From: Candidatus Methylomirabilota bacterium
GTDB lineage: Bacteria; Methylomirabilota; Methylomirabilia; Rokubacteriales; CSP1-6
Assembly: GCA_036397135.1 (NCBI GenBank)
Contig: DASWJN010000069.1
Coordinates: forward strand, 1,500 to 65,499
Length of the DNA: 64,000 nucleotides
Direction of reading: 5' to 3'
This document shows, piece after piece, positions 1-64,000 of this stretch. The stretch's first letter is position 1, and each line of letters begins with the position of its first letter. Under the pieces are notes generated by a model. That model did not search any database. It saw nothing but the letters and a program-made list of their open reading frames with translations, and was not told the DNA's origin. The position numbers were made by a program, and so were the translations under genes.

Positions 1-817
1 TGGCCTCGTCGACGCGAGCGGGATCGACCAGGGCGGCCTTCACCTCGCGATCGAGGTCGAGCGAGCGGACGAAGCCGCTCCACAGGTCGCTGACGTAGGG
101 CGCCGGCCGGTACTCCGCCAGGCGGCTGATCACGTGGGCGGCCTTGACCAGCGCATTGTCGGCGCCGTAGGGCATCGAGCCGTGGCCGGGCGTGCCCTTG
201 ACGCGCAGGCGGCGCCAGGCCACGCCCTTCTCGCCGACGTGCACGGTGACGCTCAGCTCGCTGCCGTGCGCGCTGACGGTGCCGCCGTTCTCGGTCAGCA
301 GGTAATCGGCCCGCAGCGCGTCCCAGTGCCGCTTGCACACGTGCCCGGCGCCCAGCGCGCCGCCGGCCTCCTCGTCGGCGCACGCCAGGTAGACGAGCGT
401 GCCCCGGGGCCGCCAGCCCTGGCGGGCCAGCGCCTTGAGCGCCACGGCCTGGGAGGCGGTGAGGTTCAGCATGTCGACCGCGCCGCGGCCCCAGACCTCG
501 CCGTTCACCAGCTCGCCCCCGAATGGGTCGCGGGTCCAGTGCTCGGGGGTGACGGGCACGACGTCGGTGTGGCCCATCAGGCACAGGGTCGGCGCGGCCG
601 GGTCGCTGCCCTCGATGCGGGCGACGAGACTGGTGCGGCCGGGAGCGCCGTCGGGCTGGAAGACCGCGAGGTCGAGCCCGCTGCCGTCCAGGTAGGCGCG
701 CAGCACGTCGGTGGTGCGCACCTCCTGGCCGGAGGCGACGGTGCCGTCGTTCACGCACCGGTTGCGGATGAGCTGCTGCAGCAGCTCCACGGTCTGGGCG
801 GTCAGTCCGTCGTTCAC
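1..817 (-). CDS. M20 family metallopeptidase (ArgE/DapE/CPG2-like), 5' part only; gene continues beyond window start
   Basis: Reverse-strand translation from GTG (RC of 815-817), preceded by GGAGGAA SD, gives VNDGLTAQTVELLQQLIRNRC...TLCLMGHTDVVPVTPEHW...GRGAVDMLNL, the canonical M20 H-x-D-V-V metal-binding motif. The ORF stays open to position 1. Confidence 0.8.
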   Translation of the reverse strand, partial: MNDGLTAQTVELLQQLIRNRCVNDGTVASGQEVRTTDVLRAYLDGSGLDLAVFQPDGAPGRTSLVARIEGSDPAAPTLCLMGHTDVVPVTPEHWTRDPFGGELVNGEVWGRGAVDMLNLTASQAVALKALARQGWRPRGTLVYLACADEEAGGALGAGHVCKRHWDALRADYLLTENGGTVSAHGSELSVTVHVGEKGVAWRRLRVKGTPGHGSMPYGADNALVKAAHVISRLAEYRPAPYVSDLWSGFVRSLDLDREVKAALVDPARVDEA

Positions 818-851
818 TCGCGGTTCCTCCGGACGTTGAGCCGCCGCCCGC

Positions 852-1256
852 TCACCACAGGGGCGTCTCGTTCTTGGTCGAGACGTGCGCACTCACCACT
901 TTCCAGCCGAGATCCGGAAAGCGCACCCACGTCTGGCTCTGGCGGCCGATCAGGTCGCGCCCGCGCACCGTGAACTCGAGGTTCACGGTGGCGAGGTCGC
1001 GGCCGAGCGTGAGGATCTCCAGGCGGATGCGTTTCTCCTTGATGCCCGCCCCGGGCGGCCGCGCCACCCGGTGGGCGTGGATCTCGCCGAACCCGTAGCC
1101 GTTCTCGTGCAGCGCGTAGCGGACGGTGTGCGGGCTGTCCCAGAACGTCGCGTCGAGCACCGCCACGTCCTTGTCCACCAGCGCCTGCTCGTACCGCTCG
1201 AACAGGGCGCGCACCTCCGCCACCACCGCGGGGATGTTGGGCGTCAGGTCGGTCAT
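852..1256 (-). CDS. NTF2-like / SnoaL-like small protein (AtzH/DUF3225-like), 134 aa
   Basis: ATG at 1254-1256 overlaps the amidase stop (ATGA). Protein MTDLTPNIPAVVAEVRALFERYEQAL...GRQSQTWVRFPDLGWKVVSAHVS. Same strand as, and immediately downstream of, the amidase, as in the atzE-atzH arrangement. Confidence 0.7.
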   Translation of the reverse strand: MTDLTPNIPAVVAEVRALFERYEQALVDKDVAVLDATFWDSPHTVRYALHENGYGFGEIHAHRVARPPGAGIKEKRIRLEILTLGRDLATVNLEFTVRGRDLIGRQSQTWVRFPDLGWKVVSAHVSTKNETPLW

Positions 1257-2419
1257 CGGCGAGCCTCCAGGGCGCCGGCGACCGCCACCAGCGTCGCGTC
1301 GCTGCCGCGCGCGCCGACGATGGACAGGCCCACCGGCAGCCCGTCCACCGTCGCGCCCGGCACGCTCACCTGCGGCACGCCGGTGAGGCCCCCGTGCGCG
1401 GTCAGGCAGCCGATGCGCGCGCGCAGCGGCTCGAGCGCCGCCAGCGAGAGCCCCGTGCGCGGCGCCGGGAACGGCGTCGTCGGCATGCACAGGATCGCCC
1501 CGGGCGGGACGAGCCAAGCCAGGCGGGCGCGCGCCTCCGCGCGCATCAGCGCGGCCCACTGCCGGTCGCTCTCGGGGATGGCGGCGGCGAGGGCCAGGCC
1601 CCGGGCGACGCTGAACTGCAGGCGCGGGTTGTCGCGATCGAGCCAGTCCTTGAACGTGAGCCACGCCTCGGAGGGCTGCAGCGTGCGCTGGGCGCGCGAC
1701 CACACGGACAGCCCGGGCGGCGCCAGGAGATCCTCGCGCACGTAGCCCACCAGCATGGACAGCGCGCGCACCATCGGCTGCAGCGCGGCGGCCGTCTCGG
1801 CGTCCGCCAGGCCGAAGGCGTCCACCGCCACCACGAGCGTGGCGGGCAGGGCGGCCGGGATCGGCTCGCCGAGCAGCACCTCGGAGACGCGCGCGAAGGT
1901 GGCGGCGTCGCGCGCGAACCAGCCGGTCGTGTCGGAGCTGGGCGCCTGCGGCATCATGCCGGCGAGGTCGAGCCGGCCGTGGGTGGGCCGGATGCCGTAG
2001 AGGCCGCAGAAGCTCGCGGGCACGCGCACCGAGCCGCCGGTGTCGGTGCCGAGCGCGGTGTCGCAGAGCCCCTGGGCGACGGCCGAGGCCGAGCCCGACG
2101 AGGAGCCGCCGGGCACCCGGTCGGGGGCGCGCGGGTTCGGCGGCGTGCCGTCGAACGGGTTCTCGCCGAGGATGCCGAGCGAGACCTCGTCGGTGATGGT
2201 CTTGCCGATCAGCGTCGCGCCGGCGTCGAGCAGGCGCTGCACCGCCCACGCATGACGCGTGGGGATCGGGTGCTGCCGCGCCCAGTCCGGGTTGCCGCCG
2301 CCCGTCGGCTGGCCGGCGACGTCGAAGAGATCCTTGGCGGCGAACGTCAGGCCGGCGAGAGGACCGGCCGGCGCGCCGGGGACGTGCACCGGCGGTCCAG
2401 GGACGAAGGGGCTGGTCAC
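1253..2419 (-). CDS. amidase signature (AS) family enzyme, 388 aa
   Basis: Contains GGSSSGSA and FAAKD (Ser-cisSer-Lys triad elements). ATGA overlap with the upstream VOC gene at 2416-2419 and with the downstream NTF2-like gene at 1253-1256. Confidence 0.85.
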   Translation of the reverse strand: MTSPFVPGPPVHVPGAPAGPLAGLTFAAKDLFDVAGQPTGGGNPDWARQHPIPTRHAWAVQRLLDAGATLIGKTITDEVSLGILGENPFDGTPPNPRAPDRVPGGSSSGSASAVAQGLCDTALGTDTGGSVRVPASFCGLYGIRPTHGRLDLAGMMPQAPSSDTTGWFARDAATFARVSEVLLGEPIPAALPATLVVAVDAFGLADAETAAALQPMVRALSMLVGYVREDLLAPPGLSVWSRAQRTLQPSEAWLTFKDWLDRDNPRLQFSVARGLALAAAIPESDRQWAALMRAEARARLAWLVPPGAILCMPTTPFPAPRTGLSLAALEPLRARIGCLTAHGGLTGVPQVSVPGATVDGLPVGLSIVGARGSDATLVAVAGALEARR

Positions 2420-3378
2420 GCCGGGATCTCGACCAGCTCAACCGCCTCGCGGCTCGGGCCCTCGATCATCACCGCGCGTGTGTCGCCCAGCCGGTAGGGC
2501 GGCTCGAGGAACGTGACGCCCTCGCGGCGCAGCTTGGCCACCCAGGCGTCGAGGTCGGTGACGCTGAGCGCGATGTGATCGCAGAGGTGCCCGCGCGTGC
2601 TCGCGAGCGCGCGGTCGTCCTGGCGCATGTACCAGGGCAGCGCCACGTCACCGAAGACCACCGCGGCCGACGGCACACGGAACATCCCCTCCCGGTCGAG
2701 CGCCGGCCAGCTCGGCTCGGGCCCGCGCGGCACCGTGCAGGTGACCTCGGTCAGCGGCGTGGGGCTGGTGCGCCCGGCGAAGACCGGCGCGTCGAGGTGC
2801 TTCTGATACCAGAGCTGCGCGCAGAAGGGGTCGTCCTGGTACAGGTGCACGTGGTTGAAGCGCTCGGCCGGGTGGTTGCCCGCGTACTCCACGAGGGCGC
2901 CGTCCGGACCGCGCATGTAGCCGAAGCCGCCGGCGCGCGTGGGCCGGATGCCGCCGGCCCTGGCCTCGGCGATCTGCGCCTTCGTCCGGCCCGGGACGCC
3001 GCCGGTGCCGGGCCAGGAGTCGCTGCTGATCCACACGGAGCCGCCCTCGTCCGTCGTGTAGAGCGGCAGGAGCGCGACGTCCGGCCTGCTCGTGTAGGTC
3101 TCGAGACTCGCGCGCGTGTCGGCGACGTGCCAGCCGAAGTGCCAGATCGCGGTCGGCGGCGACGTCGCGGGTGGCGTGGCGACGCGGGTGAAGAGAACGA
3201 GGACGTCGGTCGGCGCCGCGAGCGCCGGCAGGCCGCCCCAGCTCGTCTTCGCGGACCTGGGAAACTGCCGGACGTAGAAGTCGATCGCGGCATCGGGGTC
3301 GACCGAGTTCAGGTGGAGGTGATGGAAGCCCGGTGTCGGGAGCATGTCGGGATGCGCGGAGTATACTCTGCCCGCCAT
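2416..3378 (-). CDS. VOC (glyoxalase/bleomycin-resistance/dioxygenase) family protein, two-domain
   Basis: ORF 2416..3441 with HHLHLNSVDPDAAIDFY and a second DHIALSVTDLDAWVAKLRREGV module. Start uncertain: MAGRV at 3378, or 3345, or 3441. The stop overlaps the amidase ATG. Confidence 0.7.
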   Translation of the reverse strand: MAGRVYSAHPDMLPTPGFHHLHLNSVDPDAAIDFYVRQFPRSAKTSWGGLPALAAPTDVLVLFTRVATPPATSPPTAIWHFGWHVADTRASLETYTSRPDVALLPLYTTDEGGSVWISSDSWPGTGGVPGRTKAQIAEARAGGIRPTRAGGFGYMRGPDGALVEYAGNHPAERFNHVHLYQDDPFCAQLWYQKHLDAPVFAGRTSPTPLTEVTCTVPRGPEPSWPALDREGMFRVPSAAVVFGDVALPWYMRQDDRALASTRGHLCDHIALSVTDLDAWVAKLRREGVTFLEPPYRLGDTRAVMIEGPSREAVELVEIPA

Positions 3379-4606
3379 CGTGAGTGACGCCGGCCTCCGG
3401 CAGCGTCCGTGGCGGGCGGTCGCGGCAGCCACCGCGCTCAACCTGCCGCTCGGCTCGCTCTACGCGTTCAGCGTGTTCCTGAAACCGCTCGAGACCCTGC
3501 TGGCGCTGAGCCGCGCCGACCTCGCGCTCGTCTTTGCCCTCGCCGCCGCCGGGTTCGGCGCCGGCATGAACCTCGCGCCCCACGTCTACGGCCTCGCGTC
3601 CACCCCGGCGCTGCTGCTGGGCTGCGCGGTCGCGAGCAGCCTGGGCATCGCGCTCGCCGCCACGGCGGGCGGCCTGGTTCAGCTCGCGCTCGGCTACGGC
3701 GTGCTCTTCGGCGTCGGCGGCGGCGCGGCCTACATCCTCGTGCAGCAGGCCGTGAACCTGGCGGTGACGCGCCGCCACGGCCTGGTGAACGGCTACGTCG
3801 TGGCGCTGTACCCGGCCGGCGCCATGATCGCCGCGCCCCTGTTCGGGTGGGCCGTCCGCGAGCTGGGCGTCCGCGTGACGCTCGGCGGACTCGCGACCGC
3901 GCTGGCCGTCACCGGCGCGACGAGCGCGTGGCTGATCGCGCAGTCGGGCGTCACGCTGGCGGCGGCCGGCGCGGCCGCGGTGCCGGACGCTCGAGAGCGA
4001 CGCCGGACGGTGTTCTGGCGGCTGTGGCTCGTCTTCTTCCTGGCGGCGTCCGCCGGGCTGATGGTGCTCAGCCAGGCTGCCGGCATCATCACGGCCTACG
4101 GCGGCGCGACCGCGCTGGCGGTCTATGGCACGACGTTCATCGCCGGCACGATCGCCGCCGCCCGGCTGGCGGGCGGCTGGATGGTCGACTGGCTGAGCAT
4201 TCCCACGCTGGCTGCCGGCGCCCACGCCGTCGCGCTCGCGGGCAACGTGGCGCTGACGCTGTGGCCGGGCCCCGGCGTGTCCGTGCTCGCGCTGGCGCTG
4301 GTGGGACTGGGCTACGGGTTGATCTCCGGCGTCACGGCGGCGGCGGTGGCCGTCTACTGGCGGCGGGCGCTGTACGGGCGCATGGCCAGCCGGATCTACC
4401 TGGCGTGGTGCGCCGCCGCCGTCGTCCTGCCGATCGCCGCCGGCCGCCTGTTCGACCTGACCCAGGGCTATGCCACGGCAGTCCTGATCGCCGCCGGGGG
4501 CAACGTCCTGGGCGTCCTCGTGGCGCTGGGGCTGCCCCGCGAGCGCGCGGCTCGAACCCAGGCCGAGCCCCGGTCGGGCCAGGCGGCGTCGCCGGCCGCC
4601 CGCTGA
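3344..4606 (+). CDS. MFS transporter (oxalate/formate antiporter-like)
   Basis: 12-TM hydrophobic profile. ATG 3344 overlaps the divergent VOC start region; an alternative GTG at 3380 is possible. Confidence 0.75.
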   Translation: MSGCAEYTLPAIVSDAGLRQRPWRAVAAATALNLPLGSLYAFSVFLKPLETLLALSRADLALVFALAAAGFGAGMNLAPHVYGLASTPALLLGCAVASSLGIALAATAGGLVQLALGYGVLFGVGGGAAYILVQQAVNLAVTRRHGLVNGYVVALYPAGAMIAAPLFGWAVRELGVRVTLGGLATALAVTGATSAWLIAQSGVTLAAAGAAAVPDARERRRTVFWRLWLVFFLAASAGLMVLSQAAGIITAYGGATALAVYGTTFIAGTIAAARLAGGWMVDWLSIPTLAAGAHAVALAGNVALTLWPGPGVSVLALALVGLGYGLISGVTAAAVAVYWRRALYGRMASRIYLAWCAAAVVLPIAAGRLFDLTQGYATAVLIAAGGNVLGVLVALGLPRERAARTQAEPRSGQAASPAAR

Positions 4607-4611
4607 CCTTC

Positions 4612-4863
4612 CTAGCGCGGACTATTCGGGAACGCCATGGTGCGCCTCGCGCGGGCCCTGGGGAGTGGGTGCGTGGGTTCCGGGGGCCGCCGGCGTTCCG
4701 TTGGCCTCGATGGTCTAACCGTCTCGCGCGCCGAACTCACCAAACCTCAGCAGGCGCAGCGGCCGGAATTGCGCGGAACGGCTGGCGGCTCCCGGAACCC
4801 ACGCACCCACCCCCAGGGCCGGCCCGGCGGTGTGTGTCGCCGTTCGTGAATAGTCCGCGCTAG
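4612..4863. repeat. ~250-bp imperfect palindromic intergenic element (MITE/REP-like hairpin) between convergent genes
   Basis: Terminal inverted repeats CTAGCGCGGACTATTC (4612-4627) and GAATAGTCCGCGCTAG (4848-4863). Inner inverted repeat CCCTGGGGAGTGGGTGCGTGGGTTCCGGGGGCCGCC versus GGCGGCTCCCGGAACCCACGCACCCACCCCCAGGG. The right terminus CTAG contains the TAG stop of the DsbA-like gene. Confidence 0.7.
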
Positions 4864-5486
4864 CCCTCGGCCTCGCTCGGCGACGCGGCTCTCTTCACGA
4901 GCTGCTCCAGCACCTCGTACGGCTGCGCGCCGACGACGCCGTGGCGGCCGGCGACGAACGTCGGCACGCCGGTCACGCCGATACGGCGCGAGATCTCCCA
5001 GTCCGCATCGATGGCAGCCTTGAACGTCCGCTGCTCCAGCACCTCGCGCGCGCCGTCCACCGACAGGCCCAGGCGCTCGACGACGTCCAGGAGGACGGCG
5101 GGCTGGGAGATGTCGCGCGCCTCCACGAAGTAGGCGCGGAACAGCGCATCGTGGAGGGCCTCGCCGCCCGGCTGCGTGTCGGCCCACTTGCCCAGCTCCT
5201 GGGCCAGGCGACTGTTGTAGGTCATCGTCCGATCGCCGTAGGGCAGGCCCTCGGCGTCCATGCGCGCCTTCATCTGGGCGTGCATGGCCTTGGGGTCCAC
5301 GTTGCGCCCCGCGAACAGGTCGGCCAGCGAGCGGCCTTCCGCCGGGGTGTCCGGGTGCAGGGGGAAGTGCACCCACTCGACCTTCACGTCGTGCTCGGCC
5401 CGGAGCTTCTCAATACGCACGGTACTGAGGTAGCACCAGGGTCAGACGTAGTCGGAGAAGACCTTCAGCGTCACCGGCCGGGTCAT
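4860..5486 (-). CDS. DsbA/FrnE-like thiol-disulfide oxidoreductase with in-frame TGA at the first Cys of the CxxC motif (selenoprotein candidate, or pseudogene)
   Basis: ATG (RC of 5484-5486) preceded by AGGAGG 5 nt upstream. Translation is MTRPVTLKVFSDYV-[TGA at 5442-5444]-PWCYLSTVRIEKLRAEHD..., matching the DsbA/FrnE N-terminal consensus ...SD..CPWCYiG. The remainder (GTG 5420 onward) is the 186-aa DsbA-family ORF in the track. Confidence 0.6.
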
Positions 5487-5596
5487 CACGCCTCCTGTCG
5501 TTGTATCCAGGTCGCAACCTCTTTGGAGAACGCCTCGAGGTCGGCCACGCCGGCCGTCGTTGCCTTCCGTCGTCGCGTGGCAGGCACGAGGGCGAG

Positions 5597-6172
5597 CTAT
5601 GGCAGCAGCTCGGCGACCGTGAGCCTCACGGACGGCAGGGCCAGCGGCGCGACCGTGCTCGCCGGCGCCAGCCTCTGCGCCGATCGGTATCGCCAGCCGT
5701 AGGGCGCGGTCGGATCCGGGCCCGGATCGCGGTAGACCTCGAGCACCCGATCGACCAGGTTGACGATCCAGTAGTCCTGCGCTCGGGCGCGGGCGTAGAG
5801 GCTGCCCTTGTGCTCCCGGTCGAAGGCAAGACTCGAGTCGGCCACCTCGACGATCAGCGCGGGAAGCGCGGGGTGAGCGTCGCGGTAGTCGGCCCGCGTT
5901 CCGCGAACCACGGCCAGGTCGGGCTCGGGCGCCGACTCGTCGTCGAGCGCCAGGGGCGCCTGCGACCGCACGATCCAGCCCGGCGGCAACGCGGCCCTGA
6001 GCCGGTCGTCGATCATGCCGACCGCGGTGACGTGATAGCTTCCCGGCGGCTCCGCGACGACGAGCTGCCCGCCGATGAGCTCGACGGGGTCGCCGCGGAA
6101 CACGTCGAGATCGACGAGCCGCTCGTACTCGGCGCGCTTCCAGCGCCGGAGTGTCAGCGGCGCCTGGGCCAT
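5597..6172 (-). CDS. Uma2 family endonuclease (DUF820, restriction-endonuclease-like fold)
   Basis: MAQAPLTLRRWKRAEYERLVDLDVF...ELIGGQLVVAEP...ALIVEVADSS is the typical Uma2 architecture. Confidence 0.65.
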   Translation of the reverse strand: MAQAPLTLRRWKRAEYERLVDLDVFRGDPVELIGGQLVVAEPPGSYHVTAVGMIDDRLRAALPPGWIVRSQAPLALDDESAPEPDLAVVRGTRADYRDAHPALPALIVEVADSSLAFDREHKGSLYARARAQDYWIVNLVDRVLEVYRDPGPDPTAPYGWRYRSAQRLAPASTVAPLALPSVRLTVAELLP

Positions 6173-6227
6173 GGTCGCCAGCCTAGAGGGCCCGACCGCC
6201 GCCGTCAATGTCGATGGATGCGGACGG

Positions 6228-7196
6228 TCAGGGCACCTTCACCAGCTTCTGGAGGCTGCGCAGCCCCGGGGGCGGTGGCGGCTGGCCCCTGTACCGGTTG
6301 CCCCAGTTGGTGTACGAGACCTCGCCGACGTAGATGTCGCCGCGCGAGTCGACGGCCAGGCCGTGCGGGGAGATGAACTGGCCCGGTTCCAGGCCGGCCG
6401 GGCGCCGGCCCAGCCGCGCCAGCAGCTCGCCCTTCTCGCCGTAGATGCTCACCCGCGGGCCGATGTTGGGCATGTCGAAGTTGACGCCGAGGCCGCCGCC
6501 GATCTCGCCGACGTAGAAGCGCGGGGAGGCGCCGCGCTCCAGGAACAGCCCGGACGGGCGGTGCATGTTCACCCACTGCGTCTCGAACCGCCCGGTGCCG
6601 TCGAACACCTGGATGCGGTGGTTCTCGCGGTCGGCCACGTAGACCCAGCCGTCGAGGTCGCAGCAGATATTGTGCGGGATGTTGAACTGGCCGGGATCGG
6701 TGCCCGGCTCGCCCCACGAGGAGAGCCGGGTGCCGTCCGGCGCGAACCTGTGCACGCGCGCGTTGCCGTAGCCGTCGGCGACGTAGAGGTCGCCCTGCGG
6801 CGAGAGCGCCGTGTGCGTGCAGCGGTGGAACGGCTCGCCGCTCATGTACGGCTGCGGCGCGCCGGGGATGCCGAGCGTCAGCAGCACCTTGCCGTCGAGC
6901 GTGCAGTGGCGGACGGTGTGGTCCCCGTCGTCGGTCAGCCACAGCGTGTCGTCGGGCGCCATGTGCACACCGTGCGCCCGGCGGAACACCCCTTCGCCCC
7001 ACGAGCGCCGGAAGTTGCCGTCGCGGTCGAGGACGACCATCGGGTGCGCGCCGCGGTTGAACGCGTAGACGCGGTCCTGCGCGTCCACCCCGACCGCGGC
7101 GACGTCGGCGTTGAACTCGCGCCCGGGCGGCAGCTTCGCCCAGTTGTCCACGACCTCGTAGCGATAGGCGCCCGTGCCCAGGATGACCGGCGTCAC
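6228..7196 (-). CDS. NHL-repeat beta-propeller protein (peptidylglycine amidating lyase-like)
   Basis: GTG (RC 7194-7196) after a GGGAGG SD. Repeated YVADxxNxRIQVFD-type NHL motifs (DLYVADGYGNARVHRF, VYVADRENHRIQVFD, IYVGEV). GTGA overlap with the PTE stop. Confidence 0.75.
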   Translation of the reverse strand: MTPVILGTGAYRYEVVDNWAKLPPGREFNADVAAVGVDAQDRVYAFNRGAHPMVVLDRDGNFRRSWGEGVFRRAHGVHMAPDDTLWLTDDGDHTVRHCTLDGKVLLTLGIPGAPQPYMSGEPFHRCTHTALSPQGDLYVADGYGNARVHRFAPDGTRLSSWGEPGTDPGQFNIPHNICCDLDGWVYVADRENHRIQVFDGTGRFETQWVNMHRPSGLFLERGASPRFYVGEIGGGLGVNFDMPNIGPRVSIYGEKGELLARLGRRPAGLEPGQFISPHGLAVDSRGDIYVGEVSYTNWGNRYRGQPPPPPGLRSLQKLVKVP

Positions 7197-8146
7197 GCGT
7201 CGCCTCCCTTCCGCGCCTCGAAGATCGCGCGCGGGTTGCGCACGAGCATCTGCTCGATCTGGTCCTCGCTCACGCCCGCCTTGCGGAGGGCGGGGAGGAT
7301 GTCGTCGGGGATGTGGTTGTAGTGCCAGAGCGGGCGCGTCCGGCGCTTGTCGTCCTCGGAGAGCATGTCGGTCCAGCAGTTGGCGTCGTGCGAGAGGACC
7401 ATCCGGCCCGCGTAGCCCTCGGCGCAGAGCCGGGCGAGCACCTCCACCCGCTTCGCCGTCGGCAGGAAGTTCTCGAGGCCGAAGCGGTCCATCCCGATCG
7501 TGCTGCCCCGCTCCATCAGGCCGCGCAGGTAGCCCAGGTCCTTGCTGTCGCCGCTGTGGCCGATGATCACGCGGCCGAGGTCCACTCCCTCCTGCGCGAA
7601 GATCGCCTGCTGCATCTCGCCGGTCCGGCCCGCGGCCCAGGTGTGGGTCGAGATCGGCACCCCGGTCGCCCGCTGGGCCCGCGCGGCCGCGCGCAGGATG
7701 TTGTCGATCACCGGCGTCACGCCGGCGGTGTCGGTGGCGCACTTGATGATGGCCGCCTTGACGCCGCTCGTCCCGATGCCCTGGGTGATGTCGCGGATGA
7801 ACAGGTCGGCCACCGCGTCCACGCCGTGGGCGCTGAAGTACCGCTGGGGCATCCACCAGACGCCGGTGGCCACGACGATGTGGACGCGCGAGCGCCGGGC
7901 CACGCCGGCGATGAGGTCGATGTCGCGCCCGAGATCGACGGTGGTCAGGTCCACGATCGTCCGGATGCCCCGGCCGTGGAGGTCGGCCAGCTTGCGCTCG
8001 GCGAGGTCGAGGATGGCCGCCCGGTCCCAGAGATGGGGCCAGTTCTCCTGCACCCCCGGCGAGCGCGTGACGACGTGCTCGTGCATCAGTGTCGGCCCCA
8101 GCTCGGCCGTGGCCACCGGCCCGCGCGCTGTCTCCACCGTGGTCAT
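7193..8146 (-). CDS. phosphotriesterase-like protein (PTE/PLL amidohydrolase-superfamily lactonase family)
   Basis: MTTVETARGPVATAELGPTLMHEHVV... carries the His-x-His metal motif and a TIM-barrel PTE family signature. GGAGGAGG SD upstream. Confidence 0.85.
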   Translation of the reverse strand: MTTVETARGPVATAELGPTLMHEHVVTRSPGVQENWPHLWDRAAILDLAERKLADLHGRGIRTIVDLTTVDLGRDIDLIAGVARRSRVHIVVATGVWWMPQRYFSAHGVDAVADLFIRDITQGIGTSGVKAAIIKCATDTAGVTPVIDNILRAAARAQRATGVPISTHTWAAGRTGEMQQAIFAQEGVDLGRVIIGHSGDSKDLGYLRGLMERGSTIGMDRFGLENFLPTAKRVEVLARLCAEGYAGRMVLSHDANCWTDMLSEDDKRRTRPLWHYNHIPDDILPALRKAGVSEDQIEQMLVRNPRAIFEARKGGDA

Positions 8147-8291
8147 GCGGCCTCCTCCGGATCCGAGAGTGTCCCCGCCTGCGACCGGCGTAGGGTAGCA
8201 CTCACGCCGGCCCGAGCGGCGATCGGGTTACTATCGCGCCGGGACTCGTGAGCCACTGACCCTGCCACCCCCACAGGAGCCATCGTCCGAC

Positions 8292-10223
8292 ATGAAGCCG
8301 CTCGATCCCGCCGCCCGGGTGTCGCGCCCCGAGTTCGACGTGCACCTGACCGAGAACGTGCCGGTGCCCATGCGCGACGGCGTGCGCCTGGCCACCGACG
8401 TCTATCGTCCGGCCCGCGACGGGCGGCCCGTGTCCGATCGGCGCCCGGTCCTCCTGCATCGCACGCCCTACAACAAGACGGAGACCGAGGCCACGCTCGG
8501 CCAGTGCCGCTGGTTCGCCGCGCGCGGCTGGGTGGTGGTCAACCAGGACTGCCGCGGCTGCTTCCGCTCCGAGGGCGAGGTGAACTTCCTGGCGCCCGAG
8601 GCCGAGGACGGCGCCGACACGATCGCGTGGATCCGCCGCCGGGAGTGGGCGAACGGGACGGTGGGCTCCTTCGGCACCTCGTGGTCGGGCTGGACGCAGA
8701 CCGCCATGGCCGCGCTGGGGCCCGAGGGCCTCGCGACGATGGTGCCGAACATGAGCGGCGCCGATGCCCACGAGAGCTCGGTCCGGCACGGCGGCGCCCT
8801 CGAGCTGCGCTTCCTCGCCTGGGCTTTCTGGCACTCGGCGTACAACACCCGGGCCGCGCTCGAGACCTCGCCCGCCGTCACGCCCGCGCTCAACGTGGGC
8901 GCCCCGCCGTTCTCGGACTGGCTCCAGCGCATGCCCATCCGGCCGGGCCAGACCCAGCTCGCGCTGGTGCCGCCCTACGAGAAATGGGCGCTGGAGATCC
9001 TCACCCGCGCGGACTACGACGACTACTGGAAGCACCCGAGCCTCAACCCGCGGCTGCACTGGGACCGGTTCCCCGACATGCCGATCCTCTTCGTGGGCGG
9101 CTGGTACGACTCGTACACGCGGGCGACCTTCCAGAACTTCGTCGGCCTCCAGGCGGGCGGGCGGCGGACGGTTCGCGCGCTCGTCGGCCCGTGGACGCAC
9201 GGGGCGAGGACCGCGGAGCTGTCCCACGCCGGCGACGTGGAGTTCGGGCGCGAGGCGGCGCTGCCGAGCTTCGACGAGGTGCATCTGCGCTGGTTCGACC
9301 GGTGGCTGCGCGGCGTGGACAACGGCCTGGACGGCGAGGCGCCGCTGCGCATCTTCGTGATGGGCGGTGGCTCGGGGCGGCGCTCGGGCGCCGGCCGGCT
9401 CGTGCACGGCGGGCGCTGGCGCGACGAGCGCGAGTGGCCGCTGGCGCGCACGCGATTCACCGAATTCCACCTGCACGGCGACGGGTCGCTCCGTCCCGAG
9501 CCGCCGCGCGAGGAGCGCTCGTCCACCGCCTACAGCTTCGATCCCGCCCACCCGGTGCCGTCCATCGGCGGCAACGTCTCGTCGCTGCGCGACGTGCTGC
9601 CGCTGCCGGCCGGCATCGCGGATCCGAGCTACGCCGGGCGGGGCGAGCGGACGGCGGACGTCATGGCCCCGGGCGGCTTCGACCAGCGCGAGGGGCCGGC
9701 CTTTCATGGCTGCCGCCCGCCGTACCTGCCGCTCGGCTCCCGCCCCGACGTCCTCGTCTTTCAGACGGAGCCTCTGCGGGAGCCGACCGAGGTGACCGGG
9801 CCCATCGAGGTCGTCCTGTGGGTCGCGACATCCGCGGCGGACACCGACTTCACGGCCAAGCTCGTCGACGTCTATCCGCCGAGCCCGTGGCATCCGCTCG
9901 GCTACGCGCTCAACCTGACCGACAGCATCGCCCGCCTGCGCTATCGCAACGGCCGCGAGCGCGGGGAGCTCGCGACGCCGGGCGTTCCCGTCCAGGTCAC
10001 CATCACGCTGTACCCGACGAGCAACCTCTTCGTGCCCGGCCACCGGATCCGCCTGGACATCTCCAGCTCGAACCACCCCCGGTTCGACGTCAACCCCAAC
10101 ACGGGCGAGCCGATCGGGCGCGAGCGTCGCCGCGTCGTCGCCGACAACACCGTGTTCCACGAGCGCGGCCGCGCATCCCGGATCGTCCTGCCGATCATCC
10201 CGCTCGAACCGTCACACCCCTGA
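8292..10223 (+). CDS. CocE/NonD family hydrolase (S15 X-Pro dipeptidyl-peptidase-like)
   Basis: 643 aa with HRTPYNKTE, GSFGTSWSGW (nucleophile elbow) and a C-terminal CocE beta-sandwich. Confidence 0.85.
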   Translation: MKPLDPAARVSRPEFDVHLTENVPVPMRDGVRLATDVYRPARDGRPVSDRRPVLLHRTPYNKTETEATLGQCRWFAARGWVVVNQDCRGCFRSEGEVNFLAPEAEDGADTIAWIRRREWANGTVGSFGTSWSGWTQTAMAALGPEGLATMVPNMSGADAHESSVRHGGALELRFLAWAFWHSAYNTRAALETSPAVTPALNVGAPPFSDWLQRMPIRPGQTQLALVPPYEKWALEILTRADYDDYWKHPSLNPRLHWDRFPDMPILFVGGWYDSYTRATFQNFVGLQAGGRRTVRALVGPWTHGARTAELSHAGDVEFGREAALPSFDEVHLRWFDRWLRGVDNGLDGEAPLRIFVMGGGSGRRSGAGRLVHGGRWRDEREWPLARTRFTEFHLHGDGSLRPEPPREERSSTAYSFDPAHPVPSIGGNVSSLRDVLPLPAGIADPSYAGRGERTADVMAPGGFDQREGPAFHGCRPPYLPLGSRPDVLVFQTEPLREPTEVTGPIEVVLWVATSAADTDFTAKLVDVYPPSPWHPLGYALNLTDSIARLRYRNGRERGELATPGVPVQVTITLYPTSNLFVPGHRIRLDISSSNHPRFDVNPNTGEPIGRERRRVVADNTVFHERGRASRIVLPIIPLEPSHP

Positions 10224-10232
10224 GGAGGTCTC

Positions 10233-11147
10233 ATGGCACCGCTCGAAGCTCACGACCCGGGTCTCCACGATCTCGTCGCCTCCGACGCGCCCCTCGACCG
10301 CATCGCCGGCGGGCTCGGCTTCACCGAAGGGCCGGTGTGGCGCGGTGGCGCGCTGCTCTTCAGCGACATCCCGAACAAGCGCATCGTGCGCTGGCGCCGG
10401 CTGCCGGAGGGCCCGGAGCTGACCACCTTCGCCACGGGCACGTCCAACGGCCTGACGCTGGACCGCCAGGGCCGGGTGCTGGCGGCGGAGCACGACGGCC
10501 GCCGCGTGGCCCGCGTCGCCGACGACGGCACGCGCACCGTCCTGGCCGAGCAGTTCCAGGGCAAGCGGCTCAACAGCCCCAACGACATCGTGGTCAGGTC
10601 CGACGGTTCCATCTATTTCACCGACCCGCCGTACGGCGTTCGGCCTGTCGCGCCGGGCACGGTGCGGCCCGCGGGCTGGTGGACCAGGCCGATCGAGGGC
10701 AAGGAGCAGCCGTGTCACGGCGTGTACCGGATCTCGCCCGACGGAACCCTTCACCTGCTGGTGGACGACTTCGCGCTGCCCAACGGCCTGGCCTTCTCGC
10801 CCGACGAATCCGTCCTCTACGTCGACGACTCGGCCCACAAGCATATCCGCGCGCTGGACGTGCGGCCGGACGGCACCCTGACCGGCAGCCGCATCCTGCT
10901 CGACATGGCGTCGGAGGATCCCGGCGTGCCCGACGGCCTCAAGGTGGACGTGCACGGCCACGTGTTCTGCACGGGGCCGGGCGGCGTCTGGGTGTGCCGG
11001 CCGGACGGCGCGTTGCTCGGGCGGATCGTCCTGCCGGAGCTGCCGGCGAACCTGGGCTGGGGCGAGGACGGCAGCGTCCTCTACGTGACGGCGCGCACCA
11101 GCGTCTACCGGCTGCCGACCCGGACGCGCGGGATGTTGCCGGGCTGA
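10233..11147 (+). CDS. SMP-30/gluconolactonase/LRE family protein
   Basis: 304 aa. GFTEGPVW...NGLTLD...SPNDIVV...NGLAFSPDE, a six-bladed propeller lactonase signature. Confidence 0.85.
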   Translation: MAPLEAHDPGLHDLVASDAPLDRIAGGLGFTEGPVWRGGALLFSDIPNKRIVRWRRLPEGPELTTFATGTSNGLTLDRQGRVLAAEHDGRRVARVADDGTRTVLAEQFQGKRLNSPNDIVVRSDGSIYFTDPPYGVRPVAPGTVRPAGWWTRPIEGKEQPCHGVYRISPDGTLHLLVDDFALPNGLAFSPDESVLYVDDSAHKHIRALDVRPDGTLTGSRILLDMASEDPGVPDGLKVDVHGHVFCTGPGGVWVCRPDGALLGRIVLPELPANLGWGEDGSVLYVTARTSVYRLPTRTRGMLPG

Positions 11148-11189
11148 GCGCGTCAACAGCGACAAGGAAAGGGGAGGGCGGTCAACGGA

Positions 11190-11250
11190 GTGCGACTGCA
11201 CTATCTCATCGGCGGCGAGGGCAGCCCGGTGGTCCTGCCGCCGATGCGGC
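11190..11250 (+). pseudogene. 5' remnant of an alpha/beta-hydrolase gene (N-terminal fragment only)
   Basis: GGGGAGGG SD, then GTG 11190 encoding VRLHYLIGGEGSPVVL, the hallmark N-terminus of epoxide-hydrolase/haloalkane-dehalogenase-type alpha/beta hydrolases. It then degenerates into low-complexity sequence overlapping the 3' end of the convergent DMFase gene. Confidence 0.5.
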
Positions 11251-11253
11251 CGG

Positions 11254-13449
11254 TCACCGCCGCATCCGGAAGCGGTCGATCACGTTCTCGAGAATGCGCG
11301 AGACGTTGTTGTCGTAGCGGTTGTGCGACAGGCTGCCGCAGAAGGTGATGGACCCCACGGCGAAGATGGCGCCGCCGCCGGGCAGCTCGGCGTAGGTCAT
11401 GTCCGCCCGCAGCAGGCGGGCGGGCGGATCGCCCGTGACGGTCGAGATGTGGGAGAGCAGCTCCTCGGGGACCACGATGAAGCTCGGGCCGTGCCCCTCG
11501 GAGCTGGCGATCGTGATCGCGCCGGCGGGCGTGCCGAGTCGCGGGTCGGCCCGGTCGAGCTCGAACCCCGCCGCGCCTCCGCCCGACAGTCCGAAATCGC
11601 CGATGATGTCGTCCTTGACCCCGTCGAGGATCCACGCGGCCCGGGGGTCGTCGGCGCCGGGCTGGCGGCGATAGTACGAGCCCTCGAACAGCCCCTGCGC
11701 CGAGAAGCCGACGGCGGCGAGCTGCTGCGGCGGCCGCCCGTTGCGCCGCCAGAGCCCGCCGTAGGCGCCGTCGAGCGCGTGATAGTACTCGCCCACCTGG
11801 GCGTCCCAGGTCCGGATGCCGCCCTCGGCGCGCCGCACCTCGAGGACGCCGGGCACGGCCGGGCTGGTGGCGATGCGCCAGTAGAAGCCGTTGCCGCCGA
11901 GGTAGATCAGGCGCCCGCCGCCGTCGAGGTAGCCCGCGTGGGCGTCGAGCGTGCGGGCGGTGTGGTACTCGGGGTGGGAGCCGGTCAGCACGGTCGCGTA
12001 GGGAGCGAGCAGGGCCGAGCCCTCGGCGTCGACGTCCTCGTCGGTGACGACGTCGTGGCGGATGCCCTGCGCGTCGAGCCAGCCGAGCAGGTGCGTGTCG
12101 GCCGGGTAGTGACGCAGGCCCGAGCCGCGCGCGTCGTGGAAGGTGAGATAGCGCGGCCGGAAGGTCAGCACCGGACGCAGCCGCGAGGAGTAGCAGATGC
12201 CGCTGCCGTCGCGGTGCCGGTTGTAGGTCGACCGGCCGTACTCGGGATGATCGTCCGCGTTGTGCGGGTAGGCGCCCCAGGCGGCGATGCGCGCGCGGAA
12301 GGCGTCGTCCAGGCTGCTGCGGGCGTGATTGGCGTAGGCCTGGTAGGTGTAGGTCGACGCGATGAAGAGCACGTCCGCCCCCGGACGTCCGCGGGGCGGG
12401 CGCACGTAGAACGGCAGCTCGTCCGCGTGGCCCTCGGCGGCCAGGCGCATGACGTAGGCGCCGCTCGGCAGGTCCTCGGGCACCGTGAACTCGAAGTCGG
12501 TCGCCCAGCCGGCGTCGTGGAGGTCGTCGTCGTGGAAGTGAATGGCCGCGTACTCGCGCGGCGCGTGCCGCCAGCACATCTCGCGTCCCGTCCAGCGGGC
12601 GCCGGTGACCGCGCGGGTGGGCAGGTTGACCAGCCGCCCGCCGAGCCGGTGGGGGCCGACGTCGACGACGTCGAGCCCCTCGATGCCCTGCGAGAAGTCC
12701 CAGCCCGCCACCAAGCCGTCGGGCGGCAGCAGGGGATCGAGCACCAGCGCCTCCGGCGCCGCTGCCGCGACGGCGAGCAGCATGGGGTCCTCGATCCTGC
12801 CGTTGAAGTGCTCGCACGCGTCGGGCGCCAGGCGCGCGCCGAGCAGCAGCGGGACCGCCGCGTCGAGCCGGGCGCCGCGCGGCAACGGCGCCGTCACCTC
12901 GTGGCGCTCGCCCCGGGCGCCGCCGGCGAGCGAGGCGTGGCCGGCGCGCAGCGTGTCCGCCTCCGGGTCGGCCACCAGCCAGACCCGGTACCACCGGCGA
13001 AGCGTCAGGGGGCGCGCCGTGGCGAGCGCGAGCGGCGCGCCGCCGGGAACGCCGACGCGCGCGGTGACGCCGCCGGGGCCCACCGACAGCGCCCACCCCG
13101 CGCCGCCCGCCTCGTCCCAGCGCGAGACCACGCACTGCTCGCCGCGGGCCAGCGTCGGCCAGACCAGGGCGGTCACGGTGAGCGGGCCGGCGGTGCGCAG
13201 CGCGGCGGCACCGTCGACGCGCGCGTGGGAGCCCAGCGCGATCGGCTGCACGCGCGAGGGCCGCTCGATGGCAAAGCGATGAACGAGGTCCTCGACCTTC
13301 ACGCCGGGCCCGGCCGGGTTGGGATCGGCGTGCACCACGCGCGCCAGGCTGGCGCGATAGGGACCGGCCGCGGCGCTCGAGATCTTGAAGGCGAGACGCT
13401 CGCCGGCCGCGGCCGAGAGCCGGTCGGTGTAGCCGGTCAGCGGGATCAC
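11254..13449 (-). CDS. N,N-dimethylformamidase large (beta) subunit family protein
   Basis: GTG start (RC 13447-13449) encoding VIPLTGYTDRLSAAAGERLAFKISS..., then FIASTYTYQAYANH, LIYLGGNGFYWRIA and a C-terminal ...FAVGSITFCGSL. Full-length match to the DmfA2-like family (~731 aa). The remainder of the 1507-aa track ORF is antisense read-through. Confidence 0.8.
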   Translation of the reverse strand: MIPLTGYTDRLSAAAGERLAFKISSAAAGPYRASLARVVHADPNPAGPGVKVEDLVHRFAIERPSRVQPIALGSHARVDGAAALRTAGPLTVTALVWPTLARGEQCVVSRWDEAGGAGWALSVGPGGVTARVGVPGGAPLALATARPLTLRRWYRVWLVADPEADTLRAGHASLAGGARGERHEVTAPLPRGARLDAAVPLLLGARLAPDACEHFNGRIEDPMLLAVAAAAPEALVLDPLLPPDGLVAGWDFSQGIEGLDVVDVGPHRLGGRLVNLPTRAVTGARWTGREMCWRHAPREYAAIHFHDDDLHDAGWATDFEFTVPEDLPSGAYVMRLAAEGHADELPFYVRPPRGRPGADVLFIASTYTYQAYANHARSSLDDAFRARIAAWGAYPHNADDHPEYGRSTYNRHRDGSGICYSSRLRPVLTFRPRYLTFHDARGSGLRHYPADTHLLGWLDAQGIRHDVVTDEDVDAEGSALLAPYATVLTGSHPEYHTARTLDAHAGYLDGGGRLIYLGGNGFYWRIATSPAVPGVLEVRRAEGGIRTWDAQVGEYYHALDGAYGGLWRRNGRPPQQLAAVGFSAQGLFEGSYYRRQPGADDPRAAWILDGVKDDIIGDFGLSGGGAAGFELDRADPRLGTPAGAITIASSEGHGPSFIVVPEELLSHISTVTGDPPARLLRADMTYAELPGGGAIFAVGSITFCGSLSHNRYDNNVSRILENVIDRFRMRR

Positions 13450-13563
13450 GGCAGGCCGGATTCTAGCATTGGCTTTACCTTTCCCCCGGGGCTGGTGTAT
13501 CGTCCCTCCACATTCGCCCGGGCCGCTGCCGTCCCGTCGCACAGTTCGAAGGAGGATACCCTT

Positions 13564-15096
13564 ATGAGGCGTTGGTTCCCCGGCCTTCTGACCCTGGCTC
13601 TCGCCGCGCTCGTCGCCATGCCGACCGGCGTTGCCGCGCAGGGCAAGGACACGCTCACCGTCGCGCTGCCGTCGCACGCGCCGACCCTGGACCCCCACAT
13701 GCACTTCGAGCGGGTCGGCATCCTGGTCAACATCAACATGTTCGACTCGCTCTTGCACCGCTCCGCCAAGCTCGAGTTCGAGCCCTCGCTGGCCCTGTCG
13801 TGGAAGGCGCTGAACGACACGACGTGGGAGTTCAAGCTCCGCAAGGGCGTCAAGTTCCACGACGGCTCGACCATGACCGCCGAGGACGTGAAGTTCTCCT
13901 TCGACCGGGTGCTGGAGCCGGGCAAGGAGAAGAAGAAGTCGCCCCAGTACGGCAACGTGCGGGCGATCAAGGAAGTGAGGATCGTCAACCCGGACACGAT
14001 CCACCTGTTCACCGACAAGCCCTTCCCCCTGCTGCTCGAGCGCCTGGTGTTCTTCCCCATCGTCCCCAGGAAGCACCTCGAGAAGGTGGGTGACGAGGCG
14101 TTCGGCAGCACGGCCGCCGTGGGCACCGGCCCCTGGAAGCTCGTGGAGTGGAAGCGCGACCAGCACATCCGGCTGGAGGCCTTCGACCAGCACTGGCGCG
14201 GGAAGCCGGCGTTCAAGCACCTCGTCTTCCGAGCGATCCCCGAGGTGGCGACCTCGGTGGCCGAGCTCAAGACGGGCGGCGTCGACATCATCCGCAACGT
14301 CAACGCCGATCTCCTCCCCGACCTCAAGGCCCATCCGCTGACGCGCATCAGCACGACGCCGATCCTGCGCGTGCACTACATCATGCTCGACATGCGGAGC
14401 GCGCCGTTCGACAAGAAGGCCGCCCGCCAGGCCGCCAACTACGCCATCGACCGGCAGGCGATGATCCAGAAGATGATGGCAGGCCTGGGGCAGCAGGTGG
14501 CCACGGTCGTCCAGCCGGCCGCCTTCGGGCACGATCCGTCCGTGCAGCCGTACACGTACGATCCGAAGAAGGCCAGGGAGCTGCTCGCCCAGGCCGGCTA
14601 CCCGAACGGCGTCGACATCACCCTGCACAGCGCCGCGGTGGACTGGCGCCCGCACTTCGAGGCCCTGGGCCAGATGTTCACGGAGGTCGGGCTCCGGACG
14701 ACCGTGAAGATGTGGGACCCGGGCCCGGCCTGGAACAAGTTCTTCCAGGGGGAGGGCAAGGCGGCCAACGGCGCGTACGGCAGCTGGGGCAACTACTCCG
14801 TGTTCGACGCCGACGCCGTGCTGCACCCGCTCTATCACACCGAGCCCGGCGGCTGGATCGGCAAGCACTACGCGCGGGTGGAGGGTCTCGACAAGCTCGT
14901 CGACGAGGCTCGCTCGATCGTCGACCAGCCCCGACGCAAGCAGATCTACGCGCGGATCCAGGCCATGCTCCGCGAGGAGGCGCCGTCGGTCTTCCTGTGG
15001 ACGCAGAACGACACGCTCGGCATCTCCCGCAAGGTCGCCTACGAGGCGCGCCCCGACGAGTGGCTGTGGCTCTTCGCGGCCAAGCCGCAGAACTGA
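13564..15096 (+). CDS. ABC transporter substrate-binding protein, family 5 (DppA/OppA-like)
   Basis: AAGGAGG SD, then ATG 13564 encoding MRRWFPGLLTLALAALVAMPTGVAAQ (signal peptide). Cluster-C SBP motifs follow. Confidence 0.85.
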   Translation: MRRWFPGLLTLALAALVAMPTGVAAQGKDTLTVALPSHAPTLDPHMHFERVGILVNINMFDSLLHRSAKLEFEPSLALSWKALNDTTWEFKLRKGVKFHDGSTMTAEDVKFSFDRVLEPGKEKKKSPQYGNVRAIKEVRIVNPDTIHLFTDKPFPLLLERLVFFPIVPRKHLEKVGDEAFGSTAAVGTGPWKLVEWKRDQHIRLEAFDQHWRGKPAFKHLVFRAIPEVATSVAELKTGGVDIIRNVNADLLPDLKAHPLTRISTTPILRVHYIMLDMRSAPFDKKAARQAANYAIDRQAMIQKMMAGLGQQVATVVQPAAFGHDPSVQPYTYDPKKARELLAQAGYPNGVDITLHSAAVDWRPHFEALGQMFTEVGLRTTVKMWDPGPAWNKFFQGEGKAANGAYGSWGNYSVFDADAVLHPLYHTEPGGWIGKHYARVEGLDKLVDEARSIVDQPRRKQIYARIQAMLREEAPSVFLWTQNDTLGISRKVAYEARPDEWLWLFAAKPQN

Positions 15097-15117
15097 GGCG
15101 CTGAGGGAGGAGGCGCC

Positions 15118-16032
15118 GTGTCGGCGTTCCTGGTGCGGCGCCTCCTTCGGTTCGTCGTCGTCTGCATCGGCGTCTCCCTCGTCACCTTCGCCATCCTCCA
15201 CGCCAGCGGCGACCCGGTGGCCTTGATCATGCCGGAGGCGCCCGAGGCCGATCGCGCCATGCTCCGGGAGGCGCTGGGACTCTCCGATCCGCTGCCGACG
15301 CAGTTCGTCCGCTTCGTCGCCAACGCGACGCGTGGCGACTTCGGCAACTCGTTCTTCCACCGCGAGCCGGCGTTCGCCCTCGTCATCGAGCGCATGCCGA
15401 CGACGCTCGCGCTCACCTGCCTCGCCGTCCTGCTGGCGCTCGCGGTCGCCCTGCCCGTCGGCATCTACAGCGCCGTGCGGCGCAACACGCTCCTGGACCA
15501 CGTGGCGACGGTGGTCGTCTTCCTCGGGCAGTCCATGCCGGTGTTCTGGATCGGCATCATGCTCATGCTGCTCTTCGCGGTGCAGTGGCGGCTGCTGCCG
15601 GTCTCCGGCTGGGAGTCGTGGGCGTCGATGGTGCTGCCGGCGGTGACCCTGGGCGCCTTCACCATGCCGCTGTTCATGCGGCTCGTTCGCTCTAGCATGC
15701 TGGAGGTCATCAACCTCGACTACGTGCGGACGGCCCGGGCCAAGGGGGTGTCGGAATGGCTGGTGGTCTGCCGCCACGCGCTGCGGAACGCGGCGCTGCC
15801 GATCGTCACCGTGATCGGCCTGCAGTTCGGGCTCCTGCTCGGCGGGGCCGTGCTGACGGAGACGGTGTTCGCGGTCCCCGGCGTCGGGCGCCTGATCGTC
15901 GGGGCGATCCGGCAGCTCGATTTTCCGATCGTGCAGGCCGGCGTGTTCCTGCTCGCGATCATCATCGTGACCGTCAACTTCCTGGTGGACGTGCTGTACG
16001 TCTACCTGAACCCGACGATCCGGCTGCGCTGA
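15118..16032 (+). CDS. ABC transporter permease (DppB/OppB-like)
   Basis: GTG start after GAGGGAGGAGG. Six TM segments with the EAA-like motif region. Confidence 0.85.
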   Translation: MSAFLVRRLLRFVVVCIGVSLVTFAILHASGDPVALIMPEAPEADRAMLREALGLSDPLPTQFVRFVANATRGDFGNSFFHREPAFALVIERMPTTLALTCLAVLLALAVALPVGIYSAVRRNTLLDHVATVVVFLGQSMPVFWIGIMLMLLFAVQWRLLPVSGWESWASMVLPAVTLGAFTMPLFMRLVRSSMLEVINLDYVRTARAKGVSEWLVVCRHALRNAALPIVTVIGLQFGLLLGGAVLTETVFAVPGVGRLIVGAIRQLDFPIVQAGVFLLAIIIVTVNFLVDVLYVYLNPTIRLR

Positions 16033-16937
16033 TGGCCGTCACGTTCCCGCGCGAGACGCTCGCGTACGACGCGTCGGCGCCGGTGGCGTCCGGCTCGCGC
16101 GCCTGGCGCCGGTTCGCCTTCAACCCGGCGGCGCTGGCGGGGACGCTGATCCTCCTCGTCGTCGTGGGCGCGGCGCTGGCCGCTCCCTGGGTGGCGCCCC
16201 ACGATCCGGCCAAGCAGACGCTGCTGCGGCGCTTCACCCCGCCGGTGTGGCAGGCCGGGGGCAACGCCGCGCATCCGCTCGGCACCGACCAGGTCGGCCG
16301 TGACGTGCTGAGCCGGATCATCCACGGCGCCCGCATCTCGCTGCTCGTCGGCGTGGCGGCGGTCGTCGTCAGCCTCCTCGTGGGCGTCACCGCGGGCCTG
16401 ATCAGCGGCTTCGTCGGCGGCAAGGTGGACACCGTCATCGGCACCATCGTCGACGTCACCCTGTCGTTTCCCCAGATCCTCCTCGCGCTCGCCTTCGTGG
16501 CCGCGCTGGGCCCGAGTCTCGTCACCATCATCGTCGTGCTCGGCCTCACCGGCTGGGAGCGCTACACGCGCATCGTGCGGGCCGAGGTGATGGCGCTGCG
16601 CGAGAAGGAGTTCGTGGAGGCGGCGCGGGCGATCGGGGTGGGCCGGCTGCGCATCATCTTCCGGCACGTGCTGCCCAACACGGTGTCCTCGATCGTGGTG
16701 CTGTCCACCCTGCAGGTGGCGCAGGCCATCCTGGCGGAGGCGGCGCTGTCGTTCCTCGGCGTGGGGTCCGGGCGCGCCTACCCGACGTGGGGCCAGATGA
16801 TCTCCCTGGGGCGCGACTTCGTGACCGTCGCCTGGTGGCTTCCGACGCTCCCCGGGCTCGCGATCCTCCTTACCGTGCTGGCGATCAACCTCGTGGGCGA
16901 CCGGCTGCGCGACGCCCTGGACCCGCGGGCGACGTGA
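16032..16937 (+). CDS. ABC transporter permease (DppC/OppC-like)
   Basis: ATG 16032 overlaps the previous stop (TGATG), encoding MAVTFPRETLAYDAS... No ATPase genes follow. Confidence 0.85.
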   Translation: MAVTFPRETLAYDASAPVASGSRAWRRFAFNPAALAGTLILLVVVGAALAAPWVAPHDPAKQTLLRRFTPPVWQAGGNAAHPLGTDQVGRDVLSRIIHGARISLLVGVAAVVVSLLVGVTAGLISGFVGGKVDTVIGTIVDVTLSFPQILLALAFVAALGPSLVTIIVVLGLTGWERYTRIVRAEVMALREKEFVEAARAIGVGRLRIIFRHVLPNTVSSIVVLSTLQVAQAILAEAALSFLGVGSGRAYPTWGQMISLGRDFVTVAWWLPTLPGLAILLTVLAINLVGDRLRDALDPRAT

Positions 16938-16980
16938 TCGGGGTGGCGGAGGGCGTGGCGCCGGCCGGGATCCGGGGAAC

Positions 16981-17076
16981 GAAGCTGGTCGGGAGCACCC
17001 GCATGCCCAGCCGCGTGTAGCGCTCGACGTTGCCCGCGGCCTCGGCGCGCGTGGTGACGCGCGGCACCACGATGCC
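16981..17076 (-). pseudogene. internal fragment of an HpcH/HpaI-aldolase (PEP-utilizing/citrate-lyase beta) family gene
   Basis: The reverse strand encodes GIVVPRVTTRAEAAGNVERYTRLGMRVLPTSF, matching the conserved ...IMVPMVETAEEA...YPPLGIRG core. It is an isolated fragment without a start or the remaining domain. Confidence 0.4.
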
Positions 17077-17168
17077 CTGACGCCCCGATCGCCCGGCGGC
17101 GCCCCCGCCAAGGCCTCCCAGGGGTACGAGCCCAGCCCATATATGCTGGAGTCCGGAGCCATGGACGA

Positions 17169-18593
17169 ATGACCGTCCCCCTGCGGTTGAGCGAGGGCGA
17201 CGCCCGGACGTTGCTCTTGATCCAGGCCATCGATGACACGGACCAGGAGGGCGTGCTGCTGCCACCGCGGACGCGTGCCGCGGCGACCCGTCGCGCGTTC
17301 GACGATCTGTCGCGGCCCACCGACGACCTCGCGCGGCTGAGCAAACGCGCATCCCTCCTGCAGGACGACCTGCTGCGTGAGGCACCGGCCCTCAGGCGTG
17401 TGCTGCACCCACCACGGTTGCGAGGGGCCTTCGTCCTCGCGACGATCGCGGTGGCCGCGGTCGCCGGCGCGTCGACGAACGTCTTCGGCCCCGAGCGTCA
17501 CGTGAGCGTGCTGGCCTTTCCACTTGCCGGCATCCTCGCGTGGAACCTCGCCGTCTACGCCGCCCTCGTCGCCCGGGCGGTCGCCCGCACGGTGGCACGC
17601 TCGCGGGGGACGGGCCCGACGCGCAGTCGTCTTGCGCTCCTGGGGCGGTGGCTGGAAGGCGCGTGGCTGTCAGGCCTCGCGCGCCGGCTGGGCGCGAGCG
17701 CGCGATCGGTCGCGGTGACCGAGGCCGTCCGGCGATTCCAGCAGCTGTGGCTCCCGACGGCCGCGCCGCTGGTCGCGGCGCGCGCGCGGACCGTGCTCCA
17801 CCTCGCCGCGCTCGCGATGGCGCTGGGCGCGGCCGTCGGGATGTACGTGTCGGGCATCGCCTTCGAGTACCGCGCGACCTGGGAGAGCACCTGGCTGGAT
17901 GCCCCGGCGGTGCAGCGATATCTCGACGTGGCGCTCGGGCCGGCGGCGCGCGTGCTGGGCATGCCGGTTCCGGACGTTGCTCCCCTGCGCGGCCCCGCCG
18001 GCGAGGGGAGCGCGGCGCCCTGGATCCACCTCTGGGGGACGACCCTGGGCGTCTTCGTCCTGATCCCGCGGGCGGCGCTGGCCCTCCTCGACGCCCTGAC
18101 CGCCGCGCGTCTCTCGCGGCGGTTGCCGGTCCACGTCGACGCCGGTTACGTCCGGCGCGCGCTCCACAGCGGTCGTGGGGCGGCGACGCTCGTGGAGATC
18201 GTCTACTACAGCTGCCGTCCGGACACGGGTCTGCGCGAGCGGCTGCACACGACGCTCCAGGAGGAGGTCGGCGCGCGCGCCGTGATCCGCGATGGCGCGC
18301 ACCTGGACTACGGCGACGGACCCGAACGCGTCGCGGTGCCCGACGACACGTCGCGCTCGGGCCTGATCGTGCCGGTGTTCACCCTGGCCCAGACCCCGGA
18401 GCCCGAGGTGCATGGCGAGTTCGTGGAGCGCCTGCGGGACCGCCTCGACCGGGCGGGCGTCCGGATGCTGGTGGTCCTCGAGACGGCGACGTACCGGCAG
18501 CGCGTCGGCTCGGAGGACCGCGTGCGCGAGCGGCGGGCGACGTGGGATCGCCTGCTGCGCGATCTGCAACTGATCGCGATCGACCTCGCGTAG
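17169..18593 (+). CDS. DUF2868 domain-containing membrane protein
   Basis: 474 aa. An N-terminal soluble region, then several TM helices (FVLATIAVAAVAGA, LAFPLAGILAWNLAVYAAL, LHLAALAMALGAAVGMYV, LWGTTLGVFVLIP). It pairs with the downstream GTPase. Confidence 0.65.
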   Translation: MTVPLRLSEGDARTLLLIQAIDDTDQEGVLLPPRTRAAATRRAFDDLSRPTDDLARLSKRASLLQDDLLREAPALRRVLHPPRLRGAFVLATIAVAAVAGASTNVFGPERHVSVLAFPLAGILAWNLAVYAALVARAVARTVARSRGTGPTRSRLALLGRWLEGAWLSGLARRLGASARSVAVTEAVRRFQQLWLPTAAPLVAARARTVLHLAALAMALGAAVGMYVSGIAFEYRATWESTWLDAPAVQRYLDVALGPAARVLGMPVPDVAPLRGPAGEGSAAPWIHLWGTTLGVFVLIPRAALALLDALTAARLSRRLPVHVDAGYVRRALHSGRGAATLVEIVYYSCRPDTGLRERLHTTLQEEVGARAVIRDGAHLDYGDGPERVAVPDDTSRSGLIVPVFTLAQTPEPEVHGEFVERLRDRLDRAGVRMLVVLETATYRQRVGSEDRVRERRATWDRLLRDLQLIAIDLA

Positions 18594-18596
18594 CCC

Positions 18597-20066
18597 GTGA
18601 CGACGGTGACGCTCAGCCTCATCTCGCACACCAACGCCGGCAAGACGACGCTCGCCCGCACGCTGCTGCGCCGCGACGTCGGCGAGGTGCGAGACGAGCC
18701 CCACGTGACGACGGTCGCGGAGGCGCACGTGCTGATCGAGACCGACGCCGCCCGCCTCCTGCTCTGGGACACGCCGGGCTTCGGGGACACCGTGCGGCTG
18801 ATGACGCGTCTCCGCCACGAGGGCGACCCGATCGGCTGGGTCCTGCACCAGGCGTGGGACCGGGTGCTCAACCGCCCCCTCTGGTGCAGCCAGGAAGCGG
18901 TGCGCAACGTCCGGGACGAGGCGGACGTCGTCCTCTATCTGGTGAACGCGACCGAGGATCCCGAGGCGGCCGGGTACACGAAGCACGAACTCGAGCTGCT
19001 GTCGTGGATGAACCGTCCCGTCCTGGTCGTCCTGAACCAGGTCGGGGCGGAGAACGCCCGCCGAACGGTGGAGCACTGGCGCAGTCACCTCGCGTCGTTC
19101 GAGATCGTCCGCGGGGTGCTCTCGCTCGACGCGTTCAGCCGCGCGTGGGTGGAAGAGAGCCTCGTGCTCGAACGCGTGGTGGGCCTGCTCGACGGCGAGA
19201 AGCGGAACGCGATGGTCGGCCTCCTGCGGGCCTGGAACGACCGGAACCTGCGCATCTTCGACGCTTCGATCGAGGCGATCGCGCAGTATCTCGCGGGGAT
19301 CGGGGTCGACCGCGAGCCCATCGGGTCAGCGTCGAGCGCGGGAGCCTCCTGGATGGGCGAGCGACTCGCCGATCTTCGCGCGCTGTCCCGCGTCGACCGC
19401 GAGCGTGCCATGGGCGCCCTGTTCGACCGGGTGCAGGCGGCCACCCGACGGCTGATGGATCGGCTGATCGAGCTGCATCAGCTCTCGGGCGCGAGCCGGG
19501 CCCAGGTCGAGCGCCGCCTCGAGGACGCCACGGTCCAGGGCCACGCGGCGATCAATCCGACGACGGGAGCGATCGCCGGGGGGGCCGTCAGCGGCCTGCT
19601 GGCCGGCCTCGGCGCCGACGTCCTGGCGGGAGGGCTCTCGCTCGGCGGCGGCGCCATCGTAGGGGCGATGCTCGGCGCGCTCGGAGGCTACGCGTTCGGG
19701 GGCGCCTACAAGCTCGCCACGGGCGGTGAATCGGGCATCCAGTTCCAGCCGGCCGCGCTGGACCGTCTCGCGCGCGAGGCCGTGATGCGCTATCTCCTGG
19801 TCGCCCATCATGGCCGCGGTCGCGGCGACTACGCCGACCTCGAGTATCCGGCGCACTGGGCGGCCGACGTCGACGCCGAGGTCGCGCGGCGGCGCGACGC
19901 GTTGCACGCGGCCTGGCGCCAGGCCGCGCGAGGCGGCAGTGGATCAGCCCCGGTGGTGGCCGACCGCCTCCGGCTTGTGCTGCGCGAGATCATACGCGAC
20001 GTGCTCCGGCGGCGGTTCCCCGCCGCGGCGGTCCTGTCCGACGATCACGCCGAGCTCGCCCCCTGA
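18597..20066 (+). CDS. DUF3482 domain-containing GTPase
   Basis: GTG 18597. P-loop LISHTNAGKTTL, switch II DTPGFGD and NQVG (NKxD-like). A C-terminal Gly-rich hydrophobic segment GAIAGGAVSGLLAGLGADVLAGG. Confidence 0.7.
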   Translation: MTTVTLSLISHTNAGKTTLARTLLRRDVGEVRDEPHVTTVAEAHVLIETDAARLLLWDTPGFGDTVRLMTRLRHEGDPIGWVLHQAWDRVLNRPLWCSQEAVRNVRDEADVVLYLVNATEDPEAAGYTKHELELLSWMNRPVLVVLNQVGAENARRTVEHWRSHLASFEIVRGVLSLDAFSRAWVEESLVLERVVGLLDGEKRNAMVGLLRAWNDRNLRIFDASIEAIAQYLAGIGVDREPIGSASSAGASWMGERLADLRALSRVDRERAMGALFDRVQAATRRLMDRLIELHQLSGASRAQVERRLEDATVQGHAAINPTTGAIAGGAVSGLLAGLGADVLAGGLSLGGGAIVGAMLGALGGYAFGGAYKLATGGESGIQFQPAALDRLAREAVMRYLLVAHHGRGRGDYADLEYPAHWAADVDAEVARRRDALHAAWRQAARGGSGSAPVVADRLRLVLREIIRDVLRRRFPAAAVLSDDHAELAP

Positions 20067-20104
20067 CTCACCGGCTCACCACGTCACGCACGGCACGGCC
20101 GCTC

Positions 20105-21982
20105 TCATCGGGCCTCGGTGGCCTCGACGAGCAGCTCGGCCAGGCGGCGGCTGAACCCGGCGGGGTCGGGCAGCGTGCCCCCCTCGGCGAGGATGGCCTG
20201 GCCGTGGAGCAGCTCGGCGTAGCGCTTGAGGCGCTCGTCGCCGGGGTGCGCGGCGTGGAACGCCTGCAGGCGCGTCACCAGCGGGTGCGCGGGGTTCAGC
20301 TCGAGCACGCGCTTGACCTTCGGCACCTCCTGGCCGCTGCGGCGGAGCATCTCCTCGAGGTGCGGGCTGAGGTCGCCGGTCTCGCCGACCAGGCAGGCGG
20401 GTGACGAGGTCAGGCGGCCCGACAGCCGCACGTCGCGGACGTCGTCCTGCAGCGCCGCCCGCAGGGCCAGCAGCAGATCCTTGAGGCGCTCGCCCGTCTC
20501 CTCGCGCGCCGTCTCCTCCTGCTTCTGCTCCGCCTCGGTGCCGAGCTCGACGGCGCCGCTGGCCACCGAGACGAGCTTCTTGCCCTCGACCTCGCGCGGC
20601 AGGCGCAGCCAGAGCTCGTCGATCGGGTCGAGGAAGAAGAGCACCTCGTAGCCGCGCGCGCGGAAGGCCTCCAGATGGGGCGAGCGCTCGGCGGTCTCGC
20701 GGGCGGGGGCCGTCACGTAATAGATGGCGGGCTGCGCCTCCTTCATGCGGCTGACGTAGTCGCCGAGCGAGGTGGGCGTGGGCCCGTCGGTCGACGGCGC
20801 CAGGACCAGCTCCAGGAGCTTGTCGTGGCCCTCCTCGAAGGCCACGAGCCCCTCCTTCAGCACCGCGCCGAACTCGGTCCAGAACGTCCGGTACTTCTCC
20901 GGCCGCTGCTCCTTCATCTCCTTGAGAGCGCCCAGGATCCGGCGCACGAGGTGCTTCCGGATCGCCTGGACCTGGCGGTCCTTCTGGAGGATCTCGCGCG
21001 AGACGTTCAGCGAGAGGTCGTCGGAGGACACGACGCCGCGCACGAAGCGCAGGTGGGCGGGCAGGAGGTCCCGCCAGTCGTCCATGATGAAGACGCGCTT
21101 GACGTAGAGCGACAGCCCGCGGTGGCCGCCATCACGGTGGTGGAGGTCGAAGGGCGCCTTCGCGGGGATGTAGAGCAGGGCGCGCGCCTCGAGCCCCCCT
21201 TCCATGTGCACGCTCAGGTGCTCGAGGGGGTCGTTCCAGTCGTGGCTGATGTGCTTGTAGAACTCCCGGTGCTCGGCCTCGGTGACCTCGTCCTTGCCCC
21301 GCGCCCAGATCGCCTTCATCGAGTTGAGCGTCTCGCCCTTGAGGCGGATGGGGTAGGAGACGAAGTCGGAGTAGCGCTTGACGATGTCCTTCAGCACCCG
21401 CTCCTGGGTGTAGTCCTGGAGCCCGTCCTCCTCGTCCTTCGGCTTGAGGTGCAGGGTGACGGTGGTCCCGGCGCCCGGCCGGTCGGCCGGGCCGAGCGTG
21501 TAGCCGCCGGCGCCGGTGGATTCCCAGCGCGTGGCCTCCTCCGTGCCCGCCCGTCGCGTGACGACCGTGATGTGGTCGGCCACCATGAAGCTCGAGTAGA
21601 AGCCGACCCCGAACTGCCCGATCAGCTCGGGGGCGGCGGCGGCCTGGGCCTCGCGGACGGCCCGGAGGAACTCGCGGGTGCCGGAGCGCGCGATCGTGCC
21701 GAGGTTCTCGACGACCTCCTCCCGGCTCATGCCGATGCCGTTGTCGCGCACGGCCAGGGTGCGGGCCTCCGGGTCGACCTCCAGCGCGATCTCCAGCTCC
21801 CCGATCGGCGCCAGCTCCGGCCGGCTCACCGCCTCGAAGCGGACCTTGTCGAGAGCGTCGGAGGCGTTGGAGACCAGCTCGCGCAGGAAGATGTCCTTGT
21901 GCGAGTAGAGGGAGTGGATCATGAGGTCCAGCAGCTCGCGGACCTCCGTCTGGAACTCGTGGCGCTCGGCCTGGTCGCTCAT
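20105..21982 (-). CDS. htpG: molecular chaperone HtpG (Hsp90)
   Basis: MSDQAERHEFQTEVRELLDLMIHSLYSHKDIFLRELVSNASDALDKVRF..., the canonical HATPase N-domain through the C-terminal dimerisation domain. The ATG overlaps the upstream amidase stop (ATGA). Confidence 0.95.
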   Translation of the reverse strand: MSDQAERHEFQTEVRELLDLMIHSLYSHKDIFLRELVSNASDALDKVRFEAVSRPELAPIGELEIALEVDPEARTLAVRDNGIGMSREEVVENLGTIARSGTREFLRAVREAQAAAAPELIGQFGVGFYSSFMVADHITVVTRRAGTEEATRWESTGAGGYTLGPADRPGAGTTVTLHLKPKDEEDGLQDYTQERVLKDIVKRYSDFVSYPIRLKGETLNSMKAIWARGKDEVTEAEHREFYKHISHDWNDPLEHLSVHMEGGLEARALLYIPAKAPFDLHHRDGGHRGLSLYVKRVFIMDDWRDLLPAHLRFVRGVVSSDDLSLNVSREILQKDRQVQAIRKHLVRRILGALKEMKEQRPEKYRTFWTEFGAVLKEGLVAFEEGHDKLLELVLAPSTDGPTPTSLGDYVSRMKEAQPAIYYVTAPARETAERSPHLEAFRARGYEVLFFLDPIDELWLRLPREVEGKKLVSVASGAVELGTEAEQKQEETAREETGERLKDLLLALRAALQDDVRDVRLSGRLTSSPACLVGETGDLSPHLEEMLRRSGQEVPKVKRVLELNPAHPLVTRLQAFHAAHPGDERLKRYAELLHGQAILAEGGTLPDPAGFSRRLAELLVEATEAR

Positions 21983-23643
21983 ACCGGGACTCCTGCCGTC
22001 CTCCCTGTGGATGGTGGAAAGCTGAAGACGTTCGCGGGTTCGTGGTGGAGGGCGTGGTCGCGGCGGAGGCGTTGCACCATGCCCAGCGCGAACGGCGCTC
22101 CTTCCAGGAGCTGGGCCAGCATCAGCTCGTCGAGCATCAGGCCCGCGCGCCGGGCGGCCTTCGTGCACAGATCGCGCGTCTCCGCGTCGACATGATCGAC
22201 GCGCTCCGACAGCACGGGCGGCGGCGTGACGGGCGGTGCCGTGGCGCCGCGCCCGAGCGGCGGCCGGCGCCCGTGCCACTCGGTGGCCCGCTCGTAGGCG
22301 TGGCCGATGCGGAGGATCGTGGGCTCGTCGAACGGCCGGCCGACGATCTGCATGCCGAGCGGCAGGCCGTTGCGCCCGACGCCGTTGGGGAGCGCGAGCA
22401 CCGGCTGGCCGGTGACGTTCCAGGCGGTGAGCAGGCTCGGCTTCTGCCAGAACGAGACGCTGCGGTAGTCGGCCAGCCGCGGCGCCTCGCCCAGGCCCGC
22501 GGTGACGAACGCGTCGAACCTGGAATAGAGCGGCTCCATCTCCACCATCATCCGGCGATGCTCACGCGTGGCCTGCACGTAGTCGCCGGCCGTGAACAGC
22601 ACGGACGGCAGCACGCGCGCGCGGAAGTCGGCGCCGAAGTCCTTGGGCCGCGCGATGAGATTCTTCTCGTGGACGCTGAAGATCTCGCTCTCGGCGATGA
22701 TGATCTTGACGTCGAAGTAACTCGCCAGTGGCCGCACGCGGCACTCCTCCAGCTCGGCCCCCAGCCGGCGCAGGACGTCGAGCGCGGCGTCCATGGCCCG
22801 GCGCACGTCCTCGGAGGCCGGGATGTCCTCCTCCCAGTGGTGCCGCAGCACGCCGATCCTGAGGCCACGCAGGTCCTCGCCGAGGGCGTCGCGATACGAC
22901 GGGATCGGCCGCCGCAGGCTTCCCGCGTCCCGGGGGTCGTAGCCGGCCAGCGCCTGCAGCACGAGCGCGCAGTCCTCGACGGTCCGCGCCAGCGGCCCGC
23001 AGTGGTCGAACGTGTACGAGTTGGTGATGACACCCGCCCGGCTCACCAGGCCGGACGTCGGCACGAGGCCGACGACGCCGCAATGCGACGCGGGACCGCG
23101 GATCGATCCGCCGGTGTCGGAGCCGAGCGCCACCGGGACCAGGCCGGCCGCCAGGGCGGCTCCTGACCCGCTCGACGAGCCTCCGGTGAAGTGGGCGAGG
23201 TTCCACGGGTTGCGCGCCGGAGGCCAGGGCAGATCGAACGAGGGGCCCGCGTGCGCCATCTCGTGCGTGGCCAGCTTGCCGAGCAGCACCGCGCCGGCCT
23301 CGTAGAGCTTGCGCGTCGCGGTGGCGTCCTCCGCGGGAACCCGGTCGATGAAGACGCGCGAGTGGCCGGAGGTGAGAATGCCCTTCGTGTCGTAGATGTC
23401 CTTGAGCGCGAACGGGATCCCGTGCAGGGCGCCCCGGTACTTGCCGGCCGCGATCTCGGCCTCGGCCTCCCTGGCCTGCCGCCGGGCCAGGTCGAACGTG
23501 GGCGTGATGAAGGCGTGCGTCTGCGCACCGTCCTGCTCGGCGCGCCGGATCAGCACGTCGACCAGCTCCACGGGCGAGAGCCGCCGCGCGGAGATCAAGC
23601 CGGCCAGGTCGACGATCGACAGGTCGTGGAGTTCAGCGGTCAT
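21979..23643 (-). CDS. amidase signature family enzyme (GatA-like) with ~80-aa C-terminal GatC/AtzG-like extension
   Basis: ATG (RC 23641-23643) encoding MTAELHDLSIVDLAGLISARRLSPVELVDV..., GGSSSGSGAALAAG and FALKD. The ORF continues in-frame, without a stop, through ...RVDHVDAETRDLCTKAARRAGLMLDELMLAQLLEGAPFALGMVQRLRRDHALHHEPANVF to the TGA at 21979-21981. Confidence 0.8.
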   Translation of the reverse strand: MTAELHDLSIVDLAGLISARRLSPVELVDVLIRRAEQDGAQTHAFITPTFDLARRQAREAEAEIAAGKYRGALHGIPFALKDIYDTKGILTSGHSRVFIDRVPAEDATATRKLYEAGAVLLGKLATHEMAHAGPSFDLPWPPARNPWNLAHFTGGSSSGSGAALAAGLVPVALGSDTGGSIRGPASHCGVVGLVPTSGLVSRAGVITNSYTFDHCGPLARTVEDCALVLQALAGYDPRDAGSLRRPIPSYRDALGEDLRGLRIGVLRHHWEEDIPASEDVRRAMDAALDVLRRLGAELEECRVRPLASYFDVKIIIAESEIFSVHEKNLIARPKDFGADFRARVLPSVLFTAGDYVQATREHRRMMVEMEPLYSRFDAFVTAGLGEAPRLADYRSVSFWQKPSLLTAWNVTGQPVLALPNGVGRNGLPLGMQIVGRPFDEPTILRIGHAYERATEWHGRRPPLGRGATAPPVTPPPVLSERVDHVDAETRDLCTKAARRAGLMLDELMLAQLLEGAPFALGMVQRLRRDHALHHEPANVFSFPPSTGRTAGVPV

Positions 23644-23660
23644 CGAACATCGATCGTCCT

Positions 23661-25367
23661 TCAGCCACCGGGCGCCGTCAAGCCGTGGCCGCCCGCCGGG
23701 TCGGCCATCGGCCCCGCCGGAGCGCCCCCGACCAGGGTGAGCTCGACGGTGAGGTGCTCCAGCCGCTCCTCGGGGCAGGTGAGCGGGTCCTCCGAGAGGA
23801 CGGCGAGGTCGGCCAGCTTGCCGACCTCGATCGAGCCCAGCCGGTCCTCGGCCCACGTCAACCGGTGGCCGGTCTGGACGGAGAGCCGCAGCGCCTCCTC
23901 GCGCGTCAGCCGGCTGTCGCCCAGGCGCCTCTTGCCGTCGCCGTCCCACCGCGCGAGCGCCTCCCACAGCGTCCACGTCATCGCGGGGGGGACGCCGTCG
24001 GTGCCGAGCGCCACCGGGATGCCGGCGTCGAGCATCTCGCGGAGCGGGATCGCGGCGGGCCCCACGGCGTCGAGGCCATAGCGGTCGCCCGCCATGTAGA
24101 GAAAGCCGGGCGTCGCGGTGACGATGACGCCGAGCGCCTTCATCCGCCGCAGCTGCGCCGGCGTCGCCTGGTTCACGTGGATGAGCACCCAGCGCCGGTC
24201 GCGGATCGGGACCTCCCGGTCGACCGTCTCGAACGCGGCCAGCGCGTACTCGAGGTCGCGGCTGACGATGGTCCCCACCCGTAGGCCAAGGCGCGCGGCT
24301 TCCAGGGCCAGCCGCGTGAACCGCGCGGGCGCCATCGCGGGATTGTAGTGGCCGGCCCACTGCTCGTACGGATAGCCGCCGGCCACGATCTCCGCCACCC
24401 GCTCGTCGCCGGCGCCGCCGAGCGTGAGCCCTTCCACGCGGAACGTGTCGTCGCCCAGGCCCCGGCCGCCGGCGACGGCCGCCCACTGGCGCATGAGGTC
24501 GACGATGTGGGCGTCGTCGAAGGCCGAGGTGGGCAGGCTCACCGGCGCGTGCAGGCGGAGCGGCAGGCCCTCGCGCTCGTGCACCTCGCGGTAGGCGCGC
24601 AGCAGCGCCGGCGTCAGCCCGTGGCCCTCCCAGCCGGCGGTGGTGCCGGCGGCGCGGTAGCGCCGCGTGCCGGCCCGCACGCTCTCGACCCGGTCGGCGG
24701 CGGTGAACCGCGGCAGGCAGCGGAACAGCGTGTACTCGAGCACGGGCACGAAACTGCGCTCGAGGAAGACGCCGGTGGGCTCGCCGCGGCCGTCACGGAG
24801 AATCTCGACGCCGGGCGGGGCCGGCGTGTCGCGCGTGACGCCGGCCAGCCGGAGCGCCGCCGTGCCGGCGACCGAGGGGAACGGCCGGCGGCTCCACCAG
24901 CCCCACACGGCGCGGACGTAGACGGGGTGGCCGGGCGCGGCCGCGTCGAGGTCGTGCCGGGTCGGAAAGCGACCCTCGCGGAGCTGATCCGGCCGGCTGA
25001 CGTAGTCGTGCGGCGGCGAGCCCATCGGCATGAGCACGATCCACTCGCCGGGCCTCGTCGTCGCCGCCGCCTCGCGCACGACGTCGACGATCTCCGCCAC
25101 GGAGGTGAGACCGGCGATGGGGATCCCGCCCCGCGTCTTCAAGCCCTCGCGGTCGACGTGGGGATGCGCGTCGAAGAACCCGGGAACGACCGCCCGGGCT
25201 GAGAGATCGAGGGTGCGCGTGGCCGGCGAGGCATCGCACAGGAGCGCCGCGGAGTCGCCGACCGCGACGATGCGCCCGCCGCGGACCGCAACCGCCTCCG
25301 CGAGGCGGGAGCCCGCGTCGAGCGTGATGACCTTGCCTCCGTGCAGGATGAGGTCGGGCGCCGGCAA
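23661..25367 (-). CDS. amidohydrolase family protein (Amidohydro_3, N-acyl-D-amino-acid deacylase-like)
   Basis: 568 aa. FFDAHPHVD (HxH metal site) and GTDGVP. Confidence 0.8.
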   Translation of the reverse strand: MPAPDLILHGGKVITLDAGSRLAEAVAVRGGRIVAVGDSAALLCDASPATRTLDLSARAVVPGFFDAHPHVDREGLKTRGGIPIAGLTSVAEIVDVVREAAATTRPGEWIVLMPMGSPPHDYVSRPDQLREGRFPTRHDLDAAAPGHPVYVRAVWGWWSRRPFPSVAGTAALRLAGVTRDTPAPPGVEILRDGRGEPTGVFLERSFVPVLEYTLFRCLPRFTAADRVESVRAGTRRYRAAGTTAGWEGHGLTPALLRAYREVHEREGLPLRLHAPVSLPTSAFDDAHIVDLMRQWAAVAGGRGLGDDTFRVEGLTLGGAGDERVAEIVAGGYPYEQWAGHYNPAMAPARFTRLALEAARLGLRVGTIVSRDLEYALAAFETVDREVPIRDRRWVLIHVNQATPAQLRRMKALGVIVTATPGFLYMAGDRYGLDAVGPAAIPLREMLDAGIPVALGTDGVPPAMTWTLWEALARWDGDGKRRLGDSRLTREEALRLSVQTGHRLTWAEDRLGSIEVGKLADLAVLSEDPLTCPEERLEHLTVELTLVGGAPAGPMADPAGGHGLTAPGG

Positions 25368-25407
25368 GGGGCTTACGGGCCGCGTCGGAGGCGATCGTCC
25401 TCCTGCA

Positions 25408-28400
25408 TCAGCCGAGCCCCGCCTCCCCGGGCGCCGGGCTCACCATGTGGTGCACGGAATAGCGGCTGACCAGCGTCGAGACCTCCCGGAGCGCGTCGAT
25501 CTCCAGATCATTCTTGCCGTGCGAGAACTCGCGCAGCGCCTCCAGCGTCGTCTGCCAGGTCTCGTCGCCGTCGCCGAAGCTCTCCACCAGGTCGGACAGC
25601 CGGTTCGCCGGACCGCCTTCGCGCCCGTGCAGCTCGCGGAACACGCGCTGCGCGAACCGAGGGGCCCCGGTGACCAGCGCCAGCAGCACCTGGACGGCCC
25701 GGAAGTTGCCGGGCCGATCCGGCGTTCCCACGAACCGCGCCAGCGCCGGGTGCGAGAGCGCGGCCTTGTACAGCCGGTAGATGTTCACGAAGCGCTTCAC
25801 GGACCTCGGTGTGCGGGGCATCAGCGGCGCCACCTCGTCCATGAACTGCAGCTCGGCCTCGGTGATCTTCAGGCTCTCGGTGGGCGCGGCCAGCCCCTCG
25901 CCGCCGATGAATTCGTCCTCGCCCTCGGCCTCGGCCGTGGCGCGCTTCGCCGCCGCCCGGGCGGGCGCCTCGGCGGTCGTGCCCTCGGCCGCGCGCGCGG
26001 TCGAACCCGGATCGTCCGCGGGATCGTCGGGCGGCGGAGGCACGGCGGCGACTGGAGCCGGAGCCGTCTCCACCTCCTCCGACGAGATCAGCGCGTGGAT
26101 CAGGCGCCGGACCCCGGCGGGCTCCATGCGGCGCAGCCAGAACGGCACCTGGAAGATCTTTTCCAGGAAGTCCTGGCTCTCGGCGGGCGCGCGCTCCAGC
26201 CCCTCCGGCGTTTCGCCGGACGGGATCGATTCGTCGGCCAGCATGCCCTGGTAGTGCTTGTGGAGGGCCCGCGAGACCCAGCGCGAGTCCACGCCGACCA
26301 CCACGACGAAGAGCGGGAAGAACAGGAGCAGGTGCACGGCCTCGAGCACGCGGACGACCTTCTCCGGGGGGTGGCACCGGTCGAGGTCGTCGATGTAGAG
26401 GACGATCCGATCGATCCGCGGCAGCCCGGGATCGCCCTGGTTCGTCCTCGCCGCCTCCATCAGCGCGGACAGCCGCTCGAAATCTCGGTGGATCATCGCG
26501 ATCAGCCCGAGATGCTTGTCGTAGTCGGCGCTCGAGGTGCGCTCCCGGATGAAACGTCCGAGGCGCGCCTGGGACGTCGAGTCGCGCACGACCTCGGCGG
26601 CCTGCCGCTCTGCCTCCGCCGCCTGCTCCTGCTCACGCCGCGCCTGCTCGAGCCGGGCCCGGGCCTCCTGCTCGTTCGCCAACGCCGCCTCCCGGTCCTT
26701 CTCGAACGCCCGGAGGTCCTTGCTGCGCGCCTCCTCGATCCGTCGCGTGACGTTCGCCTGCAGGGCCGACAGCCGGTCGAACACCGTGCTGGCTCCGGCG
26801 AGACGTGAGCGAGCCCAGGCGACCGCCGCCCCGAGCACGGTGAGGGCCTCGCCGACCACGGTCCACAGGTGCGCCCAGCCCTCGGGCAGCTCCTGCCACT
26901 GGGCCACTCCGAAGACCATCATCGGAATCGCCACCAGCATGGCGACCACGATCCAGAAGCCCCGGGTGGTGTGCAGCCGGGCCCCGCTCAGCACGCGCCA
27001 CCAGAACCCCGCCCGTGACGCGAGCGCTCGCGCTTCGTCGAGCAACGCCTGGGCGTCGGCCACGGTCGCCTCGCCCGACCCCAGGCGGTCCGCCGCCGTC
27101 CTGAACTCCGGCCGTCCCGACCACTCCGCCGCCGACCTCATGAGCTCGATCAGCGTGGCGCGATCGGTGCCGGCGACGTCGGCGACGCTCTCCCCGAGGA
27201 TCTTCCGCAGCTCCGCGTCCGACGGCGGCGGTGGCGGAGGCAGCCGCGCGAGCTGCCGCTCGGCCTCCGCGACCTTCTGGCGCGCCTCCCCATGGCGCTT
27301 CTCGGCGTCCTCGAGCCGCTGCTCCGCTTCCTTGCGCAGCTCGCGGACGATCTCCAGCCGGTTGAGCAGGCGGTTGAAGTCGTCGGCGTCGTTCTGGCGC
27401 CCGTCGAGGAAGATGCACAGCTGGCTGAAGATCGTGCTGACCAGGCTGGCCCACAGGTTCGTTTCCGTGTAGTGCCAGGCGTTGAAGCGTATCTGAGAGA
27501 TCCGCGGCCAGTAGAGCGGCACCGTCGCGTCCTGTGCCTGCGAGAGCTGCTCGATCCTGTCGTAGAGGCGGTCCATGAAGAACGTCTTGCCCGAACCCCA
27601 GTCGCCGAACAGGCCGATCGACAGCGGTGGCGTGAGGTTGCGCGAGGCCATCACCCGCGCGAAGGCGTCCACGTAGCGGTCGACCTGGAGGCGGTCGCGG
27701 GTGCCGCCCGTGTCGGCGTCGAAGCGGGCGATCCACTGGCGCCGCTCGAGGTCCGGCAACCGGTCATCGCCCAGGCCGTGCGCGTGCCGGGCCCATGCGC
27801 GCGGCCACGCCTCCTCGAGCCGCTGGGTCACGGTCGAGTCCAGGGCGACGCCGCCGGAGGGGCTGGACCAGACGGTCGAGTCGCCCGTCTCCTCGATCAG
27901 GCGCGGCAGGTCGAGAAACGGCTCACGGGACAGGGCCGTCCAGCGGACGTCGACCAGGAACGACGTGCGGCCCCGATGGCTCTCGGCGGGGTCCCAGTGC
28001 GGTCCTTCCACGACGCTGCCGTGGACCTCGCCCACGCCGACCAGACCCCGCGGTTCCGGTCCCTGGCGGACGAGGAAGACGCGCTCGCCCCGCGACATCG
28101 TGCGGCGGGTCCCGGTGCTCCAGCGCACGACCGTCGAGCCGTCCTCCCGGACCTCCTGCGCGCGGCCCTCCAGCTCGGGGAAGGGGAACCGCGCCGGGTT
28201 CCAGGTGAACAGGTACGCCGCCGCGGCCGGCTTGTCCTCGGCCGGCAGCGGAACGCCGGCGCCCCGCCACCACCGTTGCCAGGCATCCGGCGTGCGGCGC
28301 TGGTCGCTGGACCGGAGGAAGTTGAGCCACTCGCGACGGAGCGTGTCGACATCCGAGCCCGCCGCGCGCGCGATCTCGGGCAGCGACGGGTCGTCCTTGG

Positions 28401-28758
28401 CGAGCAACGCCAGGGTCACGTAGTCGCGTCCCCACACCGTTTTCTTGTCGCCCAGGAAGCCCTCGGCGACCGAGAACGAGTCCGCCAGGGGTTTGCTCAG
28501 CGGCATCGCCGCGAGATCGGGCGGCGGCACGTCGGTCGTCTTCACGTCCGGTCGGCTCGGCAGCGGCAGCAGGGAGGCAAGCTTCACGAAGGCGGCGGAG
28601 CGATCGGTCCGCGCCACGCGCAACGCCCCCTCGAGCAGATGGCCGGCGCTGAGCGGCCGGCCGCCCGCCAGCGCCCACGCCCGGTGGAGCGCCTTCTGGA
28701 CGTGGGCTTCCAGCTGGAACTGCGTGAAATTGACGACGACGGCGGTGAGCGCTGGCAT
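25408..28758 (-). CDS. KAP family P-loop NTPase with N-terminal Clp_N-like double repeat and EVE/PUA-like domain (1116 aa)
   Basis: ATG (RC 28756-28758) after GGGAG. Clp_N-like repeats at aa 1-150 (LSAGHLLEGALRVAR; VTLALLAKDDPSLPEIARAAG). An EVE-like region at aa ~181-320 (YLFTWNP...GERVFLVRQGPEPRGLVGVGEV...FLVDVRWTALSREPFLDLPRL). Walker A LFGDWGSGKT. TM helices inserted in the NTPase domain (FWIVVAMLVAIPMMVFGVAQW, WTVVGEALTVLGAAVAWA), the KAP hallmark. Walker B IVLYIDDLDRC. The rest of the 1817-aa track ORF is antisense of hyuA. Confidence 0.8.
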   Translation of the reverse strand: MPALTAVVVNFTQFQLEAHVQKALHRAWALAGGRPLSAGHLLEGALRVARTDRSAAFVKLASLLPLPSRPDVKTTDVPPPDLAAMPLSKPLADSFSVAEGFLGDKKTVWGRDYVTLALLAKDDPSLPEIARAAGSDVDTLRREWLNFLRSSDQRRTPDAWQRWWRGAGVPLPAEDKPAAAAYLFTWNPARFPFPELEGRAQEVREDGSTVVRWSTGTRRTMSRGERVFLVRQGPEPRGLVGVGEVHGSVVEGPHWDPAESHRGRTSFLVDVRWTALSREPFLDLPRLIEETGDSTVWSSPSGGVALDSTVTQRLEEAWPRAWARHAHGLGDDRLPDLERRQWIARFDADTGGTRDRLQVDRYVDAFARVMASRNLTPPLSIGLFGDWGSGKTFFMDRLYDRIEQLSQAQDATVPLYWPRISQIRFNAWHYTETNLWASLVSTIFSQLCIFLDGRQNDADDFNRLLNRLEIVRELRKEAEQRLEDAEKRHGEARQKVAEAERQLARLPPPPPPSDAELRKILGESVADVAGTDRATLIELMRSAAEWSGRPEFRTAADRLGSGEATVADAQALLDEARALASRAGFWWRVLSGARLHTTRGFWIVVAMLVAIPMMVFGVAQWQELPEGWAHLWTVVGEALTVLGAAVAWARSRLAGASTVFDRLSALQANVTRRIEEARSKDLRAFEKDREAALANEQEARARLEQARREQEQAAEAERQAAEVVRDSTSQARLGRFIRERTSSADYDKHLGLIAMIHRDFERLSALMEAARTNQGDPGLPRIDRIVLYIDDLDRCHPPEKVVRVLEAVHLLLFFPLFVVVVGVDSRWVSRALHKHYQGMLADESIPSGETPEGLERAPAESQDFLEKIFQVPFWLRRMEPAGVRRLIHALISSEEVETAPAPVAAVPPPPDDPADDPGSTARAAEGTTAEAPARAAAKRATAEAEGEDEFIGGEGLAAPTESLKITEAELQFMDEVAPLMPRTPRSVKRFVNIYRLYKAALSHPALARFVGTPDRPGNFRAVQVLLALVTGAPRFAQRVFRELHGREGGPANRLSDLVESFGDGDETWQTTLEALREFSHGKNDLEIDALREVSTLVSRYSVHHMVSPAPGEAGLG

Positions 28759-28884
28759 GGCGACTCCCGGATCCCTGGAGCGAGGCTGGCCCAGCGGCGG
28801 CCGGACTGTCAAGAGGCAAAGGTGCGGTCGAGCCTGGCGGCGCGCGATTGACTTCGCCCGGCCGTCGCGGTACAGCAACGAGCT

Positions 28885-30993
28885 GTGACTCCGGGTCGGA
28901 CCCTGCTCGTCGGTGTGGATGTCGGCGGCACCTTCACGGACCTCGTGCTGTTCGACGAGGCGACCGGCGCCGTGCGGGTGGCCAAGGTGCCGACGACCGT
29001 GCGCAACCAGGCCGACGGTGTCCTGGCCGCCCTCGCCGGGGCCGGGGCCACGCCCGCCGACCTGAAGATCATCGTGCATGGAACGACGACCGCCACCAAC
29101 GCTCTCCTCGAGCGCAAGGGGGCGAGCACGGGGCTCATCACCACGCGCGGATTCCGCGACGTCCTGGAGCTGGGCCGGCGCACCCGGCCGACGCCCTACG
29201 GGCTCAAGGGCACGTTCGAGGCGTTGATCCCGCGCGAGCTGCGCCTCGAGGTCACCGAACGGCTGGACGCCGAGGGACAGGTGGTGACGCCGCTCGACGA
29301 GGCCGAGGTGCGGCGCGCCGCGGCGTGGCTCCGCGAGCGCGGCGTCGAGGCGCTGGTGATCCACTTCATCCACTCGTACGTCAACGACGCGCACGAACGC
29401 CGGGCTCGCGAGGTGGCCGCCGCCGTGTGGCCGAACGCGTATCTCACCGTGGGGGCGGAGCTGCTGCCCGAGTACCGGGAGTTCGAGCGCGGGACGACGG
29501 CCGCCATCAACGGCTTCGTCCAGCCGGTGATCGACCGTTACCTGCGCCGGCTGGCCGGTGAGCTGGCCGGCCAGGGCTACCAGCACGAATTGCTCGTGAT
29601 GCAGGGCAACGGCGGCACGATGTCCGTCGACGTGGCCGCGCGTCACGCCGTCAACACGCTCATGTCGGGACCGGCGGCCGGCGTGAAGGCCGCCGCCTTC
29701 ACCGCGCTCGCCGCCGGCCACGGCAACGCGATCTCGTGCGACATGGGTGGCACGAGCTTCGACGTCGGCGTGATCGTGGGCGGCGCGCCGGCGGTCAGCG
29801 CCGACAAGGAGATGGGCTACGGCCTGCCCGTGCGCGTGCCGATGATCGACATCCACACCATCGGCGCCGGCGGCGGCTCGATCGCCCGGGTGTCGAGCGC
29901 GGGGATTCTCCAGGTCGGGCCGGAGAGCGCGGGGGCCGAGCCCGGCCCCATCGCCTACGGCCGCGGCGGCCAGGAGCCCACGATCACCGACGCCAACCTG
30001 CTCCTGGGCCGGCTCAACCCCGACGGGCTCCTCGGCGTGGCGGGCGGCGCGCGGCTCGACCGGGTGCGCGAGATCGTCGACAAGAAGATCGGCGCCCACC
30101 TGGCCCTCGACCCGGTGGCCGCGGCCGCGGCGATCGTGCGGGTGGCCAACGACCGGATGGCCGGCGCCATCCGGCTGGTGTCGCTCCAGCGGGGGCGCGA
30201 CCCGCGCGACTTCATCCTGTTCGCCTTCGGGGGCGCGGGGCCGCTGCACGCCGTGGCGCTGGCCCGCGAGCTGGCGATCCCGAAGGTGCTGGTGCCGGCG
30301 CGGCCTGGCATCACCTCGGCCCTGGGCTGCCTGGTGGCCGACGTGCGTCACGACTTCGTGCGGACCATCAACCAGGGGCTCCTGCATCTGGACGTGGCCG
30401 AGGCGCGGTCCATCCTGGCCGCCCAGATCGCCGAGGGGCGCCGCCTGCTCGCCACCGAGGGCGTCGAGGTCGAGACGGTGACCGTCCAGCACGAGGCCGA
30501 CATGCAGTTCGCCGGGCAGACCCATGTGCTCACCGTGCCCATCGCCCGGACGGAGTTCACGCGCGAGGATCTGGCGGAGACGTTCGAGCGCGCCTACCGC
30601 GAGCGCTTCGGCGTGGAACTGCGCGAGATGCGCGCCCTGGTCATGAGCCTGCGCACCGCGGTGATCGGCCGCCGCCGCCCCATCGCGCTGGACGGCCTCG
30701 GCGGAGCCGTGACGGCCGGCGGCCCGATCGGCACCCGCCCGGTATGGTTCGGAACGAGCGACGTTGCGCCAGACCCCCGACGGGGGGGTGTGGGGGGAGC
30801 CGGAGGGGCCCCCCACCAAGAACAAGCCTGGCACGACACGCCGATCTACCGGCGCGAGCACCTGCCCGCCGGCGCGACGCTGGTGGGCCCGGCGATCGTG
30901 GAGCAGCTCGACGCGACCACGGTGATCGAGCCGGGCGATCGGGTGCGCGTGGACGCCCTCGGCAACCTCGAGATCACGGTGAGGGGAGTGTGA
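28885..30993 (+). CDS. hyuA: hydantoinase/oxoprolinase family protein, A (beta) subunit
   Basis: GTG 28885 encoding VTPGRTLLVGVDVGGTFTDLVLFD, the actin-like ATPase N-terminus of HyuA/OplA/acetone carboxylase beta. A possible TTGACT-17-TACAGC promoter lies at 28848-28876. Confidence 0.85.
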   Translation: MTPGRTLLVGVDVGGTFTDLVLFDEATGAVRVAKVPTTVRNQADGVLAALAGAGATPADLKIIVHGTTTATNALLERKGASTGLITTRGFRDVLELGRRTRPTPYGLKGTFEALIPRELRLEVTERLDAEGQVVTPLDEAEVRRAAAWLRERGVEALVIHFIHSYVNDAHERRAREVAAAVWPNAYLTVGAELLPEYREFERGTTAAINGFVQPVIDRYLRRLAGELAGQGYQHELLVMQGNGGTMSVDVAARHAVNTLMSGPAAGVKAAAFTALAAGHGNAISCDMGGTSFDVGVIVGGAPAVSADKEMGYGLPVRVPMIDIHTIGAGGGSIARVSSAGILQVGPESAGAEPGPIAYGRGGQEPTITDANLLLGRLNPDGLLGVAGGARLDRVREIVDKKIGAHLALDPVAAAAAIVRVANDRMAGAIRLVSLQRGRDPRDFILFAFGGAGPLHAVALARELAIPKVLVPARPGITSALGCLVADVRHDFVRTINQGLLHLDVAEARSILAAQIAEGRRLLATEGVEVETVTVQHEADMQFAGQTHVLTVPIARTEFTREDLAETFERAYRERFGVELREMRALVMSLRTAVIGRRRPIALDGLGGAVTAGGPIGTRPVWFGTSDVAPDPRRGGVGGAGGAPHQEQAWHDTPIYRREHLPAGATLVGPAIVEQLDATTVIEPGDRVRVDALGNLEITVRGV

Positions 30994-32747
30994 TGGACGC
31001 CATCGACCCGGTCACCCTCGTCGTCGTCCAGAACGGCCTGCAGCAGGTGGCCAGCGAGATGGACCTCACCTTCGAGCGGGCCGCCTTCTCACCGGTCATC
31101 TCCGAGGGCTTCGACCGTTCGGACGGGATCTACGACCGCGACACCGGCGACGTCATCGCCCAGGGCGAGCTGGGCCTGCCGATCTTCGTCGGGGTGATGC
31201 AGTTCACCACGCGCGCCGTCATCGAGCGGGCGCGCGACGTCGTGCCCGGCGACATCTTCCTGGTCAACGACCCCTATTGCGGCGGCACCCATCTCATGGA
31301 CGTGAAGATGGTGCAGCCGTTCTTCTACCGCGGCCGGCACTGGGCGTGGCTGGCCAACACCGGCCACTGGCCGGACACGGGGGGCTCGGTGCCCGGCGGG
31401 TTCTCGACGCGGGCCACCGAGGTCCAGCAGGAGGGGCTGCGGCTGCCGCCGGTCAAGCTCTTCCGCGCCGGCGTGATGGACGACGACATCTTGCAGATCG
31501 TCCTGGCCAACATCCGCGTGCCGGAAGAGCGGATCGGCGACATCAAGGCCCAGGTGGCCGCCCTCACCGTGGGCGAGCGGCGGCTCACCGCGCTGCTGGA
31601 CCGCTACGGCGCCGATACCGTCGCGGCCTGTATCACCGAGCTGCGCCGGCGCTCCGAGCAGATGATGCGGGCCCACCTCGCCACGATCCCCGACGGCGTC
31701 TACCGCGGCGAGGCGTTCGTGGATTCCGACGGCGTGGACCCCGACCCGCTGGCCATCCGCCTCACGATCCGGAAGGAGGGCACCGACCTCCACTTCGACT
31801 TCTCGGAGTCGAGCCCGCCGTGCCGCGGCCCCCTCAACAGCGTCATCGCGACGACCAGGGCCGCCGTCTACCTGGCCGTCAAGCACATCTTTCCCGACGT
31901 GCCCATCAACGCCGGCTGCTTCGAGCCGCTGAAGGTCGCCGACCCGCACGGGACGTTCCTCTACGCGCGCTACCCGCGGCCCGTCTCCGGCTGCGCCGCC
32001 GAGGTCAGCTCGCGCATCGCCGAGAGTGTGTTCACCACGCTGGCCCGGGCCATTCCCGAGGACCTCTTCGCCGCGCCGGCCGGCACCAGCGGCAACCTGA
32101 CGCTGGGCGGCTACGATCCGCTGAAGGAGCGGCACTACATCATGTACGTCTTCTCCGGCGGCGGCTACGGCGGCAGCGCCGGGGACGACGGCCTCACCAA
32201 CGGCTGCTCCACCATCGGCATCTCCAAGACCCAGCCGGTCGAGGTGCTGGAGCAGCACTACCCGGTCCTGTTCGAGCAGTACGCGCTGCGCGAGCGCTCG
32301 GGCGGTGCCGGCCGGACGCGCGGCGGCTTCGGCGTCGACTACACGGTGCGCGTCCGGCGCGGCGAGGCGCTGCTGTCGTTCCTGATGGACCACGGCCGCT
32401 TCGGCCCGCCCGGGCTGTTCGGCGGCAAGGACGGCGCCCCCAACGAGGTCGTGGTCGAGCGGGAGGGCGCCCGGTACCGCTCCCCGCACTGGTCCAAGGA
32501 CGAGGACATCCGCGTGGTCGGCGGCGACGCCGTGCGCGTGCGCACGCCCGGGGGCGGCGGCTACGGCGATCCGCTCACCCGCGACCCCGAGCTGGTGCGG
32601 CGCGACGTGGCGCGCGGCTACCTCACCGTGGAGGACGCCGCGCGCGACTACGGCGTCGTGCTCGGCGGCGAGCCGCCGGCGGTGGACCGGGACGCCACCG
32701 GCCGCCTCCGGCGCGAGCGGGGTCCGCTCGGCGCCGTCGGCGACTGA
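30993..32747 (+). CDS. hyuB: hydantoinase B/oxoprolinase family protein
   Basis: TGATG overlap with hyuA. MDAIDPVTLVVVQNGLQQVASEMDLTFERAAFSPVISEGFD...NDPYCGGTHLMD. Confidence 0.85.
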   Translation: MDAIDPVTLVVVQNGLQQVASEMDLTFERAAFSPVISEGFDRSDGIYDRDTGDVIAQGELGLPIFVGVMQFTTRAVIERARDVVPGDIFLVNDPYCGGTHLMDVKMVQPFFYRGRHWAWLANTGHWPDTGGSVPGGFSTRATEVQQEGLRLPPVKLFRAGVMDDDILQIVLANIRVPEERIGDIKAQVAALTVGERRLTALLDRYGADTVAACITELRRRSEQMMRAHLATIPDGVYRGEAFVDSDGVDPDPLAIRLTIRKEGTDLHFDFSESSPPCRGPLNSVIATTRAAVYLAVKHIFPDVPINAGCFEPLKVADPHGTFLYARYPRPVSGCAAEVSSRIAESVFTTLARAIPEDLFAAPAGTSGNLTLGGYDPLKERHYIMYVFSGGGYGGSAGDDGLTNGCSTIGISKTQPVEVLEQHYPVLFEQYALRERSGGAGRTRGGFGVDYTVRVRRGEALLSFLMDHGRFGPPGLFGGKDGAPNEVVVEREGARYRSPHWSKDEDIRVVGGDAVRVRTPGGGGYGDPLTRDPELVRRDVARGYLTVEDAARDYGVVLGGEPPAVDRDATGRLRRERGPLGAVGD

Positions 32748-33616
32748 CCCCCGAGGCCGCGGGCCTGGATCCAGCGAACCATCGTTCGCGCGAGGACATC
32801 CTCGCGGCCGGCGAACCCGTGGGGGGCTCCGGGGACGACGACGCCGGTGAACGACCGCGCCCGGATCGCGTTCCGCTCGAACGCCTCCAGCAGCTCCGCC
32901 GGCCGCCGATCGAGGTACTCGTCGCGGCTGCCGACGATGACGGCGACGGGCACGCGGACCCGTCGGAGCGCCGCCCAGCGGGCGTGGGGCCGGTAGTAGG
33001 GAAAGACGTCCTCGGCCTCGCCCGGCCGGTAGAGCGAGATGTAGCGCCGGGCGCTCCAGAAGCCGAAGGCCCGCGGCACCAGCGCCTCCGGATCACGCCT
33101 GGCGATCCGTTCCGCCACGGCCACGCGGCGCCGAAGCTCGCGGCGGCCGAGCCGCTTCGCCTCCCCCGCGATGTCCGACACGGGCCCGAGCAGCATCAGC
33201 CCGCGCACCCGCCGGTCGCGGACGCGGGCCGCGTAGTGGAGGACCTTGTTGGCGCCCGTCGAGTGCCCGGCCAGGATCACCGTGCGATGGCCGGCGCGGC
33301 GGGCGAGGGCGACCATCGCCCGGAGGTCCTCGACGCTCTGGCCGAAGCGCTCGAAGGCGGCGCCGGCGAGCCGCTTGCCGGCGCGCGCGACCGTGTCGTG
33401 GCCGCGGGTATTGAGCTTGAAGTAGGCGATGCCCGCCGCGTCGAGGCGAGCCGACAGCGCCTGGACGAGCGGCTGCCCGGATGCGAATGCCGAGCCGAGG
33501 CCGTGGACCCAGACGAGCGCGGCGCCCCGCCGGCGCCTCGGCTCGGCGACCACGCCGTCGAGCCACACGCCGTCCCGCGTGCGGACCCGGACGAGCGAGA
33601 CCGGTATGCGCTGCAT
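32648..33616 (-). CDS. alpha/beta hydrolase fold protein
   Basis: GHSTGANKV nucleophile elbow. A low-complexity C-terminal tail overlaps the convergent hyuB 3' end by ~100 nt. Confidence 0.65.
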   Translation of the reverse strand: MQRIPVSLVRVRTRDGVWLDGVVAEPRRRRGAALVWVHGLGSAFASGQPLVQALSARLDAAGIAYFKLNTRGHDTVARAGKRLAGAAFERFGQSVEDLRAMVALARRAGHRTVILAGHSTGANKVLHYAARVRDRRVRGLMLLGPVSDIAGEAKRLGRRELRRRVAVAERIARRDPEALVPRAFGFWSARRYISLYRPGEAEDVFPYYRPHARWAALRRVRVPVAVIVGSRDEYLDRRPAELLEAFERNAIRARSFTGVVVPGAPHGFAGREDVLARTMVRWIQARGLGGQSPTAPSGPRSRRRRPVASRSTAGGSPPSTTP

Positions 33617-33732
33617 CGCGCGACTCTAGCCAGTTCCGGAGCCGGCAATCAAGTCACTCCTTGCGAGCGAGCGGGCGGCGCCACCGCTCCGTCACCCCGG
33701 GGTATCATCCCGCCAGGACGAAGGGAGGCGCC

Positions 33733-35154
33733 ATGCTCGATCTGGTGATCCGAGGCGGACAGGTCGTGACCCCCCACGGCGTCGGCGCCTGGGACGTCGG
33801 CATCGAAGGCGAACGCATCGCCGCCGTCGCCGCGCCCGGTACGCTGCCCCGCGACGCCGGCCGCATCGTCGACGCCACCGGCCGGCTCGTCATCCCCGGC
33901 GGGATCGATCCGCACGTGCACACGCACTGGCCCATCCCGGCGCTCGGCGGCGGCCACACGACCAGCGCGCCGCCCGAGCAGGTCAGCCGCGCCGCCATCC
34001 ACGGCGGCACCACCACGCTCGTCGACTTCGCCGTGTGGGAACCGGACATGACGATCGCCCGGGCCATCGAGGACAAGGAGGCGGTCTGGCGCCGGGGCTT
34101 CACGGACTACGGCCTGCACGTGATGCTGCAGGGCGCGGTCCCGCCGGCGGTCATCGACCAGATTCCCGAGGCCATCCAGGCCGGCTTTCCGAGCCTCAAG
34201 ATCTTCACGACCGACGTGCGTCCCATCGGCCAGGGGCGGATGATCCGCCTCGGCCACCTGTGGGCCATCATGGAGACGGCGGCCAGGCACGGCGGCGTGC
34301 TCGCCATCCACGCCGAGGACGACGACCTCGTCATGTACATGTACGAGCGCCTGGAGCGGGAGGGCCGCACCGACATCCAGCACATGCCGCTCGTCCACAG
34401 CGTGATGTCGGAAGACATCTCGTTCCGCCGCGTGCTGCGCCTGGCGCGCTACGTCGAGGGCGCCGCCGTGTACTTCGTGCACGTGAGCGCCGGGGCGGGG
34501 GTGGAGGCCATCGCGGAAGCCCGCGCCGAAGGCCGCGCGATCTACGGCGAGACCCTGCACCATTACGCGACCTTCACCGCCGAGGCCTACCTGCGGCCCG
34601 ACGGTGTCCTCTACCACACCTATCCCTCGCTCAAGCACGAGGAGGACCGCCAGCGCATCTGGAGCGGGCTCGCGACCGGCACGCTGAGCACGGTCGCCAC
34701 CGACGAGCTGTGCACGCCGCGGGCGGTCAAGGTGCGCAGCCGCCACGTCGCGGACGCCACCGGCGGCCACGTCGGCGTGGAGACGCGCGTGCCCATCATC
34801 TATACCGAGGGCGTCTCCAAGCGCGGGATGTCCCTCGAGCGCTTCGTCGCCGTGACCTCGACGAACGCGGCGAAGGTCCTCGGCCTCTATCCGCGAAAAG
34901 GCGTGATCGCCCCCGGCAGCGACGCCGACGTCGTCGTCTTCGACCCCACGGTCCGGCGCACGCTCCGCTCCGCCGACCTGCACGGCTCCGACTACAGCGC
35001 CTGGGACGGCTGGGAGGTGCACGGCTGGCCGGGCATGGTGATCCTGCGCGGGAAGGTCGTCGTCGAGAACGGCAAGCTCAGCGGGCAGGCGGGCGACGGC
35101 CGCCGCGTTCCCGGCAAGCTGGCGGCCGCCATCCAGGACGGCCCCGCGGTATGA
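33733..35154 (+). CDS. dihydropyrimidinase / D-hydantoinase (cyclic amidohydrolase)
   Basis: AAGGGAGG SD, then ATG 33733 encoding MLDLVIRGGQVVTPHGV...PGGIDPHVHTHWP (HxH)...FPSLKIFTT (carbamylated Lys)...HAED. 473 aa. Confidence 0.85.
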   Translation: MLDLVIRGGQVVTPHGVGAWDVGIEGERIAAVAAPGTLPRDAGRIVDATGRLVIPGGIDPHVHTHWPIPALGGGHTTSAPPEQVSRAAIHGGTTTLVDFAVWEPDMTIARAIEDKEAVWRRGFTDYGLHVMLQGAVPPAVIDQIPEAIQAGFPSLKIFTTDVRPIGQGRMIRLGHLWAIMETAARHGGVLAIHAEDDDLVMYMYERLEREGRTDIQHMPLVHSVMSEDISFRRVLRLARYVEGAAVYFVHVSAGAGVEAIAEARAEGRAIYGETLHHYATFTAEAYLRPDGVLYHTYPSLKHEEDRQRIWSGLATGTLSTVATDELCTPRAVKVRSRHVADATGGHVGVETRVPIIYTEGVSKRGMSLERFVAVTSTNAAKVLGLYPRKGVIAPGSDADVVVFDPTVRRTLRSADLHGSDYSAWDGWEVHGWPGMVILRGKVVVENGKLSGQAGDGRRVPGKLAAAIQDGPAV

Positions 35155-35167
35155 GCGCCCGGCGAGC

Positions 35168-36085
35168 GTGCGGGGAGGCGGGCGCGACGAGACGGGGGCG
35201 GCGGCGGTGAGCGACGACCGGGCGGTCCGGACGCGGGTCCACTGGCTCGACACGCTCGCCCGGTACAAGCGCGACCCGGACGGGCCGGGCTCCGCCGAGT
35301 ACTGGTCGCCGTCGCTCGACTGCGCGAGCCGCGACGAGCTGCGGGCCATCCAGGACGCGAAGCTGGCGGCGCTCAGGCCCTTCTTCTACGAGAACAGCAC
35401 GTTCTATCGCCGCCGGTTCGACCGGCTCGGCGTGCTGCCGACCGACCTCCGCACGGTCGACGACCTGCCGAAATGGCCGGTGGTCGACAAGGCCGAGATG
35501 ATGGCGGACGTGCAGGCCGCGCCGCCGTTCGGCACCTACACCAGGCACGACGACGCCCTGTGGGCGGCGCGCGGCTGGATGATGTTCTCGTCCTCGGGCT
35601 CGACCGGCATGCCGAGGGTCTTCCGCGAGGGCACCCGCGGCCTCACCGTCTGCACGAGCCTCAACTCGGAGAGCTCGCCGCCGCTGCGGTTCCTGGTCGG
35701 CGACTACGCGACCTTCACCTCGGCGCGGTGCGAGTGCGGGCGGACGCACCTGCGGGCCGTGGGCGCGTTCGCGGGGCGGGCCGACGAGCTGATCAACCTG
35801 CGCGGCGTGAAGATGTATCCCGTCCAGCTGGAGGCGGCCGTGCGCGCCGTGCCCGGGGTGGGCGACGAGTACGAGATCGTGCTGGCGACCACCGCCGGCG
35901 GGCTCGACGTGCTGACGGCGCGGGTGGAGCACGCGGACGGCTCGATCGCCGCCCGGGTGGCCCGGGAGATCCAGGCGCGCTGCGAGGTGCGGTGCGACGT
36001 CGAGGTGCTGGCGCCCGGCACGCTGCCGAAGACGGAGTTCAAGGCGCGGCGGGTTCGCGACATGCGCCGCGCCAGCGGAGCGTGA
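35168..36085 (+). CDS. phenylacetate-CoA ligase (PaaK)/F390-synthetase-like protein, internally shortened (possible deletion remnant)
   Basis: An N-terminal PaaK region through the P-loop FSSSGSTGMPRV joins directly to a C-terminal domain (CECGRT...ELINLRGVKMYP). The ~150-200 aa central adenylation core is absent. Only 305 aa versus ~430. Confidence 0.55.
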   Translation: MRGGGRDETGAAAVSDDRAVRTRVHWLDTLARYKRDPDGPGSAEYWSPSLDCASRDELRAIQDAKLAALRPFFYENSTFYRRRFDRLGVLPTDLRTVDDLPKWPVVDKAEMMADVQAAPPFGTYTRHDDALWAARGWMMFSSSGSTGMPRVFREGTRGLTVCTSLNSESSPPLRFLVGDYATFTSARCECGRTHLRAVGAFAGRADELINLRGVKMYPVQLEAAVRAVPGVGDEYEIVLATTAGGLDVLTARVEHADGSIAARVAREIQARCEVRCDVEVLAPGTLPKTEFKARRVRDMRRASGA

Positions 36086-36948
36086 CGCCGCCCGGCACCG
36101 CCGTCCGCGTGACGCCGAGCCGCCGGCAGGCCGACGAGTGGGCCGTCGTGCTCGCCGCCGCCGACATCGAGCACTGGATGCGTCAGCGGCTCGAGGGGTG
36201 GGCGCTGATCGTGCCCGCGGCCGACGCCGCCCGGGCCCTGGCGACCCTCGACGCCTACGACCTGGAGAACGCCCGGGACGCGCGCGCCGCCCCCGTCGTG
36301 CCGTCACGCCCCCTGACGATCGTCGGCGTCGTCGTGGCGCTGCTGCTGCTCGGGTTCTTCGCGATCACGGGGCCGCGCGCCGGGCGCAGCGCGTGGTTCG
36401 AGCACGGCAGCGCCGACGCGGGACGCATGCTGGCCGGCGAGTGGTGGCGCGCCGTCACCGCGCTCACGCTGCACGCCGACGCGCCCCACGTGCTCGGCAA
36501 CGCCGTGGCCGGGGCGCTGCTGCTCACCGTGACGTGCTCGCACCTCGGGCCCGGGGTCGGCCTGTGGCTGCCGCTCCTGGCGGGCGCCGGCGGCAACGTC
36601 CTCACCGCCGCCACCCACGGCGCCGATCACGTGTCCGTCGGCGCGTCCACGGCCGTCTTCGGGGCCGTGGGCATCCTGGCCGTGCTGCGGAGCGTCAGCC
36701 CGGGCCGGATGGGAATGGGCGTGCGACGATCCTGGGTGGTTGTCGCGGCCAGCCTGGCCCTGCTCGCGCTGCTCGGCACCGGGCCGGGCACCGATCTCCT
36801 CGCCCACCTGTTCGGCCTGGTCGTCGGTGCCGGGCTGGGGCCGGTCGCGGCGCTCGCGCTGCGATGGATGCCGGGGGCGCCGGCCCAGTGGCTACTGGTG
36901 CTGGCGGCCGGCGCGGCCGTGGCCGGCGCCTGGCGGCTGGCCTTCTGA
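36082..36948 (+). CDS. rhomboid family intramembrane serine protease (GlpG-like, with N-terminal cytoplasmic domain)
   Basis: GTG 36082 overlaps the preceding stop. Catalytic GASTAVFG (Ser) and AHLFGLVVG (His), six TM segments. The N-domain resembles GlpG (WAVVLAAADIEHWMRQRLEG). Confidence 0.75.
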   Translation: MTPPGTAVRVTPSRRQADEWAVVLAAADIEHWMRQRLEGWALIVPAADAARALATLDAYDLENARDARAAPVVPSRPLTIVGVVVALLLLGFFAITGPRAGRSAWFEHGSADAGRMLAGEWWRAVTALTLHADAPHVLGNAVAGALLLTVTCSHLGPGVGLWLPLLAGAGGNVLTAATHGADHVSVGASTAVFGAVGILAVLRSVSPGRMGMGVRRSWVVVAASLALLALLGTGPGTDLLAHLFGLVVGAGLGPVAALALRWMPGAPAQWLLVLAAGAAVAGAWRLAF

Positions 36949-36955
36949 ACGGCCG

Positions 36956-38140
36956 TCAGCCGGCCGCGCCGCTCCGGGCCTTGCGGAAGGCGCGCTCGAA
37001 GCCGGGGAGCGCGCGCACCACCGTGTCGCGCTCCACCGTGAGCGAGATGCGGATGTGGCCGGGCATGCCGAAGCCGGAGCCGGGGACCGTGAGCACGCCC
37101 TCCTCGGCCAGGAGGCGCACGAAGGCCACGTCGTCGTCGATGGGCGTGCGCGGGAAGACGTAGAATGCCCCCTGGGGCTTGACGCACTGGTAGCCGATGC
37201 GGGTGAGCCCCTCGTACATGAGGTCGCGCTTCTCGCGATAGGGCGCGACGTCGATGACCTGATCGCCCACCTCGGCCACCACCCACTGCCAGAGCGCCGG
37301 CGCGTTCACGAAGCCGAGCACCCGGCTGGTGAACGTGCAGGCCTCGAACAGCTCGGCCGCCTCCGGCATGCGCGGCGAGATGGCCAGGTAGCCGATCCGC
37401 TCTCCCGGGATGGCCAGCGACTTGGACCAGGACGTCGCCACGATCGAGCGGGTCACCAGCGGCGGCACCTCGGGGGGCACCACGTCGTCGAAGACGAGCG
37501 CGCGATAGGGCTCGTCGCTGATGAGCACGATGGGCCGGGCGGCGCGGGCGAGCATCGCCTCGATCTCGACGAACGTCGACGCGGGGTAGACGACGCCGCT
37601 CGGGTTGTTCGGCGAGTTGACCAGGATCGCGCGCGTCCGTGGGGTGAGGGCGGCCTCGAGCCGGGCGACGTCCGGGATGAGGTCGGCCCCGGGTGGCACG
37701 ACGACCAGGCGGCCGCCGTGGTTCTCGGCGTAGAACGTGTACTCGACGAAGAACGGGGCCACCGTGAGGACCTCGTCGCCGGGGTCGAGCAGGGCCTTGA
37801 GGACCGTGTTGAGCGCGGCGCCGGCGCCCACCGTCATGAGGACGTGATTGGCGGTGTACGGCAGTCCGGTCGCGGCGGCGAGCCGCCGGGCCACCGCCTC
37901 GCGCACGCGGGGATGGCCGGCGTTGGGCATGTAGGCGTGCAGGTGGGGGACGTCGCTGTCGAGCACCCGCCGCGCCGCCGCCAGCACGGCCGCCGGCGGC
38001 TCGATCTCGGGGTTGCCCAGCGTGAAGTCGAAGACCTTGTCGCTGCCGCGCTCCTGCTTGAGGCGAGCCCCTTCCTCGAACATGCGGCGGATCCACGACG
38101 CCTTCGCGAGGTTGTCGGCCACGGCCCGGGAGACGATCAC
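36956..38140 (-). CDS. pyridoxal phosphate-dependent aminotransferase, class I/II
   Basis: 394 aa. The SWSKS PLP-lysine motif, NPxGxV (NPSGVVY) and DEPY. Confidence 0.85.
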   Translation of the reverse strand: MIVSRAVADNLAKASWIRRMFEEGARLKQERGSDKVFDFTLGNPEIEPPAAVLAAARRVLDSDVPHLHAYMPNAGHPRVREAVARRLAAATGLPYTANHVLMTVGAGAALNTVLKALLDPGDEVLTVAPFFVEYTFYAENHGGRLVVVPPGADLIPDVARLEAALTPRTRAILVNSPNNPSGVVYPASTFVEIEAMLARAARPIVLISDEPYRALVFDDVVPPEVPPLVTRSIVATSWSKSLAIPGERIGYLAISPRMPEAAELFEACTFTSRVLGFVNAPALWQWVVAEVGDQVIDVAPYREKRDLMYEGLTRIGYQCVKPQGAFYVFPRTPIDDDVAFVRLLAEEGVLTVPGSGFGMPGHIRISLTVERDTVVRALPGFERAFRKARSGAAG

Positions 38141-38165
38141 GGCTGCGAGTATAGCCGGCGGGCGG

Positions 38166-38579
38166 CTACACGTACATCGGGCGCCGGTCGATCAGGCGAA
38201 GCCAGCCGCGCACGATCCGGTAGATGAACCACAGCCCGACGACGGCGAGCGGCAGCCAGGCGACGAGCAGGCCGATGCCGAGCGTGGCCACCACGAAGAG
38301 CAGGCAGAGCGTCACCCACAGCAGGCCGAACCAGAACGTGCGGATCTGCCAGCGGAAGTGCGACTCGAGCCAGGTCCCCCGCGCCTCGCTCCGCTTCACG
38401 TAGTTCAGGATCACGGCGATGAGCGAGGGCCAGCCGGTAAGGAATGCCCCGACCACGGTGGCGGCGCCGATGATCCCCGTGATCAGGCTGACGGCGTGCA
38501 GGGCATAGATGCCGTGCGTCCAGGTGACCAGCGACGGGCTCGGCTCCGGGGGGGCCACCAGCAAGCGCTCCTCACGCAT
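38166..38579 (-). CDS. small integral membrane protein (2-3 TM), function unknown
   Basis: ATG (RC 38577-38579) encoding MREERLLVAPPEPSPSLVTWTHGIYALHAVSLITGIIGAATVVGAF...LLWVTLCLLFVVATLGIGLLVAWLPLAVVGLWFIY. Divergent from the GntR regulator. Confidence 0.6.
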   Translation of the reverse strand: MREERLLVAPPEPSPSLVTWTHGIYALHAVSLITGIIGAATVVGAFLTGWPSLIAVILNYVKRSEARGTWLESHFRWQIRTFWFGLLWVTLCLLFVVATLGIGLLVAWLPLAVVGLWFIYRIVRGWLRLIDRRPMYV

Positions 38580-38627
38580 GCGCCCATTGTCTCCCCGGCC
38601 GGGCTCTTGACGTGGAGGACAGTAGAT

Positions 38628-38635
38628 TGTATACA
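38628..38635. promoter_or_regulatory. TGTATACA perfect palindrome (candidate GntR/FadR-type operator) in divergent promoter region
   Basis: ATTGTATACAG lies 12 nt upstream of the GntR ATG and downstream of TTGACG (38607-38612). The GT-n-AC cores are typical of GntR-family operators. Confidence 0.45.
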
Positions 38636-38646
38636 GCGTATTCAAT

Positions 38647-39396
38647 ATGCAGTCTCGGCGGGAACCGGGGGCGGCGGCGCGGGCCGGCGTGCGGAAAGCG
38701 GCGGGGGCGGGCGCGCCGCGCGAGGCGGTCGAGGCCGTGGGCCTCTTCGAGACGCCGCTCAGGCGCCAGACCCTCGAGGAGCTGGCGTACCAGCACATCC
38801 GCACCGCCCTCGTCCAGGGCAAGCTGGCGCCCGGGCAGAAGATCGTAGCCGCCGCCGTGGCCCGGGCGGCCGGGATCAGCCGGATTCCCGTGTTGCAAGC
38901 GCTCCGTCGCCTGGAGAGCGAAGGCTTCGTCCGGATCAATCCCCACCGTGACGTGGTCGTTTCCGGCCTGTCGCCCGAGGAGTTCCGGGAGCGCTTTCTC
39001 CTGATGGCCGCCCTGGAAGCGCTCTGCCTGCGCGAGGCCGACGGGAAGATCGCCCCCCTGACGCTGCGGCGCCTGCGCGAGGTCCAGGCCGAGATCGTCG
39101 CCGCGCGGCGCGCCGGGGACACGGCGCGCGCCGTCAACGCCGACGGCCGGTTCCACCGGATGCTGTGGGAGGTGTCCGGGCTGCGCCAGGTCGTGCAGGT
39201 GCTGCAGAACGTCTGGGATCGCGGCGAGTACTACCGCGTGATCATGCACGCCCGGCGGGGCGGCTTCGCGGCCGAGTCGCTCGCCGAGCACGAGGAGATC
39301 CTGCGCGCGCTCGAGGCCGGCGACACGGCCCGGGCGGCGCGCGCCGTCGAGCGCCACCGCCTCCGCGCGATGGAGCGGCTGGCCACGACGACCTGA
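38647..39396 (+). CDS. GntR family transcriptional regulator (FadR/FCD subfamily)
   Basis: wHTH LEELAYQHIRTALVQGKLAPGQKIVAAAVARAAGISRIPVLQALRRLESEGFV, plus a C-terminal all-helical FCD domain. Confidence 0.85.
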   Translation: MQSRREPGAAARAGVRKAAGAGAPREAVEAVGLFETPLRRQTLEELAYQHIRTALVQGKLAPGQKIVAAAVARAAGISRIPVLQALRRLESEGFVRINPHRDVVVSGLSPEEFRERFLLMAALEALCLREADGKIAPLTLRRLREVQAEIVAARRAGDTARAVNADGRFHRMLWEVSGLRQVVQVLQNVWDRGEYYRVIMHARRGGFAAESLAEHEEILRALEAGDTARAARAVERHRLRAMERLATTT

Positions 39397-39433
39397 GCAG
39401 CGCAACCCTGCAGGGTCACGGGAGGACACGGCA

Positions 39434-40717
39434 ATGACGAGCGGCATCTCGCGACGCACACTGCTGGTCAACGGCGCGCTGGTGGGCGGGGCCACGTTCT
39501 TCGGCCCCTGGCGACGCCATCACGTCTACGCCCAGAAGACGGACAAGCCCATCCTCATCGGCCTCACCCACGACGCCAGCGGGCAGTTCGCCAACAGCGG
39601 CCAGGACGAGCAGCGCGGCACCATCATGGCCCTCGAGGAGGCCAACGCCCGGGGCGGCGTCCTCGGCCGCAAGCTGGCGTACATCGCGGCCGACACCGAG
39701 ACGACCCCGGCCACCGGCTCCCGGGTGGCCGAGCGCATGATCACCCGCAACGAGGTGGCGTTCCTGGTCGGGGCGATCCAGTCGGGCGTGGCCAACGCCA
39801 TCGGCCAGGTCGCGCAGAAGTACGGCTGCGTGTACTTCAACACCAACTCCAGCTCGCCCACCGAGTCGGGGAAGGACTGCAAGCGGGTGAAGTTCGTCTG
39901 GGACGGCAGCGGCGCCAACTTCGCGCTGGCCGCCGCCGACAACGCCGTGCGCACCTTCGGCAAGCGCTGGCAGCTGCTCACCAACGACTACGTCTGGGGC
40001 CACAACACCTCGAAGGCCACCCGCGAGATCGCCTCGCGCTTCGGCGCCCAGATCATCGACGAGATCCTGGTGCCCGTCGGCACCCGGGACTTCTCCCCGA
40101 TCCTGCTCAAGGTCCAGCAGGCCAAGCCGGACGTCGTGGCCGCCGCCGTCGGCGGTGACGACTTCAAGGTCATGCGCCAGGAGGTGGTCAAGCTCGGCCT
40201 CGACCAGAAGCCGGCCTGGCTCAACAACCAGCAGGACTGGCCGGACATCTACGGGCTCGGCATCGAGTCGGTGTTCGGCGTGTTCGGGACGACCTGGTAC
40301 CACAAGCTGCCGCTGCCCGGCGTGGCGGATCTGGGGCGCCGTTACCGGCAGCGCTGGCCCGAGACGCGCATCGACGTCCCCGGCAACGTCTTCTACAACG
40401 GCTACATGGCGATGTGGGAGCTGGTGCGGGCCATCGAGCGCGCCGGCAGCACGAACAACATCAAGGTCATCAAGGCGCTCGAGGGCCACAAGATGCCCGC
40501 GCGCGACCGCCTGCAGCACCACGAGGCGTGGATCGACCCCGAGACGCACCACGTGCAGCAGACCGTCTACCTGGCCGCCCGCAACGACAAGCCGGCCGAC
40601 CCCACCGACTATTTCAAGATCCTCTCGTGGGCCGAGCCCACCAAGGTGCGCGACCCCGAGTCGGCCAAGACCTGCAAGCTGCAGTCGTACGAGAGCACGC
40701 CGACCTACGAGCAGTAA
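39434..40717 (+). CDS. ABC transporter substrate-binding protein, LivJ/amide-urea (PBP1) family, Tat signal
   Basis: MTSGISRRTLLVNGALVGGA twin-arginine signal. Type I periplasmic binding fold motifs. Confidence 0.85.
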   Translation: MTSGISRRTLLVNGALVGGATFFGPWRRHHVYAQKTDKPILIGLTHDASGQFANSGQDEQRGTIMALEEANARGGVLGRKLAYIAADTETTPATGSRVAERMITRNEVAFLVGAIQSGVANAIGQVAQKYGCVYFNTNSSSPTESGKDCKRVKFVWDGSGANFALAAADNAVRTFGKRWQLLTNDYVWGHNTSKATREIASRFGAQIIDEILVPVGTRDFSPILLKVQQAKPDVVAAAVGGDDFKVMRQEVVKLGLDQKPAWLNNQQDWPDIYGLGIESVFGVFGTTWYHKLPLPGVADLGRRYRQRWPETRIDVPGNVFYNGYMAMWELVRAIERAGSTNNIKVIKALEGHKMPARDRLQHHEAWIDPETHHVQQTVYLAARNDKPADPTDYFKILSWAEPTKVRDPESAKTCKLQSYESTPTYEQ

Positions 40718-40770
40718 GATGTCCCCGGCCGGGCCCGGCATCCCGGGCCCGGCCATGGGCGGAACGCGAC

Positions 40771-41700
40771 ATGGACCTGCTCATCACGCTGGGACCGCAC
40801 CTGCTGAACGGAGTGGCGCTGGGGCTGCTGTTCGCCCTGGTGGCGCTCGGCTTCATGCTCATCATCGGCGTGATGGAGGTCATCAACCTCGCTCACGGCT
40901 CGCTCTTCGCGCTGGGCGCCTACGTCGCCGTCGCCCTCGTCACGCCGGAGGGCGGGCTGCGGCTGGCCGCGCTCGCGACCTACTTCGCGTTCCCGCTGCC
41001 GGCGCGCTTCGTCGTGGCCCTGGTGGTCGCCCCCATCGTGGTCGGCGGCGTCGGCATGGTGCTGGAGGTCTGCCTGCGCCGGACCTACGGGCGCGACCCG
41101 CTGTACGGCCTGCTGCTGACCTTCGGCGCCGCGCTCGTCCTCGAGGAGCTGATCCGGCTGGTCTGGGGGCCCACCGAGCGCTTCCTGCCGGTGCCGGCGG
41201 CGATCACCGGCGGCATCACGCTCGGCGGGCTCGTCTACTCCGTCTACCGGTTCTTCGCGTCCGCCTTCGCGGTCGGAATGATCGTGCTCCTGTGGCTGTT
41301 CCTGCAGCGGACGCGGTACGGCGCGCTCATCAAGGCGGGCGCCCATGACAGCGAGATGGTGCGCGCGCTCGGCGTCAACCTCACCCGCCTCCGCCTCCTC
41401 GTGTTCGCGCTCGGCACCGCGCTGGCCGCGGTGGCCGGGATCGTCATGGCGCCGATCTGGGGTGTGCGGCCGCACGTGGGCGTCGACGCGGTGGTACCGG
41501 CCTTCGTGGTCATCGTGCTCGGCGGCGTCGGCAGCTTCTGGGGCGCGGTCATCGCCGGGCTGCTGGTCGGCATGGTGGTCGGGATCACCGGCGCCTTCGC
41601 CACCGCGTGGTCGCTCGTGTCGATGTACGTCCTGCTGATCCTCGTCGTCACCGTCCGCGGCCGCGGCCTGCTGGGCAAGAAGAGCGTGCTGGAGCGATGA
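40771..41700 (+). CDS. branched-chain amino acid-type ABC transporter permease (LivH-like)
   Basis: ATG 40771 encoding MDLLITLGPHLLNGVALGLLFALVALGFMLIIGV... Confidence 0.85.
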   Translation: MDLLITLGPHLLNGVALGLLFALVALGFMLIIGVMEVINLAHGSLFALGAYVAVALVTPEGGLRLAALATYFAFPLPARFVVALVVAPIVVGGVGMVLEVCLRRTYGRDPLYGLLLTFGAALVLEELIRLVWGPTERFLPVPAAITGGITLGGLVYSVYRFFASAFAVGMIVLLWLFLQRTRYGALIKAGAHDSEMVRALGVNLTRLRLLVFALGTALAAVAGIVMAPIWGVRPHVGVDAVVPAFVVIVLGGVGSFWGAVIAGLLVGMVVGITGAFATAWSLVSMYVLLILVVTVRGRGLLGKKSVLER

Positions 41701-42725
41701 GGATCGGGGCCCTCGCGCGTGGGATGATGGGATGGCTGTCGCCGGCCATGCTGGTGGCCTTCGCGCTGTTCGGCACGCTGCCGCTGTGGATCGAGGCGGT
41801 GGGGCTCTACCGCTACCTCGGCATCGAGATCCTGATCTGGTGCATCTTCGCGCTCGGCTTCAATCTGTTGCTCGGGTACACCGGCCTGCCCTCGTTCGGC
41901 CACGGCGCCTACTTCGGCATCGGGGCCTACGCGCTGGGGCTCACGCAGTTTCACCTCGCCGCCAGCCTGTGGGTCGGCCTGCTGGCGGCCACCCTGGCGG
42001 CGGCGGTGATGGGCGGCGGCGTCGCGCTCTTCATCTCGCACCGCCGGGGAATCTACTTCGCGCTCATGACCATCGCCTTCGGCCAGATGTTCTTCTTCAT
42101 CGCCAGCAAGTGGACGTCGGTCACCGGCGGCGAGGATGGCCTGCTCGACATCCGCCGGCTGCCCGCCCACGTCGGATTCGCCGCCTTCGACCTCACCGGC
42201 AACCTGGCGATGTCGTACTTCACCTTCGCGACGTTCGCCGTCGTGACGGTGCTCCTCTGGCGGCTGGTCCATTCGCCGTTCGGCAAGGTGCTGCGGGCCA
42301 TCAAGCAGAACGAGACCCGGATGGCGTACCTCGGCTACCGGGTGTTCGCCTACAAGTGGGCGAGCTTCACGCTGTCGTGCGCCGTCGCCGGGCTGGCGGG
42401 CGGGCTCTTTGCCATGGCGCAGCACGGCGCCTACGTGCAGGTCATGAATCTCCAGTGGTCGGGGGTGGTGGTCCTCATGACGCTCGTCGGCGGCGGCCTC
42501 GTGAGCTTCTGGGGGCCGGTGGTGGGAACGGTCCTCTACTTCGTCGCGCGCGACCTGCTGGGCATGTACACGGAGTCGTGGCTCCTGTGGTTCGGGCTCA
42601 TGTTCATGCTGGTCGTCATGTTCAAGCCCGAGGGCGTGGCCGGCATCTGGCAGGCGGCCGCCGCGCGCGCGGGCGCGCGGCGGCGCGCCCGCGCCGTGGC
42701 GCTGCAGCCGGCCGGGGGGAAGTGA
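41697..42725 (+). CDS. branched-chain amino acid-type ABC transporter permease (LivM-like)
   Basis: ATGA overlap with the previous gene, encoding MRIGALARGMMGWLSPAMLVAF... Confidence 0.85.
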   Translation: MRIGALARGMMGWLSPAMLVAFALFGTLPLWIEAVGLYRYLGIEILIWCIFALGFNLLLGYTGLPSFGHGAYFGIGAYALGLTQFHLAASLWVGLLAATLAAAVMGGGVALFISHRRGIYFALMTIAFGQMFFFIASKWTSVTGGEDGLLDIRRLPAHVGFAAFDLTGNLAMSYFTFATFAVVTVLLWRLVHSPFGKVLRAIKQNETRMAYLGYRVFAYKWASFTLSCAVAGLAGGLFAMAQHGAYVQVMNLQWSGVVVLMTLVGGGLVSFWGPVVGTVLYFVARDLLGMYTESWLLWFGLMFMLVVMFKPEGVAGIWQAAAARAGARRRARAVALQPAGGK

Positions 42726-43471
42726 GGGTGGCGTTGCTCGAGGCTCACGGCCTGCACAAGCGCTTCGGCGACCACGTGGTCCTCGAGGACATCAGCCTGG
42801 CGTTCCCGGCCGGACGGCTGAGCGGCATCATGGGCCCCAACGGCGCCGGCAAGACCACCTGCTTCAACGTCCTCACCGGCGGCGTCCGTCCCGACCGTGG
42901 CCGGGTCGTCTTCGACGGCGAGGACATCACGGGGTTCCCCCCGCACGCCGTCGCGCGGCGGGGCCTCGCCCGGTCGTTCCAGCTCATGAACCTCTTCGAC
43001 GAGTATTCCGCGCTCGAGAACGTGCTCCTGGCGGCGCCGGCGGTGCGCGCCCGCTCCTTCGACATGCTCCGCGACCTGCGGCGCGACGCGGATGCCCAGG
43101 ACCGGGCGGCCACGGTGCTCGGGCGCGTCGGCCTCCGGGGCAAGGAGCGGGTGCCGGCGGGACGGCTGTCGTACGGCGACCGCCGGGCGCTGGAAATCGG
43201 CCTCGCCGTCGCGGCCGAGCCCCGCATGCTCTTCCTCGACGAGCCGACCTCGGGGCTCGGCGGCGAGGGGACGGCCCGCCTGGCCGAGCTGGTCCAGGAG
43301 CTGCGGCGCGTGCTGACGATCGTGGTGATCGAGCACGACATGGCGTTCCTGTTCCGGCTGGCCGACCGCATCTCGGTCATCCACTGGGGGCAGGTGATCG
43401 CCGAGGGCACGCCCGACGCGCTGCGCGCCGACCCGTGGCTGGCCCGCTCGGGGCTCGGAGCCGCGGTGTGA
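42722..43471 (+). CDS. ABC transporter ATP-binding protein (LivG-like)
   Basis: GPNGAGKTT Walker A, LSYGDRRALEIG signature and LLFLDEP Walker B. Start GTG 42722 (or TTG 42734). Confidence 0.85.
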   Translation: MRVALLEAHGLHKRFGDHVVLEDISLAFPAGRLSGIMGPNGAGKTTCFNVLTGGVRPDRGRVVFDGEDITGFPPHAVARRGLARSFQLMNLFDEYSALENVLLAAPAVRARSFDMLRDLRRDADAQDRAATVLGRVGLRGKERVPAGRLSYGDRRALEIGLAVAAEPRMLFLDEPTSGLGGEGTARLAELVQELRRVLTIVVIEHDMAFLFRLADRISVIHWGQVIAEGTPDALRADPWLARSGLGAAV

Positions 43472-44166
43472 TGCTCGACGTCGCCGGGATCGACGTCTCC
43501 TACGGCGAGACCCAGGTGCTGTTCGGCGTCTCGCTGACGGTGGGGCCCGGCGAGATCGTCTGCCTCCTGGGGCCCAACGGGGCGGGCAAGACGACGACGT
43601 TGCGCGCCATCCTCGGGCTCACGCCCGCCCGGGCCGGGCGCATTCGCTTCGCCGGCCGCGACATCACGCGCGCGGCGACCCATGCCATCGCGCGGGCGGG
43701 CGTGGCCTGGGTGCCCGACGACCGGCGGATCTTCCCGACGCTCACCGTGGAGCGGAACCTCGCCATCGCGATCAAGCGCACGCCGTTTCGGGCCTGGAGC
43801 CTCCAGGAGGTGCTCGGCTGCTTCACGGCCCTGGAGTACCTGCGCCATCGCGAGTGCGAGAACCTCTCCGGCGGCGAGATGCAGATGGTCGCGATCGCGC
43901 GGGCGCTCCTCGGCTCGCCCGGCCTGGTGCTCTTCGACGAGCCGTCGCAGGGCCTGGCCCCCAAGGTCGTCCGCGACGTGGTGGGCCTCATCGGCCGCCT
44001 CAAGGCCGAGGGCGTGGCCGCGCTGCTGGTCGAGCAGAATGCGCCGACGGCGCTGGCCGTCTCCGACCGCGTGTACGTGATGGACCGCGGCACGATCGTG
44101 CACGAGGGCCCGGCCCGCGAGCTGCGCGACGACGCCGGCCGGCGCCGACGGCTGCTCGGGGTGTGA
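43471..44166 (+). CDS. ABC transporter ATP-binding protein (LivF-like)
   Basis: TGATG overlap. GPNGAGKTT, LSGGEMQMVAIARAL and LVLFDEP. Confidence 0.85.
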   Translation: MLDVAGIDVSYGETQVLFGVSLTVGPGEIVCLLGPNGAGKTTTLRAILGLTPARAGRIRFAGRDITRAATHAIARAGVAWVPDDRRIFPTLTVERNLAIAIKRTPFRAWSLQEVLGCFTALEYLRHRECENLSGGEMQMVAIARALLGSPGLVLFDEPSQGLAPKVVRDVVGLIGRLKAEGVAALLVEQNAPTALAVSDRVYVMDRGTIVHEGPARELRDDAGRRRRLLGV

Positions 44167-44168
44167 GG

Positions 44169-44804
44169 GTGGCCGGACCCGTGCCCTTGCTGGTTCTCGA
44201 CCGCGTCCGCAAGGAATACGCCCGCGGCTGGCTGCGCCGCCAGGTCACCTTCTCGATCGAGGCCGATCTGGTCTTCGCCGAGCCGGCGATCGTCGGCCTG
44301 ATGGGCGCCAACGGCGCCGGCAAGACGACACTGTTCGAGCTGATGACCGGCACCCGGTCCCCGACCTCGGGGCGCGTGCTGTGCCTGGGCCAGGACGTCA
44401 ACACCGTCAAGCGCCGTGAGCGCGATCGGCTGGCGGTCCACTATCACCAGTCCTACCAGGTGCGGCGCGTGGCACGGACGAAGCCCGACGCGCTGCTGGC
44501 CCCGGCGGTGTCGCGGACGCCGGTCGTGCACCTCTTCGACGAGCCGCAGTTCAGCACCCAGGACGGCTACATCGGCTTCATGATCGAGTTCTTCCGCCGG
44601 CTGCGGCGCGACGGCCGCCTGGTGCTCGTCTGCCTGCACCCCACCGAGAGCTACCACCTCGACATCCTCCGCCAGCTGTGCGAGCGCTTCGTGTTCGTCC
44701 ACGAGGGGCGGGCGTGGGAGGTGCCCGACTTCGCGAGCCTGCTCGCCGACGCGCGCGTGCGCGCCTATCTCGGTGGGCTGGTCGGGGCCACGCCCACCGG
44801 CTGA
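44169..44804 (+). CDS. degenerate ABC-type NBD lacking the LSGGQ signature motif
   Basis: Walker A GANGAGKTT, Q-loop, Walker B VVHLFDEP and H-loop LHPTESYH are present, but there is no C-motif between the Q-loop and Walker B. 211 aa. Start GTG 44169 or 44181. Confidence 0.6.
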   Translation: MAGPVPLLVLDRVRKEYARGWLRRQVTFSIEADLVFAEPAIVGLMGANGAGKTTLFELMTGTRSPTSGRVLCLGQDVNTVKRRERDRLAVHYHQSYQVRRVARTKPDALLAPAVSRTPVVHLFDEPQFSTQDGYIGFMIEFFRRLRRDGRLVLVCLHPTESYHLDILRQLCERFVFVHEGRAWEVPDFASLLADARVRAYLGGLVGATPTG

Positions 44805-44921
44805 ACCAGCGCCACCTCGTCCACGGCCTTCGCTGGACTCCACGGTCGTGCTGCGGCAGGATACTCGACGCGGTGCCGTGCCCGCCCCGGGGCCGACGAG
44901 CCCGCGATGAAAGGACGTCTC

Positions 44922-46325
44922 ATGGCACGCACGCTGCTCGACAAGGTGTGGGACGCGCACACGGTCCGGACGCTGCCGTCCGGCCAGACCCAGCTCCTGA
45001 TCGGCCTGCATCTGATCCACGAGGTGACGACGCCCCAGGCGTTCCAGATGTTGAAGGATTCCAAGCTCAAGGTGCGCATGCCCGAGCGGACCTTCGGCAC
45101 GCTCGACCACATCATCCCCACGACCGACCAGACCCGCCCCTACGCCGACCCCATGGCGGAGGACATGGCGGCGCACATGTACCGGAACATGAAGGAGTTC
45201 GGCCTGCCGCTGTTCGACATGGCGAGCGGCAAGCAGGGCATCGTCCACGTCATCGGCCCCGAGCTGGGCCTCACCCAGCCGGGCATGACGATCGCGTGCG
45301 GCGACAGCCACACCTCCACCCACGGCGCCGTCGGCGCCATCGCCTTCGGCATCGGCACCACCCAGGTGCGCGACGTGCTGGCCACGCAGTGCCTGGCCAT
45401 GGCCAAGCCCAGGCTGCGGCAGGTGCGGGTGGAGGGCGCGCTGGCCAGCGGCGTCTACGCCAAGGACGTGATCCTCGCCATCATCAACCAGCTCGGCGTG
45501 AAGGGCGGCGTGGGCTACGCCTACGAGTACGCCGGCCCCGTCATCGAGCGCATGACGATGGAGGAGCGGCTGACCGTCTGCAACATGTCCATCGAGGGCG
45601 GCGCGCGCTTCGGCTACGTCAACCCCGACGCGACGACCATCGAGTATCTCCGCGGCCGGCAGTATACGCCCACGGGTGAGGCGTTCGACCGGGCGGCCGC
45701 CTGGTGGACGGCGATGGCGACCGAGCCGGCTGCCGCGTTCGACGACGTCGCGCGCCTGGACGGCGGGGCCATCGAGCCGGTGGTGACATGGGGCATCAAC
45801 CCCGGCATGTCGGTGGGTGTGGGGCAGACGATCCCCAGGCCCGAGTCCCAGCCCGAGCCCGAGCGGCCGACCTTCCGCGAGGCGCTGGCCCACATGGGCT
45901 TCACGGCGGGCCAGCCGATCAAGGGCGCGAAGATCGACGTGGCCTTCGTCGGCTCGTGCACGAACGGCCGCCTGTCCGACCTTCGCGCCGCCGCCGAGGT
46001 GGCGAAGAAGGGCAAGGTGGCCGGGCACGTGCGCGCGCTCATCGTGCCGGGCTCGCAGCAGGTGGCCAGGGCCGCCGAGGCCGAGGGCCTGCACGAGATT
46101 TTCCAGGCGGCGGGCTTCCAGTGGCGCAAGGCCGGCTGCTCGATGTGCCTGGGCATGAACGACGACAAGCTGCAGGGCCGCGAGATGAGCGCGTCGTCCA
46201 GCAACCGCAACTTCATCGGCCGGCAGGGGAGCCCCACGGGCCGCACGCTCCTCATGAGCCCGGCCATGGTCGCCGCCGCCGCGATCACCGGCGCCGTCGC
46301 CGACGTGAGGGAGATCCTGAAATGA
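44922..46325 (+). CDS. leuC: 3-isopropylmalate dehydratase large subunit
   Basis: Aconitase-family motifs ([20 protein letters not shown] and GSCTNGR cluster-ligand Cys). ATG 44922 after AAAGGA; the track ORF starts at 44907. Confidence 0.9.
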
Positions 46326-46924
46326 CGCTGACGACCGACGTCGAGCGGCGACAGGTGTCGGGGCGCGGCATCCCGGTGCCCGGCAACGACATCGACACCG
46401 ACCGCATCATCCCCGCCCGCTACCTCAAGGCCGTCACCTTCGAGGGCATGGGCGAGCACGCCTTCGAGGACGCGCGCAAGCAGAACCCCGAGCACCCCTT
46501 CAACTCGCCCGCCTACCGGGGCGCGTCGGTGCTGGTGGTCGGCCAGAACTTCGGCTGCGGCTCCTCGCGCGAGCACGCCCCCCAGGCCCTCATGCGCTGG
46601 GGCATCCGGGCCATCGTGGGCGGGTCGTTCGGCGAGATCTTCTTCGGCAACTGCGTGATGCTGGGGATCCCGTGCCTGGTCGTGACGCAGGCGGATCTCG
46701 AATGGCTGCAGAAGGCGATCGAGCGGGCGCCGCAGGCCCCCGTGAGGGTGGACGTGGAGAAGCAGGAAGTCCGCTTCGGCGACCGCGTGATCAAGGCGAC
46801 GGTGCCGGACGGGCCGCGCAACCAGCTGGGGGCGGGGACGTGGGACTCCACGGCGGTGCTCCTGGAAGCCGGCGCGGCGATCGAGGCGACGGCGGGCAAG
46901 CTGCCGTACGTGAAGGGGTACTGA
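46322..46924 (+). CDS. leuD: 3-isopropylmalate dehydratase small subunit
   Basis: ATGA overlap with leuC, encoding [36 protein letters not shown]...[14 protein letters not shown]. Confidence 0.9.
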
Positions 46925-46934
46925 GCGCGGAATT

Positions 46935-47150
46935 GCAGCGGCGATGGGCGCGGTCACCCGCTGCTGGGCGTCGATGAGGATGCGCTTGCCGGCCGAGGGC
47001 GTGCCGTCCTTGAGCTTCACTGTCAGATTTTGCCAGGCAATGAGGTAGCCGACCGGATAGCCACTCAAAGTCGGTCGAGCAGGCTCCGCACCTTCGTGGC
47101 CTCCCACGGGAACGGTCGCCGGATCTCCGGGCTGGCGATCTCGACCACAT
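46935..47150 (-). pseudogene. frameshifted/truncated remnant of a DUF262 (GmrSD/ParB-like nuclease N-domain) gene
   Basis: One frame gives ...[19 protein letters not shown] (YQR.Y.W...LLDS-like) and the adjacent frame gives [13 protein letters not shown]...[13 protein letters not shown] (the DGQQR motif). There is no intact ORF or start. The region has lower GC. Confidence 0.45.
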
Positions 47151-47153
47151 CAC

Positions 47154-47405
47154 TCAGGTCAGCACCGTCCCGATGAAATGGGTGTTACGGAATAACGCTG
47201 AGGCGCCATGGTCAAAGCTCCCCCTTGAAGGGTGGGGAGAGGCTGAGCCTGTGCAAAGCGGCACAATCTGGTCCTCCTGCACCAGCGGAGAGAGCAGCTG
47301 ATAGAGGAGAAACGTGGTCAGAATGCTGGTTTTGTTCGGTCGGAGGATCATTACCCGCTGTCCCAAACTGAAGCGCTGCTTGCGACAGGTGTCGGCCTCG
47401 TTCAT
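47154..47405 (-). pseudogene. orphan fragment resembling the C-terminal conserved region of a type I R-M specificity (HsdS) subunit
   Basis: 83-aa ORF in a low-GC segment: ...QRVMILRPNKTSILTTFLLYQLLSPLVQEDQIVPL (compare HsdS ILRP...FLYY.L.S and PL.EQ..IV motifs). No TRD or partner hsdM/R. Confidence 0.3.
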
Positions 47406-47423
47406 CTACGCTCGTCGCATCCG

Positions 47424-47852
47424 CTAACCCGTGAGCTCGAGCGCCAGCCCCTCGGCCCGAGCGGCGTCGTTCAGCCGCTCGTCGTAGGCCAGGAGACGTA
47501 CTTCCTCGCTCGCCTGCCGGTGGAGGTACAGGCACGACGCGAGCTGAACGGAATCGCCCGCCCGCAGCCGATGTCGTGTCAGCAGCGCAACCGCCTCCCT
47601 GGTGACTTCCTCGTCGAGCTCGATCAGAGCGATCGATCTGATGTCCTCGCGAAGCGAGCTCAACGCCCGGCCGAGGTGACTCGGCGAGAGGCCGCCCTCC
47701 CGGGAACGGCGAGCTAGGCCTGACGCAATCTCGACCTCGGACAGTCGGCTGGTGGCCACGGCCTGGCGCTCGAGGACCGCACGGACGGTGACGCTTCCCG
47801 GCTCGTCGACGTAACGCTTCACCAGCGCGCTGGCGTCGACATAGAGAATCAG
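47424..47852 (-). CDS. vapC: type II toxin VapC (PIN-domain ribonuclease); apparent CTG start in CTGA overlap with antitoxin stop
   Basis: Sequence LILYVDASALVKRYVDEPGS... with the PIN acidic residues D5, E (ELDEE), D (AGDSVQ) and D (AYDERL). The first in-frame ATG/GTG (47822) lies after the essential first Asp, so translation must begin at or before CTG 47850-47852. Confidence 0.7.
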   Translation of the reverse strand: MILYVDASALVKRYVDEPGSVTVRAVLERQAVATSRLSEVEIASGLARRSREGGLSPSHLGRALSSLREDIRSIALIELDEEVTREAVALLTRHRLRAGDSVQLASCLYLHRQASEEVRLLAYDERLNDAARAEGLALELTG

Positions 47853-48154
47853 ACGCGATCCTCCCGGTCCTCGACGATCGCCTCGGACACCGGGCGCCCG
47901 TTCAGTCTGATGGGGCGGAACGGCGCAAGTGGCCCCTTGGACGTCCGGGTCAAGCGGCCGAGGGCGACGAGCCGGTCGATCTCTCCCTGGCTCCCCGACC
48001 CCCCGAGGGAGACGGGCCGCAGCTCGGCCACCGGCTCACCCCGGTCGGTGATGACGATCGTCTGCCCCCTCCGGACCTCGCGGAGGTAGCGACCCAGCCG
48101 GGTCTTCAACTCCCGGACGCCGACCACGTTCTTCTTCGAGTTACGTGAACTCAT
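47849..48154 (-). CDS. vapB: type II antitoxin, Phd/YefM (VapB-type) family
   Basis: 101 aa, MSSRNSKKNVVGVRELKTRLGRYLREVRRGQTIVITDRGEPVAEL, the Phd/YefM fold signature. Upstream of vapC. Confidence 0.8.
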   Translation of the reverse strand: MSSRNSKKNVVGVRELKTRLGRYLREVRRGQTIVITDRGEPVAELRPVSLGGSGSQGEIDRLVALGRLTRTSKGPLAPFRPIRLNGRPVSEAIVEDREDRV

Positions 48155-48158
48155 CGAG

Positions 48159-48177
48159 TGTGGTCATTGTGACCACA
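48159..48177. promoter_or_regulatory. TGTGGTCA-TTG-TGACCACA inverted repeat (candidate vapBC operator)
   Basis: A perfect 8-bp arms palindrome 5 nt upstream of the vapB ATG. Confidence 0.5.
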
Positions 48178-48624
48178 TCGGAGGGTGCCGTCAATGACAT
48201 TCAGAATCCCGAGCATCCGGTCGGCTCGCCCGCGAACCTGAGCCGTCTACCTCACCAAGGGGTGCAAGACATCGATCGCCCACGGGTCGTCGGGCACCTC
48301 CCGAGGAGACGGGACCTCGGGCAGCCGGGGAACCGGCAGCCGCGGTCCCGATGGTGCAGCGCCCGCCGTGGCGCCGGCGGAATCGTGCGGGTCCGGGCGC
48401 CGATGGACCGCCGGGATCGATGCGTGCAAGGCCGTCCGCGAGCAGCCCGAGCACGTCCGCATGCTGGACCCATTGTCGGCGGATCGCCCTCCGCCCGCGG
48501 ACAATGACGGCCACGCGGTCAGGGCCGGACTCCCCGCGGGCAAGCGGAGACCGGCCGTCGGCGACAGCTCCCCGACCGGTTCGAGCGGGCGGCGCGCCTG
48601 GACACCCCCGACCGGTCCTCGTCC

Positions 48625-49496
48625 TCAGGCGAGGTGCTTCCTGAAGAAGGCCATCGTCCGCTCCCAGGCCAGCCTGGCCGACGCCTCGTGGTAACGCGGC
48701 GTCGAGTTGTTGTGACAGCCATGCTGGGTGCCGGGATACATGTGCATCTCGTACTGGGCGCCGCTGGCCTTCAGGGCCGCCTCGAAGGCCGGCCACATCG
48801 CGTTGATGCGCTCGTCGCTCTCGGCGTACTGGATCAGCAGCGGCGCCTTGATGGCCGGCACTCGGGCCGTCTCGGCCGCCGCGCCGTAGAACGGGACGCC
48901 CGCGTTCAGCTCCGCGCCGAGCATGACCGCCAGGAAGTTCGTCGTGCTGCCGCCCCAGCAGAAACCCGTGACCCCGAGCTTGCCGGCGGACAGGGCGTGC
49001 CCCGCAGCTTGGCCTGGTCGAGGCCGGCCTGGAGGGCGCGGCCATCGTCGTCGTTGCCCGGGTGCCCGCCGACGGGCGACAACCCGTCGGGAGCGAGGGC
49101 CACGAACCCCTCGGTCGCGGCTCGGCGAGCCACGTCCTCGATGTACGGATTGAGCCCGCGGTTCTCGTGGATCACCCGCACGGCGGGGAACGGCCCCTGC
49201 ACATTCGGCTGCACCAGGTAGCCGCGCATGGTGCCGGAGGTGCCGCCGGGCGAGGGGTAGGTCACGTACCGGGCCTTGATCCGCTGGTCGGTGAAGGAGA
49301 TCGTCTGCGCCAGCGCATAGCGGGGCAACAGCGCCTGCGCCATGGCCAGCGCCGACGCGCCGCCGACCGTCAGCACGCCGGCCCGCTGCAAGAACTCGCG
49401 CCGGTCGATGCGCCCATGGCAGTACTCGTCGTAGAGATCGAACACGCGCCGGTCGATCTCGCTCTGGGTCAGCGCCGGCGCCACGTCCGGTGCCAC
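48625..49496 (-). pseudogene. dienelactone hydrolase family gene with -1 frameshift at a C/G run (~49000)
   Basis: N-terminal half (GTG 49496, MAPDVAPALTQSEIDRRVFDLYDEY...GLDQAKL) in one frame; C-terminal half (...GHALSAGKLGVTGFCWGG...HGC) in the -1 frame. The junction is at the run gtgCCCCgc, 49000-49003. Confidence 0.6.
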
Positions 49497-49551
49497 TGAT
49501 CCGCATTCCCCTGCTCAGCCATGGCTGGCCTCCTTCGCTCGGGTCGGGATT

Positions 49552-49830
49552 CTGATGAATCTCGTGAAACGTGGTGACGCCGGGGGCGGGGCACGGGGGC
49601 CCTGCGCGCGCCACGTCGATGGCGAGCCGTCGTCGCCGTGGCGCGCGCTGGGCTCGGCGAGCGCGCGATCGGCGATTCGACTCACTCCGGGCCAGCCCCC
49701 TTCAGGGGATGGGGGGCTCGCGCTCGCCGAGCCCGGCGCGAGCGTACGGCGACCGGCGAGCCATCCGTGGCGCGCGCAGGGCTCCCGTGCCCCGCCCCCG
49801 GCGTCACCGGATTCCACGAGAGTCATTAGC
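49552..49830. mobile_element. MITE-like ~280-bp hairpin element, copy A (~65-bp terminal inverted repeats)
   Basis: Near-identical to 61654-61934. Termini ATGAATCTCGTGAAACGTGGTGACGCCGGGGGCGGGGCACGGGGGCCCTGCGCGCGCCACG ... CGTGGCGCGCGCAGGGCTCCCGTGCCCCGCCCCCGGCGTCACCGGATTCCACGAGAGTCATTAGC. The right end CATTAGC supplies the TAA stop (49826-49828) of the adjacent gene. Confidence 0.8.
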
Positions 49831-50563
49831 TCACGGCAGGCGCGACGGAGATGCCACGGGCGCCCGTCTTGTCGATCGCGCGGGCGACGAGCCCCGACGC
49901 CTTCGCGTCCTCGACGACGCGCCGGAGGTAGGCGAGGCCCGCGTCGCGGCCCTTGGGCACGGCGATGGACTGCTGGACGCCCATGAAGCGCCCCTCGACG
50001 ATGCGCGATCCGGGCAGCGCCGGGGCCCGGTCCAGCAGGGCCTGCGTCAGGCCGGCGAGGGCCTCGACCTTGCCCGTCACCAGCAGGTCGAACGCCGAGT
50101 CGCCCCCCGGCGTCGACACGAGCTGCGCCCGCCTGAGATTGCGGCTCAGGAACAGCTCGTAGTTGGCACGGGCGGGCGCCGCGACGCGCACGCCCTCGCG
50201 GTCCACGTCCGCCGCCGTGCGCAGCGGTGAGTTGCCGGACACGAGATAGGTCGCCTCGATCTCGAGGTACGCCGCGGTGAAGCTCATCAGCGCCTCGCGC
50301 TGCGGATCGGAGCCGAGGAACGCGATGTCCCACATCCCGGCCGGGGCGGCGTCGCCCATGACGGCGACGCTGTCGAAGGCGACGATCTCGACGGGCACGC
50401 CGAGCCGCCGGCCCAGCTCCTGCGCCAGGTCGACCGCCACGCCGCGCGACTCCCCGGTGGCCCGGTCCTTGGTGGCGAGGATGAAATTCCCGTAGTTGAT
50501 CCCGGCGCGCAGCTTCCCGGTCGGGGCGAGGTCGGCGCGAACGGCGGGCGTGATGTCCGTCAT
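49826..50563 (-). CDS. transporter substrate-binding domain protein (PBP family 3-like), no signal peptide detected
   Basis: 245 aa, MTDITPAVRADLAPTGKLRAGINYGNFILATKD... Its stop codon lies inside the MITE terminus. Confidence 0.6.
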   Translation of the reverse strand: MTDITPAVRADLAPTGKLRAGINYGNFILATKDRATGESRGVAVDLAQELGRRLGVPVEIVAFDSVAVMGDAAPAGMWDIAFLGSDPQREALMSFTAAYLEIEATYLVSGNSPLRTAADVDREGVRVAAPARANYELFLSRNLRRAQLVSTPGGDSAFDLLVTGKVEALAGLTQALLDRAPALPGSRIVEGRFMGVQQSIAVPKGRDAGLAYLRRVVEDAKASGLVARAIDKTGARGISVAPAVS

Positions 50564-50623
50564 GGTTGCGCACGATGCCGGCAGGATCGCCGCGCAAAGT
50601 CCCCCGGCTGTCGATTCACGGGG

Positions 50624-50872
50624 TCAGCGCGGCTCCTTGGTCTTCAGCTGGGCGTCGTGCTTCGTGATGAAAGCCCGGATGTCGCCGGCCATGTCGAGCA
50701 GCTTTGCCCACTGTTCCTTGTACAGGGTGACGGGGAAGCGGCCGAGCCCGTAGACGGAGACTCCACCCTTCTCGCTGACCTTGATCGAAACGCCGCGCGT
50801 GGCGTGGGCCTTCAGCGCCGCGTTCTCCGCCCTGAGCCGATCGACCTCTGCTTGCAGCGCGTCCTCTGCCAT
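50624..50872 (-). CDS. small hypothetical protein (82 aa), N-terminal coiled coil plus C-terminal beta-rich region
   Basis: GGGAGGAG SD, then ATG encoding MAEDALQAEVDRLRAENAALKAHATRGVSIKVSEKGGVSVYGLGRFPVTLYKEQWAKLLDMAGDIRAFITKHDAQLKTKEPR. Confidence 0.5.
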   Translation of the reverse strand: MAEDALQAEVDRLRAENAALKAHATRGVSIKVSEKGGVSVYGLGRFPVTLYKEQWAKLLDMAGDIRAFITKHDAQLKTKEPR

Positions 50873-51008
50873 CGTCGCTCTCCTCCCGGCGGCTCCTGGC
50901 TCATCCCGGCAGCCTCCGGTCGAGCCAGTTGCAGAGCTCCATGATGAGTGGCTGTCCTCGTCGTAGGATAGTGCCTCTTCAGCCGCGCGCAAGCGAGAGG
51001 AGCAGAGC

Positions 51009-52115
51009 GTGAAGATCACGGACGTGACGGTGAAGCGGTACAGTGCCTCGCGTGACCTCCGGGCCTACGGGGGTGACATCCAGATCGTCGAAGTCCACAC
51101 GGATGCGGGCGTGAGCGGCAGGGGATTCGTGAGCGCGGCCGGCGCCACCAGCGACGTCGCGGCGACCCTGGTGCGGCGGAATCTGAAGGCCGTGGTCGTG
51201 GGGGAGAATCCGCTCTTGACGGACGACCTCTGGCGGCGGATGCACGAGGCCGTTCCGCGCCGGGGTGGCGAGGGCATCGTGCGGATGGGCATGGCGGGCA
51301 TCGACTTTGCCCTCTGGGACCTCAAGGGCAAGCTCCTGAACAGCCCGGTCTGGGCCGTGCTCGGCGGCCGGCGCCCTCGGGTCGCGACCTACGCGAACTG
51401 CGCCCACCATCTGCCGCCCGAGACGCTGGCGGCGAAGGCGGCCGAGTACGTGAAGCGAGGTCACACCGCTGTGAAGATCCGCGGCTCCGCGACCTATGTC
51501 TCGCTGAATGAGGCGACCGAGCGAGTGAAGCACGTCCGCGAAGCCATCGGGCCCGACGTGAAGCTGATGGTGGACGTGAACGGGACCTGGGACGTCGATA
51601 GCGCGATCCAGCAGCTCAAGCGCTGGGAGCGCCATGACGTGTACTGGCTGGAAGAGCCGGTGCCGCCCGACGACATCCCCGGCTACGTTCGGATCCGGCA
51701 GCGGGCCGGGCGCACCTACATCGCCGGCGGCGAGCAGCACGTGGGCGTGCTGGAGTTCCGCCAGCTCGTCGAGCAGGGGGCCGTCGACGTCGTGCAGCCC
51801 AACGCGGCGATCACGGGCGGCATCACCGACTGGCTCCGCATCCACGCCCTCGCCACGCTTGCGAGCGTGCCGGTGTCGCCGTGGAACCTCCAGATGGTCC
51901 ACATCCACCTGGCGGCCGGGCTGCCCAACGTCAAGTGGATCGAGTACTTCATGCCGGACAACCCGCTGCTGGAGTTCCAGAGCCGGCTCTTCAAGGGACC
52001 GGTTTTGCGCGAGGAGGCCACGCAGGAGGGGATCTTCCTCGTCCCGCCGGACGGACCGGGCCTGGGCCTGGAGCTGGACGAGGCCGTGGCCGCCGCCAGC
52101 CTGGTGCCGGAGTAA
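51009..52115 (+). CDS. enolase superfamily enzyme (mandelate racemase/muconate lactonizing enzyme family)
   Basis: GTG 51009. KIRG...DVNGTWD...LEEP...GGEQ carries the metal-ligand D/E/D pattern of MR/MLE. Confidence 0.8.
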   Translation: MKITDVTVKRYSASRDLRAYGGDIQIVEVHTDAGVSGRGFVSAAGATSDVAATLVRRNLKAVVVGENPLLTDDLWRRMHEAVPRRGGEGIVRMGMAGIDFALWDLKGKLLNSPVWAVLGGRRPRVATYANCAHHLPPETLAAKAAEYVKRGHTAVKIRGSATYVSLNEATERVKHVREAIGPDVKLMVDVNGTWDVDSAIQQLKRWERHDVYWLEEPVPPDDIPGYVRIRQRAGRTYIAGGEQHVGVLEFRQLVEQGAVDVVQPNAAITGGITDWLRIHALATLASVPVSPWNLQMVHIHLAAGLPNVKWIEYFMPDNPLLEFQSRLFKGPVLREEATQEGIFLVPPDGPGLGLELDEAVAAASLVPE

Positions 52116-52132
52116 GGCCCCGAGACCTTCGC

Positions 52133-52882
52133 CTAGTGGCTGCCTCGTCGAGGCTGCGCGGCAAGCCACTCCGCGGCCGACGGCACGTCCGGATCGCGCG
52201 GGCGCAGGTTGTAGTACGGCACCAGCGGGAAATATGCGTCGGCCAGCCGGCGGAGCTCGGCGACGGGCTCGGGATGCAGGTCGACCCGCAGATCGACCAT
52301 GGCGTAGGGTTCGCGGTCCACGACGAAGAGCCCGCTGGACACCTCGCCGTTCGGTTGGCCTCCGGCCGCCTTCCCCGCCTCGAGGGATCGGAGCAGTCGC
52401 TCCCAGAGCGCGAGGTCGGCGCCCTGCTGAAAGGCTTCGAACATCGCCGTGGCGACCTCCGCCCCCGCGACCGCGTTGGCCGCGACGACCACGTTGCGCT
52501 CGACGCGATGGCCGGCCCACGGCTTGTTCCCCGACCCGGTGCGGGCGGCGGCCAGCCCGCTCACGTCGAGGCACCCGAGCTGACGGCGCTCGACGAACTG
52601 GTCGCTCGCCGCGATCTCCGCCAGGACGCGCGGCGCCGAATAGCCGGCGCTCAGGAGGTTCAGGCCGAGATGGCCCAGGCGCGGATTGGTGCTGGCCTGA
52701 GTGACGACGGCACCCACCCCCGGCGCGACGTGAATGCACCGCGAGCCGACGGCCATCTCGCTGGTCGCGATGGCGATCCCGAACATCCCGGTGCGCTCGC
52801 ACCGGCCGATGAGTGAGAACGTCGTGAACTCGATGCCGATCAACGCCAGATACCCGGCATGGCCGATCACCTCGGCGGGCAT
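52133..52882 (-). CDS. DUF1028 family protein (Ntn-hydrolase-like)
   Basis: TFSLIGRCERTGMFGIAIATSEMAVGSRC resembles the DUF1028 N-terminal MTFSIVARD...GVAV.S pattern. Confidence 0.6.
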   Translation of the reverse strand: MPAEVIGHAGYLALIGIEFTTFSLIGRCERTGMFGIAIATSEMAVGSRCIHVAPGVGAVVTQASTNPRLGHLGLNLLSAGYSAPRVLAEIAASDQFVERRQLGCLDVSGLAAARTGSGNKPWAGHRVERNVVVAANAVAGAEVATAMFEAFQQGADLALWERLLRSLEAGKAAGGQPNGEVSSGLFVVDREPYAMVDLRVDLHPEPVAELRRLADAYFPLVPYYNLRPRDPDVPSAAEWLAAQPRRGSH

Positions 52883-52948
52883 GATACCTGATGGGCTTCT
52901 CGCGGTCTGGCTGGACCGCTGATCCTCGGGAAGGCGGGCGCTCCGGCG

Positions 52949-53068
52949 TTACTTCTTGATGCCGTCCACCGTGTTGTCGATCTTCCGGCCGGCCTTTTCC
53001 GCGGGGCCGCTGCCGATCAGCTTGTCCTGCCCGGTGACCTCGTCGACCTTTCCCCCCGCCTTTTGCAT
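52949..53068 (-). CDS. CsbD-like general stress protein (39 aa)
   Basis: MQKAGGKVDEVTGQDKLIGSGPAEKAGRKIDNTVDGIKK, the CsbD KxxG repeat pattern. Confidence 0.5.
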   Translation of the reverse strand: MQKAGGKVDEVTGQDKLIGSGPAEKAGRKIDNTVDGIKK

Positions 53069-53153
53069 CGCCCGCTCTCGGGGGACTCGCGAGCCGATGT
53101 AGCAAAAAAGTCCTGCCGCGATGGCCCGCGTGGGTCTCTGTCCGGCGGCGCTC

Positions 53154-55316
53154 CTACAGGACCATGTTCTCGGGCGAGTCGAGGACGACCGCGGGAATGC
53201 CGCCCGTGAAGCGCTCCTCGGCCCCCTCCCGTTCCAGCACGTCCCAGTCACGGAAGGATCCGAAGGTCAGATGGGTCTTCGATTCCAGATCTCTGACCCT
53301 CACCTGGACGGCCTTGTACTCGCCGACCTGGAATTCCTCCTCCAGATCCGCGATCAGATCCGCCTGAGACAGCACGAAGGCGGCGGCGGCCGGATCGCCG
53401 GTGTCGCTGGCGAATACGACCACCTTCCAGAACTCCCGAGGGATCTTCACGCCCCGGTGTGGCTCGTCCGACGCCCGGAACACCGGACCGTTGAAGACGC
53501 ACAGCTTCCGCCGGTGCTTCTTCCCCTGCGCGGCGACGTGATCCTCGAGCCGGCCCCACAGCTTGAGGCCCGGCGGAGCCTGCTTCACCTGGCCCTGGTT
53601 GGTGATGGCGTGCTGCGGTGAGCAGTTGGTGAAGTGGAACGTGTCGTCGTTGGCCAGCTTGGCTTCCTGCCTGGTCGCACCCCAGCCAGCGTCGGCCCGG
53701 CGCACCAGGTGGCCGCGGTCGAGCGGATTGCCGGCGTAGAGCCTCTCCCCGGCCTGGAAGGCTCCATTGTCCGAGACCCGCGGGTCGAAGTACCACTTGT
53801 CGCCGTCCTTGTCGCGGGGGTGCTGCACGGGGGCCGTCGGATCGTAGTTCACCGCCGCCAGGAACGCGAGCTTGCGCTCCTTGTTCAGGATCACGCTGAA
53901 GTGGTGGTACTTGAGCTCGAACCGGGCGTCGCCGCGCCGCCCCGGGAGCGCGAACGCTTTCGACGTGACCGCGTTGGTCAGCCGCGGGAAGGGCACGTTG
54001 AACCCGAGGGAGTCCCGTTGATACCCCGGCCGGCGCTCGTAGTCGGGGTCACTCGTGTCCGGCTCCACTTTCTCGAGTTCGACTTCGCTTGAATCCGACG
54101 GTGCCCCGGCCAGGGAGACGGCCACGGCTCCGGCCCCTGGAGTGCCCAACGAGACGGTGATGTGCAGGGGTACGGTCACGGTCACCCTGGCGTCACCGGG
54201 CCTGGAAGGCCCGGGCCCGATCGCCTCCGGCGGCGCCGGCGGCTTCGAATCCAGGAACTCCCTGAGCAGCGGCGCCTCGGCATCCGTCACCTGCGCCCGG
54301 GAGATGAACTCGACGATCCTGGACACCCGGATGCCTTCGTTCGCGACCCAGTCGAGCAGCTCGGGCGGGTCCCCCGTGCGCCACACGGTCCCGTCCTTCC
54401 GCAGCGGCTCGCCGTCGGGGTTCCTCCGGGGCACTCCGCTGTGGTGCAGGGCCACCACCTCCCACTCGTTGTTGAACACCGGCGACCCGGACGACCCCGG
54501 CTCGGTGTCGGCCTCGTAGTGGGCGTGCAGCTCGAGCAGGTCGACCAGCCGGTTCTCCCGGATGATGACCTGCTTCATCTCGCCCTTCGGATGCTGCACG
54601 ATGTTGATGGGCTCCCCGACCACGATCTTGCCTTCCTCCTGGATCATCGGGCACCAGCCGTAGTCGGCCAGCGGCCGGCCGGACCCGCCGGGGGCCACCG
54701 CCACCACGGCGAAGTCGTGCTCCGCGTCGGCGAGGAAGAACGTGCCCGGGGCGAGCTGGAACGCCCGGAGGGCGACCGGCCGGCCGAACCGGTCCCGCTG
54801 GTAGTCGAACTGGACGACGCTGCGGCCGGCGTCGTCGCGCGACCTCAGGACGTGGTGGTTGGTCATCAGCAGCTGCGGGGACACCATGAACCCGGTGCCG
54901 TAGCTGACGCGGCCGTCGCCCAGCTTCGTGACGATCCGGCCGATCGCCCGGCTCGCGTGCACCGCCTGCTCGAGGAACTCGACGAAGAGGAAGTCGCGCG
55001 TCTCGCCGATGACGCGCTCCAGCAGGTGGTCGTCGATGGTGGCGGGCGAGACGGCCGCCCGCGAGATCTGCCGGGCGGTCGACTCCGTGAACTCGCTGGC
55101 GATTTCCTCGGCCGCCTGGGGCGCGGCCTTCCGCAACCTGGCCAGAAGCCGGTTGGCTCGCTTGGCCCGCCGCTCCGGCGTGTCGAGATCGGAGTATTTC
55201 TTGCGCCGCGCCGCCCGCTCGAACCGCGCGTGCGTCTCCTCCCGGGTCCCCCACCGTCTGGCGGCCGCGATCGCGACGTCGAGGTCGAAGGCGTACTCGT
55301 TCCGAGGTGCTGGCAT
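53154..55316 (-). CDS. fusion protein: trypsin-like serine protease domain + DNA/RNA non-specific endonuclease (NucA/Serratia-nuclease family) domain, no signal peptide
   Basis: 720 aa. Protease triad context MTNHHVL (His), DFAVVAV (Asp) and TEPGSSGSPVF (Ser). Nuclease motif NPLDRGHLVRR plus FHFTNCSPQHAITNQG (the Mg-binding Asn). The N-terminus MPAPRNEYAFDLDVAIAAARRWG is not signal-peptide-like. Confidence 0.8.
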   Translation of the reverse strand: MPAPRNEYAFDLDVAIAAARRWGTREETHARFERAARRKKYSDLDTPERRAKRANRLLARLRKAAPQAAEEIASEFTESTARQISRAAVSPATIDDHLLERVIGETRDFLFVEFLEQAVHASRAIGRIVTKLGDGRVSYGTGFMVSPQLLMTNHHVLRSRDDAGRSVVQFDYQRDRFGRPVALRAFQLAPGTFFLADAEHDFAVVAVAPGGSGRPLADYGWCPMIQEEGKIVVGEPINIVQHPKGEMKQVIIRENRLVDLLELHAHYEADTEPGSSGSPVFNNEWEVVALHHSGVPRRNPDGEPLRKDGTVWRTGDPPELLDWVANEGIRVSRIVEFISRAQVTDAEAPLLREFLDSKPPAPPEAIGPGPSRPGDARVTVTVPLHITVSLGTPGAGAVAVSLAGAPSDSSEVELEKVEPDTSDPDYERRPGYQRDSLGFNVPFPRLTNAVTSKAFALPGRRGDARFELKYHHFSVILNKERKLAFLAAVNYDPTAPVQHPRDKDGDKWYFDPRVSDNGAFQAGERLYAGNPLDRGHLVRRADAGWGATRQEAKLANDDTFHFTNCSPQHAITNQGQVKQAPPGLKLWGRLEDHVAAQGKKHRRKLCVFNGPVFRASDEPHRGVKIPREFWKVVVFASDTGDPAAAAFVLSQADLIADLEEEFQVGEYKAVQVRVRDLESKTHLTFGSFRDWDVLEREGAEERFTGGIPAVVLDSPENMVL

Positions 55317-55363
55317 ATCTACCTCACGGCGTGCTTGTTACCATGGTCTGGTCGCCATTCGCA

Positions 55364-55380
55364 GTCGGGGAAACCCCGAC
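55364..55380. other. GTCGGGG-AAA-CCCCGAC perfect hairpin in intergenic region (no U-tract)
   Basis: A 7-bp stem with a 3-nt loop between the protease-nuclease start and the proline racemase end. Confidence 0.3.
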
Positions 55381-55410
55381 AGCCCGCCGCCGGCTGGTCG
55401 ACCCACGTGC

Positions 55411-56433
55411 TCAGGCGAACCACAGGTCGGGCAACGTGTAGCCGCCCCCGAACGGATCGGACGGATCGAGGCCGTGCTGGAACACGCCGGTGATCCACGC
55501 CTGGCCGGCGATGGTGGGGACGATGGCGGGCCTTCCCCCCACCGTGGTCTCGCCGGCGATGCCGGCCTCGAACCGCGAGCCGATGATCGACTCGTGGACG
55601 AACCCCTGGCCCGGGGCCAGCTGCCCGCGCGCGTGCAGGACGGCCAGCCGCGCGCACGTGCCGGTGCCGCAGGGGCTGCGGTCGATGCGGCCGGGCGCGA
55701 CGATCACCGCGTTGCGGCTCACCGTGCCCGGGCCCGCGAACGGCATGGCGAACTCGGTGAAGGTCACGCCCTGGATGTCCGGGTTCTCCGGATGGCGCAC
55801 GGGGAGTTGGAGGGCGGCGGCGGCGGTGATCCGGTGGCCGAGGGCGACCAGGTCGCGCGCCTCCTTCGGCTCCACCGCGAAGCCGAGCGAGGGCGCATCG
55901 ACGATCGCGAAGAAGGCGCCGCCGTAGGCCAGGTCGACCGCGACCGGCCCCAAGCCCTCGACGTCGACGATCGCCCCGAGATGCGTGGCGAAGCACGGGA
56001 CGTTCGTGAACTGCACCCGCTCCACCTTGCCGCCGCGGCAGCTGGCCTCGACGGGCACGGGTCCCGCCGGCGTATCGAGCGTCAGCGCCGTCACCGGCTC
56101 GCGCATCGGGAGCATGCCGGTCTCCAGGAGGACGGTGACGGTGCAGATGGTGTTCGAGCCGGACATCGGCGGATAGTCGGCGGACTCCATGATGATCAGG
56201 CCCGCGTCGCAGTCGGGCCGGGTGGGCGGCGTCACGAGATTCACGCAGAGCGTGGGCTTCCCCCGCGGCTCGAACAGGAGCCAGCGCCGCAGCTCGTCGC
56301 CGTGCGACTCGAGGTAGCGCTTCTTGTCGAACATGGTCGCGCCCGGCGGCGGCAGCACGCCGCCGACGATCACGTGGTTGTCCTCTCCGCCGACGTGGCA
56401 GCCGATCACCGTCACCGTGCGGTCCCATCTCAT
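55411..56433 (-). CDS. proline racemase family protein (4-hydroxyproline epimerase/dehydratase-like)
   Basis: MRWDRTVTVIGCHVGGE...DRSPCGTGTCA, the catalytic Cys motif of proline racemase-like enzymes. Confidence 0.8.
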   Translation of the reverse strand: MRWDRTVTVIGCHVGGEDNHVIVGGVLPPPGATMFDKKRYLESHGDELRRWLLFEPRGKPTLCVNLVTPPTRPDCDAGLIIMESADYPPMSGSNTICTVTVLLETGMLPMREPVTALTLDTPAGPVPVEASCRGGKVERVQFTNVPCFATHLGAIVDVEGLGPVAVDLAYGGAFFAIVDAPSLGFAVEPKEARDLVALGHRITAAAALQLPVRHPENPDIQGVTFTEFAMPFAGPGTVSRNAVIVAPGRIDRSPCGTGTCARLAVLHARGQLAPGQGFVHESIIGSRFEAGIAGETTVGGRPAIVPTIAGQAWITGVFQHGLDPSDPFGGGYTLPDLWFA

Positions 56434-56486
56434 CGCGGATCTCCCGTGTGCACGGGCGGATGGTACCATTCGGGCGCATCGCGATC

Positions 56487-56573
56487 ATGGGGCCCGCACT
56501 CCCGGTGAACGTCGTCGGCGCGCCGATCAAGCGTCTCGAGGACCCGCGCCTGCTCGCCGGCGGCGGACGGTAA
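56487..56573 (+). pseudogene. N-terminal 28 codons of xanthine dehydrogenase-family large subunit, terminated by in-frame TAA at conserved Tyr
   Basis: MGPALPVNVVGAPIKRLEDPRLLAGGGR-TAA-VDDLARPGM..., whereas the family consensus is ...GRGQYVDDL. The TAA at 56571-56573 is in frame with the downstream ORF. Confidence 0.6.
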
Positions 56574-58796
56574 GTGGACGACCTCGCCCGGCCCGGGATG
56601 GCGCACGCGGTGATCGTGCGGAGCCCCCACGCCCATGCCCGCGTGCGTCGCGTGGACGCGCGCGGCGCTCTCGCGCAGCCGGGCGTGCTCGCCTGCCTGA
56701 CGGCGGCCGACCTCGCCGGAGTGCCGCCCATCCCCATCCGCGTGGGCGAAAAGCCCGCCCACGCGGCCTACCTGCAACCGCCGCTGGCCGGTGACACGGT
56801 CCGCTACGCCGGCGAGCCGGTGGCGGTCGTCGTCGCGACCGATCGCGCCGGCGCCGTCGACGCGAGTGAGCGGGTGGAGATCGAGTACGAGGTCCTGCCC
56901 CCGCTCGTCGAGGCCGGGGACGCCGAACGGCCCGGGGGTCCGCTCCTCTTTCCCGAAGGCAACGTGGCCGACTCGTGGACCACGGCCCTCGGGGACGTCG
57001 ACGCCGCGCTGCGGGAGGCGGCCTGCGTCGTGCGCGAGCGCTTCTCCGTCGGGCGCCAGACCGCCGCGCCGCTGGAGACCCGCGGGCTGCTGGCCGAGTG
57101 GGATGCCGCATCCGGGCGCCTCACGGTGTGGGGCACGACGAAGGTCCCGTACTTCAATCGCCGGACGCTGGGCGCCATGCTGGGTCTCGAGGAGACGCAG
57201 ATCGACTTCGCGGAGTCGGACGTCGGCGGCGGCTTCGGCGCGCGCGGGGAGTTCTATCCCGAGGACTTCCTCGTGCCCTGCCTGGCCCGGCGCCTGGATC
57301 GCCCCGTCAAGTGGGTGGAGGATCGGCGCGAGCACTTCCTGGCCATCAACCACTCGCGGGAACAGCAGTGGTCGGTCGTGGCCGCCGCCGATGGGCAGGG
57401 GCGGCTGCTGGCGCTCGACGCCAGTCTGGTCAACGTGATGGGCGGCTACCTGCGCACGCACGGCATCTGGGTCGCCGCGCTCGCCGCGTCTTACCTCCCG
57501 GGACCGTACCGGTGGCCGAGCTACCGCTGCCGCGTCTCCTGCGTCATGACGAACAAGACCCCGACGGGGACGGTGCGCGCGCCCGGATTCTACGAGGGCA
57601 CCTTCGTGCGCGAGCGGCTCCTCGACCTGCTCGCCGGGCGCCTCGGGCTGGACCCGGCCGAGATCCGCCGCCGCAACCTGCCCCGGCCGGAGGACGCGCC
57701 GTACACGGTCAACACGGTGGCCTCGGCGATCACCGGGCGCGACGCCGACTTCGCCGGCGAGGACTTCGGCGCGATGTTCGAGCAGGCGCTGAAGGCCGGC
57801 CAGTACGAGGCGCGGCTGGCCGCCTGTCGCGAGCGGAACGCCGCCGGCGGCGACGTGCGGTTCGGCGTCGGGCTGGCGGCGTTCGTGGAGACCTCCGGCA
57901 CCGGTCCGTTCGAGAGCGCGCGGGTGACGCTGACCGCCGAGGGGACGCTCGTGCTGGCGGCGGGGGCCACGTCGGTGGGGCAGGGGATCGCGACCACGCT
58001 CGCGCAGGTCTGCGCCGAGGTGCTTCGAATCCCGCCGGCCGCCATCGCCGTGCACCTGGGCGACACCCGCTTCATGCCTCACGGCGTCGGCAGCTCCGCC
58101 AGCCGTTCGGCGGTGATGGCCGGCAGCGCCGTGCACCACGCGTCCACGCGCCTGCGGGAGCGGATCGTGGCGCTCGCCGCCGCGCACTTCGAGGCGAGCC
58201 CGGCCGACGTCACGCTCCAGGACGGCGCGGCCGTCGTCCGCGGCGTGCCCGATCGGCGCTGCACGCTGCGCGAGGTGGCGGCGCTCGCCGGGGCCCCGCT
58301 GGAGGCGGAATGGCGCCACGAGACGGCGCGCGCCATCGGCTCGTTCGGCGTGCATCTCTCCGTGGTCGGGGTCGACGTCACGACGGGCGAGGTCCATCCC
58401 GAGACGCATTTCGTCCTGTGCGACGTGGGGCGCGCGATCAACCCGACGATCGTGGAGGGCCAGCTGGTGGGCGCGGTGATCCAGGGGCTGGGTCACGCGA
58501 CGATGGAGGAGCTGGTCTACGATCCGGGCGGCCAGCTCCTCACCGGCACCTTCATGGATTACGCGATGCCCACCGCGGGCCGCACGCCGTCCGTCGAGAT
58601 CCAGCTGCACGAAGCGCCGGCTCCCTCGAATCCCCTCGGCGTGAAGGGCGCCGGGGAGGCCGGGACGACCGGCGTCGGCGCCGCCGTCGCCAACGCCGTG
58701 GCCGGCGCGGTCGGCGCCGCCGCCGCCAGCCATCTCCCGGTGACCGCCCCGCGCGTCATGGCAGCGCTCGAAACGTCCCGGCCTCGCGGGTGGTGA
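56574..58796 (+). CDS. xanthine dehydrogenase/aldehyde oxidase family molybdopterin-binding large subunit (CoxL-like), body of the gene after the nonsense codon
   Basis: 740 aa from GTG 56574: ...GGGFGAR...RAPGFYEGTFVRE...GQGIATTLAQ...GAGEAGTTGV. No adjacent small (2Fe-2S) or medium (FAD) subunit genes. Confidence 0.75.
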   Translation: MDDLARPGMAHAVIVRSPHAHARVRRVDARGALAQPGVLACLTAADLAGVPPIPIRVGEKPAHAAYLQPPLAGDTVRYAGEPVAVVVATDRAGAVDASERVEIEYEVLPPLVEAGDAERPGGPLLFPEGNVADSWTTALGDVDAALREAACVVRERFSVGRQTAAPLETRGLLAEWDAASGRLTVWGTTKVPYFNRRTLGAMLGLEETQIDFAESDVGGGFGARGEFYPEDFLVPCLARRLDRPVKWVEDRREHFLAINHSREQQWSVVAAADGQGRLLALDASLVNVMGGYLRTHGIWVAALAASYLPGPYRWPSYRCRVSCVMTNKTPTGTVRAPGFYEGTFVRERLLDLLAGRLGLDPAEIRRRNLPRPEDAPYTVNTVASAITGRDADFAGEDFGAMFEQALKAGQYEARLAACRERNAAGGDVRFGVGLAAFVETSGTGPFESARVTLTAEGTLVLAAGATSVGQGIATTLAQVCAEVLRIPPAAIAVHLGDTRFMPHGVGSSASRSAVMAGSAVHHASTRLRERIVALAAAHFEASPADVTLQDGAAVVRGVPDRRCTLREVAALAGAPLEAEWRHETARAIGSFGVHLSVVGVDVTTGEVHPETHFVLCDVGRAINPTIVEGQLVGAVIQGLGHATMEELVYDPGGQLLTGTFMDYAMPTAGRTPSVEIQLHEAPAPSNPLGVKGAGEAGTTGVGAAVANAVAGAVGAAAASHLPVTAPRVMAALETSRPRGW

Positions 58797-58853
58797 CGGG
58801 CTGGTCCCTGGCCTTCCCCTCCCGTCGGTCGATGGCACCTGCCCGGTGCGGGA

Positions 58854-60129
58854 TTATGACCCGGGCGGCGGTCCGAGCGGCACCAGGTAACCGAGCTGAT
58901 CCGGCAGCAGGCGGCGGATGATCCCGAACCGCACGCGCTCGGCCGCGGGCAGGGCCCAGCGCTCCATGAGCTGCGCCACCGTCGCGCCCCGCCGGGCCAG
59001 GCCGAGGGTGACGGACAGCCCCGCCGGCAGCTCGACCTCGGTCTCCTCGCCGTAGAACGGCTCGTAGCGAAGCCGGAGGACGTCCCGTGCGCACCACGCG
59101 ACGCGCGCGGGCCGCGCGCGCGTGATGCGGCCGTCGCGCACCTGGTAGCGCGTTCGCGCCGTGAGGCCGACCACCGCCAGACGCCGGATCTCCTCGTCAC
59201 GCCAGGGCGGCGGCGAGGGGAGCGCCGGCTTCTCGACGACGAAGCGAAAGAGCGGACTGGCCCGGGCCCCGAGCCAGTACACGACGCGCCATTGATCGAT
59301 GGGGGCCAGCCTCGCGAGCTGGCGGTGGACGCGCGGGCTGTCGAAGTAGCGCTGGGGGTGCCAGTCGGCCGGGCGCGCCCAGCTCCCGAACCGGAAGCCG
59401 CCCGCGCGAACGAAGGCCATGAGCTCGTCGATGTCGAAGTGACGTTCGTGAGGGTGGAGGAGCGTGTCGGCGAAGGTCGGGAGGTCACGCCGCCGCTCCC
59501 GGCCCACCCCCCGCAGTTCCTCGGCGAGAAGGGGCCGACACCGCGATCCGAGCACCGCCCGCAGCAATGTCATGGTGGTCCGCACATCGGGCGCTCGCCC
59601 GGACGCACCGCCCCGGAACGCGCGCGCGCCGTTTCTGAAGTGTTCGAACCCGAGCCGGTGCACGCGGCTGTACAGCATGAGGACGGCGGCGCCGTCCGGC
59701 GCGAGCGCGCGCTCCAGCGTCCGCAGGCCGGACAGGGGGTCCTCGAGGTGATGCAGCACACCGGTGCAGAAGATCAGATCGAAGGCGCCGGTCGCGCGAC
59801 AATCGAGCAGATCGGCGCGCTCGAACCGCACGCTCGCGAGCCCGAGTTGCCGGGCCAGGCGCCGGGCGATCCGCACGCTTTCCCCGGAGACGTCGGTCCC
59901 GATCACGTCGGCCCCGCCGAACGCCAGCGCGATCTGCACCGCCTGCCGGGTCCCGCACCCCGCGACCCAGATTCGCAGTGGCCGGCCGGACAGCGCCCGG
60001 CGCCCGCGCCGGTGCAGGAGCCAGTCGAGCGCGCCGGCGATGCGGCCGGTCGGCTCCTCGCGCTGGAGCTCGACGACCCGCGGGTAGGGGAACGCCGTGT
60101 AGTGGCGCGCGACGCTCCCCGAGACCGCC
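58854..60129 (-). CDS. class I SAM-dependent methyltransferase domain protein; no canonical start before motif I (possibly fused to upstream FliB-family gene through a frameshift)
   Basis: The frame reads ...HYTAFPYPRVVELQREEPTGRIAGALDWLLHRRGRRALSGRPLRIWVAGCGTRQAVQIALAFGGADVIGTDVS (motif I GCGTG), with FDLIFCTGVLHHLEDP downstream. The only ATG/GTG/TTG is the GTG at 59939, after motif I. The frame is open back past the stop (60130) of the upstream gene. Confidence 0.55.
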
Positions 60130-61329
60130 TTACTCGGGCTGGCCGGCCTCAGGGACGTCCTCGACCAGCACCTCGAAATCCACCAGGCGCCGCACGACGG
60201 CGCGGTCGACCTCGAGCCCCGACTCGGCGGCGATCGCGGCCAGCGCCGACCGGGTGGGACGACCGTCGAAGTGGTGGAGGACGTCGCCGAGCGTCCGGGG
60301 AATCACGAGGGGATCGTAGGCCCGGTAGGCGGTCACGCGCAGCCGGTCGGGACCGAGGGGCGCGATCTGCACGGGGCCGACCCGCAGGCGGGCCGGCAAC
60401 GCCTCGGAGCGCAGCGCCCGGCAGGTTTCTTTCACGAGCGCCGCGGCCAGCTCGATCTCGGCGCCCCCCACGCGGGTGACGTCGCTCCAGCTGAAGCGCT
60501 CGACGAGCCGGGCCGACGCCGCATAGAACTCGCGCTCCCGGCCCGCGTAGCGTCCCCAGGCCGCCCGGTGTCGACCGGCGTCCGGCACGCCGTCGAGGTC
60601 GGCGGCCGACAGCCGCGGACCGGTGTCGCGGTCGGGCGGGACGACGATCCGCTCGAGGGCGCCGACGCCCGGGTTCAACTGCAGGACACAATGCGCCACC
60701 AGCGACCGCTCGACGGCCTCCAGCAGGTGGCGGAGCGCGGTCCAGAAGCGATGGCCGACCGTTCCGCGCACGTACTTGCAGAACCACGTCGTGCACGCCG
60801 ACTGGCGGTGGCGCCAGATGCCGCACGTCCCCGTGTCGGGCCGGTAGTGCGGGCAGCGCATCGCGACGCTCCGGCCGAAGGCGTCGGCGGCGTTCCGGTA
60901 GAGCAGGCCATAGGCCGGCGGCTGCGCGAGGCCGGCCGGGGTGACGCCCACCCCCGCCGCGATACGGGCCTCGACCGACGCGCGTCCGGCCGCGGACTCG
61001 GGCGCCCGGTCGAGCAGGATTCGGCCCACGAGAAAGTTGGGCAGGGCCGGCACGTACGTGCAGCACTTGATGCGGGGATCGAAGAAGAGCTCCCCGCCCG
61101 CGACCGGGTGGCGGTCCCTCCCCGCCGCCGGGGTCGGAGGCGGGGCAAGCATGGCGCAGCGGTCGCACGTCGCCTCGGACTCGGCGGGGATGGCGCCCCC
61201 GACGAGGGCCTCGATCCACGGCCGGTACAGCAGCGGGAGCGCGGCCCCCTCCGGGGGACCGCCGGGCCCCGGTGCCGGGCCGCGCCTGCGCGCGTCCCGA
61301 TCACCGGTTCCCGTGGTCCCGCGACTCAC
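60130..61329 (-). CDS. Cys-rich protein of the YkgJ/FliB (CxxCxxCC, PF03692-like; includes flagellin lysine-N-methylase FliB) family
   Basis: GTG (RC 61327-61329) 8 nt after the small-ORF stop. Cys clusters CDRC...KCCTYVPALP and CPHYRPDTGTCGIWRHRQSACTTWFC (compare FliB CPFLDEDRLCSIHKTFGGDALCSTC..YP and family C.IY..RP..CR.FP). The track ORF upstream of 61329 is a translation of the MITE. Confidence 0.6.
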   Translation of the reverse strand: MSRGTTGTGDRDARRRGPAPGPGGPPEGAALPLLYRPWIEALVGGAIPAESEATCDRCAMLAPPPTPAAGRDRHPVAGGELFFDPRIKCCTYVPALPNFLVGRILLDRAPESAAGRASVEARIAAGVGVTPAGLAQPPAYGLLYRNAADAFGRSVAMRCPHYRPDTGTCGIWRHRQSACTTWFCKYVRGTVGHRFWTALRHLLEAVERSLVAHCVLQLNPGVGALERIVVPPDRDTGPRLSAADLDGVPDAGRHRAAWGRYAGREREFYAASARLVERFSWSDVTRVGGAEIELAAALVKETCRALRSEALPARLRVGPVQIAPLGPDRLRVTAYRAYDPLVIPRTLGDVLHHFDGRPTRSALAAIAAESGLEVDRAVVRRLVDFEVLVEDVPEAGQPE

Positions 61330-61337
61330 GACACCAT

Positions 61338-61451
61338 CTACTTGTTGAGCCTGGTCGCGGAGAGTCCGCCCTTGACCGAGCCGCCCTTGGTGACCTTCAG
61401 GTCCGAGAGCTTGACCTTCTTCTGGCCGCCCTTGCCTTTCGTCGACGCCAT
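61338..61451 (-). CDS. small Lys-rich protein (37 aa, KGG-motif-like): MASTKGKGGQKKVKLSDLKVTKGGSVKGGLSATRLNK
   Basis: GGAGGG SD 6 nt upstream of the ATG. An extended -10 promoter lies ~30 nt further upstream. 9 Lys in 37 aa. Tightly coupled (8-nt gap) to the downstream FliB-family gene. Confidence 0.55.
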   Translation of the reverse strand: MASTKGKGGQKKVKLSDLKVTKGGSVKGGLSATRLNK

Positions 61452-61487
61452 CGCACGCCCTCCACGGTAGGGTTTCGGTCGGGCGGC

Positions 61488-61493
61488 ATTCTA
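61488..61493 (-). promoter_or_regulatory. extended -10 promoter element cTGcTAGAAT for the small-peptide operon
   Basis: On the minus strand, ...TTCTGCTAGAATGCCGCCCGACCGAAACCCTACCGTGGAGGGCGTGCG-ATG. It has TGn plus a TAGAAT hexamer. The SD GGAGGG follows. Confidence 0.4.
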
Positions 61494-61653
61494 GCAGAAC
61501 CTCGATGCCTTCGTGTCGGCCAGGGCTCCGCGAGCGTCGGCTATTGTGCGTGGGTGGCCAGCGTCGACTGGAGGACCGCGTCCACCCGCAGCCCGGCGAC
61601 GAAGGCGCCGAGCTCGACCGCCAGCGCCGCCGGGCGGCTCTTGACACAGCGAC

Positions 61654-61934
61654 GCTAATGAATCTCGTGAAACGTGGTGACGCCGGGGGCGGGGCACGGG
61701 GGCCCTGCGCGCGCCACGTCGATGGCGAGCCGTCGTCGCCGTTGCGAGCGCAGGGCTCGGCGAGCGCGCGATCGGCGATCCGACTCACTCCGGGCCAGCC
61801 CCCTTCAGGGGGAGGGGGGGCTCGCGCTCGCCGAGCCCGGAGCGAGCGTACGGCGACCGGCGAGCCATCCGTGGCGCGCGCAGGGCCCCCGTGCCCCGCC
61901 CCCGGCGTCACCGGATTCCACGAGATTCATTAGC
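61654..61934. mobile_element. MITE-like ~280-bp hairpin element, copy B
   Basis: ~95% identical to 49552-49830. Termini GCTAATGAATCTCGTGAAACGTGGTGACGCC... and ...GGCGTCACCGGATTCCACGAGATTCATTAGC. The right terminus supplies the TAA stop (61930-61932) of the esterase gene. Confidence 0.8.
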
Positions 61935-62967
61935 CGAGACGCCGGCGCAGGTAGTCGGCAATCTCCAGCGTGCAGGCCATGCCCTGCGGGATGGCCCTGG
62001 TCAGCATCACGAATGCGTGGATCTGGCCCGGGTACTCGCGGGAGACCACGTCCACGCCGGCCTTGCGCAGGCGATCGCCGTAGGCGCGGCCCTCGTCGCG
62101 CAGCGGATCGAAGCCGGCGGTGACGATCAAGGTCGGCGGCTGGCCGGCGAGGCTCGGCGCGCGCAGGGGAGAGGCACGCAGGTCGGCCTTGTCCATCTCG
62201 CCCCTGAGATATTGCTCCGTGTACCAGACGATGCGGTCGCGCGGGATCACGTGACCGTCCGCCAGGTCCCGGTGCGAGTCCGTGTCGAGCGAGAAGTCGA
62301 CAGCGGGGTAGATGAGGGCCTGGCACGTGGGCACGGGCGTGCCGCCGGCGGCGGCGAGCTGCGAGACGACCGCCGCGAGGTTGCCCCCGGCCGAGTCGCC
62401 GGCCACGGCCACGCGGGCGGGGTCGGCGCCGAGCTCGCCTCCGCGGGCCCGGAGCCACCGATAGGCCGCCACGCAGTCCTCGACGGCGGCCGGGAACTTG
62501 TGCTCGGGCGCCAGCCGGTAGTCCACGGCGACGACGAGCGCGCCCGCGTGCCGGGCCAGCCGCGCACAGACCCCATGATGGGTCTCGAGGTCCCCCTGCA
62601 CCCAGCCACCGCCGTGGAAATACAGCACGGCGGGCGGCGGCGGCCCCGCGGCGCCCGGGCCGTAGACCCGCGCCGGGATCTCGCCGGCGGGCCCCGGGAT
62701 GCCGATGTCCTCGACGCGCGGCAATGGCGGCGCCGGCTCGTCCATCAGCGTCACCATGGTCCGGAGTTGCTGGCGCAGCTCCGGCAACGGCGGAAAGTAG
62801 CCCGGCACGCGGATCGACTTGACGAACTCACCGACGATCTGGGCCTTGGGGTCCATCGTGCGGCTGCCCAGGCGGATGCGGTGACCGTCGAGGAAGCGCA
62901 GCGCCTCCTCCTCGCTCATCGCCGTGTGCGACAGCTCCAGCGGCGGATGCGAGCGTGGCTGGCTCAT
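61930..62967 (-). CDS. alpha/beta hydrolase, HSL-family esterase/lipase
   Basis: LYFHGGGW (HGGG oxyanion motif), GDSAGG (nucleophile elbow), and HAF (catalytic His region). Confidence 0.85.
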   Translation of the reverse strand: MSQPRSHPPLELSHTAMSEEEALRFLDGHRIRLGSRTMDPKAQIVGEFVKSIRVPGYFPPLPELRQQLRTMVTLMDEPAPPLPRVEDIGIPGPAGEIPARVYGPGAAGPPPPAVLYFHGGGWVQGDLETHHGVCARLARHAGALVVAVDYRLAPEHKFPAAVEDCVAAYRWLRARGGELGADPARVAVAGDSAGGNLAAVVSQLAAAGGTPVPTCQALIYPAVDFSLDTDSHRDLADGHVIPRDRIVWYTEQYLRGEMDKADLRASPLRAPSLAGQPPTLIVTAGFDPLRDEGRAYGDRLRKAGVDVVSREYPGQIHAFVMLTRAIPQGMACTLEIADYLRRRLG

Positions 62968-62974
62968 GCCGACG

Positions 62975-63535
62975 TCAGCGCTTCCGCTCGAGCTGCATGT
63001 CGATCTGCTTGAGGCGCTCGATGTCGGCGCGCAGGCGCTCGGCCTCGGCCTGCCGCACGGCCAGCTCCTGACGCGTGCGCGCCAGGTCGCCCTCGCGGCG
63101 TGTCAGCTCCTCGCGCAGCCGCAGCCGCTCGTCGCGCAGCCGGATCAGCTCGTCGCGCAAGCGGATGACCTCGTCCCGCAGCACCGTCGCCTCGGCGCGC
63201 AGGCGGGTTCCGCTCCTGCGCAGCCACGTCCCCTCGTCGCCCAGGGTGGCCAGCTCGTCGCGCAGCCGGGACACCTCTTCGCGCCGTCGCGTCAGCTCGG
63301 TCCGGGCCGTCAGCATCGCCGCCAGCGTGTCGCGGCTCTCCAGCACGCGCGGCGCCGCGCTGTCGTCGGGATAGCGCGCCAGGTACTGGTCGTACGATGC
63401 CACCGCCTCCTGCCAGGCGCCCTCGCGGGCCTGGCGGTCGGCCCGGGCGAGCAGGAGGGCGGGGCCGAGGACGGGCAGCGACGCGCACCCGGCCGTGGCC
63501 GCGAGCAGCAGCAGGGCGGTGAGCCGACGCCTCAT
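62975..63535 (-). CDS. lipoprotein with coiled-coil LRDE-repeat region
   Basis: MRRRLTALLLLAATAGC (lipobox LAATAG-C), then repeated VLRDEVIRLRDELIRLRDERLRLREEL heptad-like repeats. The DNA shows corresponding short tandem repeats. Confidence 0.65.
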   Translation of the reverse strand: MRRRLTALLLLAATAGCASLPVLGPALLLARADRQAREGAWQEAVASYDQYLARYPDDSAAPRVLESRDTLAAMLTARTELTRRREEVSRLRDELATLGDEGTWLRRSGTRLRAEATVLRDEVIRLRDELIRLRDERLRLREELTRREGDLARTRQELAVRQAEAERLRADIERLKQIDMQLERKR

Positions 63536-63701
63536 CGCTTGCCACCATCCTGGCCGCTGCCTGCCCCCCGCCGCGCGCCGGCGACGTCCACGGGCACACC
63601 TGTATCGCCACGCCCGCCGGGCTGTCAAGGCCGAAACCACCGAAGGCGACGCGAGGCGGGCATTGAGCGGCGGCCGCGGCTGCCGTATCGTGGCGGCAGC
63701 C

Positions 63702-63869
63702 ATGACGGCGCCCCCGGATCCCCTGGCCGAGTTCCGCCTCGACGGCGACGTCGCGGTCGTCACCGGCGGCGCCAGCGGCATCGGCCGTGTCGCGGCCGCC
63801 GCGTTCGCGGCCGCCGGCGCCCGGGTCGCGATCTTCGACGTGGCCGCGGCCGGCGGGGATGCCCAGTAG
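63702..63869 (+). pseudogene. truncated SDR-family oxidoreductase N-terminus (55 aa stub ending at TAG)
   Basis: MTAPPDPLAEFRLDGDVAVVTGGASGIGRVAAAAFAAAGARVAIFDVAAAGGDAQ*. It carries the Rossmann TGxxxGIG motif only; the next gene's ATG is 2 nt after the stop. Confidence 0.5.
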
Positions 63870-63871
63870 TC

Positions 63872-64000
63872 ATGGACGCATCGTTCCCGATCGTCAGGCG
63901 CCCCGCGCCCGGAAGGCGCACGCCGGTCCTGGTGAGCGTGCCCCACTACGGCACCGAACCGCTGCCCCACATCACCCGCGACGACTATTGCGAGCCCCGG
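63872..64000 (+). CDS. 5' end of a gene, possibly N-formylglutamate amidohydrolase (HutG-like) family; continues beyond window
   Basis: MDASFPIVRRPAPGRRTPVLVSVPHYGTEPLPHITRDDYCEPR. The VLVSVPHYGTE resembles the FGase N-terminal v.l..pHgGt motif. Confidence 0.35.
   Translation, partial: MDASFPIVRRPAPGRRTPVLVSVPHYGTEPLPHITRDDYCEPR

Follow-up and report, generated by a model that had tools for sequence, protein, structure and literature searches.

[quoted passage not shown] The complete ORF extends over 53154..55316 on the minus strand (720 aa plus stop, ATG start), and its product is identical to GenBank HEX9818930.1, a "DNA/RNA non-specific endonuclease" from a Methylomirabilota MAG. The earlier note on this DNA had described the ORF as a protease-nuclease fusion, and this was confirmed by Pfam, which placed Trypsin_2 at aa 140-290 (E=2.6e-23) and Endonuclease_NS at aa 465-686 (E=3.4e-41). 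The protein is probably, at a modest degree of confidence, a solo trypsin-NucA conflict effector of the LypC kind, kept in the cytoplasm as a latent two-enzyme zymogen, to be activated by proteolysis or oligomerisation, and serving cell death or defence. The same combination of a trypsin-like peptidase and a NucA/Endonuclease_NS domain of the HNH superfamily, on a single polypeptide or else in one operon, defines the "NucA-peptidase" (NucA-trypsin) conflict system, System 3, which was predicted computationally by Kaur, Burroughs, Iyer & Aravind in 2020 (eLife, PMC7159879), and of which the optional accessories (EAD1 proteins, a STAND NTPase with bDLD2, an S8 peptidase and TM segments) are absent here. 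These authors proposed that the nuclease of the system is deployed by proteolytic activation, so the "protease-gated nuclease" model of the earlier note is not new; the architecture and the intact catalytic sites speak for it, and the lysis brought about by LypC without its nuclease residues speaks against it.

The fusion gene is located in the amino-acid catabolism cluster of the window, and its neighbours are metabolic and do not form a defence island. A ribosome-binding site, GAGG, is found at 55322..55325 (minus strand), 5-8 nt upstream of the ATG and within a 94-nt gap, and the upstream neighbour is a gene of the proline-racemase family. No sigma-70-like promoter was predicted in this gap, promoter and terminator prediction around the gene (gap included) likewise returned none, and an Rfam scan of the 64-kb window found no RNA families. 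The GC3 of the ORF is 0.92. Origin from a foreign island was considered and rejected, the GC of the gene being just slightly below that of the neighbouring genes. PADLOC, applied to the window, gave weak hits only, which cover the protease domain of the fusion. The downstream 39-aa ORF mentioned in the earlier note does exist (52949-53068, minus strand), and gene calling on an identical ENA contig includes it; its supposed CsbD identity was rejected, as no Pfam match, CsbD included, was obtained even at E<=10, and the ORF is not conserved at the loci of relatives.

The N-terminal domain (aa 1-95; 55032..55316, minus strand), delimited by alignment and an AlphaFold2 model, opens at its extreme N-terminus with a conserved M-x-A-P-x-N-x-Y-A-F-D, which includes a strand at aa 6-8, and continues as a five-helix bundle with the conserved residues W22, R49, R53, R56 and L57 and a net charge of +6. 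The five helices lie within aa 12-86 of the model and two more, at aa 96-122, form part of the N-extension of the protease, which bears out the N-terminal helical region reported previously. No known fold and no Pfam family was matched by aa 1-95, and the domain does not have the CARD/Death fold. A phmmer search with it against 1.84 billion representatives gave 27 matches, all of them N-terminal and in proteins of family type or truncated; at the sensitivity of this exhaustive search, the candidate identity as a widely shared effector-associated adaptor was rejected.

The trypsin-fold serine protease (aa 96-345; 54282..55031, minus strand; Pfam and alignment) contains the triad H155/D201/S276 and includes an N-terminal helical extension, "ERVIG.TRDF..VEFLE". 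The motifs already quoted for the protease, MTNHHVL (H155), DFAVV (D201) and GSSGSPVF (S276), and for the nuclease, NPLDRGHLVRR (H536) together with the catalytic Asn (N564 in TNCSPQ), were all recovered and are invariant among 41 diverse homologues. The protease triad is kept in 201/201 family members, and H536, N564 and E591 of the nuclease in 200/201, a degree of residue conservation by which both active sites are shown to be intact and under strong purifying selection. The best sequence matches of the protease domain are the S1B glutamyl endopeptidases (S. aureus V8/SspA, Esp, Spl and the exfoliative toxins), which have the triad and the residues equivalent to V8 Thr164 and His184 in common with it. 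Alignment to 1wcz and 1qy6 equates T271 with V8 Thr164 and H291 with V8 His184, and both are kept in 201/201 members. From the V8/GluSGP literature we take these positions to be determinants of Glu specificity, and the residues of the S1 pocket predict cleavage after acidic residues. The S1B enzymes are secreted zymogens, the N-terminus of which is freed by removal of a propeptide, whereas the protease core of the fusion is internal, behind about 135 residues, and cytoplasmic.

In a Foldseek search the best match of the protease domain was the serine-protease domain of FAM111A (E=1.5e-10, TM 0.65), and from this a housekeeping function in nucleoprotein processing might be argued, in which, by analogy with FAM111A and SPRTN, the nuclease tethers the protease to nucleic acids so that DNA-protein crosslinks or stalled complexes are removed. 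We regard such a function as very improbable, because the domain resembles V8/Esp just as well as FAM111A, a full catalytic site makes a non-specific nuclease an unlikely tether, and the family is sporadic, plasmid-borne, non-syntenic and without a link to repair genes.

The inter-domain linker (aa 346-416; 54069..54281, minus strand) is disordered, rich in Pro, Gly and Ala, variable in length and modelled with a pLDDT below 50, and it ends at its C-terminal side in a conserved "L-E-K-[IV]-x-P-D", of which E415 is approximately 90% conserved. Alignment revealed a conserved motif within the linker, "VTVTVPLHITVSLG" (aa 377-391; 54144..54188, minus strand), with the consensus [ST]-[VI]-T-x-T-[IV]-P-L-x-[IV]-[TS]-[IVLF]-S-L-G in which P383 and G391 hardly vary; the motif is of beta type, and no other segment of the fusion protein is as hydrophobic. 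An amyloid-like signalling motif common to neighbouring NLRs was considered for this segment and rejected, and an HMM of the motif, run over the six-frame ORFs of the window and of all loci, found family members only.

The nuclease half (aa 417-720; 53157..54068, minus strand; Pfam and alignment; R534, H536, N564, E591) consists of a conserved pre-domain, "RPGY..FLGF.VP.P.L", the Endonuclease_NS core of the beta-beta-alpha-Me type and a conserved C-terminal tail. Its best sequence matches in the PDB are NucA (1zm8, 2o3b) and EndoG, and the catalytic core is common to Anabaena NucA, Serratia nuclease and mitochondrial EndoG (PF01223), comprising the D-R-G-H motif, the Mg-binding Asn in "TN..PQ" and the Glu in "WG.LE". 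The fusion nuclease differs from these enzymes in its extra conserved pre-domain of about 50 aa and in an insertion of about 10 aa (aa 573-582 by comparison with Anabaena NucA) that adjoins the active-site finger. A low-pLDDT loop at aa 655-664 carries a conserved E660. For the whole protein, the AlphaFold2 model (pTM 0.51) shows no confident packing between domains and leaves the linker motif unplaced.

NucA, Serratia nuclease and EndoG are secreted or compartmentalised, and NucA is accompanied by its inhibitor NuiA, whereas the fusion has neither a signal peptide nor an inhibitor gene. No signal peptide or TM segment was detected in the protein by a hydropathy scan: the most hydrophobic 10-aa stretch of the first 60 aa scores 1.01, against a family median of 0.78, and a value of at least 2.0, which would resemble an h-region, was reached in 1/120 homologues. 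No Sec/Tat signal was found family-wide, in diderm and monoderm phyla alike, and the N-terminus is conserved across phyla from residue 2. The protein carries none of the lineage-specific sorting signals T9SS CTD, LPXTG, RTX and LXG; both of its ends, the extreme N-terminus and the C-terminal tail, are instead conserved in the family. The lack of a signal peptide stated in the earlier note therefore holds, as does that of an adjacent NuiA-like immunity gene, since no conserved partner, immunity or inhibitor gene emerged when the 1,108 ORFs flanking 80 family loci were clustered all against all.

These observations bear on the improbable alternative that the protein is a degradative enzyme, nutritional or antagonistic, which acts outside the cell after non-classical export or after lysis, possibly together with other hydrolases. 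Among solved structures, both domains are closest to secreted enzymes (V8/Spl/Esp/exfoliative toxins for the protease, NucA/Serratia nuclease for the nuclease), which is counted against the cytoplasmic-effector reading, and the metzincin, lipase and GDSL genes that adjoin family genes in several taxa look like sets of secreted hydrolases. A T1SS is encoded approximately 3-6 kb from the family gene on one Rhizobium plasmid, and a virulence role was speculated upon by Jablonska et al. 2017. Against export stand the family-wide lack of a Sec/Tat signal, the conservation of the termini without lineage-specific sorting signals, the lack of signal peptides in the adjoining metallopeptidases and lipases as well, and the intracellular action of LypC.

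Endonuclease_NS-type domains are known in polymorphic toxins, and trypsin-like peptidases are able to act as releasing peptidases. The fusion might on these grounds be a polymorphic or contact-dependent interbacterial toxin, delivered by a T6SS, T7SS or similar system, with YxiD and Rhs mentioned in this connection in the literature. This is the least probable of the explanations considered and has a very slight chance of being correct, as LXG, WXG, PAAR, Rhs and VgrG domains were absent in Pfam searches, neither an adjacent immunity gene nor a conserved neighbour was found, the same architecture occurs in phyla that have no T7SS, and conservation in the family extends over the full length of the protein, with no variable toxin tip. 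Polymorphic toxins and T7SS EssD-like nuclease toxins, by comparison, carry a trafficking domain at the N-terminus and have an immunity gene next to them, neither of which is present with the fusion.

The trypsin-NucA family was found in at least 591 species from more than 10 phyla (approximately 0.3% of species) with a sporadic distribution, and its members occur on 139 plasmids. Synteny is absent even among relatives that are 64-66% identical, and decayed copies exist, broken by a frameshift or an IS element. Patchiness, plasmid carriage, non-synteny and decayed copies constitute a population biology like that of conflict genes. Phage origin was examined as a separate possibility and rejected, no full-length match being found in 50,697 phage genomes and none in IMG/VR. 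When 149 immediate neighbours were scanned in bulk with Pfam and PADLOC, the picture was heterogeneous: housekeeping genes are the neighbours at most related loci, a strong defence-island signal is absent, and approximately 85-90% of the loci are solo, without a recognisable partner. Complete genomes with solo copies include those of Mesorhizobium sp. AaZ16 (NZ_CP171729.1) and Sinorhizobium fredii NGR234 (pNGR234a). About 10 of some 85 loci adjoin CHAT/STAND/NACHT/NB-ARC proteins, patatin or extra trypsin proteins, and S8 peptidases and STAND NTPases, the occasional associates of the NucA-peptidase system, are found at family loci of the Rhodococcus type. Some relatives are fused to a PGAP1/LCAT-like lipase, giving lipase-protease-nuclease triple fusions, and some adjoin signal-less M43, M12 or M57 metallopeptidases and lipases; together with the protease-nuclease relatives, these lipases and metallopeptidases form a "cell-dismantling" enzyme set. 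The triple fusions are paralleled by the CARD-NLR systems whose effectors are not gasdermins (Wein et al., PMC10312443), although the latter are three- or four-gene operons enriched beside defence systems, and the fusion of the window is encoded by one gene among metabolic neighbours. A role in conflict or abortive infection, as suggested in the earlier note, is plausible because the family is patchy, plasmid-borne and non-syntenic and because roughly 10% of the loci lie beside CHAT/STAND/NACHT or patatin genes; the metabolic locus and the weak PADLOC hits count on the other side.

The sole experimentally studied protein with the trypsin-NucA architecture is LypC, which belongs to LypABC, a CARD-NLR-like system of Caulobacter crescentus (Nat Microbiol 2026, PMC13236601), and with which the fusion was compared by its published description. 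Both consist of a trypsin-like peptidase, a flexible linker and a NucA-type endonuclease, and the published list of Foldseek structural homologues of LypC overlaps the taxa of the trypsin-NucA family. LypC is cytoplasmic, is encoded outside a defence island and is latent unless activated, becoming toxic with LypA (a CARD-protease) and LypB (NLR-like) and remaining latent without LypAB; the S296A substitution abolishes lysis, H471A and N505A do not, and removal of the nuclease domain destabilises the protein (PMC13236601). The two proteins differ in that LypC has a shorter linker (Ser-to-His spacing of 175 aa, versus 260 aa in the fusion) and is encoded with LypA and LypB, whereas no STAND/NLR or LypA/LypB-like partner genes are present within 64 kb of the fusion gene. 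The LypC data argue against simple self-activation and against the nuclease as sole killer.

An NLR-dependent relay of the LypC kind, with the fusion as third component, LypA- and LypB-like genes encoded elsewhere and no self-activation, is an alternative, albeit an unlikely one. The protease would be a cascade link acting on a downstream lytic factor, and the nuclease would be accessory or structural and not the killer. This would agree with the need of LypC for LypA and LypB, with an essential protease Ser alongside dispensable nuclease residues, and with the instability caused by deletion of the nuclease domain, and it would also agree with the STAND and bDLD2 components found in some NucA-peptidase operons (Kaur et al., PMC7159879) and with the CHAT-STAND proteins adjoining some relatives. 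Evidence to the contrary is provided by the missing partner within 64 kb and the solo state of most related loci. The retention of the nuclease catalytic residues in all members except one argues that nuclease activity matters, and no hetero-association adaptor is evident, as the N-domain is not of CARD/Death fold and is absent from other architectures.

A precedent with a similar logic, in which a trypsin-like protease is paired with a latent non-specific DNase, comes from Hachiman, AVAST, Lamassu and DRT, which contain trypsin-MBL modules described as "gated pro-nucleases" (Tuck et al. 2025, PMC12799240; also 10.1101/2025.11.14.688446). In these modules oligomerisation activates the protease, and cleavage takes place at conserved residues in disordered gating segments. 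They have a nuclease of MBL fold in place of a beta-beta-alpha-Me (Endonuclease_NS) nuclease, and they have the protease and nuclease as separate proteins, the nuclease being encoded upstream and the protease being joined to HamA, Avs or LmuA as its sensor, whereas no sensor is evident here; they are cleaved after Ile, and an acidic P1 residue is predicted for the fusion protease.

For the favoured reading as a latent conflict effector, the following course of events is proposed. In the resting state the V8-like protease would be inactive, as are isolated trypsin-like defence proteases before oligomerisation, and the nuclease, probably Mg-dependent and non-specific as are enzymes of the NucA/EndoG type, would be restrained in cis by the linker, the N-domain or the insertion close to the active site. 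A trigger would then activate the protease, either directly on the fusion protein or by way of a STAND/CARD-NLR-type partner encoded elsewhere. With cleavage after acidic residues predicted from the S1 pocket, the conserved E415, where linker and nuclease meet, and E660 are candidate cleavage sites. The active protease and nuclease may degrade proteins and nucleic acids of the cell or of an invader, and the outcome may be growth arrest or cell death, through abortive infection or through regulated lysis like that of LypABC. A stronger form of the proposal, offered tentatively and with rather low expectation, is that the solo protein is an autonomous sensor-protease-nuclease suicide module on one polypeptide, which needs no NLR or other partner. 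The N-domain would in that case sense the trigger, the beta-motif of the linker would serve as an intramolecular gate or oligomerisation switch, and Glu-directed autocleavage at the E415 junction would free an active non-specific nuclease; such a module would be mechanistically unlike both LypABC and the trypsin-MBL modules. Autonomous action and nuclease-centred killing are putative, because LypC needs LypA and LypB and its nuclease residues are dispensable.

The fusion gene of the window is in itself an unremarkable new family member, and its interest lies with the family. Gating of death effectors by proteolysis is coming to be seen as a dominant logic of prokaryotic immunity, with eukaryotic parallels in caspase-activated DNase and EndoG, and the trypsin-NucA family combines a protease with a non-specific nuclease in a single chain in hundreds of species and on many plasmids, mostly encoded without a recognisable sensor or inhibitor. 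The nuclease of LypC looked dispensable, yet the nuclease active site is almost universally retained across the family. Learning how a cytoplasmic Serratia-type nuclease stays silent, and what sets it off, would take the LypC finding further and would also test the computational prediction made in 2020.

The fusion gene (53154-55316, minus strand) encodes a 720-aa protein starting with ATG, with a GAGG ribosome-binding motif upstream at 55322-55325 on the same strand, and its GC3 of 0.92 is usual for genes of this 72% GC window. The product is identical to GenBank HEX9818930.1, a 'DNA/RNA non-specific endonuclease' from a Methylomirabilota MAG. Pfam matches place a Trypsin_2 domain at aa 140-290 (E=2.6e-23) and an Endonuclease_NS domain at aa 465-686 (E=3.4e-41), and the protease and nuclease sequence contexts quoted in the earlier note were all found in the ORF. 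Aligning 41 diverse homologues showed no variation in the protease triad (H155, D201 and S276), in the nuclease residues D533, G535 and H536, in N564 within 'TNCSPQ' (a Mg ligand of the Serratia Asn119 type) or in E591 within 'WG.LE'. Nor have the catalytic residues been lost in the wider family: of 201 members, all keep the triad and 200 keep the nuclease residues. This conservation at sequence level shows both hydrolase centres to be intact and under strong purifying selection, and the gene is a bona fide, probably functional, protease-nuclease fusion.

An AlphaFold2 model of the protein (mean pLDDT 78, pTM 0.51) divides it into an N-terminal part (aa 1-95), in which a conserved extreme N-terminus (consensus M-x-A-P-x-N-x-Y-A-F-D, with a short strand at 6-8) is followed by a five-helix bundle, a protease with an 'ERVIG.TRDF..VEFLE' helical extension (aa 96-345), a linker rich in Pro, Gly and Ala whose pLDDT is below 50 (aa 346-416), and a nuclease half composed of a conserved pre-domain, 'RPGY..FLGF.VP.P.L', and the nuclease core (aa 417-720). 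The linker is disordered and otherwise variable, and carries a strongly conserved motif of alternating beta-type, VTVTVPLHITVSLG (aa 377-391), which has near-invariant P383 and G391 and is the most hydrophobic segment of the protein, together with a Glu at the junction with the nuclease, E415, conserved in about 90% of the family. In every member the protease core is preceded by about 50 aa or more, and the linker spans roughly 40-160 aa. The family-specific N-domain and the conserved motif of the linker usually occur together (both in 150 members, neither in 25, mixed in 24), counts that come from members that are not phylogenetically independent.

The enzymes nearest to the protease domain are of the V8/Esp/Spl glutamyl-endopeptidase type (S1B). 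When the domain is aligned to V8 protease with HMMER, T271 and H291, both kept in 201 of 201 family members, correspond to V8 Thr164 and His184, residues that line the Glu-specific S1 pocket in V8/GluSGP enzymes; because of this match, the fusion protease may reasonably be inferred to prefer an acidic residue at P1. By Foldseek the nearest protease domain is that of FAM111A, and a function as a FAM111A/SPRTN-like nucleoprotein protease is considered very improbable. The nuclease domain aligns with Anabaena NucA (1zm8, 2o3b), from which it differs by an insertion of roughly 10 aa (aa 573-582) after the Mg-binding Asn and before the 'WG.LE' helix, coinciding with a low-confidence loop of the model.

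The absence of a signal peptide, noted earlier from the sequence, was borne out: within the first 60 aa, hydropathy over 10 residues peaks at 1.01, against a homologue median of 0.78 (n=120), and only 1 of the 120 homologues reaches 2.0. From residue 2 onward the N-terminus is conserved across Planctomycetota, Acidobacteriota, Bacteroidota, Actinomycetota and Proteobacteria, and a cytoplasmic location is predicted for the protein. An exported degradative enzyme is unlikely, as no sorting signal is present across phyla and the enzymes encoded beside relatives are signal-less too. A cis-encoded inhibitor is likewise absent, as the earlier note had it for the adjacent genes; none lies within the 64 kb, and when 1,108 ORFs of 80 related loci were clustered, no conserved neighbour emerged. 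A polymorphic toxin is the least probable of the explanations weighed. The 39-aa ORF directly downstream, MQKAGGKVDEVTGQDKLIGSGPAEKAGRKIDNTVDGIKK (52949-53068, minus strand), is called as a gene on the identical ENA contig and is Lys/Gly-rich, but its description as CsbD-like is unsupported because Pfam gives nothing for it, even at E<=10; the ORF is not conserved beside relatives of the fusion gene.

The surroundings of the fusion gene are an amino-acid catabolism neighbourhood, with flanking proline-racemase-family and DUF1028/enolase-superfamily genes and an adjoining molybdenum hydroxylase, and the window holds no STAND/NLR or CARD-protease gene. KAP NTPases are frequently associated with conflict, and a KAP-family P-loop NTPase domain (aa 1485-1698, E=3.9e-23) lies near the C-terminus of an ORF about 22 kb away (25408-30861, minus strand; 1,817 aa as listed). 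The 5' portion of that ORF overlaps a bona fide hydantoinase/oxoprolinase gene on the opposite strand (28885-30993, plus strand; Hydantoinase_A, E=1.6e-90), so the real NTPase gene must be shorter, coding for no more than about 1,150 aa. Two minus-strand genes about 5 kb from the fusion (47424-47822 and 47849-48154), with a Phd/YefM-type antitoxin (E=5.3e-9) immediately upstream of a PIN-domain protein (E=5.6e-9), look like a VapBC-like toxin-antitoxin pair. A gene pair for a DUF2868 protein and a DUF3482 GTPase (MMR_HSR1) (17169-20066, plus strand, and 20105-22279, minus strand) adjoins an HtpG/Hsp90 homologue.

More than 3,200 clusters at 90% identity match the fusion protein, and all of the best 120 have the same full-length architecture. 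Scanning one genome per species found the family in at least 591 species, among them members of Planctomycetota, Acidobacteriota, Alpha-, Beta- and Gammaproteobacteria, Actinomycetota, Cyanobacteria, Bacillota, Chloroflexota, Myxococcota and Bacteroidota, and on 139 plasmids, for example of rhizobia, the Bacillus cereus group, Nostoc and Paenibacillus. Among 50,697 phage genomes there was no full-length match and only two short nuclease-domain matches (about 26% identity), and the family was not found in 2.9 million viral contigs. The distribution is mobile and patchy. An uncultured Planctomycetota genome has a second, partial paralogue bearing the linker motif (L050 14134-15537, minus strand; coordinates here and below are local to each related locus) within a few kb of the main one, so tandem or paralogous copies occur in some genomes. 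Decayed or split copies occur on two plasmids, of Mesorhizobium huakuii (L086 4752-6997) and Rhizobium leguminosarum (L092 6800-10670): a frameshift exactly in the linker separates one copy into 'serine protease' and 'endonuclease' ORFs, and an IS element (ISNCY transposase) interrupts the other. Both are consistent with a costly, dispensable gene.

Relatives of 64-66% identity occur in unrelated contexts, and the immediate neighbours (n=149) match 117 different Pfam families. Most of the family is solo, and conflict-type proteins adjoin the gene in a minority of loci, about 10 of roughly 85: CHAT proteins in L035, L062 and L089, an NB-ARC-TPR protein in L031, a NACHT protein on a Nostoc plasmid, a patatin-like protein in L004, a second Trypsin_2 protein in L021 and giant proteins in two Rhodococcus loci. 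The giants are encoded immediately upstream on the same strand (L037 4081-7803; L080 4852-7803), matching the optional S8/STAND components of the NucA-peptidase operons of Kaur et al. (PMC7159879). The L037 giant (1,241 aa) joins CHAT, a STAND-like AAA_16 ATPase and a subtilase (S8) domain; the L080 giant (984 aa) was assigned its domains through a BLASTP cluster shared with the L037 copy. Signal-less zinc metallopeptidases adjoin the gene in L044 (9960-11189), L052 (9966-10913), L057 (10080-11339), L080 (9850-11115), L083 (5216-6631) and L084 (984-1892); the enzyme immediately downstream in L080 is a Pfam-confirmed M43 peptidase, and likewise those of the related L044, L052 and L057. The taxa concerned are unrelated and the peptidase families differ among them, with M43 in Rhodococcus, Georgenia and Williamsia, two signal-less M12 enzymes preceding the fusion gene on a B. 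thuringiensis plasmid and a signal-less M57 enzyme preceding it on the Nostoc plasmid. Lipase-like hydrolases often stand alongside (alpha/beta-hydrolase in B. thuringiensis, GDSL-like in Nostoc), and three marine alphaproteobacterial relatives of about 1,200 aa, also lacking a signal peptide, carry a PGAP1/LCAT-like alpha/beta-hydrolase (GHSMGG) in the same chain, N-terminal to the helical-protease-linker-nuclease unit (L028 6657-10280, L059 6543-10208, L076 6648-10280), the lipase domain being Pfam-confirmed in L028 and L059 and assigned by sequence alone in L076. Their sources are a Pseudomonadota MAG, Roseibium and Tropicimonas, respectively. The adjoining and fused hydrolases look like sets of intracellular degradative effectors, and the metallopeptidase-lipase neighbours may form a recurring intracellular 'dismantling' enzyme set.

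Coupling of Endonuclease_NS with Trypsin_2 was remarked on in passing as frequent by Jablonska et al. 2017, and the protease-gated nuclease model of the earlier note is not new, having been proposed by Kaur et al. (PMC7159879). Caulobacter LypC, studied genetically in 2026, which resembles the fusion family in architecture and in the lineages of its published Foldseek homologues, has a trypsin-like peptidase (aa 1-335), a linker and a NucA-type endonuclease (aa 354-662); toxicity required LypA (CARD-protease), LypB (NLR-like) and LypC together, and S296A abolished GTA-associated lysis but H471A and N505A did not (PMC13236601). A strictly LypC-like relay, dependent on an unlinked NLR and with the nuclease as an accessory domain, is possible but doubtful: the nuclease site is dispensable for lysis by LypC, whereas it is strictly conserved in the fusion family. 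In the analogous trypsin-MBL modules the protease needs oligomerisation and the nuclease is unmasked by proteolysis at conserved residues in disordered insertions (PMC12799240). The family-level reading that is slightly favoured is that the protein would be a latent zymogen on which a trigger acts directly or through a trans-encoded STAND/NLR partner, activating the protease, probably by oligomerisation. The protease would then cut after acidic residues, with candidate sites at E415 and, in a low-pLDDT loop, at E660, and protease and nuclease would degrade cellular or invader macromolecules, leading to arrest or death. Fully autonomous self-activation takes roughly a quarter to a third of the credence given to this zymogen reading. 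Since systems of this kind have already been described, computationally in 2020 and for one member by experiment in 2026, the fusion gene is a new, solo, Methylomirabilota member of the NucA-peptidase/LypC-like type.

Follow-up and report, generated by a model that had tools for sequence, protein, structure and literature searches.

A probable reduced RiPP-type gene cluster in Methylomirabilota: a lysine-rich double-glycine peptide encoded beside a cysteine-rich protein with an RRE

A 64,000-nucleotide stretch of a Candidatus Methylomirabilota genome (contig DASWJN010000069.1; hereafter the window) probably holds a small, reduced gene cluster of the RiPP type, organised around an enzyme fused to a RiPP recognition element (RRE). 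A preliminary description of this DNA had picked out a small peptide ORF, a Cys-rich ORF and a methyltransferase (MTase) frame. All three are real and all lie on the minus strand, as it stated; the double-glycine leader of the peptide, the RRE domain of the Cys-rich protein and the RiPP/bacteriocin context escaped it. The features of the locus, in window coordinates, are as follows.

61654-61934: MITE-like element with 65-nt terminal inverted repeats
61488..61496, minus strand: extended -10-like box TGcTAGAAT, read directly in the sequence; it precedes the peptide gene and may act as its promoter
61458..61463, minus strand: Shine-Dalgarno sequence of the peptide gene, GGAGGG, separated from the ATG by 6 nt (GGAGAG in locus L007)
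61338..61451, minus strand: predicted precursor-peptide gene, 37 aa, MASTKGKGGQKKVKLSDLKVTKGGSVKGGLSATRLNK, from the ORF listing and conservation beside enzyme homologues
60130..61329, minus strand: Cys-rich enzyme of 399 aa with a C-terminal RRE; GTG start at 61329, TAA at 60130-60132
60760..61242, minus strand: N-terminal Cys-rich domain of the enzyme, approximately residues 30-190, from invariant alignment columns
60160..60396, minus strand: RRE of the enzyme, approximately residues 312-390, with a winged-helix fold
60150..60162, minus strand: candidate non-canonical MTase start within the end of the enzyme gene (GAGGA at 60158-60162, a 5-nt spacer and an in-frame CTG at 60150-60152)
58854..60122, minus strand: class-I SAM MTase of the Rv2067c/PKMT type, 422 codons plus stop, as aligned to orthologues
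59937..59939, minus strand: GTG, the sole canonical in-frame MTase start, which would yield a 361-aa product without motif I

Nine of the 37 residues of the peptide are Lys, as first counted. The peptide has a Lys-rich N-terminus, a VKLSDLKVTKGGSVKGG motif and a leader of the double-glycine type spanning residues 1-29, leaving a predicted short core of LSATRLNK (residues 30-37). Relative to G28-G29, the sequence reads V26 at -4, L18 at -12 and L15 at -15, the pattern of a Gly-Gly leader, and D17, K27, G28 and G29 are invariant among 12 short-core relatives. The window peptide matched no curated leader model in Pfam or NCBIfam at E ≤ 1; the lack of any Pfam family at that threshold also disposes of a suggested resemblance to KGG-repeat stress proteins (PF10685). 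For the peptides of relatives, the sole matches to curated peptide-leader and bacteriocin models were sub-threshold ones to TIGR01847, Nif11, NHLP, XyeA and CTB models, on the segment ending in Gly-Gly.

The small ORF is kept beside homologues of the enzyme, showing synonymous changes and indels that preserve the codons (3, 3 and 9 nt). Together with the finding that a strict peptide detector matched only once in the 64-kb window, at the 37-aa ORF itself, these changes place the ORF beyond chance. Its conservation next to the Cys-rich protein, which the preliminary description had proposed to check, extends across phyla. Across 83 loci, the strict detector found 53 ORFs no farther than 1.5 kb from the enzyme, spread over 25 of the loci, at a density of 0.226 per kb within that distance and 0.038 per kb farther off; in 37.6 kb of unrelated DNA it found none. 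A relaxed scan raised the number of loci with candidate peptide genes to 43 of 83, and in about half of the 83 enzyme loci it recognised no peptide gene within the fetched flanks. The adjoining small ORFs combine a conserved leader with a variable core, as expected of RiPP precursors. Of 93 cores, 90 contain Lys and 28 end in it; Lys accounts for 12.4% of all core residues. In the clade of the window the whole peptide is conserved and the cores measure 4-11 aa, often with Lys at or beside the C-terminus.

Several findings count against our reading. Cores as short as 4-11 aa are unusual for an exported RiPP, and the abundance of Lys could simply reflect a cationic peptide. The enzyme loci without a recognised peptide gene weigh in the same direction, as do the missing curated leader match of the window peptide, the lack of a C39 exporter or protease in the window, an enzyme N-terminal domain with no solved or annotated relative, and an MTase that has no canonical start and accompanies the enzyme in the closest clade alone.

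In relatives, many cores correspond to pieces of Hcp, the tube protein of type VI secretion, and every such piece has a separate leader; L005, L057 and L077 are among the loci that encode them. We found no relevant literature on Hcp with double-glycine leaders.

Upstream of the peptide gene, the strong Shine-Dalgarno sequence reported earlier is evident by direct reading (GGAGGG, 6 nt from the ATG). The TGn-TAGAAT promoter proposed with it fared less well: the box is present, but a consensus scan gave it no -35 partner and it is not kept in L007. Nor does it lie just inside a MITE boundary, as had been suggested, being some 160 nt outside the MITE-like element, which has a second copy at 49552-49829. 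Over positions 58700-62000 the scan detected neither a full sigma-70 promoter nor an intrinsic terminator. A sigma-54 promoter upstream of the peptide was also considered and rejected by eye, the spacing being wrong.

Eight nucleotides separate the TAG of the small ORF from the start of the enzyme gene, which encodes 399 aa, both as originally described. A 'hypothetical protein' from a Methylomirabilota MAG matches the enzyme at 100% identity. The family to which the enzyme belongs forms about 2,000 clusters at the 50% identity level (1,988 matches at E ≤ 1e-3), all unannotated, from Acidobacteriota, Methylomirabilota, Myxococcota, Gemmatimonadota, Chloroflexota and other groups. Neither Pfam nor NCBIfam gave the family an assignment above threshold. 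The enzyme lacks both a Radical_SAM match and a CxxxCxxC motif. Conserved Cys residues are C55, C58, C89, C90, C159, C169, C179 and C184, with C214 just past the N-terminal domain; a motif first given as beginning C-x8-C is spaced C-x9-C-GIW-x6-C-x4-C. The N-terminal domain is presumed to form a metal or Fe-S site, and neither sequence nor fold comparison found it a relative of solved structure. The AF2 model of the enzyme has a pLDDT of 86. The C-terminal domain has the PqqD-like winged-helix fold of an RRE, and in one member of the family, P0417, two Pfam PqqD domains form part of the same protein (E 3e-25). A 2025 RRE survey reports many RREs fused to uncharacterised domains, and none of the passages retrieved from it by keyword matches this family. 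We found no relevant literature tying YkgJ/PF03692 to RiPPs, or cysteine-cluster proteins to an RRE.

The peptide gene lies 5-8 nt upstream of the enzyme gene in all close relatives, and in the closest, L006-L009, the order peptide-enzyme-MTase is kept as one unit. As a conserved arrangement, the triad looked for in other genomes is not supported: only in this closest clade does the MTase stand beside the enzyme. Among the related loci, a full peptidase-C39 ABC transporter is encoded in at least 19 (and a partial one in L005) and HlyD in 18; the short-core loci L022 and L053 are among those with a C39-peptidase ABC exporter. L006 also carries a B12-binding radical SAM gene, in whose place the window has an unrelated gene. 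Searching the 64-kb window by tblastn detected no C39-peptidase ABC transporter, HlyD, outer-membrane efflux protein or B12-binding radical SAM enzyme. The peptide-enzyme pair stands alone in the P0010 locus and in L001, as judged from gene table and ORF listing, and in L010 and L011 peptide ORFs adjoin the enzyme and no exporter, MTase or radical SAM gene was found.

The MTase is a full-length homologue of Rv2067c, with catalytic, dimerisation and C-terminal domains (~20% identity), and its structure comes close to that of Rickettsia PKMT2. Lysine methyltransferase activity has been characterised for Rv2067c, whose substrate trough is similar to the trough in PKMT1/2, enzymes that modify numerous OmpB lysines by methylation (PMC10739865). 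Relatives of the window MTase occur alone in L091 (56-59% identity) and, at 38% identity, in a Hyalangium RiPP cluster that also encodes a C39-peptidase ABC transporter, a LanB-type dehydratase, an ATP-grasp enzyme and a radical SAM-SPASM enzyme. The lysine methylation of the peptide proposed at the outset therefore gains indirect support from the homology of the MTase to Rv2067c and PKMT2, whereas the part that cast a FliB-type enzyme as the methylase is not supported.

In the window the MTase frame stays open between some point above 60200 and the stop at 58854. A scan for ATG, GTG and TTG bore out that its only canonical start is the GTG at 59939, which lies past SAM motif I (VAGCGTRQ). Gene callers choose this GTG, and an identical (100%) 361-aa call, P0121, is recorded from a JGI source. 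The orthologues in L006-L009 have an independent GTG start 8 nt past the enzyme stop and encode MTases of 422-426 aa; their own start speaks against an obligatory translational coupling to the enzyme, one of the two options first offered. Because the position of the orthologous GTG reads TCG in the window (60120-60122), the change is a loss of the start codon and not a frameshift fusion. The DNA alignment with L006 holds no indel that would fuse the two frames, as had been conjectured, but substitutions (GTG to TCG), and on the strength of this alignment and the orthologue lengths we reject a frameshifted enzyme-MTase fusion. Across 1,266 nt the frame has neither stop nor indel, with a dN/dS of 0.28 overall and 0.22 over its first 61 codons. 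With its start lost, the MTase is either weakly expressed from a non-canonical start, for which the CTG listed above is a candidate, or recently inactivated.

From these observations we propose the following scheme. The 37-aa gene would encode the precursor, with its Lys-rich N-terminus and VKLSDLKV...VKGG segment serving as a double-glycine-type leader and LSATRLNK as the core. The Cys-rich 399-aa protein would be the conserved maturase of this peptide: its C-terminal RRE, judging from fold and context, is predicted to bind the leader, and the domain at its N-terminus, in which eight to nine Cys are conserved, may hold a metal or iron-sulfur centre and carry out a putative peptide modification. 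The MTase would be a tailoring enzyme in its own right, of the Rv2067c/PKMT type, and homology suggests that it most plausibly N-methylates one or more Lys residues of the peptide. In relatives, peptides would be cleaved after Gly-Gly and exported by the C39-peptidase ABC transporter with its HlyD partner, and the nearest relative also encodes the B12-binding radical SAM enzyme. The window copy is reduced, with no exporter in 64 kb, no radical SAM gene and the canonical MTase start lost. A bolder version is possible, though we hold it only tentatively: the Cys-rich/RRE protein would be the maturase that defines a widespread RiPP class not described so far, with Lys-rich double-glycine precursors, many with Hcp-fragment cores, and new metal- or Fe-S-dependent chemistry, possibly a FliB-like methyl transfer, to which the window clade adds a PKMT-type MTase, the first in RiPP tailoring.

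The Cys-rich protein had originally been placed in the FliB/YkgJ family, which leads to a different scheme: a FliB-type [4Fe-4S]/SAM lysine N-methylase acting on the peptide, with the class-I MTase as its fused or coupled partner domain. We consider this improbable. The peptides are indeed very rich in Lys, and the enzyme, like FliB (PMC8598068), has eight conserved Cys, but Pfam, NCBIfam and hhalign gave no significant match to the family. PF03692 scored 16.7 bits against the enzyme (E 0.012; gathering threshold 23 bits), and its matches in 20 of 39 family members were all sub-threshold (best E 0.0033), while the curated NCBIfam FliB models matched none of the 39 at E ≤ 10. Profile comparison by hhalign with a genuine FliB alignment reached a probability of 0.5%, rising to 1.6% (E 0.03) with larger alignments (260 versus 102 sequences); run with small and large alignments, full-length and with the N-terminal domain only, it was never significant, even where it set CPHY..C..C of the enzyme on CPYL..C..C of FliB. 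Against E. coli YkgJ alone the probability was 8%, over 26 columns covering G-x-C-x-I-[YW]-x-x-R-x-x-x-C, a single sequence being a weak template. The cluster-binding motif of FliB, CX4CX3CC (PMC8598068), does not occur in the enzyme family, where C55-x2-C58 is followed 30 residues on by C89-C90 (C-x2-C-x30-CC). The gene tables of the window's contig and six other loci list no flagellar genes. The MTase, moreover, is separately encoded in orthologues, where it has a start codon of its own, and almost none of the other loci contain it.

Two further alternatives accept the peptide-enzyme pairing and differ on what becomes of the product. The locus may be a decaying remnant, whose product is no longer made here and whose ORFs persist only because decay is recent; the substituted MTase start, the unrelated gene in place of an L006-type radical SAM gene, the lack of a C39-peptidase ABC transporter in 64 kb and the MITE-like element 200 nt upstream would all fit. 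We find this unlikely, given that the peptide and enzyme genes are intact and preceded by a strong Shine-Dalgarno sequence, that the enzyme has a dN/dS of 0.22 versus L006, that the MTase frame is unbroken and has a dN/dS of 0.22 over its first 61 codons, that the identical P0121 call is on record, and that the pair stands alone elsewhere too (P0010 locus, L001, L010 and L011). Very unlikely, in our estimate, is a pathway of the PQQ/mycofactocin kind, in which an RRE-bound short peptide has its C-terminal residue or residues, here Lys, made into a small molecule by the metalloenzyme and methyltransferases. Other clades carry arrays of long, highly variable cores and C39-peptidase ABC exporters, and even the short-core loci L022 and L053 have such an exporter, which sets them against this idea. 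Its appeal lies in the wholly conserved window-clade peptide with a 4-11-aa tail and Lys often at or near the end, in the pairs found without exporter in several genomes, and in companions of methyltransferase type (the class-I enzyme and the B12-binding radical SAM enzyme).

The reduced RiPP-type cluster that we favour gives a large family of 'hypothetical proteins' (~2,000 clusters) a testable context, with a candidate substrate encoded 8 nt away, and the fold suggests that the RRE of the enzyme should bind this adjoining peptide. Should the Cys-rich domain turn out to catalyse a reaction not seen before, it would establish a further RiPP class, one that is frequent among soil phyla resistant to cultivation. 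Finding an Rv2067c/PKMT-type MTase next to a Lys-rich peptide hints that a peptide may be the natural substrate in an MTase family otherwise known from pathogen effectors, and Hcp-fragment substrates could point to peptides that interfere with the assembly of Hcp-like tubes.

Among known systems, Salmonella FliB (PF27117; historically grouped with the PF03692 CxxCxxCC/YkgJ proteins) resembles the enzyme in length (~400 aa), in its approximately eight conserved Cys, in a motif of the CP[YH][LY]-x-C-x-[IV] type and in that the candidate substrate is Lys-rich. It differs in having no significant sequence or profile similarity, another Cys spacing and no RRE; its substrate is folded flagellin, and its gene lies next to fliC. 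PQQ and mycofactocin biosynthesis (PqqA/PqqD/PqqE; MftA/MftB/MftC) likewise combine a very short conserved peptide, an RRE and a Cys-ligated metalloenzyme, but the enzyme described here is not a radical SAM protein, and the peptides of other clades have variable cores and exporters. Compared with Rv2067c, the H3K79 methyltransferase of M. tuberculosis, and with PKMT1 and PKMT2, which act on rickettsial OmpB, the window MTase is ~20% identical, lacks a canonical start and belongs to a peptide-modification cluster instead of being a secreted effector or a modifier of outer-membrane proteins. RRE-dependent double-glycine RiPP pathways processed and exported by peptidase-bearing ABC transporters (such as lanthipeptide, NHLP/Nif11 and class II bacteriocin systems) differ in that the RRE-fused catalytic domain seen here belongs to no described RiPP enzyme family and has no structural relative, in that the leaders are unusually Lys-rich (25% Lys) and the window-clade cores only 4-11 aa long, and in that the window lacks an exporter. 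With these pathways the locus and its relatives share a short precursor gene that immediately precedes the gene of an RRE-containing enzyme, a conserved Gly-Gly leader with hydrophobic residues at -4, -12 and -15 ahead of variable cores, a C39 ABC exporter with HlyD (in relatives), and tailoring enzymes in the form of an MTase and a B12-binding radical SAM protein.

Three open reading frames lie on the minus strand of the window, in the layout given by the preliminary description, and the window has two copies of a MITE-like element:

61338–61451, minus strand: 37-aa peptide ORF, encoding MASTKGKGGQKKVKLSDLKVTKGGSVKGGLSATRLNK
GTG 61329 to TAA 60130–60132, minus strand: Cys-rich enzyme ORF, 399 aa, starting 8 nt after the peptide TAG
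above 60200 down to the stop at 58854, minus strand: methyltransferase (MTase) frame (Methyltransf_31/11/25, E about 1e-15)
61654–61934: MITE-like element, copy 1, 281 nt, 65-nt inverted ends, 200 nt upstream of the peptide gene
49552–49829: MITE-like element, copy 2, ~280 nt

The evidence best supports a RiPP-type cluster made up of three elements: a predicted double-glycine-leader precursor peptide; a conserved Cys-rich enzyme fused to a RiPP recognition element (RRE), presumed to carry metal or Fe-S; and a clade-specific tailoring enzyme, probably a lysine methyltransferase of the PKMT/Rv2067c type, which a B12-binding radical SAM enzyme would join in a sister locus. GGAGGG stands 6 nt ahead of the peptide ATG, with a −10-like box, TGcTAGAAT, further upstream on the same strand. 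This box, previously placed just inside a MITE boundary, lies ~160 nt outside the MITE-like element; a promoter scan found no −35 partner for it, and it is not kept in the closest relative. The element occurs twice in the window and has 65-nt terminal inverted repeats that are 94% complementary.

The small ORF is conserved beside the enzyme. At least one small gene directly adjoins the enzyme gene in all close relatives, and D17, K27, G28 and G29 are invariant across 12 aligned short-core peptides. The peptide beside the enzyme in L007, one of the closest loci, is MAKKGKGGKKVRLSDLKITKGGAVKGGGLTKPPARLNK, and its DNA aligns with that of the window peptide with indels of 3, 3 and 9 nt. A Vicinamibacterales genome has two tandem peptide genes beside the enzyme, and at the locus of the relative P0010 a 34-aa gene lies 5 nt upstream of it. 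A strict detector (SD, ATG, 4 or more Lys among the first 25 residues, [VILAM][KR]GG) found 53 ORFs, spread over 25 of 83 non-redundant loci, no more than 1.5 kb from the enzyme, a density of 0.226 per kb versus 0.038 per kb farther away, where the matches were arrays of the same peptide kind. Its one match in the 64-kb window was the 37-aa ORF, and 37.6 kb of unrelated loci gave none. A relaxed scan that also admits acidic, canonical leaders (ELSDDQLERVSGG) yielded candidates in 43 of the 83 loci, in 34 of them within 2 kb.

Lys makes up 25% of the leaders. The cores, which follow the Gly-Gly, are highly variable (median 20 aa); Lys occurs in 90 of 93 and is the C-terminal residue in 28, and Cys is found in only 9. 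Counted from the second, universally conserved Gly-Gly, position −4 of the window peptide is V and positions −12 and −15 are L, the spacing of leaders cleaved by C39 peptidases; curated leader models gave sub-threshold matches only, falling on the segment that ends in Gly-Gly. The peptide would be cleaved after G29 and then exported. Multi-peptide loci across phyla also hold a distinct small ORF, ...E[VI]V[LF]LKDLAPRxx[VI]KGGxGKxxFGE... followed by a basic tail, whose post-GG part, unlike that of other peptides, is conserved:

L005 4267–4464
L032 11119–11334
L044 7302–7442
L045 11323–11553
L073 18068–18229
L079 17753–17914

The Cys-rich protein is labelled hypothetical on the identical contig of a Methylomirabilota MAG. 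A word-indexed search returned at least 512 relatives. A full profile search against 1.84 billion cluster representatives yielded 1,988 proteins at E ≤ 1e-3, 1,192 of them at E ≤ 1e-30; almost all are 340–400 aa long and matched over their full length. Together they make up a coherent, unannotated family, whose members occur in 247 species-representative genomes belonging to Acidobacteriota, Methylomirabilota, Chloroflexota, Planctomycetota, Myxococcota, Gemmatimonadota, Desulfobacterota and other phyla. C55, C58, K88-C89-C90, C159, C169, C179, C184 and C214 are invariant or nearly so, and the C-terminus carries a conserved block, FDGRPT...VRRLVDF.VL.

This protein had been placed in the FliB/YkgJ family, with a C-x8-C spacing that the sequence gives as C-x9-C. 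PF03692 (CxxCxxCC) matches the window enzyme below threshold (16.7 bits against a cut-off of 23) and likewise 20 of 39 relatives (best E 0.0033), and the FliB models in NCBIfam match neither the enzyme nor its relatives. When real FliB proteins, whose precomputed Pfam family is PF27117, were fetched and aligned, hhalign of the two alignments gave a probability of 0.5%, or 1.6% with much larger alignments; the non-significant alignment places CPHY..C..C of the enzyme on CPYL..C..C of FliB. The CX4CX3CC motif of FliB binds a [4Fe-4S] cluster (PMC8598068), whereas the Cys-rich enzyme is spaced differently. Because the profile tests are non-significant and the Cys spacing differs, membership of FliB fails; a very distant tie to the CxxCxxCC superfamily is possible.

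An AlphaFold model of the enzyme (pLDDT 86, pTM 0.85) predicts a Cys-rich part at the N-terminus, then a helical region, and at the C-terminus a beta-sheet with a winged-helix domain, the RRE fold. Foldseek returned nothing significant, the highest-probability matches being TbiB1, TruD/LynD-type heterocyclases and TigE, and the N-terminal Cys-rich domain had no match among solved structures. The RRE would bind the leader, and the conserved Cys may hold a metal centre. P0417 (605 aa), a profile-search match, has the enzyme flanked by an additional Pfam PqqD (RRE) domain at either end (E 3e-25), besides its internal RRE-like domain. In P0018 (L005 2941–4227) and P0016 the enzyme ORF has no stop ahead of the next peptide gene; they are called as 426–428-aa proteins ending in a leader and an Hcp-like core, and are either natural enzyme-substrate fusions or chance read-through. 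Two neighbouring paralogous Cys-rich/RRE enzymes with interleaved peptide genes occur at L011 10001–12394 and L089 10001–13491. In L002 (2018–3133 and 5001–6116) a second gene, unannotated, of 371 aa and on the opposite strand, was taken for an enzyme paralogue; it has no enzyme tblastn match at E ≤ 1e-20, and the locus shows no recognisable peptide gene.

The sole ATG, GTG or TTG of the MTase frame is GTG 59939, downstream of SAM motif I (VAGCGTRQ), from which a frameshifted fusion with the enzyme, or an MTase translationally dependent on the upstream gene, had been proposed. In L006–L009, where the enzyme is 74–75% identical to that of the window, the order of peptide, Cys-rich enzyme and MTase is the same, and the MTase is encoded separately (422 aa), from an independent GTG start 8 nt past the enzyme stop (MQSVARHYTAFPYP...); further orthologues are 422–426 aa long. 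The DNA alignment of the window with L006 has no indels, and the orthologous GTG CAG reads TCG GGG in the window. Since the start codon is substituted without an indel and the orthologues are separate genes, a frameshifted fusion is ruled out, and the canonical start has been lost in the window. Apart from the start, the frame is uninterrupted over 1,266 nt, with dN/dS of 0.28 against L006 (0.22 across the 61 codons that precede GTG 59939), and an identical (100%) 361-aa MTase call is recorded from a JGI source (P0121). GAGGA precedes an in-frame CTG (60150–60152, minus strand), which could be a weak start.

The window MTase alone matches Rv2067c (PDB 8hkr) at E 2.8e-22 in a sequence search, and with the family profile the match covers the full length and reaches 3e-106. 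Rv2067c is built of catalytic, dimerisation and C-terminal domains, and its substrate trough resembles those of PKMT1/2, which methylate many OmpB lysines (PMC10739865). A 38% identical MTase relative sits in a RiPP cluster of Hyalangium rubrum. Of the evidence for lysine methylation of the peptide, this homology and context weigh most, and they point to the MTase, not the Cys-rich protein, as the probable catalyst. In the large Hyalangium cluster (L090 1–17302) the MTase relative is joined by two HlyD-like genes and by genes for a C39-peptidase ABC transporter, a LanB-type dehydratase, a JmjC protein, an ATP-grasp enzyme and a radical SAM-SPASM enzyme; the double-glycine precursor encoded there is 55 aa long and rich in Lys at its N-terminus. 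Among the 83 non-redundant enzyme loci and two loci fetched through MTase relatives, the window and L006–L009 alone have an orthologous MTase beside the enzyme, and a relative 56–59% identical, in L091, stands alone. The proposed triad of peptide, enzyme and MTase thus recurs in L006–L009 and is absent from the other surveyed enzyme loci; the linkage is narrow.

A full peptidase-C39 ABC transporter is encoded in 19 loci, the short-core L022 and L053 included; HlyD occurs in 18 and sigma-54 activators in 10, and MacB/FtsX permeases are also found. B12-binding radical SAM genes adjoin peptides in L006, L033 and L062. Three exporters are:

L047 6270–9416, minus strand: C39 ABC exporter with two N-terminal cyclic-nucleotide-binding domains
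L089 1762–4944, plus strand: C39 ABC exporter of the same architecture
L005 4567–5361: partial C39 ABC exporter

The first two (~1,050 aa) pair two cNMP-binding domains with a Peptidase_C39 domain and ABC domains, an architecture that suggests regulated export. Each occurs with HlyD and a sigma-54 activator, joined in L047 by a PPIase-domain gene, and similarity to the cNMP-binding N-terminus of L005 occurs in 13 further loci.

In many double-glycine-leader peptides beside the enzyme, the core is a piece of Hcp, the type VI secretion tube protein:

L005 2029–2941 and 4072–4227
L032 18547–19294
L041 1422–1577
L045 11110–12274 and 19216–19758
L052 9670–9843
L057 1292–1444
L068 9807–9959
L077 1285–1488
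L073
L089

L005 has five separate peptides, each with its own Met, SD and leader; four match T6SS_HCP (PF05638) at positions 1–35, 35–66, 86–110 and 87–129, and these cores joined end to end give E 2e-14. Loci of Acidobacteriota, Myxococcota and Gemmatimonadota repeatedly have N-terminal Hcp-like cores (xDIFAKIGDIKGES...) right next to the enzyme. A single broken Hcp gene is rejected because every peptide carries a start, SD and leader of its own and the peptides do not follow the order of Hcp. We found no description of such cores in the literature.

Downstream of the MTase the cluster has been remodelled between the window and L006, where the MTase gene is followed by genes for a B12-binding radical SAM enzyme and a proline racemase, in that order. 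The racemase orthologue in the window (55420–56433) is 88% identical, and the radical SAM position is taken by an opposite-strand gene:

L006 2506–4455: B12-binding radical SAM gene, 649 aa, DUF5825 match, between MTase and proline racemase
window 56574–58796, plus strand: molybdopterin-binding aldehyde/xanthine oxidoreductase subunit, replacing the radical SAM gene

The window cluster is a reduced copy, with no exporter within the 64 kb, no radical SAM gene and no canonical MTase start, and these absences make partial inactivation in this genome a real possibility. Against this, the peptide-enzyme pair is found alone in other genomes too, and it evolves under purifying selection.

In the literature searched we found no paper on the catalytic domain of the Cys-rich enzyme. 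A 2025 structure-based survey reports thousands of RREs fused to uncharacterised domains, and none of its keyword-matched passages describes this family. By analogy with RRE-dependent RiPP pathways, the RiPP-type cluster of the window, known here from its genes, is predicted to work likewise.
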